From the IMG/VR virus record IMGVR_UViG_3300033156_001223, positions 41,842 to 105,841 of that record: a DNA stretch of 64,000 nucleotides. One strand, given 5' to 3'. This document shows positions 1-64,000 of this stretch, piece after piece. The DNA comes from a virus (lineage: Duplodnaviria; Heunggongvirae; Uroviricota; Caudoviricetes). The notes beneath the pieces are model-generated. The model was not told the origin of the DNA, did not search any database, and saw nothing but the letters and a program-made list of their open reading frames with translations. The translations under genes were made by a program, and so were the position numbers. Numbering within the stretch: position 1 is the stretch's first letter; each line of letters opens with the position of its first letter.

Positions 1-160
1 ATGGACTAGTCACTGTAGGTTGCCCCCAGCCAGTAGCAGTACGAGCCATAGTTATACCACCAGGCATCTTTGGTGCCTGAATTGGTACATTCAGAAAAGA
101 TCCAAGCTCAGCAGGTCCGGCTCTATTACTTTGGAATACTGCCTGCTGAGTTAGAGCCAT
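1..160 (-). CDS. hypothetical protein, partial (N-terminal 53 aa; continues past window start)
   Basis: ATG at 158-160 on minus strand, open to the window edge (MALTQQAVFQSNRAGP...); no clear SD. Confidence 0.2.
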   Translation of the reverse strand, partial: MALTQQAVFQSNRAGPAELGSFLNVPIQAPKMPGGITMARTATGWGQPTVTSP

Positions 161-232
161 TTGGGTGGTGGAAAAACTGTCAAGCACAATACTATTTTAC
201 AGGGAAAATGTGAAAAGAGGTAGCTAAAAAAT

Positions 233-613
233 TTAGCTGCCACCAATAATAGGTATATTCCACAGAGGTCTAGTCTCTTTAATTCTTTCTGCCACAGGAG
301 CAAAGATTACTGAATCATTACTTATAAACTTAACTAATTCCTCTTTTCTTAACCTCCAACTACCAAGTTCTTGGCTATAAGTATTGAGAAAATAAACACA
401 AATTTCAGCATCATAATTTAATTTTTTTACTAACTCTAGCCCTTTCTCAAATATACGAGACAGACTGACATGATACATCTCTTCTGATTTTTCTTGGTCA
501 ATCTTATCAGGAGAATCGGGATTTGAAGATACTAATTTTCCTACAATAAAAATTGCGTGGAATTTTCCTTCTACCATCTGTGATGGAGTGATAGTTATCC
601 CGATTCTCCACAT
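233..613 (-). CDS. hypothetical protein (126 aa)
   Basis: ORF-track ORF; SD-like AAAGGAGAG immediately upstream of the ATG. Confidence 0.5.
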   Translation of the reverse strand: MWRIGITITPSQMVEGKFHAIFIVGKLVSSNPDSPDKIDQEKSEEMYHVSLSRIFEKGLELVKKLNYDAEICVYFLNTYSQELGSWRLRKEELVKFISNDSVIFAPVAERIKETRPLWNIPIIGGS

Positions 614-614
614 C

Positions 615-848
615 TTACTCTCCTTTCTGATTATAATGGAGTGAGAGTTTTAGGAAAGAAGGATGATCAATTCCTAGACTATCACATAGATATTTGATGT
701 GCTCTGATTTAATGCAATCTTCGGCATCTTTTCTCAATCGTTTGCTTTTACTATTTAAATCTTTGACACATTGCCAGAGTATGGCAAAAGCTAGATTTCT
801 AGCTGCTAAATATTCTGCAGTAATATCTCTATTATCTTCTTTTACCAT
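615..848 (-). CDS. hypothetical protein (77 aa)
   Basis: ORF packed against the neighbouring genes, same strand as the operon. Confidence 0.4.
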   Translation of the reverse strand: MVKEDNRDITAEYLAARNLAFAILWQCVKDLNSKSKRLRKDAEDCIKSEHIKYLCDSLGIDHPSFLKLSLHYNQKGE

Positions 849-1167
849 ACGAAACAGTAATTTCTGGGTAGGTTGTGGTCGAAGCCTTCTCTATCTCCTT
901 ACGAACAGTCTTTCCATCCAAATATTTCTCACATATTTCTTTCCATCTCACATTTCTTCTAGTTACTGTCCTAACACTCAACGAATAAGGGCCACTTTCA
1001 ATCACCCATCCTTCCCTATAAGCCTTGTAGAAAAGATCTTTCATTTCTGACAATTCCTTTTCGATCTTACGATACTCTCTCTGTAATTCGTAATATCTTT
1101 GTAGAGTAGTTTGTGGAACAATAGTCCCTTCTGTTTTCTTTGCCCTTTTCTTAGCTGTCTTTGCCAT
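832..1167 (-). CDS. hypothetical Lys-rich protein (111 aa)
   Basis: ORF in a co-directional gene string. Confidence 0.4.
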   Translation of the reverse strand: MAKTAKKRAKKTEGTIVPQTTLQRYYELQREYRKIEKELSEMKDLFYKAYREGWVIESGPYSLSVRTVTRRNVRWKEICEKYLDGKTVRKEIEKASTTTYPEITVSYGKRR

Positions 1168-1177
1168 GACCTCCCTC

Positions 1178-1540
1178 CTAAAACATAATCTTGTCTTTAT
1201 CTTCTTTCTCTTTCTTAATAGACTTACTTTTAAACTTCACCCCCTTCCGAGTAGAACCAATTGGTTTGATTACTAAAGGCTTCGAAGGGGCTACTCTCGA
1301 CAATTTCTCTTTAAGCAGCTCATCAGTCGTACTTACTTTAAGATAAGGAGCTACTAGTTGTTTCAAAGTATTAATATTATGAGGATATGGCTCACAAAGA
1401 GCCCGAAGAGCAAGAACTTCTTCTTGTTTCATCAGATCTTTAACTGCTAATGCCATTAGCCAAGCAAAATCACTATCTGGGACTTTATCCAGCTTCTCAT
1501 ACCAGATCATTGCTGTGTATCGCCCGGAGGGGGTGGACAA
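1178..1540 (-). CDS. hypothetical protein with basic C-terminus (120 aa)
   Basis: ORF in a co-directional gene string. Confidence 0.4.
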   Translation of the reverse strand: MSTPSGRYTAMIWYEKLDKVPDSDFAWLMALAVKDLMKQEEVLALRALCEPYPHNINTLKQLVAPYLKVSTTDELLKEKLSRVAPSKPLVIKPIGSTRKGVKFKSKSIKKEKEDKDKIMF

Positions 1541-2082
1541 AAATTTCGGATCGTCTTAGCAGCATCATCAAAGAAAGTTTTAGCAATCCTCCCAGAAAAC
1601 CAAGTAAGATGTTGAGATAGAAGGATGAGAACTGGTTCTGCTAGCTGTTGAATTCGCTCCAGCTTTGCTTCGAGATACTTTTCTAAACTGGGTAGGTCTC
1701 CCCCTCCGGGATAAATTAATCCAGTAAAAATATCCTTTTTTCCTACAGTTAAACTATCAATACTAGCTGCTAGTTGTAACTGAGCTAACAACTCATTAGT
1801 TACTCCGTAGGCTCCTCCTTTCTTCCATGCCACTCGGGCAATTGCTTCACGATCCACCCCTGTGAGACTTCGGAAAGTTACTTGGATATTGCTGGTAATC
1901 GGAATGGTCTGAGTAACATATCCTTTGAGTAGCAATTGTTCTACATCGAGAGGAGGAAGTTTCTTCTCCAACTCCTCTTTTATCTCAGGATCAAAAAATG
2001 GAGAATCAAAATAATCTAGAAGATCGGAAAGTCGAAAATCCTTCTGCTCTTCTTTCTCCTGACTCTTTTTTTCTTCTGACAT
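1507..2082 (-). CDS. hypothetical protein (191 aa)
   Basis: ORF; acidic, Lys-rich N-terminus. Confidence 0.45.
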   Translation of the reverse strand: MSEEKKSQEKEEQKDFRLSDLLDYFDSPFFDPEIKEELEKKLPPLDVEQLLLKGYVTQTIPITSNIQVTFRSLTGVDREAIARVAWKKGGAYGVTNELLAQLQLAASIDSLTVGKKDIFTGLIYPGGGDLPSLEKYLEAKLERIQQLAEPVLILLSQHLTWFSGRIAKTFFDDAAKTIRNFCPPPPGDTQQ

Positions 2083-2095
2083 GACTTACCTCCTT

Positions 2096-2539
2096 TTAGC
2101 CTTTATCCGGTTGCCAAAAATCGGCTCCATAGGCATCCCAATCCTTTCGATATTCATCATTTGGATCATATTCTCTATCTGTAACATTTAATATAACTGC
2201 TTCTTTTTCCAGACTCATAAATCCATGATACACCCCCCTCGGTATGATTAACATTTGGGGGATTCTTTCATCCAAGACTACTTTCTCCAATATGACATCA
2301 CTGCCACTATCGAAGGCCAATCCAACTAATGCTCTCCCTTTTACACATACTAACCTATCCACTTGCTTACGATGGTAATGCCATGCTTTTACTGCTCCTC
2401 TAAATACTGCCGTAACATAGATATTTCCTATTCTCTCTTCACTACTAATAGCTTCACGAATTGGAATAAGATAGCCACGCGAATCTAAATGAAGTTTTAG
2501 TGGCTTCAACCGATAAATACTTTCACTCATCTCAGACAT
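2096..2539 (-). CDS. cupin-fold sugar-nucleotide epimerase/isomerase (RmlC / FdtA-WxcM-like)
   Basis: 147 aa; HYH-containing cupin motif pattern (RGYLIPI...KAWHYHRKQVDRLVCVKGRALVGLAFD) resembling dTDP-sugar 3,5-epimerase/isomerase family. Confidence 0.45.
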   Translation of the reverse strand: MSEMSESIYRLKPLKLHLDSRGYLIPIREAISSEERIGNIYVTAVFRGAVKAWHYHRKQVDRLVCVKGRALVGLAFDSGSDVILEKVVLDERIPQMLIIPRGVYHGFMSLEKEAVILNVTDREYDPNDEYRKDWDAYGADFWQPDKG

Positions 2540-2717
2540 TTCTTACCTCCTACCTTAGCTTACTTTTTTCTGTATTAGCATATTCCTTTCTCAATGTCAA
2601 ATTGTTACTCCTCAAACAAAAAATCTTCCACAGAATCAAGATAGATAAAAATGAGTTGGAATGAGTAAATTTGAGTGAGAAAATCCCTCATAATTCTTTC
2701 CCAAATTCTTCAATTAA

Positions 2718-2739
2718 CTTTTTCGACCTAGGTCAAAAA
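2718..2739. promoter_or_regulatory. near-perfect 22-bp palindrome (TTTTTcGACCT|AGGTCaAAAAA), candidate operator upstream of nrdJ
   Basis: Read directly; core GACCTAGGTC is a perfect palindrome and sits just upstream of the -35 box. Confidence 0.35.
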
Positions 2740-2745
2740 TTTCAC

Positions 2746-2774
2746 TTGACAGTGAGTTTTGACCAAGTAATAAT
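2746..2774 (+). promoter_or_regulatory. sigma70-like promoter (TTGACA-N16-TAATAAT) driving nrdJ
   Basis: TTGACA at 2746-2751, TAATAAT at 2768-2774; AGGAGG SD at 2806-2811 precedes the ATG at 2820. Confidence 0.4.
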
Positions 2775-2819
2775 GAGCAACAGTTTCCTTCTCAAAAATC
2801 CAATTACAAGGAGGACGAA

Positions 2820-4895
2820 ATGGATGTACATGGTGAAGTCTTGAGATTGAAAAATATTTTAGCTCCTGGGGAGACCGAGGAAGAGATGTTCCGTAGAGTC
2901 GCCAGGCATATTGCTCAAGTAGAAAAAGACAAAGAGTTTTGGGAGGAAAAATTCTTTAAGATTATGAATGAAAAAATATTCCTTCCTAATTTTCCAACCC
3001 TTAGAAATGCTGGTAGAAACTCTGGAAATTTAGCTGCTTGCTTGGTTTTAGATATTGAGGATTCTCGAGAGAGTATTTTTGAGACTCTCAAAAAAGCTTG
3101 TAATGCTCAAGCCTTTGGAACTGGCACTGGTTATAACTTTTCCAAACTTCGCCCCAAAGGAGCTTTAATTCGTTCAACCGGTGGGAAGGCTTCCGGGCCG
3201 GTAAGTTTTATTAGAGTGTATGACTTAGCAGTAGGAGAAATCATTCGACAGGGTGGAGTTAGGCAAGGAGCTAATATGGGAATTCTTAACTGTACCCACC
3301 CAGATATCTTAGAGTTCATCAAAGCCAAATCTACCCACAAAATCTCTAACTTTAATTTTTCAGTATTAGTAACTGATGAGTTTATGAAGAAGGCTATTAC
3401 TGGAGAGGAGTATGACTTAATAGACCCACAGACTGGAGATAAAGTAGGGAGTCTAAATGCTCAGATGGTATTCCAAGAGATTTGTAAGCAGGCTTACAAA
3501 ACTGGTTGTCCTGGTCTTTTTTTCTATGATACAGTTAATAAAACATATCCAAGCAATTTAACCTTGAATGCTACCAATCCTTGTGGGGAAACTCCACTCC
3601 ATCCAGGAGAATATTGTAATCTTGGTTCACTAAATTTAAGAAAAGTCTCTAAAATGAGTGATGAAGAGCTGCAAGAAGCAGTAAGAGTTGCAATTAGGTT
3701 GTTGGACAACATCATAGATGTGAATAGTTATGCAGCCATACCAGAAACTGAACTTACTTCCAAGGCTACTCGTAAAGTAGGACTAGGAATTATGGGATTA
3801 GCAGACTATCTCATTGAGAAGAAAATTGCTTATGATTCTGAGGCTGCCCTACAAGAAGCAGAAAAAATTATGAGAAAAATCAATGAATTTGCTGTAGTTG
3901 CTAGTGAAGAGTTGGCTGAAGAAAAAGGTCCATTCCCATTATCTGAACAATTTCACTTCCCTAAGCCAAGAAGGAATGCTCAGGTTACTAATATTGCTCC
4001 TACTGGTACTATTTCTTTTTTAGCTGGGTGTTCTGCTGGAATTGAGCCATTATTTGGAGTGGTTTTCCAATATAGAACTGGAGATGGGAAAGTGTTACAC
4101 AAAGTGCATGACTATTTTGAGAGAATGTGTGAGGAGAGAGGAATAGAGGTTGATGTAAAAGATATCTTAAATCATAAAGGATCCATTCAGAAGTTAGATT
4201 ATCCGAAGGACTTGAAAAATCTTTTTAAAACTGCATATGATATTGCTCCAGAGTGGCATGTCAGAATGCAAGCTACTCTCCAAAAACATGTAGAAATGTC
4301 TATCTCCAAAACCGTCAATCTTCCGGAGAATTCTACAGTTGAGGACATTAAAAAGATTTATATTATGGCGTGGAAAGAGGGATGTAAAGGAATCACTATC
4401 TATCGAGATGGAACAATCGAAGATCAGCCCATTCACTTTAAATCAAAAGAAGCCGAATATACTCGTCCCAAAGTTCTTCAGGGAGAAACCGAAAGATTTG
4501 ATCTAGGAGAATGCGGAAAGCTTTATATTACTATCAACTATGATGAACAAAGAAGAATTAGAGAAATCTTTCTAGCTAGAGGCTATCCAGGTGGATGTGC
4601 TGCAGCCCAAACTGCTGCCCTAGCTATTACTATCTCTTCTTGTCTCAAGTTAGGCATGGACGCACAGACGTTGGTCGAAAAGCTAAAACAGATCAAATGT
4701 GGAAAGGAATTTTGGGATGAGAATAATGGTTCAAAAATTAAGATATTTGGTTGTGCTCATGCTATTGCTCTAGCAATCGAACACTTTCTCAAAAGACATA
4801 CTAACTTATGCCCATTATGTGGCAGTAAGTTGATCAAGAAAGAAGGATGCACATCATGTAGTAATTGTTCTTGGGGAAAGTGCCAAATAAGTTAA
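2820..4895 (+). CDS. nrdJ: ribonucleotide reductase class II (adenosylcobalamin-dependent), with C-terminal Cys-rich zinc ribbon
   Basis: 691 aa; active-site TNPCGE motif; overall RNR architecture; C-terminal CPLCGSK...CTSCSNCSWGKC. Confidence 0.85.
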   Translation: MDVHGEVLRLKNILAPGETEEEMFRRVARHIAQVEKDKEFWEEKFFKIMNEKIFLPNFPTLRNAGRNSGNLAACLVLDIEDSRESIFETLKKACNAQAFGTGTGYNFSKLRPKGALIRSTGGKASGPVSFIRVYDLAVGEIIRQGGVRQGANMGILNCTHPDILEFIKAKSTHKISNFNFSVLVTDEFMKKAITGEEYDLIDPQTGDKVGSLNAQMVFQEICKQAYKTGCPGLFFYDTVNKTYPSNLTLNATNPCGETPLHPGEYCNLGSLNLRKVSKMSDEELQEAVRVAIRLLDNIIDVNSYAAIPETELTSKATRKVGLGIMGLADYLIEKKIAYDSEAALQEAEKIMRKINEFAVVASEELAEEKGPFPLSEQFHFPKPRRNAQVTNIAPTGTISFLAGCSAGIEPLFGVVFQYRTGDGKVLHKVHDYFERMCEERGIEVDVKDILNHKGSIQKLDYPKDLKNLFKTAYDIAPEWHVRMQATLQKHVEMSISKTVNLPENSTVEDIKKIYIMAWKEGCKGITIYRDGTIEDQPIHFKSKEAEYTRPKVLQGETERFDLGECGKLYITINYDEQRRIREIFLARGYPGGCAAAQTAALAITISSCLKLGMDAQTLVEKLKQIKCGKEFWDENNGSKIKIFGCAHAIALAIEHFLKRHTNLCPLCGSKLIKKEGCTSCSNCSWGKCQIS

Positions 4896-4898
4896 TTA

Positions 4899-5186
4899 CT
4901 ATTCGTCTACATCAGTTTCATCATAAAGCATAACTGCAACTCTAAAAATATTTCCTCGTAGATTATGGAGGTTTGCTATTAGCTCTGCTTGAGAAATTAT
5001 CTCTGAGTGCTTGTTAAGTATTCTAACTATTTTATTGAATTTGGTCATACTAGATTGAGAACAATGGAAAAACCAGTCTTCGGCATTGATAGGTTCTGCA
5101 GGTAATCCAAGCTCATTTAATTCAGTAAACAAAGGGCCATAATCTGCTTCAGGATGTACTCTCAACTTCAATGTCAGCTTGTTCAT
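4899..5186 (-). CDS. hypothetical protein (95 aa)
   Basis: ORF convergent with nrdJ. Confidence 0.35.
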   Translation of the reverse strand: MNKLTLKLRVHPEADYGPLFTELNELGLPAEPINAEDWFFHCSQSSMTKFNKIVRILNKHSEIISQAELIANLHNLRGNIFRVAVMLYDETDVDE

Positions 5187-5442
5187 TAGTATATCCCTCC
5201 TTATTATTCAAAATAGCAAGAATATCTAACCTTAATTTCAACAGTGCATTCAGTTTTTCTTCCAAACCAGCAAGTTCTCCATCAAGGCCATCCAATCGTG
5301 CTCCACATTTCTTGCAAGTCACCCACAATATCTCCAAACAAGGTAATGCGGCTAACTGCGGATGCTCGGTCGCTAAACAAACTTCCAAATCACCCTGAAT
5401 CACTGCTACTCCCATCTTGGACCCACATTTCGGACAAATCAT
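5149..5442 (-). CDS. zinc-ribbon and coiled-coil protein (97 aa)
   Basis: CPKCGSKM...CKKCGARL plus a leucine heptad stretch. Confidence 0.4.
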   Translation of the reverse strand: MICPKCGSKMGVAVIQGDLEVCLATEHPQLAALPCLEILWVTCKKCGARLDGLDGELAGLEEKLNALLKLRLDILAILNNKEGYTNEQADIEVESTS

Positions 5443-5488
5443 CTTCTCCCTCCTTTCCTAAGTAATTTCTATTATTTTATAGCAGAAT

Positions 5489-6625
5489 TTGCTAGAATTT
5501 AAAGTGATGAGTCAACAAATTTACCGAGGCATAGAGAATAAAATTTATCTCACCTTCTCTGCAAACGATCAAACCGTTAAACCAGATCAAATCTCCCTCG
5601 TGAGATTAGTAAGAGGTGGTGATATTATCTACAACTTCGAGACCGCAAATGTTGATGGTGAGGGGAATTATTATGTTACTTGGAAACCTTCCTATACTGA
5701 TGATCTCGGGCTCTATATCCTTGAGTATACTTGGGTATATGCTTACCAGCAATTCTCTACTAAGGAATCAATCATCCTACTCACAGAGATACGAGGAGAT
5801 TGGTATTTCAAGGTTAAAAACGTCTTGGTAAGAACTTTTTCTCTGGAATTTGTTGATATCTCTTGGGAAGCTGAGTATTTAGGTAACTTTGAGCCTAAAT
5901 TTGTTGTTAGTAAAGGATTATCAGAATCTGATGTGTTTGTAGACATATCTCCTGAATTAGAAGACAGATATTATTTTAGAGACTACGACGTAGAAATGCG
6001 AACCCTTACTAGGCCTTACTACTACGTGGTTAGTGCATATGACCAGGAAGGAAATTTGTTAGATATTACTAACCCAGTTACTATCACATATGAACCAGAT
6101 GCTACAGCGTTAGCGGTAGCAGACCAATTTCGAAGAATGCTGAAAACTGCTTTAGGAAGAAAAATGATTCTACTTAAGAAGAGAAGATTTGGGAAAAGAT
6201 GTGAATGCTGGAGCAATGAGTTGAAAAAAGTAACAAAATCGAGATGTTTATCTTGCTTCTCTACCGGATGGGCTGGTGGGTATCATCGGCCAATAATCAT
6301 TTATGGGCAACTAGTAGAAGGAATGAAAGGAGAAACAGTTTCACCATACGGCCAAACAGAACCGAGAAATGCCCAGTTTAGTATTGCTAATTATCCCATC
6401 ATCCATCCCGATGATTTATTAGTAGAAGAACAGGGTGTTATTTGGAGAATTCATAGTGTACAACCTACTATGAAAAGAAGAACTTTGATTCGACAAATAG
6501 CAAATGTTACCGCAGTAGTGCCTGGAGATATAGAATATGAATTTCCTATTAAAAGTTCCTATTTTACAACTGCAGATGAAGTAGTGCTAAACCCTAAATA
6601 TGACTTAAATGTTAAGACTCTGTGA
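5489..6625 (+). CDS. hypothetical protein, possibly virion-associated (378 aa)
   Basis: First ORF of the plus-strand block; CxC...CxxC cluster (KRCECW...RCLSCF). Confidence 0.45.
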   Translation: MLEFKVMSQQIYRGIENKIYLTFSANDQTVKPDQISLVRLVRGGDIIYNFETANVDGEGNYYVTWKPSYTDDLGLYILEYTWVYAYQQFSTKESIILLTEIRGDWYFKVKNVLVRTFSLEFVDISWEAEYLGNFEPKFVVSKGLSESDVFVDISPELEDRYYFRDYDVEMRTLTRPYYYVVSAYDQEGNLLDITNPVTITYEPDATALAVADQFRRMLKTALGRKMILLKKRRFGKRCECWSNELKKVTKSRCLSCFSTGWAGGYHRPIIIYGQLVEGMKGETVSPYGQTEPRNAQFSIANYPIIHPDDLLVEEQGVIWRIHSVQPTMKRRTLIRQIANVTAVVPGDIEYEFPIKSSYFTTADEVVLNPKYDLNVKTL

Positions 6626-6686
6626 GTTCCCTACTCCCTTAATAAGTGTTACAATAATCTGATTACTAGTAAGGAGGTGTTTATTT

Positions 6687-7073
6687 ATGAGTTTTGAAAA
6701 ACTAGCAGCGAAGCTCTTTCTTCAGTATCTAGCAGATGAACTTGGGCTAGACGACTATAAATCTGCCAGTGAAGAGGCGGCTGACGAAATTATTAAGTTA
6801 GCTGCAGTTGGCTTGGTTGTATCAAAAAGATTTCCTGAGTTGGTAAAAATTGCTAAGAAGCTGACTTATCAGGAGCGTCAATCTTTACCTGATAGTGCTT
6901 TTGCTATTCCGGAAAAACGCAAATACCCAATCCACGATTTGGCCCATGCTCGCAATGCCTTGGCAAGAGTAGCAGCTTTCGGGTCTCCCGAGGAGAAAAA
7001 GAGAGTTTATGCTGCCATTAAAAGGAAATGGCCAGGACTTTGGGCCAGACATGCCGAGAGACACAAAAAGTAA
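6687..7073 (+). CDS. hypothetical protein (128 aa)
   Basis: ORF with AGGAGG SD upstream (TAAGGAGGTG). Confidence 0.5.
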   Translation: MSFEKLAAKLFLQYLADELGLDDYKSASEEAADEIIKLAAVGLVVSKRFPELVKIAKKLTYQERQSLPDSAFAIPEKRKYPIHDLAHARNALARVAAFGSPEEKKRVYAAIKRKWPGLWARHAERHKK

Positions 7074-7082
7074 TTAATTTAT

Positions 7083-7772
7083 ATGGTAGTCCAAATACAA
7101 CCAGGTGCTAACCAGGCTTATGCCAAAATAGATAAGAGTGTCCGTACTCAGCACTACTATCCAGCTATAGCTGCACGCTTGATTATCAAACATTTTCTGC
7201 AGGAGTTGTTTACTACTAATGAAGATTGGAAGTGGGTTCCTGATGAGAAACAAACTAATATTTTTATTATCGACTATGCAGGTAAGCCCTCGGTTAATCA
7301 GGTAAAGCCTATTGTCGCAATCCAAAGAGCTCCGATTAATGTAAGAGATTATTCTGTCCGCTCTCGTATTGTTTATGACAAAACTTTCATGTCCAAGTTA
7401 CTAGTAAAGGTTCTTAATATACCAATGGTAGTTCATTGTGTGTCTAAGGAAGAATTAGAAGCGGAGAGTATTGCTTGTGCTGTATTCCATGGTCTAATAG
7501 CTTTCCAAGAAGAAATTGTCTCGATGGGAGTTAAAGGAATAAGAGGGATTAGTTTGGGAATTCCTGCTCCTGCAGAAGGTTTTTATACTGGAGCAAAAAT
7601 AGAAGCATTTACCTGTCCAGTTTCCTTTGGAGTAGTAATGGATTCTTTTTGGATGAAGAGCAAATTAAATGCCAAAGATATTCGAGAGATTCTGACAAAA
7701 CATAACTTAAATGTTGAAGCTCTTAATGTACCACCCAACACTTTTCATGATATTAACGTTTGGCAGTTATAG
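7083..7772 (+). CDS. hypothetical protein (229 aa)
   Basis: ORF in a tightly packed plus-strand block. Confidence 0.45.
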   Translation: MVVQIQPGANQAYAKIDKSVRTQHYYPAIAARLIIKHFLQELFTTNEDWKWVPDEKQTNIFIIDYAGKPSVNQVKPIVAIQRAPINVRDYSVRSRIVYDKTFMSKLLVKVLNIPMVVHCVSKEELEAESIACAVFHGLIAFQEEIVSMGVKGIRGISLGIPAPAEGFYTGAKIEAFTCPVSFGVVMDSFWMKSKLNAKDIREILTKHNLNVEALNVPPNTFHDINVWQL

Positions 7773-7803
7773 TCAAGCTCCTCAATTACTAGTAAAATGA
7801 AGA

Positions 7804-9501
7804 ATGGAGGATAATATGGCTACTACTGGAAATTTACCAAGAATAGAAATTTATCAAGTTGCCCGTACCACTACTTATCCTGGTCGGAGGCCTATCTTAG
7901 TTCCAACTCTGATTGGCCCTTGTTTCCAAATTGTGGACATATGGGACCCAGAGACTGGAGCTTTGAATGATAGTGCAAAAGCCGGTAATTATGACCCAAG
8001 CACTACCAATACTTATGCTTACCCTGGTTTAGATAATGATGCCGAGGTTGCTACTGGAACTGTTGAGGTATATTTCAGATTTGGGAGCACCGATACTACT
8101 CTTAGTAAAGTTGAAACTGGAGTAACTGTAACTAGCTCTGGAGTTACTCTGGATCCTGGAATTACTACTGCCCCGGCACAAGTGTATATCCAATATCGTG
8201 CCTTGAAAAAAGGAGTATTAACTCCTAGTGATTCCCCAACAGGTGGTTCCTGTGGAATTCTGTTAGAAGATGAGGACGATGTTACTACCTATTTAGGAAC
8301 TATTGATCCGAGAAATCCTTTAGGATTCGCAGCTTGGATATCACTCTCTGTTGGCAGAGTTCCTGTGAGATGCATCGGAGTAGACGAAGTTACTTATTCT
8401 CAAGATGATGAAGATTATAACGGAACAGTAACTTCGTACAGCAAAAGTCTAGAAGGAGCTGAGACGTGTGATGATCCATATGTCTTAGTTCCCCTAACTC
8501 ATAACGAATCCGTATTATCTTTATTCAAAACTCATGTTGATAATATGTCAGTAGCAACAGTCGGAAAAGAGAGGATTTGTTTTATATGCCCAAAACGGAT
8601 TGATACTTATCCCGATATGACCATTCTTTCCGGTATAGGTTCTACTAATGGAAGTGATGATACCAAGTTTGATATTGATGGTGATCCTAGTGATATCGAT
8701 ATTGATTATGATGTTTTAATTATAGCTAATGAAGAGGGTGAATATGATATTGTAGCAACTGGAACTTATGAAGGAGGTGGAGGCTGGATTCAGGTTAGTA
8801 CAAGTTTGCCAAGTGTTTCTAACCGTGCTTATGCAGTAGTAAGGAAAGGAAAGCCCTGTACTACTAAATCTGAAATTGCTGAAGCGATTTCTGAGGCAGC
8901 AAGTTCCTATGCAGACAAAAGAGTTAGATATGTATATCCTCCATATGCCCAACTTTCAGTATATGGAGTAGACACAATCGTTCCTGGTTATTATGCTTGT
9001 GCAGCTCTTGCAACTATGAGGTGTGTGCTTACTCCCTCCAAACCACTAACCAACTATCAGATCCCATTGCTTACAAGTGTTAAGGGATCTAATGAATATC
9101 TATCCACTACCAATTTGGATACTATGGTTGGTGCTGGAGTTTGGGTATTAGTAAATGAAGGTGGAAATGTCCATACTCTAAGAGCAGTAACTACCGACAC
9201 TTCTACATTGCAAAATATGGAAGATAATATTGTCACCCAAGTTGATTATGTAAGTAAAATGTTGCGGACCGCTCTGAAGCCATTTATTGGTGGAAATCTA
9301 ATTACTAAAGAATTTATCAAATATACTATTAAGCCAATAGTATTCGGAGTGATCACAACTTGTAGACAAATCCAAGCAATAGCCGATATCCAAATAAGAT
9401 ATATCAGACAGAGTGAGACCAACCCGGATACTATTGAAATTGTTGCTGATATTACTCCGTTGTATTCATTGAACGTGATTCGAGTAACTCTCTACATTTA
9501 G
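7804..9501 (+). CDS. putative virion structural protein (Thr/Gly-rich, beta-rich; tail sheath or fiber-like)
   Basis: 565 aa; composition typical of phage structural proteins; SD GGAGGA upstream. Confidence 0.35.
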   Translation: MEDNMATTGNLPRIEIYQVARTTTYPGRRPILVPTLIGPCFQIVDIWDPETGALNDSAKAGNYDPSTTNTYAYPGLDNDAEVATGTVEVYFRFGSTDTTLSKVETGVTVTSSGVTLDPGITTAPAQVYIQYRALKKGVLTPSDSPTGGSCGILLEDEDDVTTYLGTIDPRNPLGFAAWISLSVGRVPVRCIGVDEVTYSQDDEDYNGTVTSYSKSLEGAETCDDPYVLVPLTHNESVLSLFKTHVDNMSVATVGKERICFICPKRIDTYPDMTILSGIGSTNGSDDTKFDIDGDPSDIDIDYDVLIIANEEGEYDIVATGTYEGGGGWIQVSTSLPSVSNRAYAVVRKGKPCTTKSEIAEAISEAASSYADKRVRYVYPPYAQLSVYGVDTIVPGYYACAALATMRCVLTPSKPLTNYQIPLLTSVKGSNEYLSTTNLDTMVGAGVWVLVNEGGNVHTLRAVTTDTSTLQNMEDNIVTQVDYVSKMLRTALKPFIGGNLITKEFIKYTIKPIVFGVITTCRQIQAIADIQIRYIRQSETNPDTIEIVADITPLYSLNVIRVTLYI

Positions 9502-9512
9502 GAGGTGTAAAT

Positions 9513-10265
9513 ATGGCTAACTGGAACCTTCAAGATATCGGTCAAGCCCTCGCGGCATTTTCGGAATGGGACAGAAGTAGAAAACTAAATCCTTTCCATA
9601 AAGATGGACAAGCAGTTTCCGGAGAGTTTGTAAAGATTGCTGCTGGGCCACCTACTTTGAGAGCCCCGGAGACTGGATCTACTACTGAAATGTCAAACAT
9701 TGTTTGGCCAATTGGAGTGGCCCAAGGTCTAACTTTTACCAGCAATATCCAACAATTTACTCTCTATGAGCTTGGTAGTAAAGCTGAATATAACTGTACT
9801 GGTCGTTCTGCAGTGCAGATTGGATTTGGAGATATTTATTTGTGGGGTCCGAACCTTTTGAGGCTGATTTATGGATGGAAGAAGGATAATCCTCCTGGGG
9901 CTCTCCAAGAAAGGTGGGATGTATTGTGGGGAGATGAAAATGCTTCTTATCAAGACAATTGGACTATTCACATCTCACCTGGTAACCGCGTCTTCTGGAT
10001 GAATGTCTTTTCAGATATTTTTTCTAGGCCATTTGGATTACTGCTTCTAATCGAAGATAATACCGAAACTACTATAGCAGCTCCGTACTTAGAAAGATGT
10101 TTTATTACTGCCTATGGGTGGGATGTGGATCCTAATGGAATCCTCATGAGAGAGAACTTAACAGTTATCCCGCATAATATTAAGTATGTAGAAGTTGCAG
10201 AGATGGAGTTAGAGGATGAATTCAAACAAGCGATCCAACAATTCTTTACAAGCGGCGGTGAATAA
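9513..10265 (+). CDS. putative virion structural protein (250 aa)
   Basis: Follows the 565-aa ORF; AGGAGG SD (TAGGAGGTG) upstream. Confidence 0.4.
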   Translation: MANWNLQDIGQALAAFSEWDRSRKLNPFHKDGQAVSGEFVKIAAGPPTLRAPETGSTTEMSNIVWPIGVAQGLTFTSNIQQFTLYELGSKAEYNCTGRSAVQIGFGDIYLWGPNLLRLIYGWKKDNPPGALQERWDVLWGDENASYQDNWTIHISPGNRVFWMNVFSDIFSRPFGLLLLIEDNTETTIAAPYLERCFITAYGWDVDPNGILMRENLTVIPHNIKYVEVAEMELEDEFKQAIQQFFTSGGE

Positions 10266-10647
10266 AAGATTAAACTTAGTTATTATTTTAGCCCTAATTC
10301 TAGTGGCACTATTATGTGTTGCTACTAGTGGTACAGCTGAATATGTCCATAAAACAGTTAATACACAATGGTCAGGTTTAGCAGCTGTGGTGGTGGCAGC
10401 TACTGCTCTTATGACTGCACTAGTTTCCTTAGCAAAAATGGTTAATCACATGAATAATGATCTCATTCATCACTCAATAGAATCTCTAGAAGAAGATTTT
10501 ACTAGAAAGGAAAACGGGTTGCGTCACGAAGAACAACTAAGATCATTAACAGAAACCATGAAGCTTATTGATAGAAGATTGACTAAAATTGAAACTAAAC
10601 TGGATATGATTGAAAAGCACCTGGTGAACTACCCCTCATTGAAATGA
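10216..10647 (+). CDS. membrane-anchored coiled-coil protein (143 aa)
   Basis: Hydrophobic helix LVIILALILVALLCV; C-terminal coiled coil; its 3' end overlaps the tnpB 3' end. Confidence 0.4.
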   Translation: MNSNKRSNNSLQAAVNKRLNLVIILALILVALLCVATSGTAEYVHKTVNTQWSGLAAVVVAATALMTALVSLAKMVNHMNNDLIHHSIESLEEDFTRKENGLRHEEQLRSLTETMKLIDRRLTKIETKLDMIEKHLVNYPSLK

Positions 10648-11950
10648 GGAGTTTCCCGCTTCAACGAGCACTAACGCACTCTCCACGGGCGTAAATTCGG
10701 GCCGTCCCAGCCCTACTACGAACTTCAATCCTTCTTTCAATAAGTTCAAAGCTGCATTGTAATCCCTATCATGCTCCACTCCGCAGTTAGGACATCTCCA
10801 TTTTCTATCAAATAACTTAAGCTCCTCATTTTTATACCCACATACAGAGCAAAGTTTTGAAGAAGGATAAAATGGACGTACTTTGATACACTCTCTACCA
10901 TACATTCTTGCCTTGTAATCTAAATAAGAAACAAATCTCCCCCAACTCACATCTGCTATGTACTTAGCAAGTTCATTACCTTGAATTAGTCGTTTGACAT
11001 TCAGGTCTTCCACTACTATGGCTTGGTTATCGCCGATTATCCTTCTACTTAGTTTATGGAGAAAATCGTTTCTCTGGTTTACTACCTTCTCGTGAAGCTT
11101 TGCCAATTTTCTCTGGAGTTTATGATATTTATTGCTTCCTTTCTGTTTCTTCGATAATCTTCGTTGATGTTTTCTAAGTCTTTCTTCCATTTTCAGCAAA
11201 TATCTTGGATTTTTAACTTTTTCTCCTGCCGACGAAGTACAAAAATGAGTAATTCCTACATCTATAGCTACTGCTTTGTTTGTCTTTGGAAGTGGCTTTA
11301 TCTCTCTATCAACAAGAACATTAAGATAAAATTTCCCTGACGGAAGCTTAGTTATTGATATACTTCTGATTTTTCCTTCTATTTCCCTATGCTTCTTAAA
11401 TTTTATTGATTTCTCAAGTTTTGGTAATTTAATTCTATTTCCTTCTATATGGAAAAATTGCGGTATGGATATACTACCAGCCTCCTTCTTGCTCTTAAAC
11501 TTTGGAAACTTTGCAAATCCTTTGAAAAAATTTTTAAGAGCCATGTCAAGCCTCTTTACCGCCCCCTGAAGTGATTGGCTATTTGCCTCTTTAAGGAATG
11601 GGAACTCTTCTTTAAGTTTTGGAAGCATTTTCTTAGATTCATAATAATTCCACTTTTTGCCTTTTTCTTTATAATCTTCTTTTGCTATCTCCAAAATTTT
11701 ATTATAGACAAATCTACAGTGCCCTATCTGGCGATTTAAAAACCCTATTTGTCCTTTTGTAGGGTAGAGCCTAAATCTATAAGTATAAAGCATTTTTATT
11801 TCCTGCATGGGACATAATACACCACATCCATAAAAAAGCAAATAATAAGCCTTATTTTATAAAAAAAGAATGAAATTTGGGCTAAAAAAGTGAGCGGCCG
11901 CCACCGCCCACTTAGATTTTCTTTAAAATACCCAAACCTCAATTTTCCCG
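10560..11950 (-). mobile_element. putative IS200/IS605-family (IS1341-like, tnpB-only) element; boundaries approximate
   Basis: tnpB without an adjacent tnpA; hairpin CCTCAT-TTCA-ATGAGG overlapping the tnpB stop (about 10639-10658) is a right-end/omega-RNA candidate. Ends not determinable by eye. Confidence 0.35.
10636..11841 (-). CDS. tnpB: TnpB (IS200/IS605 family OrfB, RuvC-like RNA-guided nuclease)
   Basis: 401 aa; canonical OrfB N-terminus (MLYTYRFRLYPTKGQ...FLNRQIGHCRFVYN); C-terminal CxxC...CxxC zinc ribbon (CSVCGY...CPNCGVEHDRDYNAALNL). Confidence 0.85.
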   Translation of the reverse strand: MLFYGCGVLCPMQEIKMLYTYRFRLYPTKGQIGFLNRQIGHCRFVYNKILEIAKEDYKEKGKKWNYYESKKMLPKLKEEFPFLKEANSQSLQGAVKRLDMALKNFFKGFAKFPKFKSKKEAGSISIPQFFHIEGNRIKLPKLEKSIKFKKHREIEGKIRSISITKLPSGKFYLNVLVDREIKPLPKTNKAVAIDVGITHFCTSSAGEKVKNPRYLLKMEERLRKHQRRLSKKQKGSNKYHKLQRKLAKLHEKVVNQRNDFLHKLSRRIIGDNQAIVVEDLNVKRLIQGNELAKYIADVSWGRFVSYLDYKARMYGRECIKVRPFYPSSKLCSVCGYKNEELKLFDRKWRCPNCGVEHDRDYNAALNLLKEGLKFVVGLGRPEFTPVESALVLVEAGNSSFQ

Positions 11951-12363
11951 GGGAGCTTTCTTTCAGATAGTTGTTCCGTTTCCCCCCTTCTTTCAAAGAG
12001 AATTTCATTGCTCTTATCCAGGATTCTTATCTTTTGAACTCTGGACTTGAAGTCCCCGAGATTGGGGGACATGATTTTTGATCCAACTGCGTATCGATTT
12101 CCATCCACTTTGATGTTTCTTCAAATACCCCCTCCGGGAGAACGTCAGGGGTAACCACAATACATGTTGGCCTATGCCTTTCTCCATAGGCCTTGGGCAA
12201 GTCCCCTAGGTTATTCAGTCTTTTTTCTTTCATTCTTTCCTCCTCCTTTTCTTTTTTCTTCTCAGTTTTGTTTTGGCGGCCGCTCATAAATTCTTGTTTT
12301 TGCCGCCGAGGAGCACTCCTGTAACCCCCGGCGGCCAGTTTGGCTATATCATAACATACCCCC

Positions 12364-12522
12364 TTAGATTAGTCTAAAATCCCAAGCCTGTTGGCTTGGA
12401 AGAGGCTCCGGCTTTTCGACCTCATCCTTTGAGACTACTTCGAAATTTTCTGAAATTGTGAGGCCGCTCTCGTTAAGAAAGATGATTGCTTCATTAATAG
12501 AAACGATAATATCTTTTTCCAT
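12364..12522 (-). CDS. small hypothetical protein (52 aa), not in the supplied ORF track
   Basis: Strong SD AGGAGGAGGG 6 nt before the ATG at 12520-12522; ORF MEKDIIVSINEAIIFLNESGLTISENFEVVSKDEVEKPEPLPSQQAWDFRLI. Confidence 0.4.
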   Translation of the reverse strand: MEKDIIVSINEAIIFLNESGLTISENFEVVSKDEVEKPEPLPSQQAWDFRLI

Positions 12523-12595
12523 TTTCCCTCCTCCTATTTTTAGTTTTTCTCTCCTTATAGTTATAGCAAATTTAAGGAGGGAAATTTCAGGTAGA

Positions 12596-12982
12596 TTATC
12601 TTACGTGTCCCGGAGCGAAGTAGACATGGGCAGAGGCAGTTACTGAACCAGAACCAGTCTTTAAACCTAATCTAAACTGATTAGCAACCATATCTCCAGT
12701 ATAACACACTCGGACCGTGCTATTGGCAGGTACACTCACGGTAAGATTATTGAAAGGAGTATTGGAAAGCTTGAATGCAGGAGCGGTATTTCCCCAATCA
12801 TGAAGATGGTAGATTTCTACAGTAACAGTTATGTCCGAGCCACTCGAGTTGGTAAACTCCATAAATAATTCAAATTTGAGATATCTGGAAGTGGCATGAA
12901 TGCCATAGCTAGGAGGAGTAACTGGATCGGATATTTCTAAGTCAGTTCCGATAGTAGCATCTTCGAATAAGTTCCAAGCCAT
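12596..12982 (-). CDS. hypothetical beta-rich protein (128 aa), probably structural
   Basis: Last ORF of the minus-strand morphogenesis operon. Confidence 0.4.
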   Translation of the reverse strand: MAWNLFEDATIGTDLEISDPVTPPSYGIHATSRYLKFELFMEFTNSSGSDITVTVEIYHLHDWGNTAPAFKLSNTPFNNLTVSVPANSTVRVCYTGDMVANQFRLGLKTGSGSVTASAHVYFAPGHVR

Positions 12983-13167
12983 TATTCATCCTCCACATCG
13001 ATTTCATCGATGGCATTATAAGCAAGATGTGCCATCGTTCTTCCAAATTCTTCTGCAAGTTCTTTAGTGGGAGTATTTTGAATCGCAGCAACTGTAATCA
13101 AATCTCTTACTATATCTGAGATTTTTTCTAAAGTAGATGGATATCGTGGATCCTGATCAAAATCCAT
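12982..13167 (-). CDS. small acidic protein (61 aa)
   Basis: ORF shares its terminal nucleotide with neighbours on both sides. Confidence 0.35.
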   Translation of the reverse strand: MDFDQDPRYPSTLEKISDIVRDLITVAAIQNTPTKELAEEFGRTMAHLAYNAIDEIDVEDE

Positions 13168-13306
13168 TTCTAACCTCCATATTTAATAATTTCCTCTTCC
13201 TCCATAGAATTCTGATTCTCTTCTATTGGCTGTTGCCCAGACTCTTGTTCCGGTTGTGATTCAACATTTTCAAACAAATCAGGCTGAATCTTCTCTTCTC
13301 CCATCT

Positions 13307-14161
13307 CTAACTTCCTCCTTCATTATTATTGTAGTAATCTTCGTTCCAATAGGCAATATAACTATATTCGGAAGGCACACTCCCCCAGCCCTGAGTAATA
13401 TTAAGATGTTGCTTATATGCCTTGAGAGCCATGGAAGCTTCTCTGAGATAATAATCCAATAATGCTCTTTCCTCTTGAAGAACTGCTCCTTCCTCATCCA
13501 CAGCAAATCCACCATCAGAATATGATAATCTATTTCTAGCTCTGAGTAACAAAACAGACTTAAGAACATGACAGGCAGCTAATTGGAGTATTATCGGGAC
13601 TGCTCCTACTGGATAGCTATTTGGAGTTATATTACCTGTATAAGGAGGAGTAGCATTCCATTCATCAAAAGCAGCTCTCAGAGCTTCCCCGAACATTCTA
13701 TCACTGGTTTCTTCTGCTCTGATGATTCGGTTTAATTCTGGATAATCTCGAAGCCATCTTCTTAACTTAGTAACCCAAGCAAGAGGATGAGAAGGTCCCT
13801 CAGTAATATAAATAGCTACTCCAAAAGGCTTAAATACTATTGGGTATTCATTCCAAGGAACTTCACCATAATAAGCATAGATTTTTGCAGTAGTAACCCC
13901 CTCAGAAAAGTCTATCAGATTAATTTGATCAACATAAATGTAAGGATTGCCATCGTCGTCGGTGTCTTTTCTTATAGGAGGATCACTAGTGATAGTAAAA
14001 GTGGAACGGAGATTCTCAAGAGAATCATATACTTCAATTTTCAGATTGTCATCCCAATCAGGAAGCACCGCGCTACCACCTTCAGTGAGAGTAAAGGTGT
14101 AGGAAATATAGCCAAAGTCATCTTGCCTGTAAGTTATTTCTGGAAGGGTATCAGTAATCAT
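13307..14161 (-). CDS. hypothetical structural protein (284 aa)
   Basis: ORF within the head/tail operon. Confidence 0.45.
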   Translation of the reverse strand: MITDTLPEITYRQDDFGYISYTFTLTEGGSAVLPDWDDNLKIEVYDSLENLRSTFTITSDPPIRKDTDDDGNPYIYVDQINLIDFSEGVTTAKIYAYYGEVPWNEYPIVFKPFGVAIYITEGPSHPLAWVTKLRRWLRDYPELNRIIRAEETSDRMFGEALRAAFDEWNATPPYTGNITPNSYPVGAVPIILQLAACHVLKSVLLLRARNRLSYSDGGFAVDEEGAVLQEERALLDYYLREASMALKAYKQHLNITQGWGSVPSEYSYIAYWNEDYYNNNEGGS

Positions 14162-14163
14162 AA

Positions 14164-14559
14164 TTATTCAATAATTTCCAGTATTTTGTTGATCAGATCT
14201 TGCTTCTTATCAGTCCTTTGTAATTTCCCTCCCAAATTCTTCAATATCTTTCTCAACTCAGCCATTGATTTTTCTTGTAAAATCTGTTGTAAATCATAAG
14301 CTTCTGAAGATTCTTCAACGTTTATTCCTACTGATTCCAATCTCGTAGTAATACCTCTTCCAATCCGATAGACAGTTGGCCTAATTGGCCTTCTAATGAC
14401 TCTCAATTCAGACGTGGAAACGACTTTAATATTAGGGTTTGCCTGAGATAATTTTCTTACCCCCTCTGGCACTACAGCTACTTGAATCATCTGACCGGGA
14501 TGTACCGGTGTACCATCAACCCAAATGATGGCTGTAGAATTATTGATTATTGCCCACAT
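14164..14559 (-). CDS. protein with C-terminal Rho-N/SAP-like helix-extended-helix motif (paralog 1)
   Basis: C-terminus AELRKILKNLGGKLQRTDKKQDLINKILEIIE is nearly identical to the C-terminus of the adjacent ORF. Confidence 0.5.
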   Translation of the reverse strand: MWAIINNSTAIIWVDGTPVHPGQMIQVAVVPEGVRKLSQANPNIKVVSTSELRVIRRPIRPTVYRIGRGITTRLESVGINVEESSEAYDLQQILQEKSMAELRKILKNLGGKLQRTDKKQDLINKILEIIE

Positions 14560-14999
14560 TATCCTACTAAGTCTATGATCTTATTAATCAAATCCTGTTT
14601 CTTATCAGTCCTCTCAGACTTTCCCCCCAAATTCTTCAAAATCTTTCTCAATTCGGCCATGGTCTTATCTTGTAGAACTGCTTCAAAATCCTCCTCAGCT
14701 TCAGCAGTAGCCTCATGCTCGGTAGCTTCTTTACTCACTTTTGGCTTCGGAGGCGGTGTAGGAGTAGCATATGATACTGTACGAGGACTATCCACTATGG
14801 CAATAGCCTTAGCTTTCAGTAAAGCAGATATTCGATAATCAGACTTATCGAGAGGAACATTCCTGACTTCCCAAGGGCGAATAGTTATATTGCCAAGTCT
14901 AATGTGGATGGTCCTTCCCTCAATTCTAACACCATGAATACGAAGATTTCGCAAACTCCTAGCCTTACCAGGTGTAATAATATTCTGAATCAAAGCCAT
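14559..14999 (-). CDS. protein with C-terminal Rho-N/SAP-like motif (paralog 2)
   Basis: C-terminus AELRKILKNLGGKSERTDKKQDLINKIIDLVG; tandem paralog of 14164..14559. Confidence 0.5.
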   Translation of the reverse strand: MALIQNIITPGKARSLRNLRIHGVRIEGRTIHIRLGNITIRPWEVRNVPLDKSDYRISALLKAKAIAIVDSPRTVSYATPTPPPKPKVSKEATEHEATAEAEEDFEAVLQDKTMAELRKILKNLGGKSERTDKKQDLINKIIDLVG

Positions 15000-15169
15000 T
15001 TTTTCCTCCTATCACCAGTTAACAAATATTAGTAACATTATATCATAACGAACTAGCTAAAAAAAGAGAAAAAGGATGATAAAAATCCTCCTTTTAGTTG
15101 ATTTACTGATTAAATAAAACTCCGAGCTCTAGGCTCAAATCTTTATATCATAATATTATCAATGTTTGC

Positions 15170-15204
15170 AAATAAAAAGAGGGGAGCCAAAATCAGCTCC
15201 CCTC
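15170..15204 (-). terminator. intrinsic terminator downstream of the capsid gene
   Basis: Minus strand GAGGGGAGC-TGATTTTG-GCTCCCCTC followed by TTTTTATTT. Confidence 0.6.
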
Positions 15205-15224
15205 AAAGCTAACTCAGTTAGAGT

Positions 15225-16226
15225 TTAGAGAGAGGAAACAACAGGAACCGCAGTAGTAGCCGGTTGTTTGTGAATATCCTCCCAACTTGGTAAAGCAGCA
15301 GAAGAACCAGAATAGAGCTCAAGTTTAGCGAGTGCATTGTAGTTAGCAACACACATTGCGATAGCTTCGTCCGCAGCCATTTTGATATAGTTACCATGTC
15401 GCTCAATCATGAAATCTACTCCACCAAAAGTGAGGAAGACTCCAAGCATCTGTGAAGGACCGAAGAGATAGATGTTACCAGGCTGGAGTAGATCCTCCTT
15501 GATAGTACGAATCCAGTTGAGTCCGAAGTAGTTTTTACTCACAAAGGCATCAGGACCTTGTGCTCCAGTACTCTCCATGGTTCTGTCATCGAGGTCTGCT
15601 CTCTGCCAGGCACCCATTTCAGCAATATTCTTCTGAGTTATCAGTATAGTTTTACCTACCATCTTCTTAGTAAGAACTTTGAGTAGCAGAACCAGGTCGT
15701 CTTTCTGGAATGCAGAGGTAGCTGCTCCAGTCTCAGTGATGACAGTCCCTTTTACAATATTATTAGGGTTCAGGGCAAGGGCTGCTTCACAAAGAGTCAG
15801 GAAGTACCAATCCTCAGTAGTCTGAAGTCTGATTGCAAAGGATTGCCTGAGGTATTGTTCCACATTGTAAGGGTAGGCAAGAAACTGCCTTTTTTGCCAC
15901 TGTTGCCAATCAGTGCTAATAGTCACAAACGGTACAGCGGCTCTTTTTCCTTCCACAACCTTATATCTTCCCTCACCAAAGAAAGTAAAGACACCCGCTC
16001 CGCTCTCAGGCGGGAAGTCAACGATGAACACGAATTCATCATTATCGAGAGCCCGTTGACAATCAGCAGCCGTTACCGGAGTAGATGGAAGAATTTTACG
16101 AGTAAAACCCTCTTCTTCAATCTGAAGCAGGATCAGCCTGCTGATTTTCGCCTGGGCCTCTTTTACATTATCAGTAGCAAGAGCATTCCAAAAACCCTCT
16201 TTAACTTTGTACTGCTCAACGTACAT
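15225..16226 (-). CDS. putative major capsid protein (HK97-fold candidate)
   Basis: 333 aa; preceded by scaffold-like coiled-coil and decoration-like ORFs; followed by a strong terminator. Fold not verifiable by eye. Confidence 0.45.
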   Translation of the reverse strand: MYVEQYKVKEGFWNALATDNVKEAQAKISRLILLQIEEEGFTRKILPSTPVTAADCQRALDNDEFVFIVDFPPESGAGVFTFFGEGRYKVVEGKRAAVPFVTISTDWQQWQKRQFLAYPYNVEQYLRQSFAIRLQTTEDWYFLTLCEAALALNPNNIVKGTVITETGAATSAFQKDDLVLLLKVLTKKMVGKTILITQKNIAEMGAWQRADLDDRTMESTGAQGPDAFVSKNYFGLNWIRTIKEDLLQPGNIYLFGPSQMLGVFLTFGGVDFMIERHGNYIKMAADEAIAMCVANYNALAKLELYSGSSAALPSWEDIHKQPATTAVPVVSSL

Positions 16227-16248
16227 GAGAAAACCTCCTTAAGATTTA

Positions 16249-16656
16249 TTAAATAGAAGCCCGAATCGTAATAGTACCATCGCTTGTATTCACATCTACT
16301 ACATAACCAATTGCCGTACCCCCTCCGCTAGTAGTATACTGTCCATTCGAATCCGCATCGACAGCATCTCCAATACTGAAGCTCGCAGCAGTTACACCGC
16401 TGGCAAAATTATCAGTTTCAAACTCAACCACCCCACCATAAATCACAGTAGCTTGATTTAAAGCAACCTGCGAATATCCTTTCTTATTGAAAACTATAAA
16501 CATCGGAGCAGCAACACTAGAAGTAGTGATTGTGTCAGCGGTGGAACCAAGAGTTACCACCCTTCCAGGAGTAATATTGTCTGCCTCACTGGCATCAAAA
16601 CTAAACTCTTTCAGATGAAGCTTAGTAACGTCACTTTTGACCCTAAAAATTGCCAT
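16249..16656 (-). CDS. putative head decoration / capsid accessory protein (135 aa, Thr/Gly/Ser-rich beta protein)
   Basis: Position between scaffold-like ORF and capsid gene; composition. Confidence 0.3.
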   Translation of the reverse strand: MAIFRVKSDVTKLHLKEFSFDASEADNITPGRVVTLGSTADTITTSSVAAPMFIVFNKKGYSQVALNQATVIYGGVVEFETDNFASGVTAASFSIGDAVDADSNGQYTTSGGGTAIGYVVDVNTSDGTITIRASI

Positions 16657-16672
16657 AGTTCAACCTCCTTTT

Positions 16673-17017
16673 TTACTCAGCAAATTGTAAAAAGAATTGG
16701 TTAAAGTCTTCTACTGGATCAGAACCGGGGGACTCAGTAATGCTATCAATAATGTCATCTCCAAAGATGGAAGAAGCAACTTTGGTAACCTCCTCCGGTT
16801 CGACCCCCTCTTCCACCAACTTCACTGGATCGGCAGCCACTTTGGCGCCGAGTTTTTGCTGGAGCTCCTCAATAACCTTTTCAAGCTGTGCTACTTTGTT
16901 TGCCTTCTCAACCAGCTCCGAAGCTTCTTTCACTTGTTCACACAACTCCTCAATTGCATCAGCAGCAACCTTAAGGAGCCTACCAGCAAGCTTTGGATCA
17001 ACTTTAGTCATTATCAC
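16673..17017 (-). CDS. putative scaffolding protein (114 aa, acidic coiled coil)
   Basis: Heptad-rich segment ELCEQVKEASELVEKANKVAQLEKVIEELQQKL; position upstream of capsid gene. Confidence 0.35.
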   Translation of the reverse strand: MIMTKVDPKLAGRLLKVAADAIEELCEQVKEASELVEKANKVAQLEKVIEELQQKLGAKVAADPVKLVEEGVEPEEVTKVASSIFGDDIIDSITESPGSDPVEDFNQFFLQFAE

Positions 17018-17252
17018 CTCTTAATTGCCTAATTTTTTCCAATAATTTATTCCTAATACCTTCCTCTGCTTCCCCAGTTCCGGTAACATCTATTTCCTCT
17101 TCTCCACCCTCCAAGGCTTCTCCTACTCTACGAAGTAGTGTAGCAAACTTTGAATACTTATCCAAGTCAGTAGGAGTAACTTCTTCAGTTCCATGTTCTG
17201 CTGGCTCTGGGTCTCCAGTCAACAATAAATCTCTTGGATCAATCGTAGCCAT
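17004..17252 (-). CDS. small acidic protein (82 aa)
   Basis: ORF overlapping neighbours at both ends. Confidence 0.35.
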   Translation of the reverse strand: MATIDPRDLLLTGDPEPAEHGTEEVTPTDLDKYSKFATLLRRVGEALEGGEEEIDVTGTGEAEEGIRNKLLEKIRQLRGDND

Positions 17253-17701
17253 TATTCCCCTCCTTCGCTAATGTATCTAGCTAATAGTCTTCCAAAAATT
17301 TCTGGAGGAATCTTCTCTAGCGGCAAGTCTTTCCCAAGAACATCAGCCAAATATATAGCCGCTGCAAGTTTTGTTACATTGTCATCAGAAGCCACTTTGC
17401 TTCTTCTCCTCTTACCAAGACCATATGCTATTCCCCCCACTCCAATAGCCCCAGGAAGCAGATATTTCTCTTTCCAAGTAGCTGGTGGGGTTTTCCAAGC
17501 ACCTGTTAATCCTGATCCTATTGCTTTTCCTTTATATTTTAAATAACCTTTTAGTCCTTTCCATCCCCGGTATTTCCAAATCCTTCTTGCCAAATCTGCT
17601 TCTCTGGGGAGCTGCCTAATCCTTTGCCCCAAATATTTAAGAGCATGTGTTAGAGCAGCTTCTTTTATCAATTCATTAATAACACCATCAGTATCCATCA
17701 T
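17252..17701 (-). CDS. hypothetical protein (149 aa)
   Basis: ORF within the operon. Confidence 0.4.
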   Translation of the reverse strand: MMDTDGVINELIKEAALTHALKYLGQRIRQLPREADLARRIWKYRGWKGLKGYLKYKGKAIGSGLTGAWKTPPATWKEKYLLPGAIGVGGIAYGLGKRRRSKVASDDNVTKLAAAIYLADVLGKDLPLEKIPPEIFGRLLARYISEGGE

Positions 17702-17719
17702 TTACCTCCTTTTGGGCAG

Positions 17720-18181
17720 TTAGCGAGATTTTTCAGATCTGGCTGCCAAAGCCCTACCACCGGCACCAAGTAGTAAAGCCAGAGCTACTGCAGAAAGCCC
17801 ACGCAGCTTCCTGCCCTTAAGAAGTTTCTCCAATGTCTCCACCTTTTTCAGTCTTCCACGGATTTTCTCAGATTTAAGAGCTTTCGCTAATGCTTTTGGC
17901 ACTCCATAATACCCTAAAGCCGCACCAGCGCCTACGCCGGTTACTCCGGCTGCTCTCCTACTTCTGGAACTAGCAAGTTTTTCACATTCATCAATAAAAG
18001 CTTGGGCAGCAATTTTGGCCCACTCTTCCGCTTCAGCAATTTTTTCAGTATCTGATACATCCTCACCAATCAATTCTGCTAACTCTTTATCAAAATTGTC
18101 CTCTTTCTCTTTAGTATTATCTTCTGCCTCTTTGTCGAGCAGACCCAATTCCTCGAGAATTTGATCTACAGAAGTGCTCAT
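17720..18181 (-). CDS. hypothetical protein (153 aa): acidic N-terminus, Ala/Gly/Lys-rich C-terminus
   Basis: ORF; SD GGAGG upstream. Confidence 0.4.
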   Translation of the reverse strand: MSTSVDQILEELGLLDKEAEDNTKEKEDNFDKELAELIGEDVSDTEKIAEAEEWAKIAAQAFIDECEKLASSRSRRAAGVTGVGAGAALGYYGVPKALAKALKSEKIRGRLKKVETLEKLLKGRKLRGLSAVALALLLGAGGRALAARSEKSR

Positions 18182-18253
18182 GATTCATAACCTCCTATAG
18201 TTTATTTCGTTTAGATAGCTACCTACTAGTATAGAGCAGCAACATTACCTTGC

Positions 18254-19663
18254 CTAGCTATAATGTCTATGCCACAAGAGAGCCAAATATATTTCAGTCA
18301 GCTCTTTATTCAATAAATTAACATCTCCAGATATCTTCAAAAGATCATTGATATCATCCTCAACTAGTAATCTTAAAACTGTTTGTGATGGACTATATTC
18401 CTTCAAATATTTTTTCACTCCATTTTGGTATGCTCCATACAAAGCGGCGATTTTTCTAAGCTTTTCTGAATTTATTTCTTGCCAATTGTCGTTATTTGCT
18501 ACTTTCTCAATTCCCAAAATCCTTGCTAACAAATATGGCTCAAGAATTGATCTCGAGAATAAATAATCCTGTAACTCACTTGCAATTTTTTCGGATACTT
18601 GTTCTGGTATTTCTAGAACTTTATCTATTGACATTGGTCTGAAAGTCATTTTTGCTTGAGAAAATATACCAGCTATTTTTGGATTTTCTTTAGCAAGCAC
18701 AAGAGTCTGAAATTCTTGGGGCTTTAAAATTATACCTAGATTAGTAAGAGTACCAAGTACCACTTCGATTGGATAACTAGCTAATTTTATTAACAATTCT
18801 GTTGGAATATCTGGCTCCTGCTTAACTATCTTATCAATTACTGACGCTAGTTTTAACAACTTGCTATGAGTAGTAGACCGATTAGTAGAACGAAGAGCTA
18901 TTTCCCCAAGCTCACTACTAGATAACTTCTTGTTGGCAATCTTTCGTAAAATTCCAGACTCTTCTGCCGCTGGTCTAAGAACAATTGACAAATCAAAAAA
19001 TACTGGCTTTTCATTAATAGCTCCAACATATCTTCCATCCTCCTCAATCGAACCCATCTTTTCCTTCAAATGCTCACAATAAAACAACCTAGATTTAGCT
19101 CTATTTCCACAAATTGAACAAACGTCTCCTTCTGGAATCTTAGCTCCCATAGAAACTTCTGCAGTTTTTCCTTGATCGATGGCCTCAATCAGTCCAGGGG
19201 GAGCTTTCTTAACATCAATTCTTGCAATTACCTCAACCCTCTTCATCTTATCATTCCAAGCTGCCTTCACTATATCTCCTATAGATAGGTTTGGATCCTT
19301 ATTAAGATGATGTTGAAAAACTTTGGCATTTTCAAAGGTTTTATAGCCCCACCAAGCATTCTTTTCCGGTGGGTTAAGAGCTTTTTCCGGCCAAATATCT
19401 CCTTTGTTGTTAGGACCCCAATATTCTGACGCTCCGAGTGGGGCTACTAAGATATATCGATATCGTGGATCTGGCTTAATTTTTTTCATATATTCCACAA
19501 GCTCCGGAGCAATTACTCCTTTCTGGATCTCAGCAGCTAATTTTTCAAGAGAAATTACCTGTGGAATAAAATGAGTAGATGATCTCCCCCTATACCACCT
19601 ACCAGTAGGCTTTGGGGTTAGCTCAAATCCAGTACTATTAGATTCTATTACTTTGTATAACAT
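18254..19663 (-). CDS. virion morphogenesis protein (portal or prohead-protease candidate)
   Basis: 469 aa; position upstream of scaffold and capsid genes; contains CSICGN...YCEHL. Family not identified. Confidence 0.3.
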   Translation of the reverse strand: MLYKVIESNSTGFELTPKPTGRWYRGRSSTHFIPQVISLEKLAAEIQKGVIAPELVEYMKKIKPDPRYRYILVAPLGASEYWGPNNKGDIWPEKALNPPEKNAWWGYKTFENAKVFQHHLNKDPNLSIGDIVKAAWNDKMKRVEVIARIDVKKAPPGLIEAIDQGKTAEVSMGAKIPEGDVCSICGNRAKSRLFYCEHLKEKMGSIEEDGRYVGAINEKPVFFDLSIVLRPAAEESGILRKIANKKLSSSELGEIALRSTNRSTTHSKLLKLASVIDKIVKQEPDIPTELLIKLASYPIEVVLGTLTNLGIILKPQEFQTLVLAKENPKIAGIFSQAKMTFRPMSIDKVLEIPEQVSEKIASELQDYLFSRSILEPYLLARILGIEKVANNDNWQEINSEKLRKIAALYGAYQNGVKKYLKEYSPSQTVLRLLVEDDINDLLKISGDVNLLNKELTEIYLALLWHRHYS

Positions 19664-19685
19664 TCTTACCTTTCAACATTTAGTT

Positions 19686-19901
19686 TTATAAACCTTGTTG
19701 TTCTAACTTCTTAAGTTTCTCATTTAGTTTACCCCACTGACGCAACTTTCGTTTCGCAAGTTTTTCATACGTGCGTCTTTCCCAAGCTGGTACCTCATTC
19801 GCTTTTCTTTGAAGAGCCCAAAATTCACGATCGAGTTTTTGCGCCTTTAGCTTGAGAAGTCGTCTTAGCAACTTTGGGTTAATATTTGTATATCTTCCCA
19901 T
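19686..19901 (-). CDS. small basic protein (71 aa)
   Basis: Arg/Lys-rich ORF. Confidence 0.4.
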   Translation of the reverse strand: MGRYTNINPKLLRRLLKLKAQKLDREFWALQRKANEVPAWERRTYEKLAKRKLRQWGKLNEKLKKLEQQGL

Positions 19902-20018
19902 AGGTCACCCCCTAAATAATTAGTATAAATTTGTTCGATTGTTTTCTCCGGTACTTGCTCAGATAGATTCTATTACTTTGTACAACATCGAATTTTCCCT
20001 CTAAATAAACTCTTTGCT

Positions 20019-20615
20019 TCATTTGTTTCGTTTCTTGAATAAATCTTTAAGTACAATTGCTCCCAATAGGGGAAGAAGAATATATCTCTCAATTGGGCGA
20101 ACTACTCGACGGCGCCTTTGCACTTCTTCAAAGACTCCCAATGGCACTCTAATTCCAAAATCTTTGGTTAACTTCTCTAGATGTCTTCCATATAATTCGA
20201 GACCAAGAGCCCGAGGTTGTATTTCTTTCTTGGGGATTTGGTCTGCTAAACTAGCAAAATCCTTAGTCATTTTACGAGCCAATGCTTCTAATCCATATGA
20301 AGCCTTTATTGTCTTCTCCACCCTATTCGCAAACCCTCTTTTCATCCACTTAGTAGTACCTTTAAAAAGATCAAGATCTCGTTCAAAGGGGTATTTCCAA
20401 TATCTAACATTCGGATATTTAGCTCTGATATCTTTCAGAAATTTTCCATATGCTGTTACAAAATTTTCTGCTGCTTTTGAATACTCTTTGCTAAATTGCA
20501 CAAGGTCTTTACTTCTATAAGGGAGAGTAGCCCATAGATACATTCCAGCGTAACTCGCCGGTAAGCCTACCGTAGCAAGAGACCCAGCAACTGATATAGA
20601 CCTTCTCTTTTTCAT
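20019..20615 (-). CDS. hypothetical protein (198 aa)
   Basis: ORF in the minus-strand operon. Confidence 0.45.
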   Translation of the reverse strand: MKKRRSISVAGSLATVGLPASYAGMYLWATLPYRSKDLVQFSKEYSKAAENFVTAYGKFLKDIRAKYPNVRYWKYPFERDLDLFKGTTKWMKRGFANRVEKTIKASYGLEALARKMTKDFASLADQIPKKEIQPRALGLELYGRHLEKLTKDFGIRVPLGVFEEVQRRRRVVRPIERYILLPLLGAIVLKDLFKKRNK

Positions 20616-20633
20616 TGTCTGGACCTCAAATCA

Positions 20634-21158
20634 TTATCCTCCGCTAGCTCCGAAGTAGTCAGAATATAGTTGCTTTATTGTTTGTTCCGGAACCGCCCCA
20701 GAAACCGATTCAACGAAACTCTCAGCCATAAGCTGGCTGAAGGTCTTGGGTTTTTTCTCTGTTATCTTTATTGCTTCTAGAGGATTAATTCCTTCATATA
20801 CCCCACTAGTCAGAGTAGCTTCAATCCAAGGGCCCACTACTCCTGGATTCTTTGCTAGATCGGGGTAAAGTCTATAAATAGTAGCATACAAAAACTGCAC
20901 CTTCCCTTTGTTGAACTTCTTAAGATTCGGATACTGATTATATAATCTTCTTAAATTTCTCTTAAAAGACAGAGAAGATACTATACTTTCAATTCCTCTA
21001 ATAGCAGCAATAGTGCCTGTTAAAGCTATGGGGGGAAGAACATACTTTTTGAGACTCGCTAAGCCTCCTTCTTTAGTATTATCAAGAGAATCCAGAAGCT
21101 TTTTTAATTTCATTAAATCCCTAGTTCTAGACATGTTAATAACCTCCAGGAATAACAT
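20634..21158 (-). CDS. hypothetical protein (174 aa)
   Basis: ORF. Confidence 0.45.
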   Translation of the reverse strand: MLFLEVINMSRTRDLMKLKKLLDSLDNTKEGGLASLKKYVLPPIALTGTIAAIRGIESIVSSLSFKRNLRRLYNQYPNLKKFNKGKVQFLYATIYRLYPDLAKNPGVVGPWIEATLTSGVYEGINPLEAIKITEKKPKTFSQLMAESFVESVSGAVPEQTIKQLYSDYFGASGG

Positions 21159-21423
21159 AATCTACTTGCTGAGTTCTTGCCACGGATTGCTGCCTTTTCT
21201 TTTTCAGCTGTCTATATCCTGCATACATCCCACCACCAACCAATAAAGTAGTAATTGGTCGCTCAGCCAAAGATTGACCTACATTTTTCACTATATGTCC
21301 AGTTAATCGCAGTGGGAAAGTTAGAACTTTACCAAAATCAACCTTTTTACCAGCTTCTTCAATCCCTTTTAGTTTCCCCCACCATCTAGCTTCTTTAGTA
21401 AGACTATCACAAAATTCTTTCAT
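21136..21423 (-). CDS. hypothetical protein (95 aa)
   Basis: ORF. Confidence 0.35.
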   Translation of the reverse strand: MKEFCDSLTKEARWWGKLKGIEEAGKKVDFGKVLTFPLRLTGHIVKNVGQSLAERPITTLLVGGGMYAGYRQLKKKRQQSVARTQQVDYVIPGGY

Positions 21424-21427
21424 GTTA

Positions 21428-21712
21428 TTAGCCTCTTAAAAATGAAAATGGTAATGTAAATAATCCTATGGGCCCAGCATCAAAGCGATATGTTCCTTTT
21501 CTAGGACTTTCCAATTTTACTTGCCCAAATCTTGCAGCTTGTCTCCTCTGTATAACTTGCTTACCAGCAATAGGCCCTATGATAGTGGCCCCAGCTGCAG
21601 TTAGGGGCATCCAACCTTTTCTCAGTATTGGTTTGGCTATCTTGAATGCTCCCCGAGCCAAAGCTCCTAGGAAGGCCTCCTTTTCCATTTCGCTAACAAA
21701 CTCTTTCATCAT
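21428..21712 (-). CDS. hypothetical protein (94 aa)
   Basis: ORF. Confidence 0.35.
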   Translation of the reverse strand: MMKEFVSEMEKEAFLGALARGAFKIAKPILRKGWMPLTAAGATIIGPIAGKQVIQRRQAARFGQVKLESPRKGTYRFDAGPIGLFTLPFSFLRG

Positions 21713-22467
21713 TTGTTACTGTATTTATTAAGTTCCTGAGCCAGCTGGTATATTCTATCCCTAGGATTAAACAGCTTCCTTATTCCATGATCAGCAGTCT
21801 TCTCATATCTTTGTAAGATATCAATACACCATCCTACATCATCAAATAATAGTCTTATTTCTTCCGGAGTATATTTTCTGAAAGCAAGAGCTTGGTGGAT
21901 TTCGTCTCTTGCTTCCTTAATCAGCTTGGCAATTCTGTCTCGATATGCATATTTTTCCTGTTCTTCTAGCTCTCTCTTCTTCCTCTCCTCACAATACTGT
22001 CTAAACTCAGCAGTTTTGCTACTATACTCAACATCTTTCCCGGGAAGAGAATCGATCAACTCTTTTCCTATTTCGGCCAGTATTTCTTCTCTTCTAGTAG
22101 ACAAGTCAAATTGGATATTAGGAGTATCACTCGCCGCCTTCTCCATCGATGCTTGTTTGTCAGCAGCTCCTTTAGTCTTGGACAATTGTTCCTGCCTTTC
22201 CTTAGTAACCTTCTTTCCTTTGAGAGCAGAAATTATTTTCTTTGAATCTACCAATTCAAAACCATAAGTACGATCCTTTCCTCCTTTCAAATACAGCTTC
22301 CTCCATACTGCTTTATTGGTTAATTCACATACTCTCTGAATTTGCTGATCTGTAAGATTTAAATTAGCAATTACTTTTAAAACTCCCTCAGAAGGGGAAG
22401 AGACCTTGTCCTCAAGGAACAAGTCGGCAGCTTTGTTAGCCAACTCTTTAAGTTCTTCAAGAGTCAT
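21709..22467 (-). CDS. hypothetical protein (252 aa), charged and helical
   Basis: ORF with ATGA overlap to its neighbour. Confidence 0.45.
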   Translation of the reverse strand: MTLEELKELANKAADLFLEDKVSSPSEGVLKVIANLNLTDQQIQRVCELTNKAVWRKLYLKGGKDRTYGFELVDSKKIISALKGKKVTKERQEQLSKTKGAADKQASMEKAASDTPNIQFDLSTRREEILAEIGKELIDSLPGKDVEYSSKTAEFRQYCEERKKRELEEQEKYAYRDRIAKLIKEARDEIHQALAFRKYTPEEIRLLFDDVGWCIDILQRYEKTADHGIRKLFNPRDRIYQLAQELNKYSNK

Positions 22468-22802
22468 TAAGAAACTCTCCCGATTATTTGTACTCTTCCA
22501 GCTTGCAAGTTGTTTACTAGTAATTTTATTCCCTGTTTTCTATTCCTTGCTCCAGTTTTGATAATTCTTAACATAACATTTTTAGGGCCGCTGAAGATGG
22601 GACCTCCGCGATAAGTCCACCAAATAATTCTTCTGCTTCTGCGATCATAAGCTACACTGTTAGGGCTACCAGGGCGTTTCGCACTTAAAGCTACTAGATA
22701 TAACCCTCCAATAGTAGCTCCAGCACCAAGCCCGGCTCCAGCTAGGTAAGGTAATGCTTTTCTAAGCACGCTTTTCGCACGAGATAGAGAGAATCGTGGC
22801 AT
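22467..22802 (-). CDS. hypothetical protein with N-terminal hydrophobic segment (111 aa)
   Basis: ORF. Confidence 0.4.
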   Translation of the reverse strand: MPRFSLSRAKSVLRKALPYLAGAGLGAGATIGGLYLVALSAKRPGSPNSVAYDRRSRRIIWWTYRGGPIFSGPKNVMLRIIKTGARNRKQGIKLLVNNLQAGRVQIIGRVS

Positions 22803-23220
22803 TCTTCAACCTCCTACAAGTATCATATAGTACGCTACTCTGTTTAGCAAGATTAAGTAGGTTATGTCGAAGTCGAGCTAAGCTATTCAACCAGACTACC
22901 AAAGGATTTTCTATTAATGGATTACGGTTAAGAAATAGATAAATAATTGGAGTAAGACATCTGTAACACAAAATATTACCAGTAACAAAGCTAAAATATA
23001 ATCTTTCATATTTTCTTTTGCACAGAGGACAAACTGCTTCATTTCCTTCTACCATAATTTTAGTCTCTACTCCTTTAATGTTTATTGAGTACTCCCCATC
23101 CTCTGTATTTCTAAAGCTTATGGCCACTGATCTACCGGCTAACCACTCGAAAGGATTAGGCATTAAATCTCTCAGACCTCCCCAAATATTGTCCAAAAAC
23201 TTCAAAATCAATAGGTTCAC
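22762..23220 (-). CDS. hypothetical protein with CPLC...CYRC cysteine pairs (152 aa)
   Basis: ORF. Confidence 0.4.
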   Translation of the reverse strand: MNLLILKFLDNIWGGLRDLMPNPFEWLAGRSVAISFRNTEDGEYSINIKGVETKIMVEGNEAVCPLCKRKYERLYFSFVTGNILCYRCLTPIIYLFLNRNPLIENPLVVWLNSLARLRHNLLNLAKQSSVLYDTCRRLKNATILSISCEKRA

Positions 23221-23590
23221 TAGTATAGACTTTGAGAGCTATTATCAAATTGGAAATAATCCTTGCCATATTACAGAATAATTTTAACACTTCCTGGCGA
23301 GTATTATTCGATAGAGATTCCCAGGTCGAAAGCAGTTTGCCATATTTATTCCAATACTTCATATATAAATAAATACTAGTAGCAAGAGACTCTCCAAGAA
23401 AATTTATTAATGGATCATTAGAATCTCCTATCAATCTATATTTCCAGGTATTAATAACTGCTTGAGCTAAGTGAGGATCTTCGAGATGTAATCTATCCTC
23501 GAGACTATACTCATACTTTCCTCCATATCTCACCGAATCATTTAATCCAGTCCAAGCTCTACGCTTTCGTGACATCAATGACCTCCCCAT
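23156..23590 (-). CDS. hypothetical protein (144 aa)
   Basis: ORF. Confidence 0.4.
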   Translation of the reverse strand: MGRSLMSRKRRAWTGLNDSVRYGGKYEYSLEDRLHLEDPHLAQAVINTWKYRLIGDSNDPLINFLGESLATSIYLYMKYWNKYGKLLSTWESLSNNTRQEVLKLFCNMARIISNLIIALKVYTSEPIDFEVFGQYLGRSERFNA

Positions 23591-24347
23591 CTAAATCCTC
23601 TCTAGTAGGAAGTTCTTTCGGTTCATTAGTAGTAAGTTTAACTTGTGAGAGCAATTTCTCTAGCTCTCCCTTACCAATAGTGATAGACTGCTTGGCTTTA
23701 ACTGCCATGATGGCATTAGTAGCCCAAAGATTAGCAATCTTAGCATCTCCTAGACGTCCATATTTAACTACTTCGAGAAATTTAACATATGAAGTAGCTG
23801 CGATTGTATCGAGGATCTGTTTACTATCAAATTGGGCAGAAAGCCCATGATAGAACATAGCTATATCATCCTGCCCTATCATAGCAAGTAAATATTCCAT
23901 AGCAGGTAAATCTCTAGCTTGTAGCACTTCCAAATACTTCTGGCATTTTAATGGATTACAAAGGGTATCTTTATCTAAAAAGTAGTGCATGTAGAGGCTA
24001 CAGATGTCCGAATTATATAATCTTTCCGTAAGATACAGTATCCGGGAAGATGACTGTTCTGGATCAAATCGTGCAGACAAGATGGCCATATCAACTACTA
24101 TTCCGAGATCTTTTCTCATCTTAGATGCTTTTTTAAATTTTCTAGTTTCCCGCAGTAAGTCTCTTATTTTCAGAGATTTTACATACTTATCATCCTTTGC
24201 CTTTTCAACCCAATAGTCAATATGAGATCTTTGTAAAGGGGGAGGAAGAAAGTGGGAATCCAATTCTTCTAAAAGTTTATCTGTACTATTATGCTTTCTT
24301 AATATTCCAACTGCGAATCTGTAATATGGATAGATTTCTTCCACCAC
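23559..24347 (-). CDS. hypothetical protein (262 aa)
   Basis: ORF. Confidence 0.45.
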   Translation of the reverse strand: MVEEIYPYYRFAVGILRKHNSTDKLLEELDSHFLPPPLQRSHIDYWVEKAKDDKYVKSLKIRDLLRETRKFKKASKMRKDLGIVVDMAILSARFDPEQSSSRILYLTERLYNSDICSLYMHYFLDKDTLCNPLKCQKYLEVLQARDLPAMEYLLAMIGQDDIAMFYHGLSAQFDSKQILDTIAATSYVKFLEVVKYGRLGDAKIANLWATNAIMAVKAKQSITIGKGELEKLLSQVKLTTNEPKELPTREDLDGEVIDVTKA

Positions 24348-24383
24348 TAATAGATTTTAGTAGAAAAATAAGCATTTTGCGAG

Positions 24384-26087
24384 TTATTTCTGCTTCCAAC
24401 GCAAAACTTCGAGAGCGTGGGCTACTTTGTAAAGCCCTCGAATAGCGGTTTTGATGGAATTTTCAGGGAGACTTTTGACACCTAGACGATTTGCAAGCAA
24501 AAGACCTGCTAGTTTCTCGAGTGTATCATGAAACAATGGAAGAGCATTAGTCAAAGTATCTAAGGTCTCTGGGGTAACAAAATTCAAAGAAAAAAGAGTG
24601 TCCGGAGTCACATCCGGATATAGTTCGGCGGCTTCTTTGGATAAATCTATTCTTAAATCCTCACAAAGCTTCTCTAAAACATTCGAATTTTTAGGAAGAT
24701 TTCCAGGCTCAAAATAAGCTCTGCCAAGTTTTTGGGATATGAGTAGAGCTTTATCTGACTGGTTTGAATCTAATCCCACTGCCAATAGAATCGCTTTAGC
24801 TTCATCCTCCTCAAATCCTCTCTTAGGAATATGTGCTAACTTTCTGAAACTATAGGTATTGTTATCAGGGAAATATACTATGTATGGGAGTGCTTCATAG
24901 GCAGCAGCTGCTTTCTCTGCCTTGCTTCCATGGAAAGCTACCACTTCTCTTTCTTTAATTGGAATGAACTTCCAAGAAGATGGAATGAACAATCTACTAT
25001 TATGTATTACCGGTACTCTCAAAGTATCTTCTGTTACTAATTCCCACTCATCAGTAGCAGTCTTCACCAGTTTCCGGTTCAATCCATCTACTATAGTAAC
25101 CGGATAACTAGCTACTGCAGTTTTCGGAGAAACAAAAAAGAATACTCCATAACCTTTAGGTTCTGCATGATATTTCTCAATCTTGGGGGCACCAATGAAA
25201 TCTCCTGCTACTTTTTCTACAAAAGAGATTCCTTTAGGATGGATAACAATGCCAGTATTATAAATGTGATGGAAATCAGTTAATCTCGGAACAAATAAAC
25301 CTTTGATATTATCTCCTTGGTGTTCTATCTCATAAACCCCAAACTTGTCCGAGGCACTCGCTTCTTTTACAGGCAGAACTATCCTTCCACCTGGTCGTCT
25401 CTTTAAGACCTTAGGGCCATTATCGGCTACTTTAAGAATAGTAATCGAAAAAGGATTAAGCTTTACTGCATATGCCTTCCGATTTTTTATATACACACTA
25501 TCATAGTCCTCTTTAGCCGAAGCTATTTTAGACTCAATAGTAAAGAATCTTTTGATATCAGGATATGTAAGCAGACTGGGACAATCATAAGCGATATTCC
25601 TTAAAACTTTCTCTTTCAGTTCAGCTGGAACCTTCTCTGAAAGTTCTGCTAAGAAATCAGATGCTATTTTATACCCAGCAGTTGTTTGTCCTGGAGTGGT
25701 TTGGGCACTGAGATAGAAAGAACTAGAAAAAGGGAGAGAACTAATACCGAAAGTAGCATCAATAATATCAGCGCCAAACAAAGAAACTATTTCATCATCT
25801 ACAAGTGGCCACGGTTTACCATTTCTGATTATGATGTCAATGTCTTCCAAATTTCCTTCTTTAATTACTACAGGGAGAAAAATTTGTTCATTGGAAGATT
25901 GCCTAATAACAACTTTACCAAGAGCAGATCCCGTCTTTTCATCATACTTATCCAATTGTACTACCAAATCTCTTCCACGAAGAGATGGATACCTAGAATA
26001 CAAAAACTCCAAAATTTGAGTTGGCCACTCATCAGAAATAGGAGATAGCCTCATGGCCCCAGTCTTTATGAGAGATTGTGGTATCAT
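24384..26087 (-). CDS. large hypothetical virion/morphogenesis protein (567 aa)
   Basis: Long ORF at the head of the minus-strand operon; no motif recognised. Confidence 0.45.
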   Translation of the reverse strand: MIPQSLIKTGAMRLSPISDEWPTQILEFLYSRYPSLRGRDLVVQLDKYDEKTGSALGKVVIRQSSNEQIFLPVVIKEGNLEDIDIIIRNGKPWPLVDDEIVSLFGADIIDATFGISSLPFSSSFYLSAQTTPGQTTAGYKIASDFLAELSEKVPAELKEKVLRNIAYDCPSLLTYPDIKRFFTIESKIASAKEDYDSVYIKNRKAYAVKLNPFSITILKVADNGPKVLKRRPGGRIVLPVKEASASDKFGVYEIEHQGDNIKGLFVPRLTDFHHIYNTGIVIHPKGISFVEKVAGDFIGAPKIEKYHAEPKGYGVFFFVSPKTAVASYPVTIVDGLNRKLVKTATDEWELVTEDTLRVPVIHNSRLFIPSSWKFIPIKEREVVAFHGSKAEKAAAAYEALPYIVYFPDNNTYSFRKLAHIPKRGFEEDEAKAILLAVGLDSNQSDKALLISQKLGRAYFEPGNLPKNSNVLEKLCEDLRIDLSKEAAELYPDVTPDTLFSLNFVTPETLDTLTNALPLFHDTLEKLAGLLLANRLGVKSLPENSIKTAIRGLYKVAHALEVLRWKQK

Positions 26088-26467
26088 CTACGTTTTTTCC
26101 TCTTTCTCTGATAATATTTTCTCACTAATGGACGATACATGGAAGAGAATAGTTTTTCCCCATATCCCTTACCATAACCAATTATTCCTCCAGTAACCAA
26201 TCCATAAGGAACTGTCCGTTTAGCCCAATGCTTAAGATGATATCTTATTGCACGACCAGCCGGAGGTTTATTTAATTTAGATGGAGATTTAAGAAATTTC
26301 TGTATTGCAGTACCAATCAAGACTGCTTGGAGAAAGCCAGTAGTAGCTTTTCCAAGTGCCCAAGCCTGTCTTTCTATTTTCTGTTGTATATTACTACGAT
26401 TACGTCTTCTAGCGGCTTCTTTAATCAAAAGATTTAGAAGAATATCCTGTTTATTTATATAACTCAT
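26084..26467 (-). CDS. basic protein with Arg/Lys tail (127 aa)
   Basis: ORF; poly-basic C-terminus (QRKRKKRR). Confidence 0.4.
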   Translation of the reverse strand: MSYINKQDILLNLLIKEAARRRNRSNIQQKIERQAWALGKATTGFLQAVLIGTAIQKFLKSPSKLNKPPAGRAIRYHLKHWAKRTVPYGLVTGGIIGYGKGYGEKLFSSMYRPLVRKYYQRKRKKRR

Positions 26468-26508
26468 CTCTCGTATTGTAACATTGAGTAGTGATAAAAG
26501 GAACTATC

Positions 26509-26733
26509 CTACTCTTTTCTCTTTTTCTTTTTACGGGAGAATGGAGCAAATAGTAATACAAGTAACCATGCAAGAGCCGATTTTTTATTCCCAGTTCGGT
26601 AATAATGGTTTGCTAGAGCACTGAGTAATGTTCTATCTTCTGCGGAATATACATTAGTCAATTCGGAAAGCTCTGGAATTCTTCTTTTTTTAGCCATTAC
26701 GCCTACTTCTCCCCTTCCACAACAACAAGCCAA
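26509..26733 (-). CDS. small basic protein (74 aa)
   Basis: ORF. Confidence 0.3.
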   Translation of the reverse strand: MACCCGRGEVGVMAKKRRIPELSELTNVYSAEDRTLLSALANHYYRTGNKKSALAWLLVLLFAPFSRKKKKRKE

Positions 26734-26884
26734 GAACAGCTGCTAACGCTGGCATACTGGCATAACCTCCTCTGCTAATAATATATTTCATTCTTGCAGC
26801 TCTTCCTCCCATCTGAAAATATTTACCAAGCCTCCGATACAGCATATATTTAGGCCTTTTAGATTTAGGAAGTTGGAAAAGCAT
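26690..26884 (-). CDS. small basic protein (64 aa)
   Basis: ORF overlapping its neighbour. Confidence 0.3.
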   Translation of the reverse strand: MLFQLPKSKRPKYMLYRRLGKYFQMGGRAARMKYIISRGGYASMPALAAVLGLLLWKGRSRRNG

Positions 26885-26965
26885 CCTTTCATATTCTTCG
26901 GTGGGTAATTGAGCAATGCGTAAGGCTTTTAAGACCTTATGTTTCTTTTTTAGTCATTGTAATTT

Positions 26966-26991
26966 AAAAAGGGGGCCGAAGCCCCCTTTTT
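26966..26991. terminator. intrinsic terminator hairpin flanked by A/T runs on both sides (possibly bidirectional)
   Basis: AAAAAGGGGGC-CGAA-GCCCCCTTTTT. Confidence 0.6.
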
Positions 26992-27001
26992 ATGCACATG
27001 G

Positions 27002-27649
27002 TTAGTCTCTTTCGAAACGATATAATCCCTTGCCGCGAGCTTTACGACCTCTCCGAGCTCTGGCTTGGATGAACCGTCCTAATACAGTAGAGCCATATCC
27101 AGCACCGGCTCCCGCAGCACCTGCAGCAAGTGCCGCCAATATGGCTCTAGCAGATTTCGGCTTAGTTGATAATAGAAGTGGTATTGCAGCAGAATAAGGA
27201 GCTGCTGCTGCAGCACCTGTAATTGGAGAAGTCAGGGCGCGGCTAATTGGGTAAGTTTTCTTTCTCTTTTTCTTTGCAGCCTCTTTGATCAGATAATTAA
27301 CCAACAGATCCTCCACTTTATCCTCCGCCTCTTTTTCCTCTTCTTCTTCGGCAAGTAGTTTGATTAATGCATCAAGAACCTCATCTTCTTCCGCCTCTTT
27401 TTCCTCTTCTTCTTCGGCAAGTAGTTTGATTAATGCATCAAGAACCTCATCTTCTTCCGCCTCTTTTTCCTCTTCTTCTTTGGCGAGCAGTTTGATTAAT
27501 GCATCAAGAACCTCATCTTCTTCCGCCTCTTTTTCCTCTTCCCCAAAAAGTAGCTCTCCGATCAGCTCTTCAAGAGCTTCATCTTCTGCTTTTTTCTCTT
27601 CCTCTTCTCCAAGAAGTTCAAGAAGACCTAAAAGTTCCTCAGTCTTCAT
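27002..27649 (-). CDS. acidic repeat protein: 22-aa Glu/Lys-rich tandem repeats followed by an Ala/Gly-rich basic tail
   Basis: 215 aa; unit KEAEEDEVLDALIKLLAEEEEE repeated more than three times. Confidence 0.55.
   Translation of the reverse strand: MKTEELLGLLELLGEEEEKKAEDEALEELIGELLFGEEEKEAEEDEVLDALIKLLAKEEEEKEAEEDEVLDALIKLLAEEEEEKEAEEDEVLDALIKLLAEEEEEKEAEDKVEDLLVNYLIKEAAKKKRKKTYPISRALTSPITGAAAAAPYSAAIPLLLSTKPKSARAILAALAAGAAGAGAGYGSTVLGRFIQARARRGRKARGKGLYRFERD
27325..27545. repeat. tandem 66-bp in-frame coding repeat (about 3.3 copies) inside ORF 27002..27649
   Basis: CCGCCT phase markers at 27325, 27391, 27457 and 27523 (period 66 nt). Confidence 0.8.
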
Positions 27650-27750
27650 CTGGATTACCTCCTTATTTATTCTGATATGGGACTTTGCCCTTTTTATAGT
27701 AGGACGAGTAGTCCTACAACAATATTACTCATTTTATTTTCCATTGTCAA

Positions 27751-28494
27751 CTAAATACCAAATCTTTCGGGGTATAAGTAAACCACAGAAACAAGAGCCG
27801 GGAAGTACAAATCTCGATAATGTTGCATTTTTCTAACAAGACTCTTAAATCGTCTACCATTTGGTGGAACATACTCTTCTCCATATCTAAGCCCGGCCTT
27901 TTTAGCTACAAGAAGTTCTCCAGATCCAGCTCTGAGAGCTTTGTAGTAATTTTTGATATCTTTATCCCCCAGATGATATAAGTAGTTGGATTCTTTAATA
28001 ATAACTGATGGGTCCGAGTGAGTAGAAAATTTAGATTCCACTAGATGTTTTCTAATTTCCTTTATACTTTTTCCCTTTTTTCTTAATCTACTGGCTTCTT
28101 GGATTAACTGCTGGTATTCACTCAACTCATGAGCTGTTGCTAGTATTCTCAGATTTTCTCTCTGTCGTCTATCAAATTTCTTTGGTACTTTACGAGCATA
28201 TCTATAAAAATCTGAGTTAATCTGCTTTACCAGTTTTCTAACTTTGGGTAAATCTTTTGCAATTATTTTCCAATCTGATATTTCCTTGTAAGGGAGCATT
28301 CTTTTTTCTAATATTATTGGATACTTAGTCCCATACCTGACTTTTCTATATAATTTGGTTAGATGACCAAGCCAAGTGACATCCCATATTGCTGAAGGTA
28401 TAAAAGTAGCGGATCTGTCTTTTTTCTGGAGCTTCTTATATATTTTCTTGGCTTCTTCCCAGGTTTGATCAGTATTAGATTGTTTTGGCATCAA
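27751..28494 (-). CDS. hypothetical basic protein (247 aa)
   Basis: ORF. Confidence 0.45.
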   Translation of the reverse strand: MMPKQSNTDQTWEEAKKIYKKLQKKDRSATFIPSAIWDVTWLGHLTKLYRKVRYGTKYPIILEKRMLPYKEISDWKIIAKDLPKVRKLVKQINSDFYRYARKVPKKFDRRQRENLRILATAHELSEYQQLIQEASRLRKKGKSIKEIRKHLVESKFSTHSDPSVIIKESNYLYHLGDKDIKNYYKALRAGSGELLVAKKAGLRYGEEYVPPNGRRFKSLVRKMQHYRDLYFPALVSVVYLYPERFGI

Positions 28495-28520
28495 AATTAT
28501 TGTAGCAAAATAGAGGTAGC

Positions 28521-28552
28521 TAAAAAAGAGGCGGGCCTATGCCGCCCCTTTT
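28521..28552. terminator. GC-hairpin with flanking T/A runs, overlapping the stop of ORF 28537..28860
   Basis: GGCGG-GCCTATG-CCGCC stem with TTTT on both strands. Confidence 0.4.
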
Positions 28553-28860
28553 AAAACTCTTTTAGTAACTGTTCTTATTATTGAAATCAGTAATTGCTGG
28601 GATGAACTAATATCTCTACTATTCCCCTGTACAAGTTCAGCAAATTTACCTTTTTTAGATTCTCCTACTACAAACGCCATATTAGGGTGTGTCCTTAAAA
28701 CCGCGATCCAAGCATACGAATCCCCCACAGGTTGATCTCTTACTAAACCAAAAATGAATTCAGAAAAAGGGGGGTATATCCAACAAACTTCCGGAATCTC
28801 CTCTTCCAATCTCCTCGCTACCGCCCCCCAGTTGAAAACTGTATGATCAACCACTTTCAT
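28537..28860 (-). CDS. hypothetical protein (107 aa)
   Basis: ORF. Confidence 0.4.
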   Translation of the reverse strand: MKVVDHTVFNWGAVARRLEEEIPEVCWIYPPFSEFIFGLVRDQPVGDSYAWIAVLRTHPNMAFVVGESKKGKFAELVQGNSRDISSSQQLLISIIRTVTKRVLKGAA

Positions 28861-29104
28861 CTTGGAATCTCCTAATTGCCTCCTCCAATGCTCTGTGGTT
28901 CTGAACAGGAGCTATCTTCTTTTGGATTCGGAAGAAAAATCTATAAAAACAAGGAAGGCAGATGTTGTTATACAAGTACCGACTATTGTAGGTCAGAGTG
29001 ATCTCTACTAAATGATCTCCACCTCTAATTACCTTACCACATATATGACAGGTTCTGTTTCTTCTAGCCTGTTCTATATGTAACCCCACTGGCTCACCTC
29101 CCAA
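28847..29104 (-). CDS. zinc-ribbon protein (85 aa)
   Basis: CHICGK...CLPCF. Confidence 0.4.
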   Translation of the reverse strand: MGGEPVGLHIEQARRNRTCHICGKVIRGGDHLVEITLTYNSRYLYNNICLPCFYRFFFRIQKKIAPVQNHRALEEAIRRFQDESG

Positions 29105-29378
29105 TCTTAATCTTTATTTCTTCATCAATAGGCATGTTTATAGTAGCCCCTCCGATCTCAATCCTAACAGAGAATTTTCTTCCAGAATTATTAGCCCTTT
29201 TCTTATCTTTATTACGAAATTTAGAAGAAGCACTCAGGCCGTATTTCTTTTTCCAATGATAGTAACAGGAATTCGACACACCGTATTTTTCAGTAAAGAG
29301 TTTTGGACTTAATTCCGATAAATCTTTGAGTACTTCCGCCGGAATCTCGTTATTCGGAAATCTCGGTTTCATCCTCAT
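29094..29378 (-). CDS. small HTH-type DNA-binding protein (transposase-OrfA / terminase-small-like)
   Basis: EKYGVSNSCYYHWKKKYG resembles HTH_Tnp_1-type helix-turn-helix. Confidence 0.35.
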   Translation of the reverse strand: MRMKPRFPNNEIPAEVLKDLSELSPKLFTEKYGVSNSCYYHWKKKYGLSASSKFRNKDKKRANNSGRKFSVRIEIGGATINMPIDEEIKIKIGR

Positions 29379-29976
29379 CCCTCCTTAGTCTTAGTTTTTG
29401 GAATCTTTCAACTCTATGTAGTGGAGTAAGCCCTCTCTCTTCAATACCTTTCCAATGATTGGGTGCTGGGTATCCTTTATTCGATACCCAATCGTAAGAT
29501 GGATATAGGTTATGAAGTCTTATCATAACCTTATCTCTCTCTACTTTTGCTAGAATACTAGCAATTGCTACAGGGAGGAAAATATTATCAGCTTTAATTA
29601 CAGCCACTCCTATTTCCTGATATTTAATAGGAACATGGGTGCCGTCGAAAATAATGATGTCCGGAATTCCAGATAAATACAAATCATCTAAAGCCCGAGA
29701 CATTGCTAGTAATCTAGCCTGATGTAAATTAAGATATTTCAATTCTTTAACTGATACTGAGCCAAACGAGTAGCAACAAAACTTTTTTAATTTAGGAATA
29801 AGACTTTCTCGTTTCTCGGGGCTAAGTAACTTCGAATCTTTTATTTCTTGATATAAAGATTGTGGGAGTCTGGAAACTAGATAAGCAGCACAAGCATAGA
29901 GTGGGCCGGCTAACGCACTTACTCCCACTTCGTCCACTCCGATGACAAATTGGTCAGTCTTCGGTGTCATCTTCAT
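29350..29976 (-). CDS. rnhB: ribonuclease HII
   Basis: GVDEVGVSALAGPLY (DEVGRG motif), DSK, IAIASILAKVERD, GYP motifs in canonical order. Confidence 0.8.
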   Translation of the reverse strand: MKMTPKTDQFVIGVDEVGVSALAGPLYACAAYLVSRLPQSLYQEIKDSKLLSPEKRESLIPKLKKFCCYSFGSVSVKELKYLNLHQARLLAMSRALDDLYLSGIPDIIIFDGTHVPIKYQEIGVAVIKADNIFLPVAIASILAKVERDKVMIRLHNLYPSYDWVSNKGYPAPNHWKGIEERGLTPLHRVERFQKLRLRRDEDETEISE

Positions 29977-30337
29977 CTTGCCTTCTCTCCTTACAATACT
30001 CTTTCACACCGTACCACCCCATTGAACCAAATAAACATAACAATGCATCTGCATATTCTTCTTCTAATAACATTCCAAAATTAGGATTCTCCTTCTTGAA
30101 AGCTTTAATTGCATCCTTGATAGTAATATTCTCACCATATGAATTTTTAAGAGTCTCCAGAGTGAATGCTACAGCTATCACATTGAAACAGTGAAACATC
30201 TCTGAAGAGTCTCTCTTTCCATAAACTTCCTCCAAGAAATTCAGACTAAACAGACTAGATTCTAAGCAGTTATTGAGAAACCTACGCTCCATTTCTGGAA
30301 TATCAACCTGAGAAAAATTAGATTCACCTAACCTCAT
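29954..30337 (-). CDS. hypothetical protein (127 aa)
   Basis: ORF. Confidence 0.4.
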   Translation of the reverse strand: MRLGESNFSQVDIPEMERRFLNNCLESSLFSLNFLEEVYGKRDSSEMFHCFNVIAVAFTLETLKNSYGENITIKDAIKAFKKENPNFGMLLEEEYADALLCLFGSMGWYGVKEYCKERRQDEDDTED

Positions 30338-30339
30338 TT

Positions 30340-30813
30340 TTACCTCCTACTCGAATACCCAAACGACAGAAATGACATATCGTCTTGCATAAAAACATCT
30401 GCTAGCAATGAAGAAAACTTCTTGAGCTTCTCTAAACATTCCTTGCTGACGGATGCTACAAATGACCTAAACTCTTCAGGAGAAGAAAATACCATGAAAG
30501 CATCATTATCATGTCTCAATACTCTATAATTCCCGAAGAGTACATGACATGCGACATTTTTGTTGCTTTCCAACTCTATAACTACTTCCACTCTCTTAGT
30601 AGGAAACTCAATCGCTTCAGCCACCAAATCTGCTGGGAATTTGTACAGCCAATAAAATTTAAATTGGGCATTCTCGAATTTGTTGCCCCACGATAAATAC
30701 GTAGGGATCATTCCCTTAGTGAAATAAATTACTTCAACCGCTTCATCTACTTTATCCTCTTCAACCCCCGCATACTTCACTAGGATGATTTTGAATTTCT
30801 CTAATAATTCCAT
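30340..30813 (-). CDS. hypothetical protein (157 aa)
   Basis: ORF. Confidence 0.4.
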   Translation of the reverse strand: MELLEKFKIILVKYAGVEEDKVDEAVEVIYFTKGMIPTYLSWGNKFENAQFKFYWLYKFPADLVAEAIEFPTKRVEVVIELESNKNVACHVLFGNYRVLRHDNDAFMVFSSPEEFRSFVASVSKECLEKLKKFSSLLADVFMQDDMSFLSFGYSSRR

Positions 30814-31204
30814 CCCCTCCTCCTTTCAGAGTCAGTTTAATCTCCCCAAATCTACTATTGGTGTAGGAAATGCATGTATAGACCAGTTCAATAAAGCTGA
30901 TCAATACTTCAGAAATACCATTTGCTGGTAGCTTAACTTGTATATCATCTATGTCATTTATTTCCATTTCTGCACATCCAGTAATTGGGTATATAATTAC
31001 TAAGAACTGTTGCAATGTCTGTAAATAGCTACTATAGAAGAACAATATTAACCAAATGCTTCTCTTTTTTATCTTTATTGAAAATGCTTTACACATAGCC
31101 CAAAAATCGATTAGGCAAAACAATCTATACACAATGTTGACAAGTGCGGAAAAGGTGGCAACGAGAACAGCTACTAATAATAAGAAAATATCAAAATTAT
31201 TCAT
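30761..31204 (-). CDS. membrane protein (147 aa, two predicted TM helices)
   Basis: Hydrophobic stretches LLLVAVLVATFSALVNIV and IWLILFFYSSYL. Confidence 0.4.
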   Translation of the reverse strand: MNNFDIFLLLVAVLVATFSALVNIVYRLFCLIDFWAMCKAFSIKIKKRSIWLILFFYSSYLQTLQQFLVIIYPITGCAEMEINDIDDIQVKLPANGISEVLISFIELVYTCISYTNSRFGEIKLTLKGGGDGIIREIQNHPSEVCGG

Positions 31205-31230
31205 TGCTCTACCTCCAAAAGCTTAAGTTG

Positions 31231-31261
31231 AAATAAAAAGGGGAGAGCTTATGCTCTCCCC
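31231..31261 (-). terminator. intrinsic terminator
   Basis: Minus strand GGGGAGAGC-ATAA-GCTCTCCCC followed by TTTTTATTT, directly after the stop of 31262..31504. Confidence 0.6.
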
Positions 31262-31504
31262 TTAAAGTTCATTATCTGAAAATAAGTCAGGAGGTGATAA
31301 CATTTTCATAACCATTTTTTGAACTACTTCGTAAAACTCTGGGATGAAATCCTTGTAATTGTCTTTTACGTGGCCTACTAGTTCCTGAATCAGGCTTTGG
31401 AGCTTTTCATCCTCAGCTACTTTAGCAGCCCATTTTTCCACAAAACGATCTATCTCCGGATCTCCAGTATCAATGTTCTTGATATACTTTTCAATTTCAT
31501 TCAT
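31262..31504 (-). CDS. small acidic protein (80 aa)
   Basis: ORF with GGAGG SD. Confidence 0.4.
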   Translation of the reverse strand: MNEIEKYIKNIDTGDPEIDRFVEKWAAKVAEDEKLQSLIQELVGHVKDNYKDFIPEFYEVVQKMVMKMLSPPDLFSDNEL

Positions 31505-31607
31505 ATGAAATACCTCCTTTTTAATTTCTAGCTTTCAAACTTTGAGTCGAATCTCGGGCCAGTTCCAATTACCTTTTAGTTATCTATTTTCTCTCCCTTT
31601 CGAGATG

Positions 31608-32372
31608 TTAGTGGTTTCCAATAGTATAGACTAATGGAACTCCTTGTGCGCCTACTGGAATATATATCATTGTATTATTAGGTGAGTCTGCCATTGCTTT
31701 CTGAGCCTGAATTGCTTCGTGTTGAACATAAAGTGGGGTGAGAGAAGCATTAATTATTCTCTGTGCTTGGGCAATACCCCTCGCTTCAATAACTCTTATT
31801 TCTGCATCTTTCTTCTCGATCTCTACTTCAAATTTTTTCCTTTCCAGCTCAGTCTCTTTAGCAATCTTTAAGTCCTGGGCTTCCTTAACCCTTGGAGGTT
31901 CTTGTATCCAACTTCTAAATTTCTCAAAAGCTTTGGAGGCTATCTCATCTCTCTTATCTTTAGCCTCTAGGGCCTTATATCCTGCTACTGCATCAAGAAT
32001 AGAATTGCGGAATGGCTGTCGAACGGTTCGCTCATACCAATCCTCACCACCATATGTCTCTACGATATCTTTGACTGATCCGGGCTTGGGGCGAATAACG
32101 ATATGAGCATTGAAGTTAAGTTCCAGATTGTCTTTACTGATAACTTTGAATTTCTCATTGCAAGTCTGCCATCTCACATCAATATTAATAACTTTCCATC
32201 GCCACCTCAGCCCAGGTGATGCTGGGCCTTTCTGTGTACGCTTAAATTTTTGTGTACCTATGTACGGCTTCCTGTACAAATATCCCTCATACCCTGCTGG
32301 AGTTTTTGGGTTCGTACAATTACAGATAAAAATAATGAAAGCGAGAAAGATCAAAGGAACAGCTCTCTTCAT
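31608..32372 (-). CDS. SPFH/band-7 (prohibitin/HflC-like) lipoprotein
   Basis: Signal peptide with lipobox-like FICNC; SPFH-like core; Ala/Gln/Glu-rich coiled coil (EARGIAQAQRIINAS). Confidence 0.6.
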   Translation of the reverse strand: MKRAVPLIFLAFIIFICNCTNPKTPAGYEGYLYRKPYIGTQKFKRTQKGPASPGLRWRWKVINIDVRWQTCNEKFKVISKDNLELNFNAHIVIRPKPGSVKDIVETYGGEDWYERTVRQPFRNSILDAVAGYKALEAKDKRDEIASKAFEKFRSWIQEPPRVKEAQDLKIAKETELERKKFEVEIEKKDAEIRVIEARGIAQAQRIINASLTPLYVQHEAIQAQKAMADSPNNTMIYIPVGAQGVPLVYTIGNH

Positions 32373-32475
32373 TTTTCCCTCCTTAATGTGTTAATTCGAC
32401 CCGAGATTCAACTCTTTTTCATTTTTAGGTTTTTGGGGAGAGGAGCGAGGATGCCATAACGGCACCACCTCCTTT

Positions 32476-33474
32476 CTAGTATTTTCTCCTCTCCCTATTA
32501 GTTATAACAAAAAACCAGGAGGGGATTTCCAATGGTGGGCTATTATACCACTTGATGGTTTTCTCTATTCCTTCTTCAAGTTTTATTTCTGGAGACCAGC
32601 CAAGTTCTTTTCTTAATTTAGTACTATCCAAAGCGTATCTAAAGTCATGCCCAGGCCTGTCTTCAACCTTCTTTATCTGAAGATTGGGTAGAAATTTTTT
32701 AAGTACTTCAAGCACTTGGTAATTATGATATTCTTCTCCAGAGGATATATTATAGACTTCTCCGATACTACCATGGTAGACAAGTCCTTCTACTGCTCGA
32801 ACCATATCTTCTACATAAATCCACTCTCGCATTTGCTTTCCTTCCCCATATAGAATAGCTGGCTCTCCTTTCAGAGTATTACAAATTGCTTTAGGGATAA
32901 ATTTAGAGGGATGTTGTCTCGGGCCATAGACATTACAAGAGCGGAAGATAATTATAGGGAGTTGGAAAGTGTTATGAAAAGCAAAACAAAGAGCTTCAGC
33001 ACTAGCCTTGCTTGCTGAGTATGGATTCCTGGGTCTAACTACTACTTCTTCTGTCACGGGAGGATCCCCCTCTTTCAGTTCTCCTAACACCTCATCAGTG
33101 CCAGCATAAATAAATCTGTCTATCTTCTCGTATATTTTACATGCTTGGAGCAGATTGAAGTGATCGACGATGTTGAATTTGATGAAGTCGGTTGGTGATT
33201 TGATACTATCATCAACATGAGAAAAAGCTGCAAAATGAACTACATCGGTAATCTGATACTCTTGCAAAATAGCCGGGGAAACCTCACCAGCTAGAATAGG
33301 AAGAAGTCCTACTTTATCTTTATACTCTTGATAGATTTCTTCCCATAATAAATCATTCCATTTGTCAAGAAATCTAAAGTCTACTATTATTACTTCTCTA
33401 TCACTCTCTAATATTCTTCGAACAAAATTTGAGCCAATAAACCCCAACCCACCAGTAACAAGTATCCTTCCCAT
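32476..33474 (-). CDS. rmlB: dTDP-glucose 4,6-dehydratase (NAD-dependent SDR epimerase/dehydratase)
   Basis: N-terminal GGLGFIGSNF Rossmann motif; YSASKASAE catalytic YxxxK; downstream block matches RmlB (NVYGPRQHPSKFIPK...ILYGEGKQMREWIYVED). Confidence 0.7.
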   Translation of the reverse strand: MGRILVTGGLGFIGSNFVRRILESDREVIIVDFRFLDKWNDLLWEEIYQEYKDKVGLLPILAGEVSPAILQEYQITDVVHFAAFSHVDDSIKSPTDFIKFNIVDHFNLLQACKIYEKIDRFIYAGTDEVLGELKEGDPPVTEEVVVRPRNPYSASKASAEALCFAFHNTFQLPIIIFRSCNVYGPRQHPSKFIPKAICNTLKGEPAILYGEGKQMREWIYVEDMVRAVEGLVYHGSIGEVYNISSGEEYHNYQVLEVLKKFLPNLQIKKVEDRPGHDFRYALDSTKLRKELGWSPEIKLEEGIEKTIKWYNSPPLEIPSWFFVITNRERRKY

Positions 33475-33506
33475 ATGAATCCTCCTTGCTACATTTACCT
33501 ACACAT

Positions 33507-33740
33507 CTATTCAACGCAAACCTGGAAAACTACTCTCTTACCGGGCTGATTAGATGTATTTATGGCATAGAGAATGGTGCGAATTGCATTAGCAATCGAG
33601 CCTTTTTTCCCCAATACAATTGGGGCATCATCCTTATCAACTTTTACTTCAAATACAATCGCAAATTTGCCATCTACTCGGCTGATTTCATATGGCTTGC
33701 TACATAAGTTGTCGAGTATTGCCTTCAGAATTTCTTCCAT
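33507..33740 (-). CDS. KH-domain RNA-binding protein (KhpA/UPF0109-like)
   Basis: 77 aa; VLGKKGSIANAIRTIL matches the GxxG KH loop pattern. Confidence 0.45.
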   Translation of the reverse strand: MEEILKAILDNLCSKPYEISRVDGKFAIVFEVKVDKDDAPIVLGKKGSIANAIRTILYAINTSNQPGKRVVFQVCVE

Positions 33741-33801
33741 CGGACGTACCCTCCTACTAAATCAATTCTTAAAGCAAATTTTAACAAAAAATCTAATATT
33801 G

Positions 33802-34494
33802 TCAATCAGATACAATTTTATCCAAATTGAGAAGGAAACAATCACTACTTATTATCTCCTCTATCTGCTTAGCGTTGAGTTCCTTTGGACCATAAAATAC
33901 CTTCAACTCTTCAGCAGGAGTCTTCGTAATGGTGTTAGTAATGAAGTTCTCATCAAAAGTGCTGATAAAGAATTGTTTCTTGCTGTGACTTCCTATATAT
34001 TTTGAAAGTATCGATGATTCTATAGGGCCAATACCCCTAATATTCTCAAAACAAATAATACGCTCTGGGGCATCATACACGTAATAACTGTATTCTTTGG
34101 CAATATACTCTGGTAAAGATCCAGCATCTCTTCCCATCAAAGGTATATTTAGTTCTGGGCTATAAATATAACAGGCTGAGTAATGCTTATTAGTTTTTAT
34201 AATATATGAGTAGTCAGTTATCGATACCTCAAACATATTAGTTTTGATATTACACTCACTTATGGGAAAAAATCTATCTGGAGGAATTAGGCAAGACCAT
34301 CTATCTCCACGCAAATACACTGGCATAGAAATAGCTCGTAGGATATGTGAAACCCATGCTACACCACTGTAGTTCGTAAGAAAGGACTTATCTTCACACA
34401 AAAAAATATTCACTCGACCAAATTCATTTATTTTCACATTTTTGATCTCAAAGCGCATAGTGCGTAATTTCCTAATCTGAATCCACTTTATCAT
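33802..34494 (-). CDS. hypothetical protein (230 aa)
   Basis: ORF. Confidence 0.4.
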   Translation of the reverse strand: MIKWIQIRKLRTMRFEIKNVKINEFGRVNIFLCEDKSFLTNYSGVAWVSHILRAISMPVYLRGDRWSCLIPPDRFFPISECNIKTNMFEVSITDYSYIIKTNKHYSACYIYSPELNIPLMGRDAGSLPEYIAKEYSYYVYDAPERIICFENIRGIGPIESSILSKYIGSHSKKQFFISTFDENFITNTITKTPAEELKVFYGPKELNAKQIEEIISSDCFLLNLDKIVSD

Positions 34495-34660
34495 GCTTAC
34501 CCTCCTTTGCTCGGTCTACTAAATCACGATAGCACCGATAGCAGCATACCCATTTTCCATGAAGCTCTTTTGGCACTAATATATCACTATACCAAGTGCC
34601 ATCAATAATTCTTCCCTCAGTTTCAAACGATTTATTTCTACCACAAATAACACATTTCAT
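34472..34660 (-). CDS. zinc-ribbon protein (62 aa)
   Basis: CVICGR...CCYRC. Confidence 0.35.
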   Translation of the reverse strand: MKCVICGRNKSFETEGRIIDGTWYSDILVPKELHGKWVCCYRCYRDLVDRAKEGKHDKVDSD

Positions 34661-35325
34661 TCCTCCCCCTCCTCAATCAGTTTCGCATTCTCTAAATCCT
34701 GCCAACCACGGCTGCCATCTGGTCTTGTAAGATGATCACAGACTACTCCGCAATGGACATAACTCTTATAACCCAACTCTGCAGCATCGTGGTGGAATAC
34801 CGCATCCGGAAAAGCTTCAGTATGTCTAAATTCAACTTTTTCAACTACTTCTCTTTTAATCAAACATACTCCTAGAGTACCTTTTGGAGTACACTCTTTA
34901 ATTACATCTCCTGCTATCCACCATTCGGGTGGATGGAAATCGAAATCCGTGTAGTAGAGGCCTTCTATAATGGGCTTATCTGCCTCAATTAATTTTTTAA
35001 GAGTATATGGAGGCAGTATCACATCACATTCAACACTAAACAAATAATCATAATCTCCTTCAAGACAAATTTCTCTTGCCAAATTACAAGCAGCGGCTAA
35101 TCTACGATGCACCAGATACTCATCTGGGGTCTGATCTATTTTGATAACTTGTTTAATCCATCCCTCTGGTATAGGAAATTCCCAATATTTTGGAGTAGTA
35201 GATATTACTACTCTGGTAAGGAAATTTTTAGGAAAATCCAATCGTTGTATGGCCCTGAAGAAGAGAGGAATCGAATAAGATTTTATTGGGTGAACGGGAC
35301 TAAATAAAAGTACTCTACCAAACAT
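34657..35325 (-). CDS. putative GT-A fold glycosyltransferase
   Basis: NLAREICLEGDYDYLFSVECDVIL resembles the GT2 DxD-region pattern; weak. Confidence 0.35.
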   Translation of the reverse strand: MFGRVLLFSPVHPIKSYSIPLFFRAIQRLDFPKNFLTRVVISTTPKYWEFPIPEGWIKQVIKIDQTPDEYLVHRRLAAACNLAREICLEGDYDYLFSVECDVILPPYTLKKLIEADKPIIEGLYYTDFDFHPPEWWIAGDVIKECTPKGTLGVCLIKREVVEKVEFRHTEAFPDAVFHHDAAELGYKSYVHCGVVCDHLTRPDGSRGWQDLENAKLIEEGEE

Positions 35326-35336
35326 ACCCTCCTCCT

Positions 35337-35891
35337 TTAGTTAAGCTCCCTATCATCTCCTACGAAAATATCATAGAAAGTACAATATTTCCCTAAATTA
35401 CCTCCCCCAATATCAAGCGGTTTAGGAGTATCACCTTCAAGTTCCCACCCAAATCCATCAATCTCTTTAGTCTTAAAATTAACACACTGAACCCAAACTA
35501 CATCAACAGGGTCAAAAAACTCTTTTATCTGATGATAATACATTCCAATCTGTTCTTCTTGTATACTTGGAATTCCTACTTTCCGCATCTCACCCATTGT
35601 TATACACCCTAGATAATCAATATTACTTCTGCGGCAGAACTCTTTCACGGATAAGAAATTAGGTATTTTGTCTTCTCTAGAAAACTCCAATGGAACGACA
35701 AAGTATAAAGTTCCAGGGGAATAGCAAAAAAAGCTCATAGGATCCATGTCAATTTCGTTAACTGTTTCGAAATATTTTGTAATAAAATTTTTAATGAAGC
35801 TACAGAAATCTTGAAAAGAATTGATATCATTTTCTTCAAATTCCAACACCTTCATGTGAATCTGTTTCATCTTTCTCCTCCTCCCATTCAA
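35337..35891 (-). CDS. hypothetical protein (184 aa)
   Basis: ORF. Confidence 0.4.
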   Translation of the reverse strand: MNGRRRKMKQIHMKVLEFEENDINSFQDFCSFIKNFITKYFETVNEIDMDPMSFFCYSPGTLYFVVPLEFSREDKIPNFLSVKEFCRRSNIDYLGCITMGEMRKVGIPSIQEEQIGMYYHQIKEFFDPVDVVWVQCVNFKTKEIDGFGWELEGDTPKPLDIGGGNLGKYCTFYDIFVGDDRELN

Positions 35892-35944
35892 TAATCCCTT
35901 CTGCTACTTGTCGTAATTCTTTTTTCTTCTCCCTTCTTTCTCTT

Positions 35945-36367
35945 CTATCTCTCATTATCTTCGTTGGTGGTGCTGTCGGTTTCCTCACTTGGCAGTATAG
36001 GGGCTTCCTTTTCTTTTTCATTGAGATATTTCCTCCCAATTATTCTATTTATCTCTCTATTTAATCCAAGCATATTGAGTATTGCAGGGACCTTATCAAT
36101 AATAGTTCTCTGAAAATTGACTACTTGTAAAAGAGCTTTGTTAATATAATCGAACCCATTACAATACCATCCCTCAGGAAACTTCTGGCAGACTATTCCA
36201 GCATCTGGGTAGATTCTCAAGAGTACATATGGTTGATTAATAAAAAATACATCTTGTTGTTGATATGGAAATTCTTTGAAAACAAATAGAGACACTCCAA
36301 AACCAATAACTGCTCCCAAAAATCCTGATAAGATATGCCTCCCTATTTTCAAATCTTTCCAATTCAT
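35945..36367 (-). CDS. hypothetical protein with N-terminal TM helix (140 aa)
   Basis: ILSGFLGAVIGFGVSLFVF. Confidence 0.35.
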   Translation of the reverse strand: MNWKDLKIGRHILSGFLGAVIGFGVSLFVFKEFPYQQQDVFFINQPYVLLRIYPDAGIVCQKFPEGWYCNGFDYINKALLQVVNFQRTIIDKVPAILNMLGLNREINRIIGRKYLNEKEKEAPILPSEETDSTTNEDNER

Positions 36368-36382
36368 CTTCTCCCTCCAAAC

Positions 36383-36781
36383 TTAGTGATGATGAGTATC
36401 TCTTATTATGCTTACCAACTCTGCAATATTTTCATTGAGTTTTCTAAACTCCTCCACAATTTCTTTTTTGCTCTCCCAGCTTCTTGACCTACTAAAATGT
36501 CTACATATAAATTCCATTACCTTGTCATTGCGTGGTCTAAGACCACGATTGCTGAATATTTTATCTAGACACTCGTAGCATAACCAAATATACTCTCTCT
36601 TTCCTCCTTCTCTACTAATGGTGCAATCTGTTAGCTTATCCTCTTCTTCACAACCACATTGTTCACATCTCTTCTTTTGTAACTGCTTTGGTTGCTTTTT
36701 TGATTTTCTTGTCCCACATCTACAAAATAACATATCTGACCTCCTATTTTTACTAATGGGTGCCCAGCTTTTGCCAGGCAC
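36383..36781 (-). CDS. Cys-rich zinc-binding protein (132 aa)
   Basis: CRCG...CEQCGCEEE...CYEC. Confidence 0.4.
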   Translation of the reverse strand: MPGKSWAPISKNRRSDMLFCRCGTRKSKKQPKQLQKKRCEQCGCEEEDKLTDCTISREGGKREYIWLCYECLDKIFSNRGLRPRNDKVMEFICRHFSRSRSWESKKEIVEEFRKLNENIAELVSIIRDTHHH

Positions 36782-36834
36782 CCTCTCCTGGGGAGATCCC
36801 CACTGCCGGATAGAGTGGAAGACAGGGACATAAT

Positions 36835-37425
36835 TTATTTCTTTTGTAAAAATAAAAGAGATCGAGTTCTATGATTAGTAGATTGTTGTACTGCAACAAT
36901 TCCACGATATTGAAATTCTGCGTTTCTCCATTGAGGGACAATAGTGTCTAACCACAGAAGCCACCCTCCCGGTCTTAACACTCTATAACACTCCTCAAAT
37001 GTCTTCCTTTTCTTTATTGGCTTAGTTCCATACTTCTTATAATTCTTCTCATATGGTGGGTCAGCTAATATTAAATCGAAGCTATTAGATTCTAGAGGAA
37101 TCTCCTTTGAATCGGCAATAATATCTGGTTGTAACTCCGGATTTATATCTAAAGTAAAGATATTTTCTCCGTTTCCCTTTAAAGTTCCTGAAAACAAGTG
37201 TAGGACCAACCCCTCTTTGAAAATTGGATGCATAACTGCTTCTACTCTTCGTAAGAATCCTGGTGGGTAAGCTCCATAAAAATAAGGAGCTCCATCAGCA
37301 CGAGTTTGGTTATACCATCTACCAAACCACCAATAGCCAACAACATTATTCTTATGGAGCAAAACCGGTGACCATCCTTTCTTCTGAGCTATACTGTTAT
37401 AATACTCAACGTTTAAGTCAAACAT
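36835..37425 (-). CDS. putative amino-methyltransferase with DPPY motif (N6A/N4C DNA MTase or RsmD-like)
   Basis: Motif I-like LHLFSGTL followed by FDLILADPPYE (motif IV DPPY). Confidence 0.5.
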   Translation of the reverse strand: MFDLNVEYYNSIAQKKGWSPVLLHKNNVVGYWWFGRWYNQTRADGAPYFYGAYPPGFLRRVEAVMHPIFKEGLVLHLFSGTLKGNGENIFTLDINPELQPDIIADSKEIPLESNSFDLILADPPYEKNYKKYGTKPIKKRKTFEECYRVLRPGGWLLWLDTIVPQWRNAEFQYRGIVAVQQSTNHRTRSLLFLQKK

Positions 37426-37466
37426 TCTTACCTCCTTACCTACTAATCTTATCTAAAAATCCTCTT

Positions 37467-37658
37467 TCAATCAACTAAAAAGTGGAGTGGAGGGTGATTG
37501 CTATCCACTTCACTTTTATCTCCCTTCTTCTTTCCATACTTATAAAATAGATTCTCCAATTGCTTTTGTTGGGGAGGAGATATTGGGCCAAACCCAATTT
37601 TAATTAAATTATTAAAATCCCCCTCCTTAAATCTGATTGTCTTCTTTTTCCTACCCAT
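37467..37658 (-). CDS. small basic protein (63 aa)
   Basis: ORF. Confidence 0.3.
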   Translation of the reverse strand: MGRKKKTIRFKEGDFNNLIKIGFGPISPPQQKQLENLFYKYGKKKGDKSEVDSNHPPLHFLVD

Positions 37659-37718
37659 TTTATCCTCCTCTCTGGAATATTTAATAATTAAAAAGGGAGG
37701 GTGGCTGCCGAGCCATTT

Positions 37719-38075
37719 TTATGTTTTGGCAAAAGCTCGGCAGCCGATTATCTTTCCTTCCTCATCACGGACTGTTTCATCCACGATGAGGAAGTCTTCT
37801 CGCGGTAATCGTGCTGCAACTACCGCGGATACAATGAAATATATTCCCTCAGAGGGGGGAGGCAATTCTATTCCCTCTGGGGAATACTTGACCCTGTTGA
37901 TGGGGAGCCCTGGGGCGAGCTCTCCGATTTTTTCACGATGTTCCCGCAGCCGCAGTGGTTCTATAGCTGCGGGAATGGTAATCTCCCCCCCTCCATCAGG
38001 GTGGAGATTCACAGGATGCGGAGTAGTATTATACAATACCACCCCATTTATCACCACTTTTCCGAATTTTTCCAT
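37719..38075 (-). CDS. hypothetical protein (118 aa)
   Basis: ORF; 11-bp-stem hairpin overlaps its 3' end. Confidence 0.4.
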   Translation of the reverse strand: MEKFGKVVINGVVLYNTTPHPVNLHPDGGGEITIPAAIEPLRLREHREKIGELAPGLPINRVKYSPEGIELPPPSEGIYFIVSAVVAARLPREDFLIVDETVRDEEGKIIGCRAFAKT

Positions 38076-38094
38076 TTTCCTCCCTCCTTATTCA

Positions 38095-38280
38095 TCATTC
38101 ATCTCCAAGCTCCTCGATCAATTGATCGAGGTAGCTTTTTCTTGGTGGTATAAATTCCACTACATATGGGGGATTTTTTCTTTTACCCTCCTGCCATTCC
38201 AGTTCAGCCTCAGCCAGATGGCCGAGGCCGTAAAATTCCAGTTCATCCCTGATCCTCTCAAGCTTTTCCTTTCTTCGCAT
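38095..38280 (-). CDS. small protein (61 aa)
   Basis: SD AGAGGAGG upstream; conserved 20-nt motif just upstream. Confidence 0.4.
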   Translation of the reverse strand: MRRKEKLERIRDELEFYGLGHLAEAELEWQEGKRKNPPYVVEFIPPRKSYLDQLIEELGDE

Positions 38281-38335
38281 TCTGCACCTCCTCTCTTTAC
38301 CCTCCCTATTAGTTATAACAAATATATTTATATAT

Positions 38336-38776
38336 TTATAATTTATTAATAAGAAAAAATCTTGTGATTAGTCCTTGATCATCTAACTCTGCAACAATTC
38401 TCACATTCTTACTGGTAGTAAATACATGATTAATAATATCTAATGCAGTTATTTCTTCCTGATGCCCATTATCCCGAAATAACAACCCTCTCAAAGAATC
38501 ATTACATCTTACTGGTTTGATCAACGCTTTACTAACTGCTTCTCGATCCTTCACCAACATATTTTCAAGACCATATACTACATCCTCTACAGTAACTTCT
38601 TGATAATAACCAAGTTCTATTAAATCATCTACATAGAGTTCCGCCCCACAACTTACACACTTAGCTGAAAACTCTCCAGCTCCAGCATCACGCCAACGAA
38701 CTCCATCAAATCTCTTCATACCAATATCTGTAAAAGAAATATACTCTATCTTTTCGTGACAGTAAGGACACTTCAT
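38336..38776 (-). CDS. zinc-ribbon protein (146 aa)
   Basis: CPYCHEK...CVSCG; AGGAGG SD. Confidence 0.4.
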   Translation of the reverse strand: MKCPYCHEKIEYISFTDIGMKRFDGVRWRDAGAGEFSAKCVSCGAELYVDDLIELGYYQEVTVEDVVYGLENMLVKDREAVSKALIKPVRCNDSLRGLLFRDNGHQEEITALDIINHVFTTSKNVRIVAELDDQGLITRFFLINKL

Positions 38777-38821
38777 CTTCTCCTCCTTAGTTTGGTTCTA
38801 GACCTATGAAGTTATAACATA

Positions 38822-40894
38822 TTATGCTGCTACTCTTTCTAGCTCTTGTTGAGTAGGAAACTCAATATGTTGCAACAGAATCTCTACGTCTGGAATGTCA
38901 GGAATTCTCATTCCTGTTGCCAGGGCGGGTATTGGATTGGGACCAGTAGGCCAACTAGCTCCTCCTTTAGCAGCAGTATCAATGATGGTAGTTTTTAATT
39001 TCTCAAAATTGAGTCTCGCTAGAATATCCTCTATCGTATCCAATGGAAGAGTATTCACCCCTCTTAGCACTGGCTCATACTTAACTGGATCTGGTTTAAC
39101 CTCGATAACCGGAAATTTCTGAATCTTTTCAAACACTTTTTCATCAATTAAAGTGCCTGCCGATACCCCACCAATCGATTTTGCTAGTCTCATACCAATT
39201 GCTAGTTTAGGGGGTAGAGATATCTTTTTACTTACTTTTTTATTGAAATGTTCTAAGTAGCTAATCGGAGCATAATCTCCCTCTACATAATAAGGATGAC
39301 TACCCCGGTCTATTACTTTGGCAGTATTAGTTAATGCCTTAACTAGCACTTCTAAGTTCTTCCTCGACACTGTAGCTTCTTCGCTCAGAGTTTTGTCCAG
39401 CTCCTCTACTAATTTGTCTTGGGTATCTTCGATTCCCCTCAATTTGAGAAATTTAATGGGATTAAAAATACCAGAAGAAATAGCATCTCCTCGAGTAACA
39501 CTTTGTCCTCTTTTTACTATTACCTCTCTATCTGCAGGTACCCAGTGCTCTCTCTTATTGATGATAACTCTATGACCTCCCAACTCTGGATCCGGAATAA
39601 CGGCTTCTACTCTTCCGTGAACTTCAGCTAAAATAACCTCATTAGGAATATTCTCTGGGAATTCCAGGAGAACTGATAGCTTTTTGAATGGGCCGATATC
39701 CCCAGTACCGACGTGCCATCTATTAAGAGCTAATTGAGTAGTAGGTTCTCCTACTGCATGAGCCGCTTTCACTCCTACAAAATCTCCTTTCGGATGATCC
39801 TGTCCGGTCACATCTCTACCGAGGCATTTCTGACATACTCCGTGAACTGCCTCACATCTAAGAGGACTCCTTACCACTAACTCTCTTATATATTTGCGTG
39901 CATAACTGAGCAGTTCTGGAGTAACCAAAGTATTATGAGCAAATTTCTTGCCACCAATTTTTTGGCTCCCAGCCAGGTATCTACCAACAATGTTGGGGTC
40001 ATCCACTGACATCTTAATGCCACGAGTAGTACCACAGTCTGTTTCGGTTACTCTTAGATCAAGAACTGAATTCATAACTAATTTAGTTAACCTTCCCGGT
40101 TCACTAACCTCTTTAACCTTTGCTAAAGCTCCGGCACGAGAACCATACATACTAGTTAAATATTCCGGAATATCTAGCCCCTGAGCATACCCTTCTATGA
40201 TTGGAAATTCTATATAATCCCCCTGTAAGTCCTGAACCGCATTACCGAGTAGCATTTGCCTTAAGTGAGATGTTCCTCCACGTGAGCCCGATTCAACCAT
40301 AAGCCTGAAAGCATTGTTCTCTGGAAGCTTTTCTACTAGCTTATTTAATTTATTCAACATATTCTTCATAATTTTATTAGTTTGCTGTTTGGTCTCAGCC
40401 TTCCTCAAAGCATTCATTGCCTCAAACACAATTTTATCTCTTTGTTTTTGAATATTTTTTGGAACAGATAAATCATCAAGACCAAAACTGAAACCAGAGA
40501 AATAAGCTGCATTAAGCCCCACTTCTTTGAGTTTATCTAACAACACTGAATAATCTTTTGGTCTTTCCTTGGCTATCTTTGCTAGGTAATTTCTAAGTAC
40601 TTTTGCGGTTATTGGCTTAGTAAAAAGATGTTTGTCTGGGAGAAAAGATTGGATGAAAAGCCTCCCTGGAGTTGTAGTAGTCCTCCCTACTTTAACAACA
40701 TCATCTACATTGAGCTTTCCACTTTCCCAAGCCTTTAATACTTCACTAACAGATTTAAATTGTTTATTAGTTTTCTTTCCTTCTTTGGTAAGTAAATATA
40801 GTCCTAACACAATATCTTGGCGTGGTGCCCACATTACTTTGGATGTAGAAACGGACCATAGTATCCCAAACAATAACTCCATTTTTAAGAACAA
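38822..40894 (-). CDS. rpoC: RNA polymerase beta' subunit, C-terminal portion (continuation of the rpoBC fusion in another frame)
   Basis: APRQDIVLGLYLLT matches bacterial beta' PSQDVVLGLYYMT; PGRLFIQSFLP and YFSGFSFGLDDLSVP match downstream beta' blocks. Frame is open only from 40915 after TGA at 40916-40918; the listed TTG start is an artefact. Confidence 0.8.
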   Translation of the reverse strand: MFLKMELLFGILWSVSTSKVMWAPRQDIVLGLYLLTKEGKKTNKQFKSVSEVLKAWESGKLNVDDVVKVGRTTTTPGRLFIQSFLPDKHLFTKPITAKVLRNYLAKIAKERPKDYSVLLDKLKEVGLNAAYFSGFSFGLDDLSVPKNIQKQRDKIVFEAMNALRKAETKQQTNKIMKNMLNKLNKLVEKLPENNAFRLMVESGSRGGTSHLRQMLLGNAVQDLQGDYIEFPIIEGYAQGLDIPEYLTSMYGSRAGALAKVKEVSEPGRLTKLVMNSVLDLRVTETDCGTTRGIKMSVDDPNIVGRYLAGSQKIGGKKFAHNTLVTPELLSYARKYIRELVVRSPLRCEAVHGVCQKCLGRDVTGQDHPKGDFVGVKAAHAVGEPTTQLALNRWHVGTGDIGPFKKLSVLLEFPENIPNEVILAEVHGRVEAVIPDPELGGHRVIINKREHWVPADREVIVKRGQSVTRGDAISSGIFNPIKFLKLRGIEDTQDKLVEELDKTLSEEATVSRKNLEVLVKALTNTAKVIDRGSHPYYVEGDYAPISYLEHFNKKVSKKISLPPKLAIGMRLAKSIGGVSAGTLIDEKVFEKIQKFPVIEVKPDPVKYEPVLRGVNTLPLDTIEDILARLNFEKLKTTIIDTAAKGGASWPTGPNPIPALATGMRIPDIPDVEILLQHIEFPTQQELERVAA

Positions 40895-43800
40895 AAGTAG
40901 GAGCCTGGGGGATGGTCAAATCATAGACTGTCTTTCTCCCAATCGGTTTTACCGAAATAACCCGCTTCCAGGAAATCATATCATTCTCTATTAACTCTTT
41001 CCATCTCTGGTATAGAGGGTCATCACTATTTATTTTTTCAATAATTCCCATAGCAAAGTCTCTAGACATCCTATTACTACTATATCGTGGGTAAACAATG
41101 GATCTCAACTTCTTTGGTAATGGAATAATATCTCTTTTAGTAAATTTAGTAGGTAACTCTTTTAATCTCTTTTGTTTGTGATTATGCAAATAAATTTGAT
41201 CTTTCTTAGTCATAATATCTACTGAATTCAAATATGCTCTGTAATAATTTCTTTGCTGCCCTTTATAAGTATATTTGCTATTACTAATTACTGATCTGAC
41301 TCCCAAACTCATTGCTAACATCGATATCTCATAGGCCAGTCTTTCGCTAGTAGTAGAAATATATACCTCTTTACCCTTTTTAGAAATGGTGCCATCTCCT
41401 GCAAGAAGCCCAGAAAGAAGCCCCAATCTAAATTCATATGGAGTAGATAGAAAAAACGTGGGGAGATGCTTGTTGTTAGCTCCTTCTCCAAATAGCACTG
41501 GGAATTCTCCAGCTAGTTTGGTTGAATAGATACGCACAAAATCACTTCTACCTGTTGGGAATTTCCGTATTACTGCTCCTCCTGTTTTATTTAGTTTTTC
41601 CCTACAAATCTTCAGTAAGTATTCTTTCATTTCATCACTAATTGTAGAAATCCTTATTTGGGTATTCCCCTTTTTCCACCCCGTGCAACATCCTTCAGCA
41701 CAATACATTCCAAAAAGAAAACCAAGATCATAATCTAAATCAACCTCTTTTCCATCCATTTCAATTTTCGTAATTTTTTCCTCAGCGGGAATATTTCTTA
41801 ATACTGGTAAATACATACCAACAGATTCTTTAGGAGTTACTCTCTTTAGTTCCAATGTCTCTGGATCAAGACAAAGCAAAGAATGGTCGTTCGAGACTAT
41901 CAAAGTCTTTCCTGATTCAGCAACAACTTCATAACAAGGAACATTTTTATGAACTGAGTAGCTGTAAGGATTTACCCATTTAAGCTCCAAAGCCTTTGGA
42001 TCCATAGCAAGTACTTTAAGATTTTCCTTTACTCTAAATTCTTTAATCTTCCCAGTATCCTTAACTTTTTCATCCTTCGGGAAGTCCTTCAAGTCAGTGA
42101 GATGCACCTCATCGTCATTAAGATAGAATATTTCACCCAATACACTATCACCATCAAAATCAGCATTGAATCCAGCTGTTACTAATGGGTGAATGTGGAT
42201 TACTTTATCTCGAACTATTCTAGGATAGAAAGCCATCACTCCATATTTATGGAGTACCGGATCCCTTTTTAAATAGACTGGTCTATTAGCCATCTCCCTC
42301 TCAAGTGCCCTTCTAGCTGCTTCCTCCTTATTCTCAACTACTAATCTAGCCCTAGCCGGACTATATCCAGCTTCCACCAATTTTCTCACTACAATTGGTT
42401 CAAAGATTTTCCAGGCCATGTCCTCTGGTATACCAACTTCATCTAAATGGAGTGATGGATCAGGGACAATCACACCTCGAGAAGAAAGATCTTGTCTTCT
42501 TTTGAGTAGAGCACTTTGAAAGTAACCAAGTTTTGGGCTTGGTCCAATAATAATATCCATCACAGACTTAAGCTTACGATTTATGCCGACCTCGAGTCCA
42601 TCAAGCTCCAAAGCTTTAACCGCATCATACAATTTAGCATATACTTTCCCATACTCCGCTTCAGGAAACTCTTTTCTAGCTATAGGTATCTGATTGTTGA
42701 CCATAGCAATATTTCTATATAAACCATTAATATCATGGACAGATATTCCCCCTTGTTTAAGCTGAACTAGAGGTCTGAAGAAAGAAGGAATGACAACTAT
42801 GTTTTTTCTAAGAAATATTTCTTCTGGTTTCTTATTTAATTTAATTATATTCCTCAAAATCTTAATTTTTCTGGCTAATACTGATTTTCTCTGGTCGTTA
42901 GCAGTTTTAATTTCCTGGGTGGCCTTAGCCAACTCTTTCTTTGGATCCAGTCTTCGTAAAAGCATTCTGAAAGCATCCCCAAATTTGTATTTACCATCTG
43001 GAGTAATTTTTCCAGTACTATCTACTCCGAGTTTCCCAGAAACTATATCTTTAAAAGTAGCAGAATTTATCTCCAATAGAATGCATAATGCTCGTTCAAA
43101 TATAGGATTTGGAACTACCTCATTAAGAGGAATGTGGTTATATTTAGTGCCGAAGAACCCTCCAGTAAGTCTTGGGTCAAATAATCCCCCCTCCTCAGCT
43201 ACTGGGTTTCCTTTTTTCATTCTGATAATTTTAGTTGCATCTATTTCCCCATTCGAGAGCTTAAGAATATCTTCATCAAATAGAGGAACAAATTGGAGAA
43301 CGTTTCCGAGCTTCTCTACATTAATCCCCAAGGCCCGAAGGTAAGATTCAAATTTCTGGTAAGTTAGAGGAGTTTTAGGTCTGGGTATTGGTAGGCCTGA
43401 TTGGAAAGCATACCAGAAATCTGGATTATAGTCACTTTTGTAGGTTTGTGCTTCATAAAGGTTTGCTTTTGCTCCGTGAGCCAACATTGCATATAAACCA
43501 AGATGCCCCAATGACTGAGCACCACCTTCAGATGATCCAAGAGGCAACGCATCATAACTATACTTTTCTCCTGCCCCGGCTCCTCGGGCATGTAGTTTAG
43601 GTTCCGCCCGATGTTTTAATTTCATAATATATTGTGGTCCTATGAAGACATCCGGTATGGGTTTTCCAGTCTTCGGATCAACCAAATCTTCTTTATCTGG
43701 AATTTTCAATCTCTTCAATTCATCCCTGATTTTGGAATAATAGTTCCCCATAAAATTTTCTACTGGGTAAGGCTTTCCGGTCTTCTCTGCTATTTTTCCA

Positions 43801-46214
43801 GCTAAAGTTTCCAACACCTGCCCCATATTCATACGAGAAATTACTCCAAGAGGATTCAAAACCACATCTATGATTTTACCATCCTTAGTTCTAGGCATTT
43901 CCGAATCAGGAATGATTGCTCCAATTACTCCTTTGTTTCCGTGCCTATTAGCCAGTTTATCTCCAACTTGTGCCGGCTCGGTGGTACGAATATAAACCTT
44001 AACGAATTTTGGTCTTTTGACTACCTTAACGACCTTACCGGGTGAGGAACGATTCCAAGTTATAGATCTATCTCTTTCAGGTATAGCTAGTTTTTTAGAA
44101 AACTTGGCAAGCAAGAATTGATCAGGAGTGGGCAGTTCTTTGTGGATTACCAAGATAATTGGGTCTCCTTCTTCGACCATCTGCCCAACCTTAACTACTC
44201 CGTCATCATCTAATTTATTAAGCTGATCTTTAGTAAATAGAGTAGAGGGGAATAGAGAAATATATCTCTTTTTATTTAAAGTAGTATCCTTGTCGACATA
44301 TTGGGAAAATTCATATAAATGCTCACTAGTAAGTTTCTTAGCAGCAGACTCCGAAATAACAATAGCATCATCAATATTATGTCCTTTGAAAGGCATATAA
44401 GCTACTAGGAGATTCTTACCAAAGGCAAATCTTCCTTCTTTAGTGTAATTAGTATCAAACAACAAATCCCCTTTTTTTACTTTCTGTCCTTCTTTAACCA
44501 GTGGTTCACTATCCAAAAAACCATCTTGTAAAGGATAATCCTTTGGCATAGATATCTTGTGAGTCTTTCCGGACTTATCTTTAACGTAAATATACTCAGA
44601 AGTAACCTTTGAAACGGTTCCATTAACCGGCGATTTATTGAAGAAGATGCCCATACTATCCAGTAGCTCCTCAGAGATTGGTGTTCCATTTATGACTGGG
44701 AAAACTAATGGATATTCTCTCTCTTTCAAAGGCAATGCCTGCTCCAATTGTTTTACTGCCATAAGGACTCTATTTCCGGAATCATAGTTGAGAAATGGCA
44801 CTAATGAAGTTAGGTGACTAAAAAAATCTAGTGGGTGTAGAGTAAAATAATCTATCTTGTCTTTATTCACAAAACCAAATTTCCCTTTACGTAAAGCCAT
44901 CCACCTATTACCCTTTACTGGTTTGATACCGATTACTGAGTTATATACTTGTTCTGGAGTAAGAAATTCTCTTCTTCCTCTTTTATCTTTTAAAATAACT
45001 ACTGGTTTTCCATCTTTATTAAATCCAGAAACTGCTGATGCCAAGTGAAGAGTTGTTCCAATCTTAATATTGTCTGGAGTATGCACCGGATCTAAAAAAA
45101 GAAAAGTACTGGGATTAATCATTCTCTGCTTATCTGTAACCCGGTGGATGTCTCCGATTCCACCCTCCCCCATAATAGTAACTTTGTTGACTGCACTCAT
45201 AGCAGAGATTGGTCCAGTAAAAGATTCAACATTAGATATTTGGCTGTTTGTAAAGAATGAGCGAACGGCAGGGGTAAAAAAACTACTTAAGCCTAAATCA
45301 GCTATTTTTTTGCGCTTGTCAACCGTATTCTTTAATCTATTCTTCAAAATTACCATTTTTCTTAATCTTTCTCCAAGAATCTCCGATGGGGTCACTATTT
45401 GCTTAAATAAGAGTGAATCTCTATCATCCTCCTTTCCTCCTCGAAGTATTTCAATTAATCTCTCAAGAGACCTAATTAAAGTATCAACGTCCACTTTCTC
45501 GTATTTCTTTCCTAAAGTAGCTTCTGTAACTTCCGGAGTAAGGGTAGTAGAATCCAATAGTTTCTTAAACTCTTCAGCTGGGTTGGGGGGTGCTTTCTCG
45601 TATCCCAAAGCCCTAAATAACTTATTGTAATTTAATGTTTTTTTGTAATTAATAGCATAAATCTTATCTCCAACAATATTCCTTAACTTTTCCTCTCCTA
45701 CTCCCAAGGATAATAGCAACGGGATTAGGGGGATGTGGACAGTGCCATACTCGAGTAGAATAGTAAAGTCTTTTGGATTAAGAATTAGCTTAATACCTCT
45801 TCCTTTTAGATTGATTTGATTAAAATTTGCTTGGATGGTATTATCTGCCTTCTTTTCATGATACACACCTGGCAACAATCTCATCTGAGTAGGAATATGA
45901 TATTCAGAACCACCAACTAAAAAAGTAAAGCGAGGGGTTAAGATTGGGATTCTTCCAATCAACACTCTTTTCTGATCCAAAACCTTACCATCTTTCGTCT
46001 TTAATACTGCTGTAGCATAAACAGGGATGTCCCAAGTTCTATCCTGCCATCGGTATTCTCGTTGGATATTGTAGTCGTGGAGATCTTTGTCAAACTTTGC
46101 CTCTAAATCTTTTATCTCCAAACGATGATTCTTCCCCTCAACAGGGAAAAAATCCTTGATTGATTCTAAGACGGAACTGACATACTTACGGATACTGGCT
46201 TCAAACTGAGTCAT
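40767..46214 (-). CDS. rpoBC: RNA polymerase beta-beta' fusion (rpoB fused to the N-terminal part of rpoC), carrying an intein after NADFDGD
   Basis: 1815 aa; beta motif NRHGNKGVIGAIIPDSEMP...DVVLNPLGVISRMNMGQVLETLAG; beta' N-terminal GGLFDPRL; catalytic NADFDGD at 42147-42167; Hint/LAGLIDADG region follows. Confidence 0.85.
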   Translation of the reverse strand: MTQFEASIRKYVSSVLESIKDFFPVEGKNHRLEIKDLEAKFDKDLHDYNIQREYRWQDRTWDIPVYATAVLKTKDGKVLDQKRVLIGRIPILTPRFTFLVGGSEYHIPTQMRLLPGVYHEKKADNTIQANFNQINLKGRGIKLILNPKDFTILLEYGTVHIPLIPLLLSLGVGEEKLRNIVGDKIYAINYKKTLNYNKLFRALGYEKAPPNPAEEFKKLLDSTTLTPEVTEATLGKKYEKVDVDTLIRSLERLIEILRGGKEDDRDSLLFKQIVTPSEILGERLRKMVILKNRLKNTVDKRKKIADLGLSSFFTPAVRSFFTNSQISNVESFTGPISAMSAVNKVTIMGEGGIGDIHRVTDKQRMINPSTFLFLDPVHTPDNIKIGTTLHLASAVSGFNKDGKPVVILKDKRGRREFLTPEQVYNSVIGIKPVKGNRWMALRKGKFGFVNKDKIDYFTLHPLDFFSHLTSLVPFLNYDSGNRVLMAVKQLEQALPLKEREYPLVFPVINGTPISEELLDSMGIFFNKSPVNGTVSKVTSEYIYVKDKSGKTHKISMPKDYPLQDGFLDSEPLVKEGQKVKKGDLLFDTNYTKEGRFAFGKNLLVAYMPFKGHNIDDAIVISESAAKKLTSEHLYEFSQYVDKDTTLNKKRYISLFPSTLFTKDQLNKLDDDGVVKVGQMVEEGDPIILVIHKELPTPDQFLLAKFSKKLAIPERDRSITWNRSSPGKVVKVVKRPKFVKVYIRTTEPAQVGDKLANRHGNKGVIGAIIPDSEMPRTKDGKIIDVVLNPLGVISRMNMGQVLETLAGKIAEKTGKPYPVENFMGNYYSKIRDELKRLKIPDKEDLVDPKTGKPIPDVFIGPQYIMKLKHRAEPKLHARGAGAGEKYSYDALPLGSSEGGAQSLGHLGLYAMLAHGAKANLYEAQTYKSDYNPDFWYAFQSGLPIPRPKTPLTYQKFESYLRALGINVEKLGNVLQFVPLFDEDILKLSNGEIDATKIIRMKKGNPVAEEGGLFDPRLTGGFFGTKYNHIPLNEVVPNPIFERALCILLEINSATFKDIVSGKLGVDSTGKITPDGKYKFGDAFRMLLRRLDPKKELAKATQEIKTANDQRKSVLARKIKILRNIIKLNKKPEEIFLRKNIVVIPSFFRPLVQLKQGGISVHDINGLYRNIAMVNNQIPIARKEFPEAEYGKVYAKLYDAVKALELDGLEVGINRKLKSVMDIIIGPSPKLGYFQSALLKRRQDLSSRGVIVPDPSLHLDEVGIPEDMAWKIFEPIVVRKLVEAGYSPARARLVVENKEEAARRALEREMANRPVYLKRDPVLHKYGVMAFYPRIVRDKVIHIHPLVTAGFNADFDGDSVLGEIFYLNDDEVHLTDLKDFPKDEKVKDTGKIKEFRVKENLKVLAMDPKALELKWVNPYSYSVHKNVPCYEVVAESGKTLIVSNDHSLLCLDPETLELKRVTPKESVGMYLPVLRNIPAEEKITKIEMDGKEVDLDYDLGFLFGMYCAEGCCTGWKKGNTQIRISTISDEMKEYLLKICREKLNKTGGAVIRKFPTGRSDFVRIYSTKLAGEFPVLFGEGANNKHLPTFFLSTPYEFRLGLLSGLLAGDGTISKKGKEVYISTTSERLAYEISMLAMSLGVRSVISNSKYTYKGQQRNYYRAYLNSVDIMTKKDQIYLHNHKQKRLKELPTKFTKRDIIPLPKKLRSIVYPRYSSNRMSRDFAMGIIEKINSDDPLYQRWKELIENDMISWKRVISVKPIGRKTVYDLTIPQAPTFVLKNGVIVWDTMVRFYIQSNVGTTPRYCVRTIFTYQRRKEN
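40863..42146 (-). other. intein (Hint domain with double-motif LAGLIDADG homing endonuclease), 428 aa
   Basis: Starts with Ser directly after DFDGD (SVLGEIFYL); block B ESGKTLIVSNDHSLLC; LAGLIDADG motifs LFGMYCAEG and LLAGDGT; block F/G VYDLTIPQAPTFVLKNGVIVWD then +1 Thr. Confidence 0.7.
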
Positions 46215-46222
46215 TGTAAGTT

Positions 46223-46228
46223 ATTATA
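46223..46228 (-). promoter_or_regulatory. TATAAT -10 box 8 nt upstream of the rpoBC ATG (possible leaderless start)
   Basis: Minus strand ...tttgcTATAATaacttacaATG; no SD between. Confidence 0.3.
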
Positions 46229-46252
46229 GCAAAGGTTTCATTTCTAAGCATC

Positions 46253-47263
46253 CTACACAAGATGATGCTTTTTTAGAGTCCTATGTATGTAGGCGAGAGA
46301 ATCAAAGCATTTGTTAAACCTGTCAACAGTTTCTTGAGCTCTATTATACACATTAACAAGACTTGGATAAGTATTATGATATAAAGTATACCCCTTTAAA
46401 TACTCCATTATTGGACCAATACAAGTCTTTGATTTAGTGGAAAAAATCTTTACCATACTTTCCGGGAAATCAGACCAAATATATAAATAGAAACGCCCCC
46501 CACCAATACTAGGACTAGGATTAAGGCTAAAACACTTTTCAAATCCATTCTCCTTTGCTTCTTGCTCCAGCATACTTTTAATACCTTTCACTTTCCTCTC
46601 ACTATCAGCACGAACTACGGCTATCAACGTATTATTTTCCTGCATGAAATCCCTATTAGCAAACTTTTCCTCAATATCAATAATAGAGCTACGAAGTTGC
46701 TCAAACTTCTGATGATTAAAGATTTCGAAACCCAATTCCCCAACAACATCTGGTAGGTTCTGTAAGGTAGTTAAGTTATTTATTACTAAATTCATTGAAT
46801 CATTAATTCTCATCAGGCTATCAGTAAGAGAAATACTAGATCCAGATGACTCAATAGCACGCCTGATTCGGTTCCTAATTGACAAACGAATTGACCGTTT
46901 TAACTTTTCTGGCTCTGGATAATATCTGGCTCTATAGCCGGGAAGCGGAGCGACAATAGAAGGATGTATGGCAATCGTAGCAACTGTACGTTGTGATGAA
47001 CGTGAAGAGCCAATTTGGCCAAATGAAACCATACTACCCTCACCATATCCTCTAGACGAATCAAACGTTGGTAGCATTCTTCGTATGCTGCCAAAGATTT
47101 CACCTGGAATAGAATCAGACGGTTCTTTAGAAACAAGGACTATAACTGACCCAGGTGGGTATGGATTATTTTGGTTCAACTGGACTATCAACTCTATCTT
47201 CTCTTCAATCACATCCTCAATATCTTCCACATGTGGTTGAAATCTCATCTTCACTACCTCCAT
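46253..47263 (-). CDS. hypothetical protein (336 aa)
   Basis: ORF. Confidence 0.45.
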   Translation of the reverse strand: MEVVKMRFQPHVEDIEDVIEEKIELIVQLNQNNPYPPGSVIVLVSKEPSDSIPGEIFGSIRRMLPTFDSSRGYGEGSMVSFGQIGSSRSSQRTVATIAIHPSIVAPLPGYRARYYPEPEKLKRSIRLSIRNRIRRAIESSGSSISLTDSLMRINDSMNLVINNLTTLQNLPDVVGELGFEIFNHQKFEQLRSSIIDIEEKFANRDFMQENNTLIAVVRADSERKVKGIKSMLEQEAKENGFEKCFSLNPSPSIGGGRFYLYIWSDFPESMVKIFSTKSKTCIGPIMEYLKGYTLYHNTYPSLVNVYNRAQETVDRFNKCFDSLAYIHRTLKKHHLV

Positions 47264-47442
47264 CGATCAGAAGCAATCTCTACAGGCAGAAACCCCAAAG
47301 ATTCATTTATCTTTTTACACGACGGACAGAGGCGGTTATATGGGCCATCAGAAATGAATTCCTTACCACATCTTAGGCATTCCCTTCTCTTCCTCCTACG
47401 AGACCCCTTCCTATTCTGATGGTACCCATGTTTGGCTGGCAT
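47254..47442 (-). CDS. small basic zinc-ribbon protein (62 aa)
   Basis: CLRCGK...CPSC. Confidence 0.4.
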   Translation of the reverse strand: MPAKHGYHQNRKGSRRRKRRECLRCGKEFISDGPYNRLCPSCKKINESLGFLPVEIASDRWR

Positions 47443-48359
47443 CCGTTTACCCTCCTTTCCTTTATTAACATAGATAGGTCGTTAACATCAGAATCTACAA
47501 CCTCCCAATGCTTCAGGTCAACAATGGTTGACCCCTTTTCTATCTCCCTTTCAAACCAATGAATTACTACCTTTTCTTCTCCCTTTACTAGCCCAGTGGC
47601 AGAGAAAATATAATTATTGACATGTGGTATATCTACATCTTTATGAGGTCCTCGTTCTTCATACCAGTAGAGACAGTTAAACCTAGTATTGGGAGACGGA
47701 AGAAAGAGAGCCGATTGTTTATCAGTAGCGACCTGTACAAAATTCGGGGGAGTATCTGATTCTGTATTATAATAATGTTGCAAACAGTCTAAAACTATGT
47801 CTTTAAAGCGGGCCATATCTAAGTTTACATTTTTTCTTAGTTCCACAACACTTCCTATATATTCCAATCGGCTGTATAGAAGCCCAAAATCATCATTATG
47901 ACTGCCTGCAATAGGTACATCTTCTTCTACTAACTCTGCTACATCCCAATGACCTATTTTAAATTCAGTAGGTATAAACTCACCCTGTATACTGTGTTGG
48001 TATGCTCTGCTCCCTTCCTGGTCAATGATACATAGAACAGAAAGATCTGAAAGATAGAATCCATACTTACATACTTTCAACCCACTTCTGATCGAAGTCA
48101 TAACTTTAAGAGTGTCTAACTTAGTTCTTCTTTCATCCAACACTCCGAGTGAGAGCTCGTTGGAAGTATCTTTAAGTAGAAAGAAGAAATGGGGAATATC
48201 AAGGTACTCATCCATAAGTGGAACCAACATCTCACTACACGCTTGCAAAATTTCTCTATCTGTCAAATCATAAACCTTTGTAGACATCATCTGCACATTG
48301 TAATTAGACGGGGCATTGATAACAAGTGCACCGTCACTACGTCTAGTAGTAGATACCAT
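47373..48359 (-). CDS. hypothetical protein (328 aa)
   Basis: ORF; no family assigned. Confidence 0.45.
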   Translation of the reverse strand: MVSTTRRSDGALVINAPSNYNVQMMSTKVYDLTDREILQACSEMLVPLMDEYLDIPHFFFLLKDTSNELSLGVLDERRTKLDTLKVMTSIRSGLKVCKYGFYLSDLSVLCIIDQEGSRAYQHSIQGEFIPTEFKIGHWDVAELVEEDVPIAGSHNDDFGLLYSRLEYIGSVVELRKNVNLDMARFKDIVLDCLQHYYNTESDTPPNFVQVATDKQSALFLPSPNTRFNCLYWYEERGPHKDVDIPHVNNYIFSATGLVKGEEKVVIHWFEREIEKGSTIVDLKHWEVVDSDVNDLSMLIKERRVNGCQPNMGTIRIGRGLVGGREGNA

Positions 48360-48370
48360 TGTGAACCTCC

Positions 48371-49018
48371 CTAAAATTCTATTCTGCAGCCTAACCCTAC
48401 ATTATAAGTGATATCAGAAAACTGGCTGGTTGGTGGGATTTGAAGAAAAGAGTTAAGACCAATGGAGACTCTAACCCTCTTACCGAAGCCCAAGAAATAA
48501 TAGTCAAACTGAGCATAGTACCCAGAGACTCCTATACCTACTGTAATTGATGGAGTTCCTATTCTGACGTACTCATTAACTTTCGGCTTTTTCTTCTTCA
48601 GTTCTTCAATACATTTGTCTAATTCTTTCTGGCAAGGATCATAAAATCCCGGTAATAAAGTCAATCTTCCTGGTACGTTATCGAATACATTCGGGTCGTA
48701 AAATTTCCATCTCCCTTTCTTGTCTACTACGGAATATTCATACTCATAATTTTCAAAGCAACTTTTACAATCAGCGGGGATTACTTCTACTACTTCCCCA
48801 CTCGGCTTTTTTAGCTTCTTTATCTCTTCAGTTGCCTCGTTCAACTTACTATTCAATTCTTTAATCTTCTCAGCTAATCTATCTCTACTCTCTTCTAAGG
48901 CAGCTACCTGCCTTCGATGTAAGACATTTTGGTAGTAATAATAAGCTAAGTTGGCACATAAATAGAGGAATAATACTACACCCGCCCAAGATAATACCTT
49001 TTTCACCGTGGTGCTCAT
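48371..49018 (-). CDS. membrane-anchored coiled-coil protein (215 aa)
   Basis: N-terminal TM helix VLSWAGVVLFLYLCANLAYYY followed by a coiled coil. Confidence 0.45.
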   Translation of the reverse strand: MSTTVKKVLSWAGVVLFLYLCANLAYYYYQNVLHRRQVAALEESRDRLAEKIKELNSKLNEATEEIKKLKKPSGEVVEVIPADCKSCFENYEYEYSVVDKKGRWKFYDPNVFDNVPGRLTLLPGFYDPCQKELDKCIEELKKKKPKVNEYVRIGTPSITVGIGVSGYYAQFDYYFLGFGKRVRVSIGLNSFLQIPPTSQFSDITYNVGLGCRIEF

Positions 49019-49677
49019 TTGACTAACTTCCTAATCTCTCGCCTGATCTCCTCCTCACTTTTATTAGCTAATCTCTCGATAGTCTCTTGTGGGACTTTTA
49101 TGAATTTTAGATATTCCAAAAGAGATTGCTTATTAAGCGTCTCAAGACTCTGTAAAACATCAGTCAACGAAGCGGGTCTAAGTTTATCAATCTTCTCCTC
49201 TAGCTGCTGGAGAGAGTTCATAATAGCACTAAAATAATCCATCATTCCACTTATTACTAATCTAGCTAAAGTCTCAATTCCAGCATCCCCAGTAGCCAAA
49301 GTTTGATAAATCTCGTCCATTAACTCCTTTTCATCTTCAGAAATTTCTTCTTCTTCCTTGACCGGGGGCTCTTCAGCCTCTTTTGCATCCTCTTCAATAG
49401 TCTCTTCCTCTTGATGCTCTTGCTCTTCCTGTGGTTTTGCTGGTGGCCTTACTCGCGGTTTAGGAGCTCGATATCTTTTCTCTTTTTTCGGTATCAATCT
49501 CAAAGCTTCCTCTCTGGCCTCTTCATAGCTCTTCCCTTCATTGAGCTTTTGCAAAATATACTCGAGTTGAGCGGTACCAAGAGTTGTGCTTTCATTTCTT
49601 GGCAGCCGAGTTACTCCCAGCTTTTCTTTTAGTTCTCTTACCAAGTCCCAACGTTTCTTAGTAGACGGTGCTTTCAT
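49015..49677 (-). CDS. acidic hypothetical protein (220 aa)
   Basis: ORF with ATGA overlap to its neighbour. Confidence 0.45.
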   Translation of the reverse strand: MKAPSTKKRWDLVRELKEKLGVTRLPRNESTTLGTAQLEYILQKLNEGKSYEEAREEALRLIPKKEKRYRAPKPRVRPPAKPQEEQEHQEEETIEEDAKEAEEPPVKEEEEISEDEKELMDEIYQTLATGDAGIETLARLVISGMMDYFSAIMNSLQQLEEKIDKLRPASLTDVLQSLETLNKQSLLEYLKFIKVPQETIERLANKSEEEIRREIRKLVK

Positions 49678-50314
49678 GACTTACCTCCTCAAAATTAATT
49701 TTTATTTTGTAGATATCTCCTTCTTTCCTTTCCAAGTAACCTCTTGAAACTAACAGATCAATCAGGTTACTAATCACAACATTAGTAGTATTTAACCTCT
49801 CTGTCAAATAAGAAGTGGGCAACACAATAGTGTCTGTTTTATTCATAATGCTAATCGCCAAGCATTCGAGTAGAATCATTCTCTGGAATACTGTGAGACT
49901 TTTGAAATTGTTGGAGAACCAAAACTCCAGTGGTACGACTAACTCCCCAACAATCTTCTCTGGTTCTTTTGTTTTAGTGGGTTCTTGAACTGTTTCACTC
50001 CTTCCCTGCAGTAATTCTCTAGCTTTAGACCGGAGAGACTCTTCGCTTTCAGAGAATGCTTGGCTGAATCCAATTCCGGTAAGTTTTGATACTAGATAAG
50101 AAAGAGAATAGTGTGACATATTTGGGAGCAGCTCTATTAATTCATTTGGAAATTCTCTAGCAAGATTTGATAAATTTGATATCCAACAATTAATCATACA
50201 TACCGGATGACAGACTTCACAGTTTAAATCACAATCAGCTTGTAGTAAAAGCCTTGCTCGATATTTCTGGATGAACCGTCTCAGTAAATCCCTTGGTTCC
50301 ATCTTAAACTCCAT
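49658..50314 (-). CDS. hypothetical protein with C-terminal winged-helix-like segment (218 aa)
   Basis: ISNLIDLLVSRGYLERKEGDIYKI resembles a wHTH recognition helix plus wing. Confidence 0.4.
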   Translation of the reverse strand: MEFKMEPRDLLRRFIQKYRARLLLQADCDLNCEVCHPVCMINCWISNLSNLAREFPNELIELLPNMSHYSLSYLVSKLTGIGFSQAFSESEESLRSKARELLQGRSETVQEPTKTKEPEKIVGELVVPLEFWFSNNFKSLTVFQRMILLECLAISIMNKTDTIVLPTSYLTERLNTTNVVISNLIDLLVSRGYLERKEGDIYKIKINFEEVSHESTVY

Positions 50315-50323
50315 ATTTTTATA

Positions 50324-50743
50324 TCAATTTTTCTCGCAAATTTGCATCTCCTGAGGATAATAATAAATCTCAATATATTCTTGATTGGGAGTATGAATTT
50401 TGTCTACTACTATTCGGATATTATACTTGTCATCAATTCCCAAAACCTCAGCTACCACATCTTCAGTTAATTTTATGTAGTTACTAGTATCTCGTCTGAT
50501 CAAATCACCCTTCTGAGATTTCCATTTAGAATAAAGACGGATTACAAGAACAAAAGTCTTTCCTTTATGTTCAGAAACGAACTTACTGATGTCCTCAAGA
50601 TAAGTAGTAGACAAATAACCTATACTCTGACTTTTGAATGTACGACTTTCTCGGGAAAGTATCTTCCTCCCTTTCACCGAAACATAAGCTCGGTTGAGTG
50701 GAGGCGGAAAATATGGCAGAATCATGTGCAGTTTATCTGTCAT
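50324..50743 (-). CDS. rusA: RusA-family Holliday junction resolvase
   Basis: ILPYFPPPLNRAYVSVKGR matches RusA LPWPPSNNRYY...GR; RRDTSNYIKLTEDVV matches RRDLDNLQKAAFDAL. Confidence 0.6.
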   Translation of the reverse strand: MTDKLHMILPYFPPPLNRAYVSVKGRKILSRESRTFKSQSIGYLSTTYLEDISKFVSEHKGKTFVLVIRLYSKWKSQKGDLIRRDTSNYIKLTEDVVAEVLGIDDKYNIRIVVDKIHTPNQEYIEIYYYPQEMQICEKN

Positions 50744-51231
50744 TCCACTACTCCATATTTTTCCTTATCAAAAACCAAACTCCTTCTAGAAAGCTCTCTA
50801 GATACGAGTCTCCACAAGGAATTATATCTTTTTGCCAATGCCTCGAGGGCTTCTACCTTAGATAGGAAGGACTGTAATCGTAAATTTACTGTTATATAGG
50901 ATTCATGAGCACAGATGTGATCCTTTTTGATTCCTTCCTTTAATAGTTGAGCTTTGACATAGTCAAGAGCTTCTTTAGCCCCTCTTACTTTGCTTCGCTC
51001 AATTGCCAAGGCCTCCTCCAAAAAATTTGACCATTTTACTACTACGGCAGCATAATTACCTAATTCCACATCACTTAATTCAACGACATTTACTGCTGGA
51101 AATTTCTCTTCAGGAATTTTCCCAAAATCTGTATGACCGAGCCTTTCTTTGACAAATTCCTTCATCTTTTCCTTTGGCTCGTCTACATATGCCTGGAGCG
51201 CTCTTTCATGCAGCTCCATCATTTTCCCCAC
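50740..51231 (-). CDS. hypothetical protein (163 aa)
   Basis: ORF. Confidence 0.4.
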   Translation of the reverse strand: MGKMMELHERALQAYVDEPKEKMKEFVKERLGHTDFGKIPEEKFPAVNVVELSDVELGNYAAVVVKWSNFLEEALAIERSKVRGAKEALDYVKAQLLKEGIKKDHICAHESYITVNLRLQSFLSKVEALEALAKRYNSLWRLVSRELSRRSLVFDKEKYGVVE

Positions 51232-51254
51232 ATTTATTGTATATAATCTTCATT

Positions 51255-52094
51255 TCACTCCTCCTTTCTACATCTCTCTACATATGGACAATATTTTTCA
51301 CATCCACCAGACCATGAATAGGCACCTGGATTAGGATAGAACAAGTCGGGATTCTTTTTAGCCTCTTGAATAAATTTAGTAACTTTTCGAGTATGTTCAG
51401 CAAATGCCTTAATATCACGGCTAGTCTTAATTAGCTCAATAACCTTAACTTTGGGATCGATTGTATCGGGTATCACATTATCAACATAAAGCTTTACTCT
51501 TCTTCCAGAAAAATTTTGTAGAGATTCCTTTGGTGGAGCGAGTTCTCCCCCTTTAATTAATTTCACTAAAGCAAAAGCATATGCATTCATTTGTAAATTA
51601 GTATATGCATCTGCGGAGTAGACCATTCGGTCTCTTACTTTCAAATCACGTAGAACGATTACTTTATCTACCACATCAAATCTTCCTTTAACCCTTACAG
51701 GTAACTTCTTCATATCCACTTCAAAATCATGCTCCACCCAAAGTGGGTCTACAAATCTAGCAACATCATCTATATATCGATCAATCGCAGCGATTCCGGC
51801 TTTAATTTCTCTATCAAAATTGGTCTTGCTCCAATCAGATTTATCCTTACCAGCCTCCATAGAAGCTACAAATTTATCAACCACATCATTCCTTTTTGGA
51901 TCTCTTCTCTTTTGTAGCTTTGTATTGTAATAAAGTTCGAAGGCTTCGTGGAAAGCCAGCCCTCTAATCATCAAATAAGAATATGGAGTAGGTATTTTTA
52001 AGATATAACGATAATAATATTGTCGAGGGCAGCGATAGAAAGTTAGTAACTCAGAGGGTCGAATAATAAAAACTTCGTTAGTCTGATTCTTCAT
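51255..52094 (-). CDS. PD-(D/E)XK nuclease of the Cas4/RecB-exonuclease type with C-terminal Cys cluster
   Basis: N-terminal FYRCPRQYYYRY; C-terminal CEKYCPYVERC (Fe-S cluster-like). Confidence 0.6.
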   Translation of the reverse strand: MKNQTNEVFIIRPSELLTFYRCPRQYYYRYILKIPTPYSYLMIRGLAFHEAFELYYNTKLQKRRDPKRNDVVDKFVASMEAGKDKSDWSKTNFDREIKAGIAAIDRYIDDVARFVDPLWVEHDFEVDMKKLPVRVKGRFDVVDKVIVLRDLKVRDRMVYSADAYTNLQMNAYAFALVKLIKGGELAPPKESLQNFSGRRVKLYVDNVIPDTIDPKVKVIELIKTSRDIKAFAEHTRKVTKFIQEAKKNPDLFYPNPGAYSWSGGCEKYCPYVERCRKEE

Positions 52095-53154
52095 TATTCT
52101 GTTCTCCTGTTTCGGTCTGACTTATGTAAGCATAAATTGCCCTTTCTACTTCACTATGAAGTTTTTCGTCATGGTATAAAGCATCTAATAGCTCACGCTC
52201 TCCGTGGAACTTCTTTCCCATAACACTAAAATAGGAGCCACTACGAGTTATTATGCCCATTATTACTCCATAAATTCTCATCTCCATAATTCGATCTATT
52301 CCATGCTCCACTCTTGGAACTCGCTCAAAATAAAGATCAAATGCACCTTTATATCCTTCTAGCATTCCAGCTTTACCCTTTATTACTTCAAAATTGACCG
52401 TCTTCCCTAAGACCTTCTCCTTAGCCTCATCATAGATATAATGTCCAGAGTTAAACATTACTGATCCGATTTTAGCATGGCGAAGAGGAAAGCCTACTGG
52501 CAAAACATATTCAGACCTACCGGCAAAACTCTCCTGCATTTTCACTCTAACTTGATTAGTAACCAAGAGAGTAGTTAAATTTTCTCCTTCAGATGTATAA
52601 CCGAGTTCTCCATATATAACATTGCGAATAAACCTACTCACCACTCTTACCAAATCTCCTACCGGGATCCCTTTACCCAAATTAGCACTAAGACTACTCT
52701 TAGTAGGAAAGCCTGCAATACTATCAATTATAATCAAAGAATAGTCCTTAGACTTTACAAATTCCGCTACTGCATCTAAGGCATTCTCAGCACAAGGAAA
52801 TCTGGAAAAATCAACCTTCGAAATATCCAAACCTAGCCACTCAGCCCAACTACTTTCTGGCTCCTGTTCCGAACAAACAAACATTACTCTTCCTAATTTC
52901 TGGGCTTCTGCTGCTAATTTAATAGCCATGGTAGTTTTACCAGACCTATCTGGTCCACAATACTCCATTAGAGTGCCTCTCGGCACCCCACCACCTAAAG
53001 CATAATCCAGAGCAATGGATCCGGTTCTGATTCTTTTGGAATATCTTAGTTGTAGCTTGTCTAGATCTACTATGATTCCCTTCTTAGCTTTGACTACCTT
53101 TTGAATTTCTTGTTTTGCCATCATCTCCCTCCACAAAAAACCATGGGTCCTCAA
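52078..53154 (-). CDS. RecA-family recombinase
   Basis: LDYALGGGVPRGTLMEYCGPDRSGKTT (RecA Walker A region); LLVTNQVRVKM and C-terminal blocks collinear with RecA. Confidence 0.75.
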   Translation of the reverse strand: MRTHGFLWREMMAKQEIQKVVKAKKGIIVDLDKLQLRYSKRIRTGSIALDYALGGGVPRGTLMEYCGPDRSGKTTMAIKLAAEAQKLGRVMFVCSEQEPESSWAEWLGLDISKVDFSRFPCAENALDAVAEFVKSKDYSLIIIDSIAGFPTKSSLSANLGKGIPVGDLVRVVSRFIRNVIYGELGYTSEGENLTTLLVTNQVRVKMQESFAGRSEYVLPVGFPLRHAKIGSVMFNSGHYIYDEAKEKVLGKTVNFEVIKGKAGMLEGYKGAFDLYFERVPRVEHGIDRIMEMRIYGVIMGIITRSGSYFSVMGKKFHGERELLDALYHDEKLHSEVERAIYAYISQTETGEQNNEESD

Positions 53155-53288
53155 TAAACTGAAAAATCCATTCCTCTAAGTCTGGATCTGTAATAGGAAT
53201 CACCGATTGCCATTGATCCAATTGATCTGCGAGTAATTTGATCAAATCTTCCGGAATTCTAATCAGACTCATCTTGTTTCCTCCTCAC

Positions 53289-53597
53289 CTAGTCTTCACT
53301 AGATACTACTCTAGCACAAAAATCAAGAACATCAAGAAAAATTTCTCTGACCACCTTATCAGTGAGTTTCTTTCCTTTATATTTCTTTGTTATCTTCTTA
53401 ACTCCCTCTTCTACTTTTTCCATCCCTTTTTCGGATAATCTCCATCCATCATCACTAACTAAAAGCTCCGGATGCTTTAAACAATATCCACATACCTGAT
53501 AAGTAGGAAGGTCATGCTTTCCATCAGTAAACAACTTAACAGTATATTTAGCCTTATGTTTTCCACAAATATTACACTTATCCATTAGTCCCCCCAA
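53289..53597 (-). CDS. zinc-ribbon protein (102 aa)
   Basis: CNICGK...CGYC. Confidence 0.4.
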   Translation of the reverse strand: MGGLMDKCNICGKHKAKYTVKLFTDGKHDLPTYQVCGYCLKHPELLVSDDGWRLSEKGMEKVEEGVKKITKKYKGKKLTDKVVREIFLDVLDFCARVVSSED

Positions 53598-55399
53598 GTA
53601 TCAACAATTTTTGATTCCACATCAAGAGGAACACTGAGGCTGATATTAAAGATAGATAAAGGATTGGCCATTGTTTTTCTTACTATTGCCTCTATAAGTT
53701 CGGCGGATTCTTCCGGTGCTTCCAATACCAACTCATCATGAATTTGTAAAAGTAATCTAGCCCCCAATTCCTTTAATTTTGGATTATTTTCAATCTGAAT
53801 CATGGCTCCACGTAAGATATCTGCTACTCCGGCTTGAGGCCCAGTATTGAGAGCTTGTCTTGCTCCTTCCGCTAAGTCAGACTTCAGAGCCTTGATATGT
53901 CTAGGTCTACCTAAAATACTGCGGAGATGGGGAGGATCATGATTGAGTGCTTCATACTTAATATGGTAATAGTAATAAGAAAATCTCGGGTATAAAGTAA
54001 AATATGAATCGACAAATTCTTTTATCTGCTTGATCGTATAATTATACCCAACCTCTGCTAGCTGAGAGGCAATTGTCTCAGCTGAAGAACCATAATGAAG
54101 CCCCAGTACTAATGCTTTAATAACACTTCTTTGTTCATCAGTTAAATTTCTAATTCCAAATATCCTTTTAGCAGTGAGAGTATAAAAATCTCCACTCTTA
54201 CAAGCTTCTATCATATTAGTATCTCCGCAAAGATGTGCCATTACTCTAATTTCAGCCTGTGAATAATCACAGACAATTAATTTATATCCTGGAGATGCGA
54301 CAAAAGCTTTTCTGATCCCTACTTTATCATGTCTTTTGGGAATGTTCATGACATTAGGTTTTGAGCTAGAGATTCTACCAGTTTCAGTTCCGTGTAAATC
54401 AAAAGTGCTGTATAATCTCTTACCATCATACAATTGTATCTTCTCTAAAATGGGATCAACAAAGGAATTGAGTAGTTTTTGGTAGGCGCGATACTCAAGG
54501 ATGGGGGCTACATACTCTTGGAATTTTGGGTGGGTAGATAATTTTTGAAGGGCTTTAGAACTGGTGGAAGGTGCTCTGGTTTTAGAAGTTCTTTGAGTAA
54601 CCGGAAGACCAGCTGATTTAAAGAGAAAATCTGCTACTTGTTGGCTAGAGTTCAAATTAATCGGCTTACCAGCTAGTCTAGATACAGTGGTGATGCAGTT
54701 ACTAACAATGCTTTCTATCTCTTTCTTGATCTCTTGGAGTTTTTCAGTATCAATCCTGATTCCTCTCCTTTCCATCTGATACAAGCACATCAAAAATAAT
54801 TGCTCTACTTCTCGATAATAATCAAATAAACTTTTACCGTCTCTCCAAGGAATTGACTCCAATCTCTCTTTGAGAGCTAAAAATAAAAGATAAGTAACAT
54901 AGGCATCAAAAGTAGCATATTCGACTGTTAAATCCATATCTTCTAAAAAATCTGAGTCTTTAAAGACTTCTGAGAAACTTTTATTTTTGTAAATTTTTAG
55001 GTGGAGTTTACTTAAGTGTTTCAAACTATAATCTTTATTCTCAGTATCCAACAGCCACGCCATTACAATAGTATCATAAATTTCTCCGGCTACTTTTACC
55101 CCAAGATTCTCAAAACAATGCATATCATACTTAGCATTATGAAAAATCTTGGCTATTTTTGGATTAGACAAGAGAAAATCACATTCAAATACCAACTCTA
55201 AAGGCAAAAAGGCCCTAAATTTATCAGTAGCGACGGACCAACAGACAATTTTGTCCAACAACGCTGAATAGCCTGATTTTATTGAAGCTCCGTTCGTCTC
55301 CGTATCAATAGCAACCAAACTTACTCCTTCTATTAGTCTCCTTAAATCATCCGGATGATTAATAATTATTGGATCTGGAATATCGTACACGACAAACAT
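53585..55399 (-). CDS. family A DNA polymerase with N-terminal 3'-5' exonuclease domain (T7/Pol I-like)
   Basis: Exo I motif DTETNG; pol motif A DYSQAEIRVMAHL; motif C HDELVLEAP. Confidence 0.85.
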   Translation of the reverse strand: MFVVYDIPDPIIINHPDDLRRLIEGVSLVAIDTETNGASIKSGYSALLDKIVCWSVATDKFRAFLPLELVFECDFLLSNPKIAKIFHNAKYDMHCFENLGVKVAGEIYDTIVMAWLLDTENKDYSLKHLSKLHLKIYKNKSFSEVFKDSDFLEDMDLTVEYATFDAYVTYLLFLALKERLESIPWRDGKSLFDYYREVEQLFLMCLYQMERRGIRIDTEKLQEIKKEIESIVSNCITTVSRLAGKPINLNSSQQVADFLFKSAGLPVTQRTSKTRAPSTSSKALQKLSTHPKFQEYVAPILEYRAYQKLLNSFVDPILEKIQLYDGKRLYSTFDLHGTETGRISSSKPNVMNIPKRHDKVGIRKAFVASPGYKLIVCDYSQAEIRVMAHLCGDTNMIEACKSGDFYTLTAKRIFGIRNLTDEQRSVIKALVLGLHYGSSAETIASQLAEVGYNYTIKQIKEFVDSYFTLYPRFSYYYYHIKYEALNHDPPHLRSILGRPRHIKALKSDLAEGARQALNTGPQAGVADILRGAMIQIENNPKLKELGARLLLQIHDELVLEAPEESAELIEAIVRKTMANPLSIFNISLSVPLDVESKIVDTWGD

Positions 55400-55413
55400 A
55401 CTAGTCCTCCCTT

Positions 55414-55698
55414 TTATGCTCCTTTCAAAGTCCCTACTACCACTACTTTGTCTCCGGGAGTTACTTTACTGGAGAGCTTTGCTTCCTTACCATTAATTTG
55501 CACTTTTGTCTCTCTAGAATTGAATTCCGACTCAGAGTAGCCATGCTCAACTAACACCTCTTTTACTGTTTTTCCTCCCTTGTAATCAGTAAGAACAATT
55601 GGGTCTCCCCCAGGGAAGACTCCGATCGTGGTAGTTTCAGTGTACTCCTGAGTCGGATCTACAGACTTTGGAAATCCTTTGGGATCAACTTTGCTCAT
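55414..55698 (-). CDS. ubiquitin-like beta-grasp protein (ThiS/MoaD-like)
   Basis: 94 aa; ...KVQINGKEAKLSSKVTPGDKVVVVGTLKGA; C-terminus is Gly-Ala, not Gly-Gly. Confidence 0.5.
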   Translation of the reverse strand: MSKVDPKGFPKSVDPTQEYTETTTIGVFPGGDPIVLTDYKGGKTVKEVLVEHGYSESEFNSRETKVQINGKEAKLSSKVTPGDKVVVVGTLKGA

Positions 55699-56365
55699 TT
55701 GATTCCTCCTCCTTGAACACTTGTAAATTTAATGGGAAGCTACTCGCCACAATATAGTGAGGCACCGTCTTACCCTTCAAATAAGCGACAACACAATTAA
55801 CCATAGCATTAGCAATTAATACTGTATTGTTAACAATAGCTCTTTCATTGCATGGACTTTCTTCAGCATTTTCATCACTATCAAACGAAATCGAGTAATT
55901 CTCAATAATCGAATTCCGTGTGGTATCTACCCCATATACAACTCCATAGCTAATCGACATACGCCCGTCAACCCACAGCCTGACTTTATCTTTATTTTCT
56001 TCCCACAATTTTCTTCTAAGGTCAAGAGAATCAACTGCACAAACCACTATATCATCTAATTCTACCTCTTCTTTGAGCAAGTCAACATCATGGGTAACTA
56101 CATTACACCAATCTCCCATCGTTCTTTCAATCAATTCCTTCAGAGCTTCCACTTTTTTCTTACCTATTTCTCCTCTTCCATAAATCTGGTTCGGGACATT
56201 GTGGTCTTCAATCGTGTCGTGATCATATAAGTGAATGTTTCTAATCCCCAATTTTGCTAACTGGTATGCTACCCACGAACCCAGTGCTCCTACTCCGAGC
56301 ACATGTACTTTCCTTTCCCGAAATCTGTTTGGATCAAGAAAGGCAGCCTGTCTTAAGAAGTTCAT
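55685..56365 (-). CDS. E1-like adenylyltransferase (ThiF/MoeB family)
   Basis: VHVLGVGALGSWVAYQLAKLGIRNIHLYDHDTIEDHNVPNQIY (Rossmann/ATP motif); downstream DIVVCAVDSLDLRRKL. Confidence 0.7.
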   Translation of the reverse strand: MNFLRQAAFLDPNRFRERKVHVLGVGALGSWVAYQLAKLGIRNIHLYDHDTIEDHNVPNQIYGRGEIGKKKVEALKELIERTMGDWCNVVTHDVDLLKEEVELDDIVVCAVDSLDLRRKLWEENKDKVRLWVDGRMSISYGVVYGVDTTRNSIIENYSISFDSDENAEESPCNERAIVNNTVLIANAMVNCVVAYLKGKTVPHYIVASSFPLNLQVFKEEESNEQS

Positions 56366-56991
56366 TTTTTATTACCTCGCAAGTTATCTCCGTAGCTACG
56401 TCCATAATAGTTTGACCCATAGCGTCCAGGATAGTAAGTACTACCTGTGTAGTTGCCATAGTTATAATTGTAATTACCAGTGTAGGTGAACTTTTGAACC
56501 TTGGGTTCCACCTCCTCTTTAATCCACTTATTGCGATCGAAAGGAACCCACAGGCTTGCTTTCACACCCTCAATTTTGAGTCCAGTTTCTCTCCATAACA
56601 TACCGAAGTTAATCTCTTCTTTCGTCCCAATTGCCCAGAAGAAATACGGAGCATTCTTAAATAAATCATATTCTGACACATCAACTGAACTTGGGGATGT
56701 AAACCCGGAATGAGTGTGGAGGTAGAAACGAAGCTCGGACAGAATGTCAATATCTTTCTGGTTTACCAACTCAAGAACCGATTCGGGAACTATTTCAACA
56801 GAAGCAGCCGAAACTTTTTGCTTAGGGATTAATAACTCCTTTAATAGGAACTCGCTTTTCCCCAACTTTTCTACTAAACCAAGTGCTGCTACTTCTGGAG
56901 GGATTTGCGTGCATATAGCTCTCATCTTTACCCACACTTCTGGAACAATATACAGAGTGGGAGCAATATCTTGCATTAAACTAATTTTCAT
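56362..56991 (-). CDS. JAB/MPN (JAMM) metallopeptidase-like protein with Tyr/Gly/Asn-rich tail
   Basis: HTHSGFTSPSSVD approximates JAMM HxHx7SxxD; upstream Glu in EVAALGLVEK. Confidence 0.5.
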   Translation of the reverse strand: MKISLMQDIAPTLYIVPEVWVKMRAICTQIPPEVAALGLVEKLGKSEFLLKELLIPKQKVSAASVEIVPESVLELVNQKDIDILSELRFYLHTHSGFTSPSSVDVSEYDLFKNAPYFFWAIGTKEEINFGMLWRETGLKIEGVKASLWVPFDRNKWIKEEVEPKVQKFTYTGNYNYNYGNYTGSTYYPGRYGSNYYGRSYGDNLRGNKK

Positions 56992-58186
56992 TGTTTCCTC
57001 CTCTCAAGGTTTGTAATATCTGTAAAATCTTATCATTCGGACTGTGGAAGCATTCCAAAATCTCGTCTACTGCGGGTAATATCTCAGTAAGAGCCAGATG
57101 ATTATAAATTGAAGAAGTTCTATCAAAGAAATACATTTCATACTGCTTTTTCTTTTCTTCACCATCCCATTCCAGCCCCGGGAAAGTCTTTGCTCCGTGA
57201 GGAGTACCTAACAGATTCACATACAACCAACCATATTCGATCATAATCGTATGAGGAGAGAAATACTCATTTTCTTTGGTTTTAAACTGAACTGTCAAAG
57301 GAATCTCAAACCAATCCACATCTTCAATTCTCTGATCATCTTTCAGGATATTTGCTGCTTCCTGGATCTTATCTCTTAGTTCACACAAATATCTTTTCCT
57401 AGAAAGCCTTTGGAAATTATTCCTGAACCAACGGTCAACAGATTTTGTAGCATTTATTGCACGAGTCTGAATAACGGGGGAGATAGTTGCCCGTGGAAAG
57501 TTCCCATAAACTGCTAAATGTCTATACTTATCAATGAGTTGTTTTGACTTTTCTAAAAAGTGAGTAAATAGTTCTCTGGTCTGTTTACTGTCTTCATGAG
57601 TAACATCCCAATAGCAGAACAAATCTCCGGGCGGAACCCATCCTCCCGCTAAATTCCCATCATCATCTTTAATAGGAATTGCAAAATGATACTTATAAGG
57701 TGTGCAGGAGGGCACTTTAATACCAAACAATTTTGTAGGGTTGGTAATAGCAGAGAAATCTCCCCCAAAATATTTGGTATCGTAAGAATGGATAACTAAC
57801 AAATTATCATCACTTACCAACCCACCCGGTCCATGGGGCTGGAAGAAACACACACCTTCATACTTCTCTTCTAAGGAATTGTTAAAACTATTAATCATCT
57901 TAGCAATCTCAGAAGGATCCCACGATATGTGGGCTCCAAATACAGACACTTCTTGTTTAGGAAGCAAAGAAGTACATTTATTAACCGGAGGTAGTGTATC
58001 CCCCGTAAAAATAGTTGCTAACTCAGTATTATAACTAACTGGAACGAAATTCTTCAATATGTTTTTCCTTGGCACGTTAATCAATATTGCACAGAAAATC
58101 TCTGGTGGCATCATGAACAGATACTTACTTTTTAAATAATCAGTACTAGGAGCGTACCCCGGAAATAGAAACCATTCACCACTCAT
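56981..58186 (-). CDS. hypothetical protein (401 aa) in the Ubl/E1/JAB operon
   Basis: ORF overlapping neighbours by a few nt. Confidence 0.45.
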   Translation of the reverse strand: MSGEWFLFPGYAPSTDYLKSKYLFMMPPEIFCAILINVPRKNILKNFVPVSYNTELATIFTGDTLPPVNKCTSLLPKQEVSVFGAHISWDPSEIAKMINSFNNSLEEKYEGVCFFQPHGPGGLVSDDNLLVIHSYDTKYFGGDFSAITNPTKLFGIKVPSCTPYKYHFAIPIKDDDGNLAGGWVPPGDLFCYWDVTHEDSKQTRELFTHFLEKSKQLIDKYRHLAVYGNFPRATISPVIQTRAINATKSVDRWFRNNFQRLSRKRYLCELRDKIQEAANILKDDQRIEDVDWFEIPLTVQFKTKENEYFSPHTIMIEYGWLYVNLLGTPHGAKTFPGLEWDGEEKKKQYEMYFFDRTSSIYNHLALTEILPAVDEILECFHSPNDKILQILQTLRGGNNEN

Positions 58187-58195
58187 CTTCCCCTC

Positions 58196-59038
58196 CTATT
58201 TCTCTTTCCTAGTGCCAATTGCGTAAGGCCAGTTTCTCACATCAGAACCCCATGCATCATCAACATTAACATCAGATACGAATGCATCCAGTAGCAATCC
58301 TAGTGTCATATAATCCTTAGATTGTATTAGTGAAACCACTTGCTCCGCCACGTTTCCAAAGCATGCATTGTCTTTAATATGTGGATGCACCCTACCACTA
58401 CCACTCAAATCATGCACATTAACAAATCTCAAATCATCCCTTCTTCTAGACGAATAAGGAATTTTGACTACTACTCTTCCAAGATCATAGATGTGATTGC
58501 TGCTGCCTTTCCAAGTATGGGGGCGTAACACAATATAGACGGCATCAGAAACAGAAAGATACGACATCCCTGGAATAGGCTCAGCTAATGAAGGGGTAAT
58601 CTGGAAATTATTTGCTGATCTTGGAACAGGTACTCCATCTTCTCTCAAATCAAAGATCATTTCAGTATCCGAGTGGCTCACTAAAGCATCCCAATTCCTC
58701 ACTTTCATATACTTTGCTCCGGCAATTTCTAACTTATCTTTATGATAGACAACAACTTTAGGAAATTTACGGGCAACAGCTATCCAAAACCCTTCTGCGG
58801 GATATACGAGATCATCCTTATCGAGTTCTGGGACATCCTCATTTACATAAATAAATCCTTGTAGTCCTTCATCATTTGCTATTACTGACATTAATTCTTT
58901 CTTGCCTTTACTATTATATAAATACAATCTAATCCAAGGATATTTTTTTAAATCGTGTTGGCTGATTAATTCTGGTAATCCATAAATATGTGCCGACGCC
59001 GCTCTAATCTTCTTACTCATTTTGTCTCCTCCCTTCAC
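58196..59038 (-). CDS. hypothetical protein (280 aa); weak E2/UBC-like HPH-x5-C resemblance
   Basis: VHPHIKDNACFGN loosely resembles UBC HPN-x-C; speculative. Confidence 0.4.
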   Translation of the reverse strand: MKGGDKMSKKIRAASAHIYGLPELISQHDLKKYPWIRLYLYNSKGKKELMSVIANDEGLQGFIYVNEDVPELDKDDLVYPAEGFWIAVARKFPKVVVYHKDKLEIAGAKYMKVRNWDALVSHSDTEMIFDLREDGVPVPRSANNFQITPSLAEPIPGMSYLSVSDAVYIVLRPHTWKGSSNHIYDLGRVVVKIPYSSRRRDDLRFVNVHDLSGSGRVHPHIKDNACFGNVAEQVVSLIQSKDYMTLGLLLDAFVSDVNVDDAWGSDVRNWPYAIGTRKEK

Positions 59039-60066
59039 TCATTAAATACATCTAAGTCTTCAGGTTCATAAGATTTTTGCTGAGAATAGTCTGGCTCTTC
59101 TTGATATGGGACAGTGTGTACAGACTGTTGTTCTTTCTGGTAAGGATTTTTCACTCCTAAAATTATGGCTTGCCTCTCCAAAGGCAAAGGTCTGAATATC
59201 TCCTCAAAATCATACGGTTGAACCGATTCTAGATAATCTTTGGGAAGCTCCCTACACAGTTTCTCCTTGACTATTAAAGTTTTATATCCTCCTCTTCTTT
59301 CTTCTTGTTGCTGAACATACACTTCCAAATCAAATTTATATATTGAACCTCTTATTGCTTTCCCACAGTTACAGACGGTTTCCTGAATCAACTCGTTTGG
59401 CTTTGATACGTGTCTGCAACGAGGGCAGGTCCATGTCAAAGCCACTTGCTTTGCTTGATCAATCGGATGCATTTTCATCAGCTGCTGAGGTGGTATCAAG
59501 TCTGACCTACATTCCGGGCACTGTAAAGATTTTAGAGTAATATACCCCCCACAACTAACACACTTAGAAGCAAGTTCCAAATTTTTCTCCCTCAAAACCC
59601 CAAAATATCCTGGTCCAACTGTCCAGTAACGACGACCAATAATCTGGGGTTTGTTTCCGGACATACATTTGTCGCAAGGAATATCTTCAGCTAAGTTCTT
59701 TCGGCAAGCTACGAAACTAGTGGAACCATCTTCTGCTTCAATTTTATGGACTAAGTTTAGGTTTAATACAGTAATAACTCTACAAAATTGAGTACTAGAT
59801 ACCACGCTTTTCTGATCAGAATAAAAACACCCAACGCATTTTCCACCGAACTCGGGGTGTTCTGCACTGCATACTAAATACCTCACCTTCCCCCCCGAGA
59901 TGCAAACATGTCTTTTTACCTCATAAAACGGAAAAGGGAGAATTCTAATCGTAATTGGCATTGGATGTTTGTCAGGAGTCTGAATCGGAACTCTCAAAAA
60001 TTCTTTCCTCTCTGGAGAGCTAAAACCTCTTTCTTCCTGCCCAGGAAACTGCCAGTATTCCATCAC
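59035..60066 (-). CDS. multi-zinc-ribbon protein (343 aa)
   Basis: At least five CxxC pairs (CVGC, CDKC, CVSCGG...CPECR, CPRCRH, CNCGK). Confidence 0.45.
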   Translation of the reverse strand: MMEYWQFPGQEERGFSSPERKEFLRVPIQTPDKHPMPITIRILPFPFYEVKRHVCISGGKVRYLVCSAEHPEFGGKCVGCFYSDQKSVVSSTQFCRVITVLNLNLVHKIEAEDGSTSFVACRKNLAEDIPCDKCMSGNKPQIIGRRYWTVGPGYFGVLREKNLELASKCVSCGGYITLKSLQCPECRSDLIPPQQLMKMHPIDQAKQVALTWTCPRCRHVSKPNELIQETVCNCGKAIRGSIYKFDLEVYVQQQEERRGGYKTLIVKEKLCRELPKDYLESVQPYDFEEIFRPLPLERQAIILGVKNPYQKEQQSVHTVPYQEEPDYSQQKSYEPEDLDVFNE

Positions 60067-60308
60067 TAGTCCTCCTTCTTGTGAATAATTATTGGTATAA
60101 GTCTACTTACCAATTCATCTGGATCTACTCCTTCTCCTCTCAAATACTCATCCAATTCTTCTTCGGTGAGATCAGATGGGTCAGCTAAAAACTCGAATAG
60201 ATTATTCACAAACGCAACGGCCTTCCTTCTCTTCTCTTCATCCATTCCTTTCCTCCTATCTATTACTTAACCAATCTCAAACCGTTATGACAAATTTATA
60301 CGATAATT

Positions 60309-60611
60309 TTACTGGGCCAAATAAGGAGCAAGCAAACTTCTATATAATTCCATTAAGTCCTCATCTGGGTAGAGACGACCACCCCAGTCCGCTATTGAGT
60401 GTAAGTCAATCGAATACAATTTATACCCACAATTTGGACATTCTAAGGCTTCAAGAATCCATTCTGCGTAACTTATATCTTCCTCTTCAAGAGGATTGGT
60501 AGCACTTCCGTAAAAACGTTCAATGTACAAACTATATACCTTCAAATTTCGTATTTCAGTAATTTGCCCACATTCCGGGCATTTTACTCTGTCCATCAAT
60601 ATCCACCTCAA
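60309..60611 (-). CDS. zinc-ribbon protein (100 aa)
   Basis: CPECGQ...CPNCGY. Confidence 0.4.
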   Translation of the reverse strand: MRWILMDRVKCPECGQITEIRNLKVYSLYIERFYGSATNPLEEEDISYAEWILEALECPNCGYKLYSIDLHSIADWGGRLYPDEDLMELYRSLLAPYLAQ

Positions 60612-61513
60612 CTTTTTGATAGAATACCTTGAACTTGTAACCTTAACAAACTTTGCCTCTGGCTTAAAAGTTTTTCAATTTCCTCTTTGGTATAATCATC
60701 AGGTTGTCTCTTAGGACCTATTACAATTGAAACTCTACCAAAATCTAGTAGCTGGTAATATATTTTCTTGGTGCCTCGTCTACCAGCATCATCATTGTCA
60801 AGGAAAATGATGAAATCGCTACTAAGAGAACCAAGTAATAGAGCCTGTTCATGGCTCATACTCGCTCCCATAATTGCCACTGTATTTTCCCAGCCGTTTT
60901 GGACTAACCACAAACAGGCTTTGAATCCCTCAACAACTATTACTGGCTTCCCTCGCTTAACATGATGACCGTGATAAAGATGTCTGTGAGGATGGAATTC
61001 ATAATTTGGTACAAACTCTTTGATTTCAGAAATATAAAATCGATACTTTGGCTGATCGTCAGGATAAATGCTTCTACCAGAAATTCCTACCAAATTTCCT
61101 TGGATATCTCTAATAGAAAACACTATTCTCTTGCGATAATGATCAAAACCAATTTCATGTTCCTTTAAAACTTGAGGAGTAAATCCTTCTTGTAGCAAAG
61201 CTATTGGGCACTCCATAGTATACAAAGACAAAATCACATCGCTTAATTTGATATCCTCTCGCTTAGTAATAGATCGTGGGGCCAAAGATACCAGTTTTGG
61301 ATCTACTCCGATAATGTTAGCTAATTTTTCCCAGTTACCAGATGCTTGACAAACAAAGCAATGAAATAATCCAGTCCGCAGATTTATGTAGAGATGGTGG
61401 TCGTGATCCGGGTGGAAAATACACGGCACAGCAAATTCTCGTCCTCCACTTACAATCTTATAGTCAGTAAATTTATCCTGTAATACCTCTAATAAGTCTA
61501 GCATAGCTACCAC
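60608..61513 (-). CDS. DNA primase (DnaG-like: CHC2 zinc finger plus TOPRIM)
   Basis: CIFHPDHDHHLYINLRTGLFHCFVCQASGN; TOPRIM block VIVVEGFKACLWL...FLDNDDAGRRGT. Confidence 0.8.
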   Translation of the reverse strand: MVAMLDLLEVLQDKFTDYKIVSGGREFAVPCIFHPDHDHHLYINLRTGLFHCFVCQASGNWEKLANIIGVDPKLVSLAPRSITKREDIKLSDVILSLYTMECPIALLQEGFTPQVLKEHEIGFDHYRKRIVFSIRDIQGNLVGISGRSIYPDDQPKYRFYISEIKEFVPNYEFHPHRHLYHGHHVKRGKPVIVVEGFKACLWLVQNGWENTVAIMGASMSHEQALLLGSLSSDFIIFLDNDDAGRRGTKKIYYQLLDFGRVSIVIGPKRQPDDYTKEEIEKLLSQRQSLLRLQVQGILSKS

Positions 61514-62424
61514 ACGTCAATATTTATATCTTCTTCATTTTCTGCTTCCTCTGGCAGCACCCCACCACCAGGAACTCTAAGTTTCTCTGCCTCACGAGCA
61601 ATCTGTTTTACCCAATCATCAACATCTACTATCGGAAAGGTTGTATTTTCTTGCATACTAATTCCAGGTCTTGCTTCTATAACAAATGCACCTTCCTCAC
61701 CTTCTCTAGATTTTTTGATCAGCACAGCAATCATTCCTCTATCTCTAGAATACAGCAACCTAAGTACCACGTCAGTATCTCGGAAAAAGTCATAAGTAAA
61801 GGCAATATCGTCTGCAGAGCGGGAAGCTGCTGAACCTCGACGATTTGCTTGTGAAGTAGCAACAATAGAAAGACGGAACTCTTTAGCAATCTGTTTCATA
61901 TCTTGTGAAATAGTCATAAAATTCGTCCAATCCCTTTCCTTTAGCCCCTTAACTCTTAGTAGATGCATACCATCTAATAATAAAACAGCAGGACAAATCT
62001 CTTCCAGTTTCATCCTAATTACATCCAAAGTGAATTCCCTATCTTCATCAACTGCTTCTGAAATTACAATATTCTGCCCAATTTCTTTTACTTTCTCATT
62101 AGCTTCTATCAACTTTTTTTCTTCTTCTTCATTTAAAGTTCCAGTTCGTAATTTTCGGTAATCTACTCCGGCAACAAATGAAAGAAGCCTTCTAGATATC
62201 TGCTCCTTACTCATTTCTCTAGTAATGAAAAGACACTTCTGCCCGGCCTGGGCCCAAAAGTAACAACAATATACTAGGATCCAAGTTTTCATCATTGCCG
62301 AGTTGGCATATATCAAAACAAACTGTTCAGGCTCGAGCCCACCAGTAGCTTGATTTAAAGAAGACCAGGGGTAAGGAATTCCTACTAATCCTTGAGAGTG
62401 CTTACTTTGCCAATAATCTTCCAT
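61507..62424 (-). CDS. DnaB-like replicative helicase (C-terminal RecA-like domain)
   Basis: Degenerate Walker A ANSAMMKT, LDGMHLL and SQANRRGS blocks collinear with DnaB/T7 gp4. Confidence 0.7.
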   Translation of the reverse strand: MEDYWQSKHSQGLVGIPYPWSSLNQATGGLEPEQFVLIYANSAMMKTWILVYCCYFWAQAGQKCLFITREMSKEQISRRLLSFVAGVDYRKLRTGTLNEEEEKKLIEANEKVKEIGQNIVISEAVDEDREFTLDVIRMKLEEICPAVLLLDGMHLLRVKGLKERDWTNFMTISQDMKQIAKEFRLSIVATSQANRRGSAASRSADDIAFTYDFFRDTDVVLRLLYSRDRGMIAVLIKKSREGEEGAFVIEARPGISMQENTTFPIVDVDDWVKQIAREAEKLRVPGGGVLPEEAENEEDINIDVW

Positions 62425-62473
62425 TACTGGATTGTAAAGCTCCTCTAATGTCTTGTCTTCGAAGGAACGAGTA

Positions 62474-62791
62474 TTAAAGACTTGGTGGATTCTTTCGACT
62501 TGGTTTAAATAGATTCGCTACTTCTCGACGCATCAACTCACTTTGCACCTTGTCACATACAACATCCAAAGAATCACCAACTTCTTGATAATCAAAATCA
62601 GGAAATTTATCTTTGATTAACTCAACACTAGGAACCTCACCATATTTCCGATAATGAGCATCTATCTCCGAAAAGATTCTTATTGCTAATGGATCAGAAA
62701 GAGTGTTTGGAGTAAGTCGGTATTGCACCTTAACTCGGCGCAATTCTTTATCTTGTAAAATTTTACATATCAACAAACGCTGCCAATTCAT
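62474..62791 (-). CDS. hypothetical protein (105 aa)
   Basis: ORF. Confidence 0.4.
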   Translation of the reverse strand: MNWQRLLICKILQDKELRRVKVQYRLTPNTLSDPLAIRIFSEIDAHYRKYGEVPSVELIKDKFPDFDYQEVGDSLDVVCDKVQSELMRREVANLFKPSRKNPPSL

Positions 62792-63040
62792 TCAGCTTCT
62801 CCTAATCTTAAGTTCAGTGACCGAAAACGCATCCTCATTCTCTCTTTCAAATTCCGTTCTCGCCATAAAATGATCATTTACGTCTATTTCATACAAGTGA
62901 ATTGCCCTTTTTATAGCTTCTTCTTTGTCATGAGCCCTGACTCGAATTTCGTAGTAAAACTTCCCCGGAATACCTACTTCGAACAATTTTTCCTCTTGAG
63001 GTTCTTGATCCTGATTATGATCATTAACTTTCATTTCCAC
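62792..63040 (-). CDS. small acidic protein, member of a tandem paralog trio
   Basis: Shares the Y-Y-V-x-x-G...A-H/N-x-K/E-EEA...Y...F-x-A-T-x-FE pattern with the next two ORFs. Confidence 0.5.
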   Translation of the reverse strand: MEMKVNDHNQDQEPQEEKLFEVGIPGKFYYEIRVRAHDKEEAIKRAIHLYEIDVNDHFMARTEFERENEDAFSVTELKIRRS

Positions 63041-63054
63041 CCCCTAAAAAAGAT

Positions 63055-63285
63055 TCACATGTCAATTTCCTTAACATATGTGTCTTCTAGCTCAAAAGAA
63101 GTTGCTTCCATAAACTCATCACATGAAGCATCATTATATATCCCCCTAGCTAATATCTCAGCCTCTTCCTCATTATATGCTTCAACATAAAATGTAGTAA
63201 CATAAACACCACTAAAAGTAACCCGGTACCATCTAATTTGAGGTCTTTCCTCTTTCTGTTCACTATTATGCCCTAATACCTTCAT
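63055..63285 (-). CDS. small acidic protein, paralog 2 of the trio
   Basis: MKVLGHNSEQKEE...YRVTFSGVY...AYNEEEA...FMEATSFE. Confidence 0.5.
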   Translation of the reverse strand: MKVLGHNSEQKEERPQIRWYRVTFSGVYVTTFYVEAYNEEEAEILARGIYNDASCDEFMEATSFELEDTYVKEIDM

Positions 63286-63518
63286 TAGTCATCCTCCTCA
63301 ACCTCAATATCAGATCTTTCAAAGTTAGTACTGGCAAGAAAATCTTCTGGAGAATCCTCCTCATATAATATGATAGCATTATCCCTAGCTTCCTCTTTGT
63401 TGTGAGCAAGGACCCGAGCTCTATAGGAGAAATAGCCTGATATGGTTACATAATAGTAGCGAAGCTCTTCTGCACTATCTGTCTCGTGTTTCTGTTCTCC
63501 ATGCTTAACCACCTTCAT
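63285..63518 (-). CDS. small acidic protein, paralog 3 of the trio
   Basis: MKVVKHGEQKHET...YYVTISGYF...AHNKEEA...FLASTNFE. Confidence 0.5.
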   Translation of the reverse strand: MKVVKHGEQKHETDSAEELRYYYVTISGYFSYRARVLAHNKEEARDNAIILYEEDSPEDFLASTNFERSDIEVEEDD

Positions 63519-63528
63519 TTATCCCTCC

Positions 63529-63951
63529 TTATTCAACTTCCCAATTCACAAATACATCATCTGGGGTTTTAGCAGATTTCTGTTGCTCCTCAGGCTGTGG
63601 CTGAGTTTGTTGAGGAGCAACAGGCTGATGGGTTTTCTGTAGTAATGTGGATAATTCTTCCTGTCCCTTCTTTAATCCAGCTTCGCTCTCTTCTTGGACA
63701 ATTTCCCATGCTATCTTAAATGCGGCCGAGATATCTTTAAGAGTAGCATTACAAGGTAATCTAACCGCCGCACGAGCATGTATTGTCCAAAATGGCTGAA
63801 CTGGGAACATCTTTTTCATTTCTGCTTCCACATATGCACACGGCTCAGTTATATTTCGTTCTTCCAATTTGATATCATCACCAACCTTACGAACTGTGGT
63901 ATTCCCATCCTTTATTTCATACTCCTTGGATCCTTCACCCGACTTAATCAT
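63529..63951 (-). CDS. hypothetical protein with Gln/Pro-rich C-terminus (140 aa)
   Basis: ORF. Confidence 0.4.
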   Translation of the reverse strand: MIKSGEGSKEYEIKDGNTTVRKVGDDIKLEERNITEPCAYVEAEMKKMFPVQPFWTIHARAAVRLPCNATLKDISAAFKIAWEIVQEESEAGLKKGQEELSTLLQKTHQPVAPQQTQPQPEEQQKSAKTPDDVFVNWEVE

Positions 63952-64000
63952 TCTCTCCTCCTACTAATATTTTGCTTGGTATGTCAACCAACTAGAAATC

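Follow-up and report, generated by a model that had tools for sequence, protein, structure and literature searches.

A probable single-chain RNA polymerase of bacterial type in a phage, its gene carrying an intein at the catalytic loop and split in the sequenced allele by a 71-nt deletion

Does a phage RNA polymerase that reads as two adjacent open reading frames represent a natural two-subunit enzyme, or a single gene that has been interrupted? The question is raised by a stretch of 64,000 nt of viral DNA, referred to here as the window. Its ORF1 and ORF2, the coordinates of which were verified, encode a phage-borne bacterial-type beta subunit fused to beta-prime. The reading we favor, with a probability of about 0.85, is that of a single-chain phage RNA polymerase gene that carries an intein at NADFDGD/Thr-Met (the slash marks the insertion point) and is split only by the loss of 71 nt. 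Computed results show which domains are present, that there is an intein, that a segment is missing, that a second contig (L093) has this sequence intact, how large the family is and that selection is purifying; our predictions are that the intein can splice and home, that an extended -10 promoter drives transcription and that function has been lost. The main parts of the gene are the following.

40767..46214, minus strand: ORF1, beta and the N-terminal part of beta-prime
38822..40894, minus strand: ORF2, the rest of beta-prime
43302..46214, minus strand: beta (RpoB-like) module, ORF1 aa 1-971, ending in ...LGINVEKLGN (Pfam, solved chains, motifs)
42147..43301, minus strand: N-terminal module of beta-prime and end of the N-extein, aa 972-1356, with NADFDGD at its terminus (Pfam, solved chains)
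40863..42146, minus strand: intein of 428 aa with a LAGLIDADG homing endonuclease, ORF1 aa 1357-1784 (Pfam, relatives)

The beta module is represented in Pfam by only two domains, Rpb2_3 and Rpb2_6 (PF00562; aa 531-881, E 3.3e-70), and alignments with solved structures of bacterial beta chains cover ORF1 aa 14-985, with a best E-value of 5e-94. In a single stretch, residues 32-1053 of the cyanobacterial beta chain 8syi_C match aa 14-965 (E 9e-93), an alignment in which beta homology spans the whole subunit, including the N-terminal lobe, the protrusion and the C-terminal clamp part. A preliminary description of this DNA had recognized bacterial-type beta motifs that run on into N-terminal beta-prime motifs within one polypeptide, and every motif it quoted is present: HGNKGV at aa 758, LNPLGV at 786, SRMN at 793 and GQVLE at 798, followed by GGLFDPRL at 1009 and, at aa 1350-1356, NADFDGD, the catalytic, Mg-binding loop. 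It had also taken the N-terminal 1100 aa to be RpoB-like; the homology is borne out, but its extent is shorter, and direct reading places the joint ...LGINVEKLGN/VLQFVPLFDEDI... at about aa 971/972 as a direct fusion.

Beyond this joint, ORF1 matches Rpb1_2 (PF00623, E 1.7e-21) and, partially and under the Pfam cut-off (37.9 vs 39.7 bits), Rpb1_1; aa 1075-1356 are matched by solved structures of beta-prime and gamma chains. ORF2, which contains the motif PRQDIVLGLYLLT, continues with Rpb1_3 (PF04983), Rpb1_4 (PF05000) and Rpb1_5 (PF04998) and is aligned by solved beta-prime chains (E 6e-48). RpoB and RpoC domains have been mapped by Pfam over both ORFs, as the preliminary description had proposed. 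The Cys4 zinc-binding element of bacterial beta-prime is absent, with 1 Cys in the 120 aa past the joint, and no second RNA polymerase copy was found in the window.

The intein lies exactly between NADFDGD and Thr-Met. It matches Intein_splicing (PF14890, 2.2e-11), LAGLIDADG_3 (PF14528, 8.5e-15) and Hom_end in Pfam, and its top solved-structure match is PI-PkoII (6e-9). The N-terminal nucleophile is Ser1 (SVLGE...), block B reads SNDH (...LIVSNDHSLL), with Ser in place of the Thr of TxxH, and block F is VYDLTIPQ. Two LAGLIDADG motifs are present, LGFLFGMYCAEG and LLSGLLAGDG. Block G (NGVIVWD) ends in Asp rather than Asn, so that the C-terminal dipeptide is Trp-Asp and not His-Asn, and the +1 residue is Thr. 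Inteins with a C-terminal Asp are known. The same [WF]D ending occurs in the contiguous relatives P0016, P0025, P0046, P0049, P0061 and P0001, and because it is kept in these intact proteins, the Trp-Asp terminus is probably a working splicing variant; conservation in intact relatives is the ground on which we infer that this intein splices. Inserts of 356-512 aa are found at exactly NADFDGD/T in contiguous ORFs of at least 12 proteins and at least 5 IMG/VR loci, several of them ending [WF]D/T as here. The 64 intein-free homologues read contiguously across the site as DFDGD-xM-xxx-VP-xxxx-A-xx-EA-xx-M-x-PS-x-NLF. In the literature searched, we found no paper that joins an intein and NADFDGD.

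Immediately downstream of the intein, the reading frame breaks, and the following features are needed to describe how.

40857..40862, minus strand: C-extein codons 1-2, Thr(+1)-Met; relatives have D/TM... here
40855..40856, minus strand: deletion point, with 71 nt missing between the two bases (L093 positions 1077-1147)
40767..40856, minus strand: out-of-frame tail of ORF1, VRFYIQSNVG...KEN and stop, without homology to beta-prime
38822..40855, minus strand: remainder of beta-prime, the C-extein from SVSTSKVMWAPRQD... to the stop, in the ORF2 frame (Pfam, solved chains)
40893..40953, minus strand: 61 nt encoding intein block F (VKPIGRKTVYDLTIPQAPT), in the window but deleted in L093

The 71 nt that are absent from the window and present in L093 encode AVFTPLTNDAVKEMQKMLPSSNLF. 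The gap lies 2 codons past the intein and removes 23-24 beta-prime residues that are conserved in every relative and correspond to a strand and a helix just past the Mg-binding loop, while shifting the frame. A family profile of the region after DFDGD matches the window only at positions 1-16, in the ORF1 frame, and at positions 40-76, in the ORF2 frame; none of the six frames contains positions 17-39, a profile restricted to the missing part gave zero matches in the six frames of the window, and the uninterrupted segment after the Asp triad (xMxxHVPxxxxAxxEAxxLMxSxxN) does not occur in the window. The idea that the missing 24 residues lie elsewhere in the window was rejected on these searches. 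In P0002 and P0003, 22-23 residues lack a counterpart in the window, and 6 columns that are invariant among 10 diverse family members fall inside the missing stretch. None of the approximately 200 family members examined shares this break.

L093, a JGI contig, corresponds to window positions 35041..41992, a match of 6.95 kb with 0 substitutions and two indels: the 71-nt deletion in the window and the 61-nt deletion in L093, which lies upstream of the former at a distance of 36 nt. The 36-nt core between them, comprising block G and the splice junction, is retained in both contigs, and the other 6.8 kb of the match hold zero additional indels. The window has no single contiguous frame through beta-prime, but inserting the bases that L093 retains restores one. 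When the two contigs are combined, the result is a single ORF of 2,487 aa, with an intein of 428 aa and a spliced product of 2,059 aa, sizes that agree with those of the family, in which intein-free proteins have 2,010-2,170 aa and most intein-bearing ones 2,385-2,575 aa. The gene is read as ORF1 plus ORF2 solely because the 71-nt deletion breaks the frame and, on the evidence of these sequences, the boundary is a lesion or an error and not a natural subunit split. The preliminary description had placed the rest of beta-prime in ORF2, an assignment that the Rpb1_3/4/5 matches uphold, whereas the boundary between the ORFs, produced by an intein followed by a deletion, is not a natural one. It had overlooked both the 428-aa intein and the loss of 23-24 residues.

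As sequenced, the window allele would yield no active beta-prime. Either the lesion marks a defective variant of very recent origin, or it was introduced by an error in sequencing or assembly, and we consider the odds to be roughly even; under either origin, the functional gene of the phage population is the contiguous form. In the C-terminal part of beta-prime, dN/dS is 0.027 against L006 and L007 (82% nucleotide identity), and 6 kb of coding sequence contain no further lesion. Both window ORFs are located on one JGI contig of 142,619 nt according to the cluster records. The intact allele was not found as one sequence: this genotype is known from two assemblies, and the deletion that breaks the frame differs between them; neither the deleted junction nor the 36-nt core has an exact match in IMG/VR, the restored junction, searched as protein, matched only L093's own ORF, and no other junction-spanning contig was found, with L006 and L007 beginning within ORF2. 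The presence of different deletions in both assemblies is unexpected if the intact form dominates.

Two simple routes to the deletion were discarded. Microhomology between two CTATGG copies, guessed from the window alone, does not hold, as the ancestral codons in L093 are AAT CTT TTT, and hairpin-driven slippage was rejected since the DNA fold of the restored 248-nt region keeps the deletion ends apart. A further account, possible but on balance unlikely, holds that both deletions are real and recurrent, arising from a process at the 3' junction of the intein (imprecise homing resolution or endonuclease damage at a pseudo-site), and that the defective alleles circulate at high frequency, with intact genomes complementing them. 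The two deletions flank one 36-nt core and are the sole differences over 6.95 kb, which speaks for this account, as do the intact catalytic acidic residues of both LAGLIDADG motifs. The intein-free target sequence would be GATTTTGATGGTGAT/ACTATGGCAGTATTT, and because the end of the intein resembles the end of the N-extein (10 of the last 15 nt and 16 of 30 are alike), the 3' junction partly mimics the homing site. However, the junction is intact in both variants, unlike what end-joining at a cut there would leave, and the deletion ends show neither microhomology nor a hairpin; moreover, dead alleles of a gene with a dN/dS of 0.03 should not dominate assemblies, and it is just as possible that a heterogeneous locus was misassembled. 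Self-cleavage by the endonuclease at the 3' junction is unsupported, given that both variants retain the junction despite its mimicry. If recurrent deletions were nonetheless true, they would imply a junction-specific mutational process tied to intein homing or endonuclease activity, as well as the persistence of defective RNA polymerase alleles in natural phage populations through complementation; the paired deletions may also be an artefact.

A natural enzyme of two separately translated subunits, in which ORF1 and ORF2 assemble in the manner of cyanobacterial gamma/beta-prime or of phiKZ-type polymerases, is largely refuted and appears very improbable. Members of the fused family that are truly split do exist (10 of 80 IMG/VR loci, together with P0098-P0104), which indicates that splits of beta-prime are tolerated in the family. 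In this subfamily, however, the fused ORF stops 85-90 aa past DFDGD, with the natural split at about 88 aa, and the conserved segment is kept, whereas the window gene breaks 2 aa past the intein and has lost that segment, and so does not belong to it. The absence of the 23-24 conserved residues from every frame of the window also argues against two subunits, as does L093, in which the missing codons are in frame with the rest of beta-prime. A Shine-Dalgarno-like motif precedes 43 of 52 genes (~80%), many with a perfect AGGAGG or GGAGG, yet no such motif was found before any of the candidate ORF2 starts, all of which were surveyed; independent translation of ORF2 was rejected on this ground.

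Programmed recoding, by which a +1 frameshift or a translational bypass within the 128-nt overlap would join ORF1 to ORF2, is scarcely credible: ORF2 does overlap ORF1 in the +1 frame, but no frameshift would supply the 24 missing conserved residues, no relative examined needs recoding at this position, and L093 simply reads contiguously. A cellular origin, whether as an rpoBC operon of a bacterium or as what is left of a degraded prophage, can practically be dismissed, for despite the bacterial-looking motifs and some distant relatives on contigs binned into Desulfobacterales MAGs, the window has a coding density of 96%, nearly all genes on one strand and phage structural and replication genes, the closest homologues are on viral contigs with terminase genes, and bacterial fused beta/beta-prime proteins are only 28-31% identical.

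The phage context put forward in the preliminary description was confirmed, with genes for a tail sheath, a head protein (the candidate at 15225..16226 has only a weak PHROG match), a protease, a family-A DNA polymerase, a primase, a DnaB helicase and UvsX; the source is a tailed phage with a contig of at least 142 kb. The search it suggested for sigma-like or accessory genes, run with Pfam on 30 other ORFs of the window, revealed no homologue of sigma, alpha or omega, and no group I introns, tRNAs or other known RNAs were found. Upstream of ORF1, we identified the following element.

46223..46231, minus strand: extended -10-like element TGCTATAAT, 8 nt upstream of the ORF1 ATG (sequence)

Together with the absence of a Shine-Dalgarno motif before ORF1, this element suggests a leaderless, early transcript. 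The locus of the closest homologue (L001) has the same layout, with a hairpin, TGTTATAAT, 6 nt and ATG.

Under the single-chain reading, a beta module of approximately 971 aa, head to tail with a trimmed beta-prime of approximately 1,088 aa, would form the catalytic core. The intact allele would be translated as a 2,487-aa precursor, from which the intein would excise itself by means of Ser1, the C-terminal Asp and Thr+1, ligating the catalytic loop to yield the active 2,059-aa enzyme, and the freed endonuclease may then spread the intein by homing to alleles that lack it when phages co-infect. Because the intein sits at the Mg-binding Asp triad, the enzyme would be active only after splicing. 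Since the boundary between the ORFs is a lesion or an error, annotation and phylogenies should take the restored 2,059-aa sequence.

The preliminary description had considered a fused enzyme of this kind unusual in a phage, a view that does not stand. We found more than 100 fused homologues, all metagenomic and 2,010-2,170 aa long without an intein, and at least 502 viral contigs in IMG/VR encode the fused architecture; in many cases an intein occupies the same site as here. P0001, which also has an intein there, shares 53% identity with the window protein, and other members are collinear and 31-39% identical over 98% of the length. The closest homologues are fused proteins of 2.0-2.1 kaa. Megablast returned no cultured phage relatives, and tblastn identities to cultured phages were at most 28%. 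No biochemical characterization of the fused family was found in the literature. The family represents a large, experimentally untouched set of phage single-chain, bacterial-like RNA polymerases. Given their length of approximately 2,060 aa, the lack of a zinc element and the absence of recognizable alpha, omega or sigma genes nearby, they could serve as minimal models of the bacterial catalytic core. Within the family, inteins of several types concentrate at the Mg-binding Asp triad.

The JGI/IMG proteins annotated as "RNA polymerase beta subunit/beta' subunit" (P0001-P0094) resemble the window gene in their short beta-prime, their length of ~2,000-2,100 aa without an intein and their phage context; among the members examined, the window ORF alone is broken by a 71-nt deletion. 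RNAP1 of rep_vMAG_21 is one such fused gene, and a single-gene beta/beta-prime RNAP has been placed at the base of the mReC clade (Hwang et al. 2023, PMC10159854). The mReC, or multimeric-RNAP-encoding Caudovirales (Weinheimer & Aylward 2020, PMC7481178), share with the window phage polymerases that are near to cellular beta/beta-prime, found with COG0085 and COG0086 and carrying an NADxDGD motif, on contigs of up to ~300 kb with hallmark genes of tailed phages. They were listed on the basis of separate beta and beta-prime proteins, each of at least 800 aa and matching COG0085 and COG0086; the entries checked have separate neighboring beta (1,002-1,521 aa) and beta-prime (891-1,303 aa) proteins, whereas the window gene is fused and has no such separate pair. 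Identity of the window with a published mReC contig was rejected, as some samples are common to both but the contigs differ and the mReC genes are split.

Cellular rpoB-rpoC fusions of the Helicobacter and Wolbachia type are also head-to-tail fusions in one polypeptide. These proteins (P0114-P0120), however, are ~2,880 aa long, hold the full bacterial domains (Rpb2_1, Rpb2_2, Rpb2_45, Rpb2_7 and others) and are 28-31% identical, whereas the phage protein has 2,059 aa, lacks the beta-prime zinc element and contains an intein. The enzymes of phiKZ and AR9 are, like the window enzyme, phage-encoded members of the two-barrel RNA polymerase superfamily. In these phages, beta and beta-prime are each distributed over at least 2 highly divergent polypeptides (PMC7598289, PMC7824862), in contrast to the fused beta/beta-prime of the window, which is easily aligned to bacterial enzymes (E 5e-94); the contrast drawn in the preliminary description was correct in this respect, although phiKZ-like enzymes are not the closest relatives. 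Finally, PI-PkoII and PI-SceI have in common with the window intein a Hint splicing domain split by a two-motif LAGLIDADG endonuclease, as well as insertion into an essential enzyme at a catalytic motif that is strongly conserved. The window intein differs from them in its host, a phage RNA polymerase in which it sits at the Mg-binding Asp triad, and in ending with Trp-Asp rather than His-Asn, a variant common to its relatives.

The polymerase gene in the window belongs to a phage family that is already in databases but uncharacterised; it is interrupted by an intein and, in the window copy, broken by a 71-nt deletion. Both minus-strand reading frames of the preliminary description, ORF1 (40767..46214) and ORF2 (38822..40894), are present at these coordinates with all the motifs quoted from them, and the RpoB-like and RpoC-like domains it expected were found by Pfam and by comparison with solved chains. 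ORF1 contains Rpb2_3, Rpb2_6 (E 3e-70), Rpb1_1, and Rpb1_2, while Rpb1_3, Rpb1_4, and Rpb1_5 lie in ORF2. Solved bacterial β chains align with ORF1 residues 14-985 (E 5e-94) and solved β′ or γ chains with residues 1075-1356; ORF2 is likewise aligned by β′ chains. At the joint, the end of β (...LGINVEKLGN, residue 971) is directly followed by β′ VLQFVPLFDEDI..., and the Cys4 zinc element of bacteria is absent, with one Cys within the next 120 residues.

The β′ sequence stops at NADFDGD (ORF1 residues 1350-1356) and resumes only after an intein (residues 1357-1784), identified by the Pfam domains Intein_splicing, LAGLIDADG_3, and Hom_end; among solved proteins, the intein endonuclease PI-PkoII matches it best. 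This intein begins with Ser (SVLGE), has SNDH as block B and VYDLT as block F, carries two LAGLIDADG motifs with their acidic residues kept, and ends in NGVIVWD followed by Thr at +1. Trp-Asp here replaces the canonical His-Asn; relatives with unbroken ORFs repeatedly show a [WF]D ending as well, which speaks for a functional variant. Our literature search revealed no report of an intein at NADFDGD.

The preliminary description correctly recognized a bacterial-type β-β′ enzyme in a phage, but its ORF1/ORF2 boundary has a different origin. In 64 intein-free homologues, the consensus after the Asp triad is DFDGD-xM-xxx-VP-xxxx-A-xx-EA-xx-M-x-PS-x-NLF-S...P.Q(D/E)..LG. Of the corresponding profile, positions 1-16 are matched in the ORF1 frame and positions 40-76 in the ORF2 frame; none of the six window frames contains positions 17-39. 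Pairwise searches with the homologues P0002 and P0003 left 22-23 of their residues unmatched and detected no second polymerase copy in the window. The DNA reads GAT ACT ATG G|TCC GTT, that is, the last intein codon, Thr-Met, and one stray base, beyond which SVSTSKVMWAPRQD follows in the +1 frame. Residues are thus absent and the frame changes two codons past the intein; therefore, the boundary is a lesion and not a subunit boundary.

In the double-psi β-barrel of β′, the residues after the Mg-binding loop form a strand and a helix; the missing stretch covers these and includes six columns that do not vary across ten diverse members of the family. No Shine-Dalgarno-like motif precedes any possible ORF2 start. 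Judging from the sequence, we conclude that the allele as sequenced would be non-functional. The gene otherwise appears healthy: no other stop or frameshift occurs in about 6 kb of coding sequence, and the C-terminal part of ORF2 shares 82% nucleotide and 92% amino acid identity with L006 and L007, relatives covering part of ORF2, at a dN/dS of 0.027. The lesion either arose very recently or is artefactual.

An otherwise identical JGI contig, L093 (Ga0366835_1032696, 6,962 nt), was retrieved via a 146-aa protein encoded just downstream. Its global alignment with window positions 35041..41992 contains no substitutions and exactly two indels: 71 nt missing from the window, encoding AVFTPLTNDAVKEMQKMLPSSNLF, the segment predicted to be absent, and 61 nt (40893..40953) missing from L093, encoding intein block F. 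These deletions flank a 36-nt core comprising block G and the splice junction. When the two sequences are combined, one ORF of 2,487 aa results, of which the intein takes up 428 aa and the spliced product 2,059 aa, in line with family sizes; cluster records list the window products as 1,815 aa and 662 aa from a 142,619-nt JGI contig. The paired deletions may stem from an artefact at a heterogeneous locus or, with about equal likelihood, from a real process specific to the junction; in favor of the latter, the 3′ junction resembles the homing site in part, although the junction itself is undamaged in both variants. The L093 comparison ruled out CTATGG microhomology as the cause, and no hairpin was found that would explain the deletions.

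In the closest homologue P0001, in P0025, P0046, P0049, and P0118, and at locus L016, Asn rather than the third catalytic Asp precedes the intein (DFDGN|C... or DYDGN|T...). The 3′ junction is readable in five (P0001, P0025, P0046, P0049, plus window-type relatives), where Asp is the last intein residue ([WF]D|TM). Splicing of the Asn-type relatives as written would give DFDGN-TM, in which the third Mg-binding Asp is lacking; tolerance of Asn by these enzymes, its conversion, or an unusual junction chemistry would have to account for this. P0095 and P0096 (1,371 and 1,373 aa), P0105, and P0113 end inside or just past the NADFDGD codons (e.g., ...GFNADYSNSPAA, then a stop), which may reflect contig ends or other mobile insertions, such as introns or free-standing endonuclease genes, at this hot spot. 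On the contig of P0002, a ResIII-type helicase gene (L012 1111..3429) also has an intein splicing domain, and inteins seem to be frequent in the essential genes of these phages.

The polymerase gene has no Shine-Dalgarno sequence; instead, TGCTATAAT lies 8 nt before the ATG, with a hairpin upstream, and the closest homologue repeats this layout (L001 1690..1728); in both, the order is hairpin, TGnTATAAT, 6-8 nt, ATG, and no Shine-Dalgarno sequence is present. Together, these features suggest a host-transcribed, near-leaderless, early message. Extended -10-like TGYTAYRAT elements in coding orientation occupy short intergenic gaps at 46215..46252, 6647, 12348, 26475, and 28499; the window has nine matches, five of them within the roughly 4% of sequence that is intergenic. 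Shine-Dalgarno-like motifs precede 43 of 52 genes (about 80%), many as perfect AGGAGG/GGAGG in this 38% G+C genome, which suggests that the host has a canonical anti-Shine-Dalgarno sequence. An intact allele would yield a 2,487-aa precursor, predicted to be inactive because 428 aa interrupt the catalytic loop. Splicing via Ser1, the C-terminal Asp, and Thr+1 would restore DFDGD-TM, and the released LAGLIDADG endonuclease could home into intein-free alleles; we infer these steps of translation, splicing, and homing.

The source is a tailed phage with a contractile tail, and the phage-type context first described holds: the window encodes a tail sheath, a head-protein candidate, and a head protease-like protein, together with a family-A DNA polymerase, primase, DnaB helicase, UvsX-like recombinase, exonuclease, RNase HII, and ribonucleotide reductase. 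Coding density is 96%, with nearly all genes on one strand, and no tRNA or Rfam family was found in the window. A TnpB-like transposase and a DNA methyltransferase are among its further features:

10636..11841, minus strand: 401-aa ORF, probably a TnpB/IS605-type element (PHROG 'transposase' phrog_506, E 1e-130), between the tail and head gene blocks
36263..37497: extra 1.2 kb relative to L006/L007 (about 80% identical elsewhere), with the DNA methyltransferase (36835..37425) and a 132-aa ORF
37497..37836: adjoining 340-nt stretch, 93-95% identical in all three genomes, with a gene end, a terminator-like hairpin, and a 63-aa ORF
2096..2539, minus strand: sugar-nucleotide gene, FdtA/WxcM-like isomerase or dTDP-sugar epimerase fold
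32476..33474, minus strand: sugar-nucleotide gene, nucleotide-sugar epimerase

This part of the window (36263..37836) has the look of a mosaic segment that was exchanged recently. Downstream of its polymerase gene, the contig of the closest homologue likewise carries an epimerase gene (L001 12218..13189).

A fused enzyme had been considered unusual in a phage, a view that the database matches contradict. The restored protein retrieves over 100 metagenomic proteins, about 2,010-2,170 aa in length (31-39% identity, collinear over 98% of the length), as well as many longer ones, most of them 2,385-2,575 aa, that contain intein or LAGLIDADG domains; P0001, the nearest, is 53% identical and has an intein at the identical site. 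Relatives are encoded on at least 502 viral contigs of IMG/VR, which reach 210 kb, and the 113-kb contig of P0002 carries a GpA-type terminase and another intein-containing gene. Among 80 IMG/VR loci fetched, about 62 have a contiguous fused ORF, five an insert at DFDGD, and ten a natural split, with the ORF stopping 85-90 aa past DFDGD and the conserved segment kept; the motif went unrecognised in the scan at three, and the window's break occurs at none of the 80. In the naturally split subfamily (L060, L062, L064, L067, L069, L071, L073, L083, L087, and L091; proteins P0098-P0104), the first ORF comprises β and the N-terminal part of β′.

Among cultured phages, nothing is closer than 28% identity, and jumbo-phage polymerase reviews describe only split enzymes. 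Tailed phages with bacterial-like β and β′ are known as multimeric-RNAP-encoding Caudovirales (mReC), whose tables list the two as separate neighbouring proteins (Weinheimer & Aylward 2020, PMC7481178), and a single viral gene encoding both roots at the base of the mReC clade (Hwang et al. 2023, PMC10159854). Databases thus contain the fused form in abundance, and the literature mentions it in passing, but it is uncharacterised. Bacterial fused β/β′ proteins are about 2,880 aa long and only 28-31% identical to the phage protein.

Follow-up and report, generated by a model that had tools for sequence, protein, structure and literature searches.

A full-length intein ending in aspartate at the catalytic loop of a phage RNA polymerase, in a host gene copy broken beside it

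Can an intein that interrupts the catalytic loop of an RNA polymerase, and that ends in Trp-Asp instead of His-Asn, be a functional element, and is the polymerase gene around it intact? Both questions are raised by a locus in the 64,000-nt stretch of tailed-phage DNA analyzed here (the window). We consider it likely that the locus carries a full-length mobile intein of an RNA-polymerase family that always ends in Asp and that this intein can be spliced in an intact allele; the host copy in the window is broken as assembled.

The segment in question is a genuine intein of the LAGLIDADG type, 428 amino acids long from Ser1 to Asp428, and it interrupts a fused beta-beta' RNA polymerase precisely where NADFDGD meets Thr-Met. 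The intein, its sequence blocks and its immediate flanks are the following.

42168-46214, minus strand: N-extein, beta fused in one ORF with the N-terminal part of beta' (amino acids 1-1349 of the ORF at 40767-46214)
42147-42167, minus strand: NADFDGD, the catalytic Mg2+-binding loop of beta', aligned in 50+ homologues; its last Asp is intein residue -1
40863-42146, minus strand: intein, a Hint splicing domain plus a LAGLIDADG homing endonuclease
41874-41906, minus strand: block B, TLIVSNDHSLL (Ser85-x-Asp87-His88-Ser89), with Ser where Thr is usual
41688-41729, minus strand: LAGLIDADG motif 1, DLGFLFGMYCAEGC, catalytic acid Glu151
41388-41429, minus strand: LAGLIDADG motif 2, RLGLLSGLLAGDGT, catalytic acid Asp251
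40863-40931, minus strand: blocks F and G, TVYDLTIPQAPTFVLKNGVIVWD, with Asp409 as the block-F Asp (F:4, in VYDLT), Trp427 penultimate and Asp428 terminal
40857-40862, minus strand: the sole two in-frame C-extein codons by translation, Thr+1 (the splice nucleophile) and Met+2

The match to known inteins is far beyond chance. Three Pfam profiles are hit significantly: PF14890 (Intein_splicing, E=1.1e-12, 48.5 bits against a cut-off of 35.8), PF14528 (LAGLIDADG_3, E=2.8e-16, spanning intein amino acids 238-308) and PF05204 (Hom_end, E=2.5e-5). A sequence match in the PDB is found to PI-PkoII (2cw7, 6e-9). The AlphaFold2 model (pLDDT 91.1, pTM 0.89) corresponds over its whole length to the solved intein endonucleases 2cw7 (PI-PkoII), 7qss (TliVMA intein) and 1dq3 (PI-PfuI) in Foldseek (E=2.6e-23 to 1e-21, TM 0.72-0.73), and its endonuclease part matches I-DmoI with a target TM of 0.64-0.74. 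Both LAGLIDADG helices, recognized by PF14528 and PF05204, end in their catalytic acids within an alpha-beta-beta-alpha-beta-beta-alpha fold, and the Thr-x-x-His of block B is present as Ser85-Asn-Asp-His88, with Ser replacing Thr.

The splice junctions are set by 30 intein-free phage-type homologues, which read NADFDGD[TAKQI]M..[FHY]VP at this place, or NADFDGD-TM[SA]x[FHY]VP in a narrower form; beta' is contiguous at the site in these 30 and in many bacterial sequences. The initial annotation had proposed an intein with a Hint domain and two LAGLIDADG motifs directly after the Mg-binding NADFDGD of beta', beginning at Ser1, ending in Trp-Asp and followed by Thr+1, and the coordinates and residues it gave are exact. 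Around the intein, the domains lie in the order of beta'. The N-extein matches RNA_pol_Rpb2_6 (3e-70), Rpb2_3, Rpb1_1 and Rpb1_2 (1.7e-21), Rpb1_3, Rpb1_4 and Rpb1_5 follow downstream, and 1750 beta' homologues were found. Two other classifications were rejected: a naturally split intein, because all blocks A-G lie within the single ORF at 40863-42146, and a class 3 (WCT) intein, because F:4 is occupied by Asp409 instead of Cys and the intein has Ser1.

The host gene, which the initial annotation had assumed to be intact, is interrupted in the window by a frame break that falls in the extein. Four further features describe this break and its counterpart in a second contig, L002.

40855-40856, minus strand: site of the deletion, where the C-extein lacks 71 nt (CAGTATTT...AATCTTTTT, encoding AVFTPLTNDAVKEMQKMLPSSNLF) between the two bases
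40767-40856, minus strand: out-of-frame tail of the ORF that carries the intein (VRFYIQSNVGTTPRYCVRTIFTYQRRKEN and a stop), not extein sequence
38822-40855, minus strand: rest of beta', 677 amino acids (SVSTSKVMWAPRQDIVLGLY...), in a frame that differs from that of the intein; Pfam Rpb1_3, Rpb1_4 and Rpb1_5
40892-40952, minus strand: 61-nt segment of intein block F (VKPIGRKTVYDLTIPQAPTF), in the window and missing from L002

The 71-nt gap starts 8 nt past the splice junction and shifts the frame between 40856 and 40855; 24 conserved residues are gone, and the in-frame C-extein consists of Thr-Met plus one base. The "TMV" formerly assigned to positions +1 to +3 is correct for Thr-Met only, its Val codon being made by the deletion junction, and the true C-extein reads TMAVFTPLTNDAVKEMQKMLPSSNLF... 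(TMAVFTP in L002). Coding does not run uninterrupted through the double-psi barrel past the catalytic loop in the window. As assembled, this copy cannot give a working beta', for it has lost 71 nt of essential C-extein and with them the reading frame. The gene caller of the source also splits the gene, into P0271 (1815 aa) and P0002 (662 aa), and the frameshift therefore sits in the source contig.

This phage is carried by two contigs alone, that of the window and L002, and the intact allele is seen in neither, since each has a lesion at the C-terminal end of the intein. L002 has the 71 nt, is without the 61 nt of block F, and has its downstream ORF called from Met+2 (MAVFTPL...). Over 1040 + 5815 nt, the two contigs show 100.000% identity except for these two indels, which are complementary and lie 36 shared bases apart. 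When the 71 nt are put back, a single open ORF of 2487 amino acids results, with no stop or frameshift elsewhere, and the restored peptide agrees with the consensus of intein-free homologues. That the intein of the window and the extein of L002 rebuild this ORF with no other difference indicates that an intact allele is still present or was so until very recently.

With regard to the origin of the lesion, the 71-nt deletion may be genuine and predominate, a reading that we hold tentatively. The window would then come from a variant that is defective, or from a copy in decay, in which the polymerase gene lost its function only recently, perhaps when a double-strand break made during homing was misrepaired. 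The junction is present in the source contig and in its gene calls, and the two lesions sit close together at the same edge of a mobile element. Moreover, microhomology at the breakpoints amounts to 0 and 1 nt, the same as at random positions, which is more in keeping with end-joining than with slippage or k-mer collapse. However, 6.8 kb without other differences and a reconstruction free of stops and frameshifts are not what such decay would lead one to expect, and losing a beta' segment that is conserved universally should be fatal to a phage that encodes its own polymerase. Without a helper genome, it is also difficult to see how two distinct lethal lesions could each have come to predominate in a sample.

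Alternatively, and with some doubt, the frameshift might not be a feature of the viable phage, if intact and deleted haplotypes in the population were mixed by the paths of the assembler. The two deletions together comprise 61 + 71 = 132 nt, or 44 codons, so a haplotype with both would stay in frame, and because just 36 shared bases separate them, two adjacent assembly bubbles could resolve independently. The window could thus combine an intact left with a deleted right bubble, and L002 a deleted left with an intact right one. The otherwise perfect identity of the contigs, the complementary lesions so close together, and the restriction of the phage to these two contigs are consistent with such mixing. 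L002 starts inside the intein, and L001, which carries the nearest relative, ends inside it, which indicates that assemblies break in this region. Nevertheless, de Bruijn contigs hold read k-mers only, so that both deletion junctions must have been represented by molecules in the libraries, and a sum divisible by three arises by chance in one case out of three.

The intein itself departs from the standard residues at its C-terminal end. The block-F His is absent from the window intein, with Pro416 at that position, and so are the penultimate His and terminal Asn of block G, with Trp427-Asp428 in their place; the terminal Asp codon, GAT, is the same in the window and in L002. A phmmer search against 1.84 billion representatives returned 4071 matches at E<=1e-3, and family counts refer to the best 150 of these, among which 54 are Asp-terminal inteins at this beta' site. 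All 54 end in Asp, and they are diverged, at 28-42% identity. Position 1 is Ser in 33, Cys in 15 and Thr in 6, and the +1 residue is Thr in 51, Ser in two and Cys in one. Block B conforms to S-x-D-H-S (Ser in 51 and Thr in three, then Asp in 48, His in 44 and Ser in 54) and block F to Y-D-[LI]-T-[VI]-P (Y49, D54, T50, P51 and T47 of 54). Neither a block-F His nor a penultimate His occurs in any of the 54, whose penultimate residue is Trp in 25, Tyr in 12 and Gln in 11. Trp-Asp is thus the commonest ending, and the C-terminus that the initial annotation called atypical is real but not peculiar to the window copy. With Asp428, Ser1 and Thr+1, the window intein is of the type known from Chy RIR1, and these residues mark it as a genuine member of this rare known variant. 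We found no description in the literature of a large Asp-terminal RNA-polymerase intein family.

It is improbable that this intein has degenerated and lost its ability to splice, with Trp-Asp and the missing His reflecting decay and with the polymerase gene a pseudogene. Although the canonical His-Asn and the block-F His are both absent, and the host gene is frame-broken in the window as well as in L002, the same ending and residue set recur in the 54 diverged relatives, every one of which has nucleophiles at position 1 and +1. The endonuclease acids are intact, and the majority of the relatives run without interruption over 1900-2900 aa or more. In comparison with L001, the extein is 93% identical in amino acids and just 50% identical at third codon positions, which points to strong purifying selection. 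The intein of L001 at the same site is 40% identical to that of the window, and this value, taken with the divergence of the exteins, suggests that the element has persisted over a long divergence. Hence, the Trp-Asp ending before Thr is real rather than a product of decay.

The +1 position bears on ligation. A nucleophile is found there in 54 of 54 intein-bearing sequences, as opposed to Thr in 20 of 30 intein-free homologues (Fisher p=1e-5), the other ten having the non-nucleophilic Ala, Lys, Gln or Ile. This difference speaks for ligation rather than cleavage alone, and Asp-terminal inteins at the beta' site would seem to require the nucleophile, although part of the conservation of Thr+1 is owed to the extein, since Thr is natively the most frequent residue there too. 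Very improbable, then, is a module in which Asp428 only cuts the chain and the polymerase is built from beta-beta'N and a separate beta'C, like that of phages with a naturally split beta': the call of the L002 ORF from Met+2 would suit it, as would the N- and C-terminal cleavage without splicing that mutant Asp-terminal Chy inteins reportedly undergo, but a cut directly behind the Mg-binding Asp would detach the catalytic loop from the strand that follows it in the double-psi barrel, and the Ser, Cys or Thr at position 1 in all 54 would be unneeded for C-terminal cleavage alone.

For a full-length intein that is spliced in an intact allele, we infer the following chemistry. Ser1 would undergo an N-O acyl shift, aided by the Ser-x-Asp-His of block B, and Thr+1 would take over the N-extein through transesterification. 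Asp428 might then cyclize to a cyclic anhydride, not a succinimide, freeing the intein without the block-F and penultimate His, and an O-N shift would rebuild the catalytic loop as ...NADFDGD-TMAVF.... The C-terminal step is a guess, because both of these His residues are absent. The endonuclease would provide for homing of the element into intein-free alleles.

The Chy RIR1 intein of Carboxydothermus hydrogenoformans, compared here by description, likewise has a terminal Asp for Asn and still splices; its host is reportedly a bacterial ribonucleotide reductase. To our knowledge, it is the one characterized Asp-terminal intein, and its mechanism is unsettled. Chy RIR1 has been described as a unique case, whereas the Asp is invariant in the family at the beta' site, which has at least 54 members. 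The view of the initial annotation that a C-terminal Asp is known for a few inteins agrees with Mills, Johnson & Perler 2014 (PMC4031507), where, citing Amitai et al. 2004, it is a documented rare variant able to splice; inteins with C-terminal Asp or Gln splice via cyclization of the terminal residue (PMC4031507). Gln-terminal inteins, namely those of the Chilo iridescent virus RNR and Pyrococcus abyssi Pol II, resemble the window intein in their cyclizable non-Asn end, and one of them is viral (PMC4031507), but they have Gln rather than Asp, and reverting it to Asn improves splicing in some. The FrpC self-processing module (PMC7846742) also cuts its own backbone via cyclization of Asp to an anhydride (Asp-Pro autocleavage). 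It is not an intein, is triggered by Ca2+, performs no ligation and has an unrelated fold, so that it offers a mechanistic analogy only.

In architecture, the window intein resembles the archaeal PI-PkoII (2cw7), PI-PfuI (1dq3) and TliVMA (7qss) inteins, and more distantly PI-SceI, in that a two-motif LAGLIDADG endonuclease, which has an additional region for DNA recognition, interrupts a Hint domain. The three archaeal inteins are usually described with a standard His-Asn C-terminus. Their identity to the window intein is only 16-18%, and the hosts of these archaeal and yeast inteins are DNA polymerase, ribonucleotide reductase and V-ATPase, in contrast to a phage RNA polymerase. Catalogued RNA-polymerase inteins include the archaeal Mja rPol A' and A'' and Nph rPol A'', and eukaryotic and NCLDV examples in RPB2, RPA2 and RPC2 (PMC1635734), with 14 inteins in COG0086 of Euryarchaeota (PMC4760082). 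These share with the window intein a large-subunit host and an insertion near the active center, but those of RPB2 and RPA2 end in Gly-Asn, and PMC1635734 and PMC4760082 report no host that is a bacterial-type or phage beta', and no Asp terminus.

A second group of inteins occupies the same beta' site, with 42 "Ser-Asn" examples among the best 150 of the 4071 relatives. They are allelic to the window intein (between DFDGD and TM) and homologous to it, with a YDLTVP..TF block F and the same endonuclease. Unlike it, they have Gln, Leu, Asp, Ala or Glu at position 1, hence no nucleophile, a block B of DDDPRAV that lacks His, and a terminus of Leu-Ser-Asn. Unusual chemistry would therefore be located at opposite ends of the intein in the two families. 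For homing, the support is indirect: close intein-free homologues exist, and the LAGLIDADG catalytic acids are kept among the Asp-terminal relatives, with an acidic residue in motif 1 in 52 of 54 and Asp in motif 2 in 52 of 54.

The intein interrupts an RNA polymerase in which beta and beta' form a single chain of ~2059 aa, intein excluded (40767-46214 plus 38822-40855, minus strand). Comparable beta-beta' fusions of 1900-2900 aa are encoded by many relatives, and a survey of RNAP-encoding Caudovirales gives such a fusion for crAssphage only, with inteins absent from its text. The parts of the gene are as follows.

40767-46214, minus strand: ORF1, 1815 aa; the beta subunit and then, without a stop, the N-terminal part of beta' (Pfam Rpb2_6 at 3e-70, Rpb2_3, Rpb1_1 and Rpb1_2)
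42147-42167, minus strand: NADFDGD, residues 1350-1356 of ORF1
40863-42146, minus strand: intein, 428 aa, Ser1 to Asp428
38822-40855, minus strand: remainder of beta', SVSTSKVMWAPRQDIVLGLY..., in a frame other than that of ORF1 (Pfam Rpb1_3, Rpb1_4 and Rpb1_5)

By sequence and by predicted structure, the intein is genuine and complete. The initial annotation had described a Hint domain with two LAGLIDADG motifs, and translation confirmed all the residues that it listed, at the coordinates given. The corresponding profiles are significant as well: Intein_splicing matches at E=1.1e-12, which is over the curated cut-off, LAGLIDADG_3 at 2.8e-16 and Hom_end at 2.5e-5. Among solved structures, PI-PkoII is the closest in sequence (2cw7, 6e-9). 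An AlphaFold2 model built with 11 relatives as input has a mean pLDDT of 91.1, a pTM of 0.89 and no low-confidence segments, and Foldseek matches it over its full length to the intein endonucleases PI-PkoII, TliVMA intein and PI-PfuI (E 2.6e-23 to 1e-21, TM 0.72-0.73). PI-SceI ranks after these three, and I-DmoI is matched by the endonuclease part only.

The intein-free form of the junction region reads NADFDGD-[TAKQI]M..[FHY]VP.S..A..EA in 30 phage-type homologues and in bacterial beta'. Because these homologues of the host protein fix the junctions, the insert is exactly Ser1 to Asp428 and the +1 residue is Thr, as had been proposed from the position of NADFDGD; the residue before each junction is Asp. 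The predicted intein-free target of the endonuclease would be ...GCTGATTTTGATGGTGAT|ACTATGGCAGTATTTACT... A junction moved by one residue, such that the intein runs from Asp to Trp, was rejected because the nucleophile is then lost both at position 1 and at +1. A split intein was rejected because a single ORF holds all blocks, and a class 3 intein because F:4 is Asp. The Trp-Asp terminus with Thr at +1, already remarked upon in the initial annotation, is indeed present; every testable intein feature was found except the His-Asn terminus, and C-terminal Asp is a documented rare variant.

A phmmer search with the intein against 1.84 billion representative proteins gave 4071 matches at E<=1e-3. 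In many of the best 150, the matched region lies roughly between residues 1400 and 1900 of proteins 1900-2900 aa long; these are other fused beta-beta' polymerases, in which the DFDGD|TM site likewise holds an intein. Two families could be counted among these best 150 of the 4071 matches, an Asp type with 54 members and a Ser-Asn type with 42.

Residues of the two intein families at the beta' DFDGD|TM site, from the best 150 of 4071 matches
Position 1: Asp type (n=54), Ser 33, Cys 15, Thr 6; Ser-Asn type, mostly Gln, Leu, Asp, Ala or Glu, nucleophile in 2/42
Block B: Asp type, S-x-D-H-S; Ser-Asn type, DDDPRAV, His absent (members inspected)
Block F: Asp type, Y-D-[LI]-T-[VI]-P...T-F; Ser-Asn type, YDLTVP..TF as in the Asp type, position 4 Asp
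Endonuclease acids: Asp type, each present in 52/54
Penultimate residue: Asp type (n=54), Trp 25, Tyr 12, Gln 11; Ser-Asn type, Ser
C-terminal residue: Asp type, Asp 54/54; Ser-Asn type, Asn (Leu-Ser-Asn)
+1 residue: Asp type (n=54), Thr 51, Ser 2, Cys 1; Ser-Asn type, mostly Thr

The Asp type is missing the block-F His that is canonical in inteins, and the penultimate His is missing too. The window intein has all conserved Asp-type residues, and its Trp-Asp is the commonest ending of the family. Judged by these alignments, the Trp-Asp ending belongs to the family as a whole and does not reflect decay. A nucleophile occupies +1 in 54/54 Asp-type inteins, compared with Thr in 20/30 intein-free homologues (Fisher p=1e-5); Ala, Lys, Gln or Ile stands there in the remaining ten. 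This is expected of a splicing element, whereas a nucleophile at this position would be superfluous in a dead element or one that only cleaves. The allelic Ser-Asn type (P0141, P0147, P0124 and P0173, for example, among P0123-P0270) was encountered outside the window, and its residues fit neither class 1 nor class 2 (Cys+1 is absent) nor class 3 (Cys at F:4 is absent).

Homologous Asp-terminal inteins also occur in P0163, P0207, P0220, P0227, P0229, P0235, P0265, P0139, P0228 and P0236. These end in Arg-Asp, Tyr-Asp, Ala-Asp, Lys-Asp or Phe-Asp followed by Thr, and they adjoin T[SA]ETGYIQR and TFHxxG motifs in larger polymerases; several of the proteins have three to seven intein-like stretches. 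We take the T[SA]ETGY and TFHxxG motifs to belong to the bridge helix and the trigger loop in Rpb1-like subunits, and the proteins are probably Rpb1-like polymerases from giant viruses. Since Asp-terminal inteins are found at these sites as well, the Asp ending would track the intein lineage and not the beta' extein.

After Thr-Met, the ORF1 frame continues as VRFYIQSNVG... until a stop at 40767, a stretch that is not beta', and the DFDGD-to-LGLY spacing is 19 residues in the window compared with ~42 in homologues. The intein search also returned a protein (P0121) that is 100% identical to the intein but divergent at its end. It is encoded on a sister contig, L002 (JGI 3300033150 contig Ga0366835_1032696, 6962 bp), which matches the window at 100.000% identity along 1040 + 5815 nt, two indels being the sole differences. 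At window 40856|40855, 71 nt present in L002 are missing, and these encode AVFTPLTNDAVKEMQKMLPSSNLF, the absent conserved segment; conversely, 61 nt of intein block F (window 40892-40952) are missing in L002. Restoring the 71 nt to the window yields one open 2487-aa frame of beta-beta' plus intein. The third codon of the "TMV" C-extein in the initial annotation is produced by the deletion junction and is an artefact. The frameshift is already in the 142,619-bp source contig, where gene calling yielded two proteins, P0271 (1815 aa) and P0002 (662 aa), and such splitting of a 2487-aa gene illustrates how easily phage beta-beta' genes of this type are miscalled. Given the frameshift and the missing segment, a functional beta' cannot be made from the window copy as assembled.

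Protein-cluster look-ups place the phage on these two contigs only. No further copies were found when JGI metagenome contigs were scanned with the reconstructed junction, and there was no match to the beta' C-terminal part in IMG/VR or to P0002 and the upstream 336-aa gene in exact-protein look-ups; the downstream 146-aa gene matched L002 alone. In L002 (1073-3181), Met+2 (MAVFTPL...) was called as the start of the beta' fragment that lies downstream, right after the splice-site Thr codon and with GGGA 4 nt 5' of it. This start is probably coincidental, because Thr-Met is conserved extein sequence.

Since a contig from a k-mer graph holds only junctions that occur in reads, each deletion is presumably carried by real molecules. 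Between the lesions lie 36 nt, and their combined length is 132 nt, or 44 codons, so that a haplotype with both deletions would keep the frame. It is thus possible that the window and L002 follow alternative paths through two neighbouring bubbles, created by an intact and a doubly deleted haplotype. Alternatively, the window and L002 might be two separate defective variants, which perhaps arose from faulty break repair beside the homing element. Replication slippage or k-mer collapse is unlikely, since the breakpoints share 0 and 1 nt of microhomology, as expected for random positions. Programmed frameshifting or translational bypass was rejected because the defect is the absence of 24 conserved residues without any extra bases, and intron-like excision because both absent segments encode conserved protein. 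Differing frameshift deletions at the same mobile-element edge in two otherwise identical contigs make a case for read-level checks in assembly quality control.

The alignments and the model define the architecture, fold and exact junctions of the intein, and the aligned family members reveal conservation of Ser1, the block B Ser, Asp and His, the block F Asp, the terminal Asp, Thr+1 and both endonuclease acids. The splicing steps we propose build on established intein chemistry (PMC4031507): an N-O shift at Ser1 would be followed by transesterification by Thr+1, cyclisation of the terminal Asp to an anhydride in place of succinimide, and an O-N shift. The FrpC self-processing module, in which the backbone is cleaved via an aspartic anhydride, offers a precedent (PMC7846742). 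The obvious candidate for assisting the third step in place of the two histidines is the penultimate residue, which is conserved as an aromatic residue or Gln.

A joint reading of all these features can be formulated, although we consider it improbable. Asp-terminal, histidine-less inteins would then constitute a distinct mechanistic class specialised for the viral RNAP catalytic centre, occupying the beta' Mg loop and sites that resemble the Rpb1 bridge helix and trigger loop by their flanking motifs. Their C-terminal cleavage would pass through an aspartic anhydride, backed by the aromatic or Gln penultimate residue. Asp cyclisation requires a protonated or metal-bound Asp, so splicing could depend on pH or Mg2+, and such conditional splicing would make the intein not a passive parasite but a post-translational switch for phage transcription. 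Likewise, the paired 61-nt and 71-nt deletions at the C-terminal edge of the intein would be a real, recurrent by-product of mobility.

The nearest relative is a 2.5-kb contig (L001) whose product, P0001, is an intein-bearing phage beta' of bacterial type, annotated as "hypothetical protein". It corresponds to NCBI RLF38466.1, filed in the "Thermoplasmata archaeon" MAG DRN12, and is most likely a mis-binned viral fragment, which exemplifies the annotation risk posed by such genes. Its extein is 93% identical to that of the window in protein, 80% in DNA and 50% at third codon positions, indicating an old split with strong purifying selection. The L001 intein occupies the same site and begins with Ser1, and at 40% identity to the window intein it could reflect either long retention with weak constraint outside the catalytic blocks or replacement by homing. 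Among 50,697 deposited phage genomes, no homologue of the whole gene (blastn) or of the intein (tblastn) was found. Assembly ends fall within the intein in both related contigs, L002 beginning at residue 53 (L002:1) and L001 stopping at about residue 375 (L001:2517), which suggests that strain-level heterogeneity of the intein interrupts assembly.

Catalogued RNA-polymerase inteins are those of archaeal A'/A'' and of eukaryotic and giant-virus second-largest subunits (PMC1635734, PMC4760082). In the literature accessible outside subscription, neither inteins in phage beta' nor the DFDGD|TM insertion site nor any family with an invariant Asp terminus was found to be described. Asp-terminal inteins appeared only in a 2014 review and in reference lists citing Amitai et al. 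2004, and those described and tested to date are isolated cases only. A 2023 paper reports an intein cluster that has atypical C-terminal residues and is shared with giant viruses (PMC10710043). The Asp-type family is a more interesting result than the locus itself: its natural sequences, which number over 50, share an invariant Asp, lack the assisting histidines and are often Cys-free, form a comparative set for the third splicing step without Asn, and splicing tools that are Cys-free and redox-insensitive might be drawn from them. Moreover, because the insert lies within the most conserved loop of the polymerase and the enzyme is dead before splicing, the splicing rate could gate phage transcription.

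The neighbours in the window are tailed-phage-like, with a tail sheath, ribonucleotide reductase, UvsX-like recombinase, family A DNA polymerase and transposase; many ORFs have no family, and a search of the window for tRNA genes found none. Local G+C rises to 0.47-0.48 at 37600-38200, compared with ~0.36-0.40 around it, across two overlapping ORFs without a family (37719-38075, minus strand, and 37726-38349, plus strand). The transposase is a 401-aa ORF (10636-11841, minus strand) that matches PHROG family phrog_506 at 1e-130, and it would be a second mobile element of the phage genome.

What the first reader, a model, noticed from the sequence alone, without database searches (positions are those of the whole stretch)
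40767..40918. +1 frame break about 30 codons after the intein, in the middle of beta'
After the intein the zero frame continues only 31 codons (TMVRFYIQSNVGTTPRYCVRTIFTYQRRKEN, stop at 40767). The conserved beta' sequence (KVMWAPRQDIVLGLYLLT...) continues in the +1 frame, which is open only downstream of a TGA at 40916-40918. The segment between DFDGD and PRQD would be about 14 aa in any merged reading, against about 38 aa in bacterial beta'. Three readings are possible: an assembly indel, a programmed +1 frameshift, or a genuine split of beta' at this point with independent initiation of the downstream part. No SD is seen for the downstream part.
Basis: seen in the sequence. Interest (0 to 1): 0.6.

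Follow-up and report, generated by a model that had tools for sequence, protein, structure and literature searches.

The report
71-bp deletion breaks phage RNAP gene
The frame break after the intein in this phage RNA polymerase gene comes from a 71-base stretch that is missing from this contig but present in an otherwise identical sister contig, so it is a sequence lesion or assembly problem and not a programmed frameshift or a natural gene split.

Summary
On the minus strand, an 1815-aa ORF (fused RNAP beta + beta' N-part + 428-aa LAGLIDADG intein after NADFDGD) stops 31 codons after the intein, at 40769-40767. The rest of beta' continues in the +1 frame.

The cause is a 71-nt deletion at window 40856|40855. 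JGI contig L001 is 100% identical to the window over 6.9 kb. At this point it carries 71 extra bases encoding (A)VFTPLTNDAVKEMQKMLPSSNLF, the conserved beta' stretch that follows the catalytic aspartates. Putting it back gives one continuous ORF that aligns without gaps to solved beta' structures.

Distant relatives read straight through this point, both without an intein (2091-aa beta-beta') and with an intein at the same site. Real beta' splits in related phages lie about 85 aa further downstream and keep this segment. No frameshift or restart in the window can recover the 24 missing residues. None of the candidate start codons has the strong AGGAGG-type Shine-Dalgarno (SD) site found before most genes here.

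One oddity remains. L001 has its own 61-nt frameshifting deletion 36 nt upstream, inside the intein, and no intact copy was found. Whether the deletions are assembly artefacts, minority variants or true defective alleles cannot be settled without reads. Low interest.

The parts
42147..46214 (-). N-extein of 1356 aa: RNAP beta fused to the N-terminal part of beta', ending in the catalytic motif NADFDGD
   Evidence: Pfam Rpb2_6, Rpb2_3, Rpb1_1 and Rpb1_2. tblastn of the 2091-aa relative P0121, residues 18-1427, matches window 46172..42141. Translation.
40863..42146 (-). Intein of 428 aa with a LAGLIDADG homing-endonuclease domain. It has Ser1 (SVLGEIFYL), block B ..IVSNDHSLL.., two LAGLIDADG motifs (LGFLFGMYCAEG, LGLLSGLLAGDG), block F VYDLTIPQAPTF, and block G NGVIVWD followed by Thr+1
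   Evidence: Pfam Intein_splicing, LAGLIDADG_3 and Hom_end. Sequence read. P0004 has an intein at the same site (..VILSN|TMSVHVP..).
40856..40862 (-). First 7 nt of the C-extein (ACT ATG G: Thr+1, Met, and the first base of an Ala codon), retained in the window
40855..40856 (-). Deletion junction. 71 nt found in sister contig L001 (L001 1077-1147, CAGTATTTACTCC...AATCTTTTT) are absent between these two bases. They encode (A)VFTPLTNDAVKEMQKMLPSSNLF. 71 = 3n+2, which produces the apparent +1 shift
   Evidence: blastn of L001 against the window gives 1040 nt and 5815 nt at 100% identity, flanking the indels. Alignment A1. The reconstruction gives one open frame.
38822..40855 (-). Rest of the beta' C-extein (677 aa plus stop: SVSTSKVMWAPRQDIVLGLYLLT...ERVAA*), out of frame with the upstream part only because of the deletion
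   Evidence: Pfam Rpb1_3, Rpb1_4 and Rpb1_5. It is identical to P0119 from residue 26 on.
40767..40855 (-). Out-of-frame tail of the upstream ORF (..VRFYIQSNVGTTPRYCVRTIFTYQRRKEN, then TAA 40769-40767). It is not a real coding frame
   Evidence: The same bases read in the +1 frame match relatives.
40892..40952 (-). 61-nt segment encoding intein block F (..VKPIGRKTVYDLTIPQAPTF..). It is present in the window but deleted in sister contig L001
40916..40918 (-). TGA that closes the +1 frame upstream. A TAA at 40951-40949 closes it again 11 codons further up, so reading TGA as a sense codon would not help

Best explanation
The break is a 71-bp deletion private to this contig. It is not a gene-expression mechanism. 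The native gene is one ORF: beta-beta' N-extein (1356 aa), then a 428-aa LAGLIDADG intein inserted right after NADFDGD, then the C-extein TMAVFTPLTNDAVKEMQKMLPSSNLFSVSTSKVMWAPRQD... (703 aa). It would be translated as one precursor of about 2487 aa, and protein splicing would yield a fused beta-beta' of about 2059 aa. Translation as one precursor and splicing are both inferred. In the window, 71 nt (2 nt + 23 codons) directly after Thr+1-Met are absent. This removes the conserved strand and helix that follow the Mg-binding aspartates (about E. coli beta' 467-491) and shifts the frame. As written, the window copy cannot make a functional beta' by any reading. I think the deletion most likely does not represent the majority functional genome. 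It could be an assembler path choice, a library artefact or a minority deletion variant, arising at an intein junction where the assembly graph is tangled. The sister contig carries a different lesion 36 nt away, and both contigs are otherwise identical and undecayed. My probability that a 71-nt deletion, rather than recoding or a split, is the cause is about 0.93. The confidence given here (0.6) is for the narrower claim that it is an artefact or minority variant and not a fixed allele.
For: (1) P0119 and L001 are 100% identical to the window over 1040 + 5815 nt with 0 mismatches, and contain the 71 nt in frame. (2) The union of the two contigs is one open frame. The reconstructed extein aligns end to end to solved beta' chains (8dkc_D 380-653, E 2.5e-39) with only a single 1-residue gap inside the restored stretch and none at either joint. 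(3) The 2091-aa relatives P0120 and P0121 (no intein) and P0004 (intein at the same site) are continuous and keep the homologous 24 residues. tblastn shows that P0121 residues 1428-1449 have no counterpart in the window. (4) The segment is not encoded elsewhere in the window. (5) No SD precedes any downstream start, while most genes here have AGGAGG. (6) Both ORFs are otherwise intact, so there is no sign of decay. (7) Two different frameshifting lesions lie within 170 nt, out of 6.9 kb compared, which points to a locus-specific problem. (8) In a distant relative, a contig (L002) begins 2 nt before the Met that follows DFDGD-T. This shows that this intein site breaks assemblies.
Against: No intact copy was observed. 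The full-length sequence is a reconstruction from two contigs, each with its own lesion. The breakpoints have 0-1 nt of microhomology, with no repeats and no hairpin. A de Bruijn-graph assembler cannot invent such a junction without reads that contain it, so deletion-bearing molecules or chimeric library fragments probably did exist. A contig of 142.6 kb implies good coverage, which makes a rare chimera less likely to be chosen.
Confidence: 0.6

Rival explanations
1. Genuine, dominant loss-of-function allele. The phage genomes sampled really carry the 71-bp deletion (and, in the other sample, the 61-bp one). That would make them RNAP-defective genomes, either maintained by complementation or carrying a dispensable RNAP, or showing very recent pseudogenisation.
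For: Junction k-mers must come from reads. There are no repeats or hairpins that could explain an assembler or polymerase jump. No intact copy is found in any database searched. The intein's non-canonical Trp-Asp end might mean it splices poorly, so the gene could already have been impaired.
Against: Two independent lethal-looking frameshift deletions sit 36 nt apart in genomes with 0 SNPs over 6.9 kb. That is hard to reconcile with two independently fixed alleles. There are no other stops or frameshifts in about 7.4 kb of coding sequence. The window holds only one RNAP copy. A C-terminal Asp is a known functional variant in inteins (PMC2807308).
Confidence: 0.3
2. Genuine split of beta' at the intein site. 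The upstream product would end in the 31-codon tail, and the downstream part would be initiated independently (for example at ATG 40882 or 40834, or at GTG 40810 as the JGI gene caller chose).
For: Split beta' genes do exist in related phages (L003 and L004: 1827 aa, then two small ORFs, then 629 aa) and in cyanobacteria (gamma chains). The public gene call P0001 starts at GTG 40810.
Against: Neither part encodes the 24 conserved residues after DFDGD. No SD precedes any candidate start, in a genome rich in strong SDs. Promoter-like sites are no more frequent than in shuffled sequence. The split is not conserved: the sister contig has the segment, and real splits lie about 85 aa downstream and keep it. 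The upstream product would carry an out-of-frame tail in place of the C-extein.
Confidence: 0.04
3. Programmed +1 ribosomal frameshift that joins the two frames within 40767-40918.
For: The two frames overlap by about 150 nt, and the downstream frame is +1 relative to the upstream one.
Against: Homology switches frame exactly at ATG-G|TCC (40856|40855). There is no stop or hungry codon there, and no re-pairing is possible for AUG in the +1 position. The zero-frame stop lies 29 codons later. Any shifted product still lacks 24 conserved residues. The identical sister contig and all relatives need no shift here.
Confidence: 0.02

Closest known systems
Intein-interrupted polymerase genes (class 1 HINT inteins with a LAGLIDADG homing endonuclease, inserted in catalytic motifs)
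   Same: A contiguous intein with an N-terminal Ser, a block B His, two LAGLIDADG motifs, blocks F and G, and Thr+1. It is inserted directly after the catalytic NADFDGD of beta'. A distant relative (P0004) has an intein at the same site.
   Different: Block G ends in Trp-Asp, not His-Asn. A C-terminal Asp is documented in some inteins (PMC2807308). In this contig the extein directly after the intein lacks 71 nt.
Phage-encoded bacterial-type multisubunit RNAP (the 'mReC' Caudovirales of Weinheimer & Aylward 2020, PMC7481178), and beta-beta' fusions as in Helicobacter (the latter from my own knowledge)
   Same: The window is phage-like (family A DNA polymerase, UvsX-like recombinase, exonuclease). 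Its beta and beta' are recognisable with standard Pfam models. The closest metagenomic relatives are single 2091-aa beta-beta' fusions.
   Different: Membership of the published mReC clade was not tested. The best non-self relatives are only about 33-36% identical.
Naturally split beta' (cyanobacterial gamma/beta'; the phage relatives L003 and L004)
   Same: Beta' is encoded as two polypeptides in some lineages.
   Different: Those splits lie about 85 aa or more downstream of DFDGD and keep every conserved segment. In L003 and L004 they are conserved across several contigs. The window's break lies 2 codons after the intein and loses 24 conserved residues.
Fractured genes with split inteins and a free-standing endonuclease (Dassa et al. 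2009, PMC2677866)
   Same: A gene broken at an intein site.
   Different: Here the intein is contiguous, with an internal endonuclease domain, and it runs in frame through its C-terminal junction into Thr+1-Met. The break is in the extein, not between intein halves.
Programmed +1 frameshifting (prfB type; from my own knowledge)
   Same: The downstream frame is +1.
   Different: There is no shift-prone codon plus stop at the switch point. The break is not conserved, and a shifted product would not be full length.

Membership tests
Programmed +1 ribosomal frameshift site | Shift-prone P-site codon followed by a stop or slowly decoded codon at the point where homology changes frame | tested here: not met
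   Homology switches at ACT ATG G|TCC (40856|40855). The zero-frame stop lies 29 codons later.
Programmed +1 ribosomal frameshift site | The frame break is conserved in homologues | tested here: not met
   The identical sister contig L001, together with P0004, P0120 and P0121, reads through this point in one frame.
Programmed +1 ribosomal frameshift site | The shifted product restores the complete conserved protein | tested here: not met
   Any merged product lacks 24 conserved residues. P0121 residues 1428-1449 are unmatched in the window.
Split beta' (two-gene rpoC) | The two parts together contain all conserved beta' regions | tested here: not met
   The segment AVFTPLTNDAVKEMQKMLPSSNLF is absent from the whole window.
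Split beta' (two-gene rpoC) | The downstream part has its own start codon with a ribosome-binding site | tested here: not met
   No SD lies within 20 nt of any of the five candidate starts, whereas about 20 of 25 genes here have one.
Split beta' (two-gene rpoC) | The split position is conserved among relatives | tested here: not met
   The real split in L003 and L004 lies about 85 aa downstream of DFDGD. Cyanobacterial gamma chains extend at least 77 aa past DFDGD.
Fractured gene / split intein | Intein N and C halves on separate ORFs with a free-standing endonuclease gene between them | tested here: not met
   One contiguous 428-aa intein with an internal LAGLIDADG domain.
Class 1 intein with LAGLIDADG endonuclease | N-terminal Cys/Ser nucleophile and block B Thr/Ser-x-x-His | tested here: met
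   Ser1 (SVLGEIFYL) and ..IVSNDHSLL... Pfam Intein_splicing E 2e-11.
Class 1 intein with LAGLIDADG endonuclease | Two LAGLIDADG motifs | tested here: met
   LGFLFGMYCAEG and LGLLSGLLAGDG. Pfam LAGLIDADG_3 E 8.5e-15.
Class 1 intein with LAGLIDADG endonuclease | Block G His-Asn followed by a Cys/Ser/Thr +1 residue | tested here: inconclusive
   The intein ends in Trp-Asp | Thr. Thr+1 is present. Asp is a documented replacement for Asn (PMC2807308), but the penultimate Trp is unusual.
Class 1 intein with LAGLIDADG endonuclease | Protein-splicing activity | not testable with these tools
   Needs expression of the precursor.
Multisubunit RNAP beta' (double-psi beta-barrel with NADFDGD) | NADFDGD motif and the flanking conserved domains Rpb1_1 to Rpb1_5 | tested here: met
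   Pfam hits. The reconstructed sequence aligns to solved beta' chains. The window copy alone lacks the 24 residues after the motif.

The most novel reading that the evidence does not exclude
Both deletions are real and recurrent. The C-terminal splice junction of this intein would then be a DNA deletion hot spot, caused for example by nicking by the intein's own LAGLIDADG endonuclease at the retained half-site, or by aborted homing repair. Such a hot spot would keep generating RNAP-defective phage genomes that persist by complementation in an otherwise clonal population.
Probability: 0.08. Interest if true: 0.55.

Novelty: not a real feature. Interest (0 to 1): 0.15.

Why it matters
The main value is as a correction. 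This locus should not be reported as a programmed frameshift or as a new split of beta'. Gene callers that start the downstream ORF at GTG 40810 give a truncated, non-functional annotation. The underlying biology is worth a line but belongs to known kinds: a phage-encoded fused beta-beta' RNA polymerase with a homing-endonuclease intein inserted right after the catalytic aspartates. The one open point is why two otherwise identical contigs carry different frameshifting deletions on either side of the same 36-nt splice-junction segment. Reads would settle that quickly.

Tried and rejected
- **Alternative genetic code.** Reading TGA 40916-40918 as a sense codon does not extend the +1 frame usefully, because a TAA follows 11 codons upstream at 40951-40949.
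- **Segment relocated elsewhere.** Neither the 71 nt nor its peptide occurs elsewhere in the window.
- **Second RNAP copy.** None in the window.
- **Hairpin-driven polymerase skipping.** The DNA fold of the reconstructed 235 nt is no better than shuffles (z = -0.16).
- **Repeat-mediated deletion.** The breakpoints share 0-1 nt. Segments A and B are not similar to each other (1274 of 2000 shuffles score as well).
- **Promoter for the downstream part.** Sigma-70-like hits are no more frequent than in shuffles (18 found against 23.2 expected).
- **Search for an intact copy.**
  - Protein searches with the C-part and with the intein plus junction found only the two known contigs.
  - Exact-pattern scans of metagenome contigs and viral contigs with the 36-nt junction segment and with the missing segment found nothing; the window and L001 are themselves absent from those collections.
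  - The search for related loci in viral contigs found no relative.
  - Look-ups of neighbouring proteins returned only L001 or nothing.
- **Other broken genes in the window.** Overlapping ORF runs at 22.4-24.3 kb and 29.3-31.2 kb gave no evidence of split families in PHROGs.
- **Sample metadata.** A literature search for the JGI sample number found nothing.
Full report
**What is there**

The genes are on the minus strand. ORF 46214..40767 (1815 aa) matches RNAP beta (Rpb2_6, E 3e-70; Rpb2_3) and the N-terminal half of beta' (Rpb1_1, Rpb1_2). It also holds an intein with a LAGLIDADG endonuclease domain (Intein_splicing, LAGLIDADG_3, Hom_end).

The intein runs from 42146 to 40863 (428 aa). It begins with Ser directly after NADFDGD and ends ...NGVIVWD, followed by Thr-Met. 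ORF 40894..38822 (690 aa, +1 frame) holds Rpb1_3, Rpb1_4 and Rpb1_5.

The window is phage-like. It has a family A DNA polymerase, a UvsX-like recombinase, an exonuclease, many small ORFs and no tRNA genes.

**Check of the observation**

- The zero frame continues for 31 codons after the intein and ends at TAA 40769-40767.
- The +1 frame is opened by TGA 40918-40916.
- The conserved ...KVMWAPRQDIVLGLYLLT lies in the +1 frame.
- The linker between DFDGD and PRQD is far too short.
- No SD is present.

**The decisive comparison**

A protein search with the downstream ORF found its own 90%-identity cluster (P0001, the public gene call, which starts at GTG 40810). That cluster has one further member, P0119, of 702 aa. 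P0119 begins MAVFTPLTNDAVKEMQKMLPSSNLFSVSTSKVMWAPRQD.... It lies on a 6962-bp JGI contig, L001.

L001 is 100% identical to the window over 1040 nt and 5815 nt, with no mismatch. The two contigs differ only by two indels:
- **B:** L001 has 71 extra nt (L001 1077-1147) between window bases 40856 and 40855.
- **A:** L001 lacks 61 nt that the window has (window 40952..40892, intein block F).

A 36-nt segment, C (40891..40856), spans the intein's C-terminal splice junction. It is common to both contigs and separates the two indels.

Joining the two contigs (X-A-C-B-Y) gives one uninterrupted frame...WKRVISVKPIGRKTVYDLTIPQAPTFVLKNGVIVWD|TMAVFTPLTNDAVKEMQKMLPSSNLFSVSTSKVMWAPRQDIVLGLYLLT....

With the intein removed, this reconstruction aligns end to end with solved bacterial beta' chains (8dkc_D 380-653, E 2.5e-39). 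The only gap in the restored stretch is a single residue, and there is none at either joint. The window therefore lacks 2 nt + 23 codons, equivalent to about E. coli beta' 467-491. This is the strand and helix that follow the Mg-binding aspartates. The numbering is inferred from the offsets.

**Relatives**

- The nearest non-self relatives are about 33-36% identical. They are 2091-aa beta-beta' fusions without an intein (P0120, P0121), and they read DFDGDTMAVFVPVSQEAVDE..KMMPS.NLFNPATG.VMYQP.
- P0004 has an intein at the same site (..VILSN|TMSVHVPISHDANREAEKMLPSRNLY...) and is continuous through the junction.
- Alignment A2 shows the window's merged reading as the only sequence with a 24-column gap.
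- tblastn of P0121 leaves its residues 1428-1449 unmatched in the window, and there is no second RNAP copy.
- More distant phages do have a true split of beta'. In L003 and L004, an 1827-aa beta + beta'N gene is followed by ORFs of 243 and 75 aa, then a 629-aa beta'C gene; P0014 itself is carried on five contigs. That split lies about 85 aa downstream of DFDGD and retains the conserved segment.
- Cyanobacterial gamma chains also extend well past this point.

**Why not a frameshift or a restart**

The switch of homology between frames is exactly at ATG-G|TCC, where there is no shift-prone context. The zero-frame stop lies 29 codons later. No reading recovers the 24 residues. TGA recoding does not help, because a TAA lies 11 codons upstream. 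None of the five candidate starts has an SD, while about 20 of 25 genes checked here have AGGAGG-type sites. Promoter-like hits do not exceed chance.

**What remains unexplained**

No intact copy was seen. Each of the two contigs carries its own frameshifting lesion, 36 nt apart, in otherwise identical and undecayed sequence.

The breakpoints show 0-1 nt of microhomology. There is no hairpin, and A and B are not similar to each other. A de Bruijn-graph assembler needs junction k-mers from reads, so deletion-bearing molecules or chimeric fragments probably existed.

Against that, two independently fixed lethal-looking deletions in genomes with no SNP over 6.9 kb are biologically implausible. 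Intein sites also disturb assemblies: in a distant relative, contig L002 starts 2 nt before the Met that follows DFDGD-T.

I therefore rate the options as follows:
- Artefact or minority variant at a tangled locus: about 0.6.
- Real dominant defective allele: about 0.3.
- Functional split: about 0.04.
- Programmed frameshift: about 0.02.

**Comparison with known systems**

The intein is an ordinary class 1 LAGLIDADG intein, apart from its Trp-Asp terminus. A C-terminal Asp is documented in some inteins (PMC2807308). It is not a fractured gene with a split intein (PMC2677866), because the intein is contiguous.

The host gene is a phage-encoded bacterial-type RNAP, as described for RNAP-encoding Caudovirales (PMC7481178). 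Here it is fused into one beta-beta' gene, like its metagenomic relatives.

**Verdict**

The frame break is a 71-bp deletion lesion of this contig. It is not a recoding signal and not a conserved gene split. Interest is low. Read mapping would settle the residual question.

Noticed in passing
L001 1040|1041 (equivalent to window 40952..40892): The sister contig, identical elsewhere, has its own 61-nt frameshifting deletion. It removes intein block F, 36 nt upstream of the window's deletion. In that contig the intein ORF ends out of frame at L001 1109, and the gene caller starts beta'C at the Met after Thr+1.
   Followed up: partly
window 40863-40883: The intein's block G ends in Trp-Asp where His-Asn is canonical (NGVIVWD|T). 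A related intein at the same site in P0004 ends in Ser-Asn. Splicing competence is unknown.
   Followed up: partly
L002 1-5: In a distant relative, a MEGAHIT contig begins 2 nt before the Met that follows DFDGD-T. That is the intein insertion point, and the cluster-mate P0120 is intein-less. This suggests intein presence/absence polymorphism that breaks assemblies at this site.
   Followed up: no
L003 and L004, 573-8890: More distant phages have a genuinely split beta'. An 1827-aa beta + beta'N gene is followed by a low-complexity Pro/Ala/Gly/Met-rich 243-aa ORF and a 75-aa ORF, then a 629-aa beta'C gene. An intein sits at a different site upstream (..IFSGN|SSPKF..). The protein P0014 (the 629-aa beta'C) is carried on five contigs.
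   Followed up: partly
window 46215-46236: The fused rpoBC ORF has no SD before its ATG at 46214, unlike most genes in the window. A TATAAT hexamer lies 9-14 nt upstream, so a leaderless or very short-leader mRNA is possible. The promoter scan gave only a weak hit there.
   Followed up: partly
window 40632-40994 (+): A 120-aa ORF lies antisense to the junction region. It has no support and is most likely spurious.
   Followed up: no
window 38822-46214: [quoted passage not shown] After splicing the mature protein would be about 2059 aa.
   Followed up: partly
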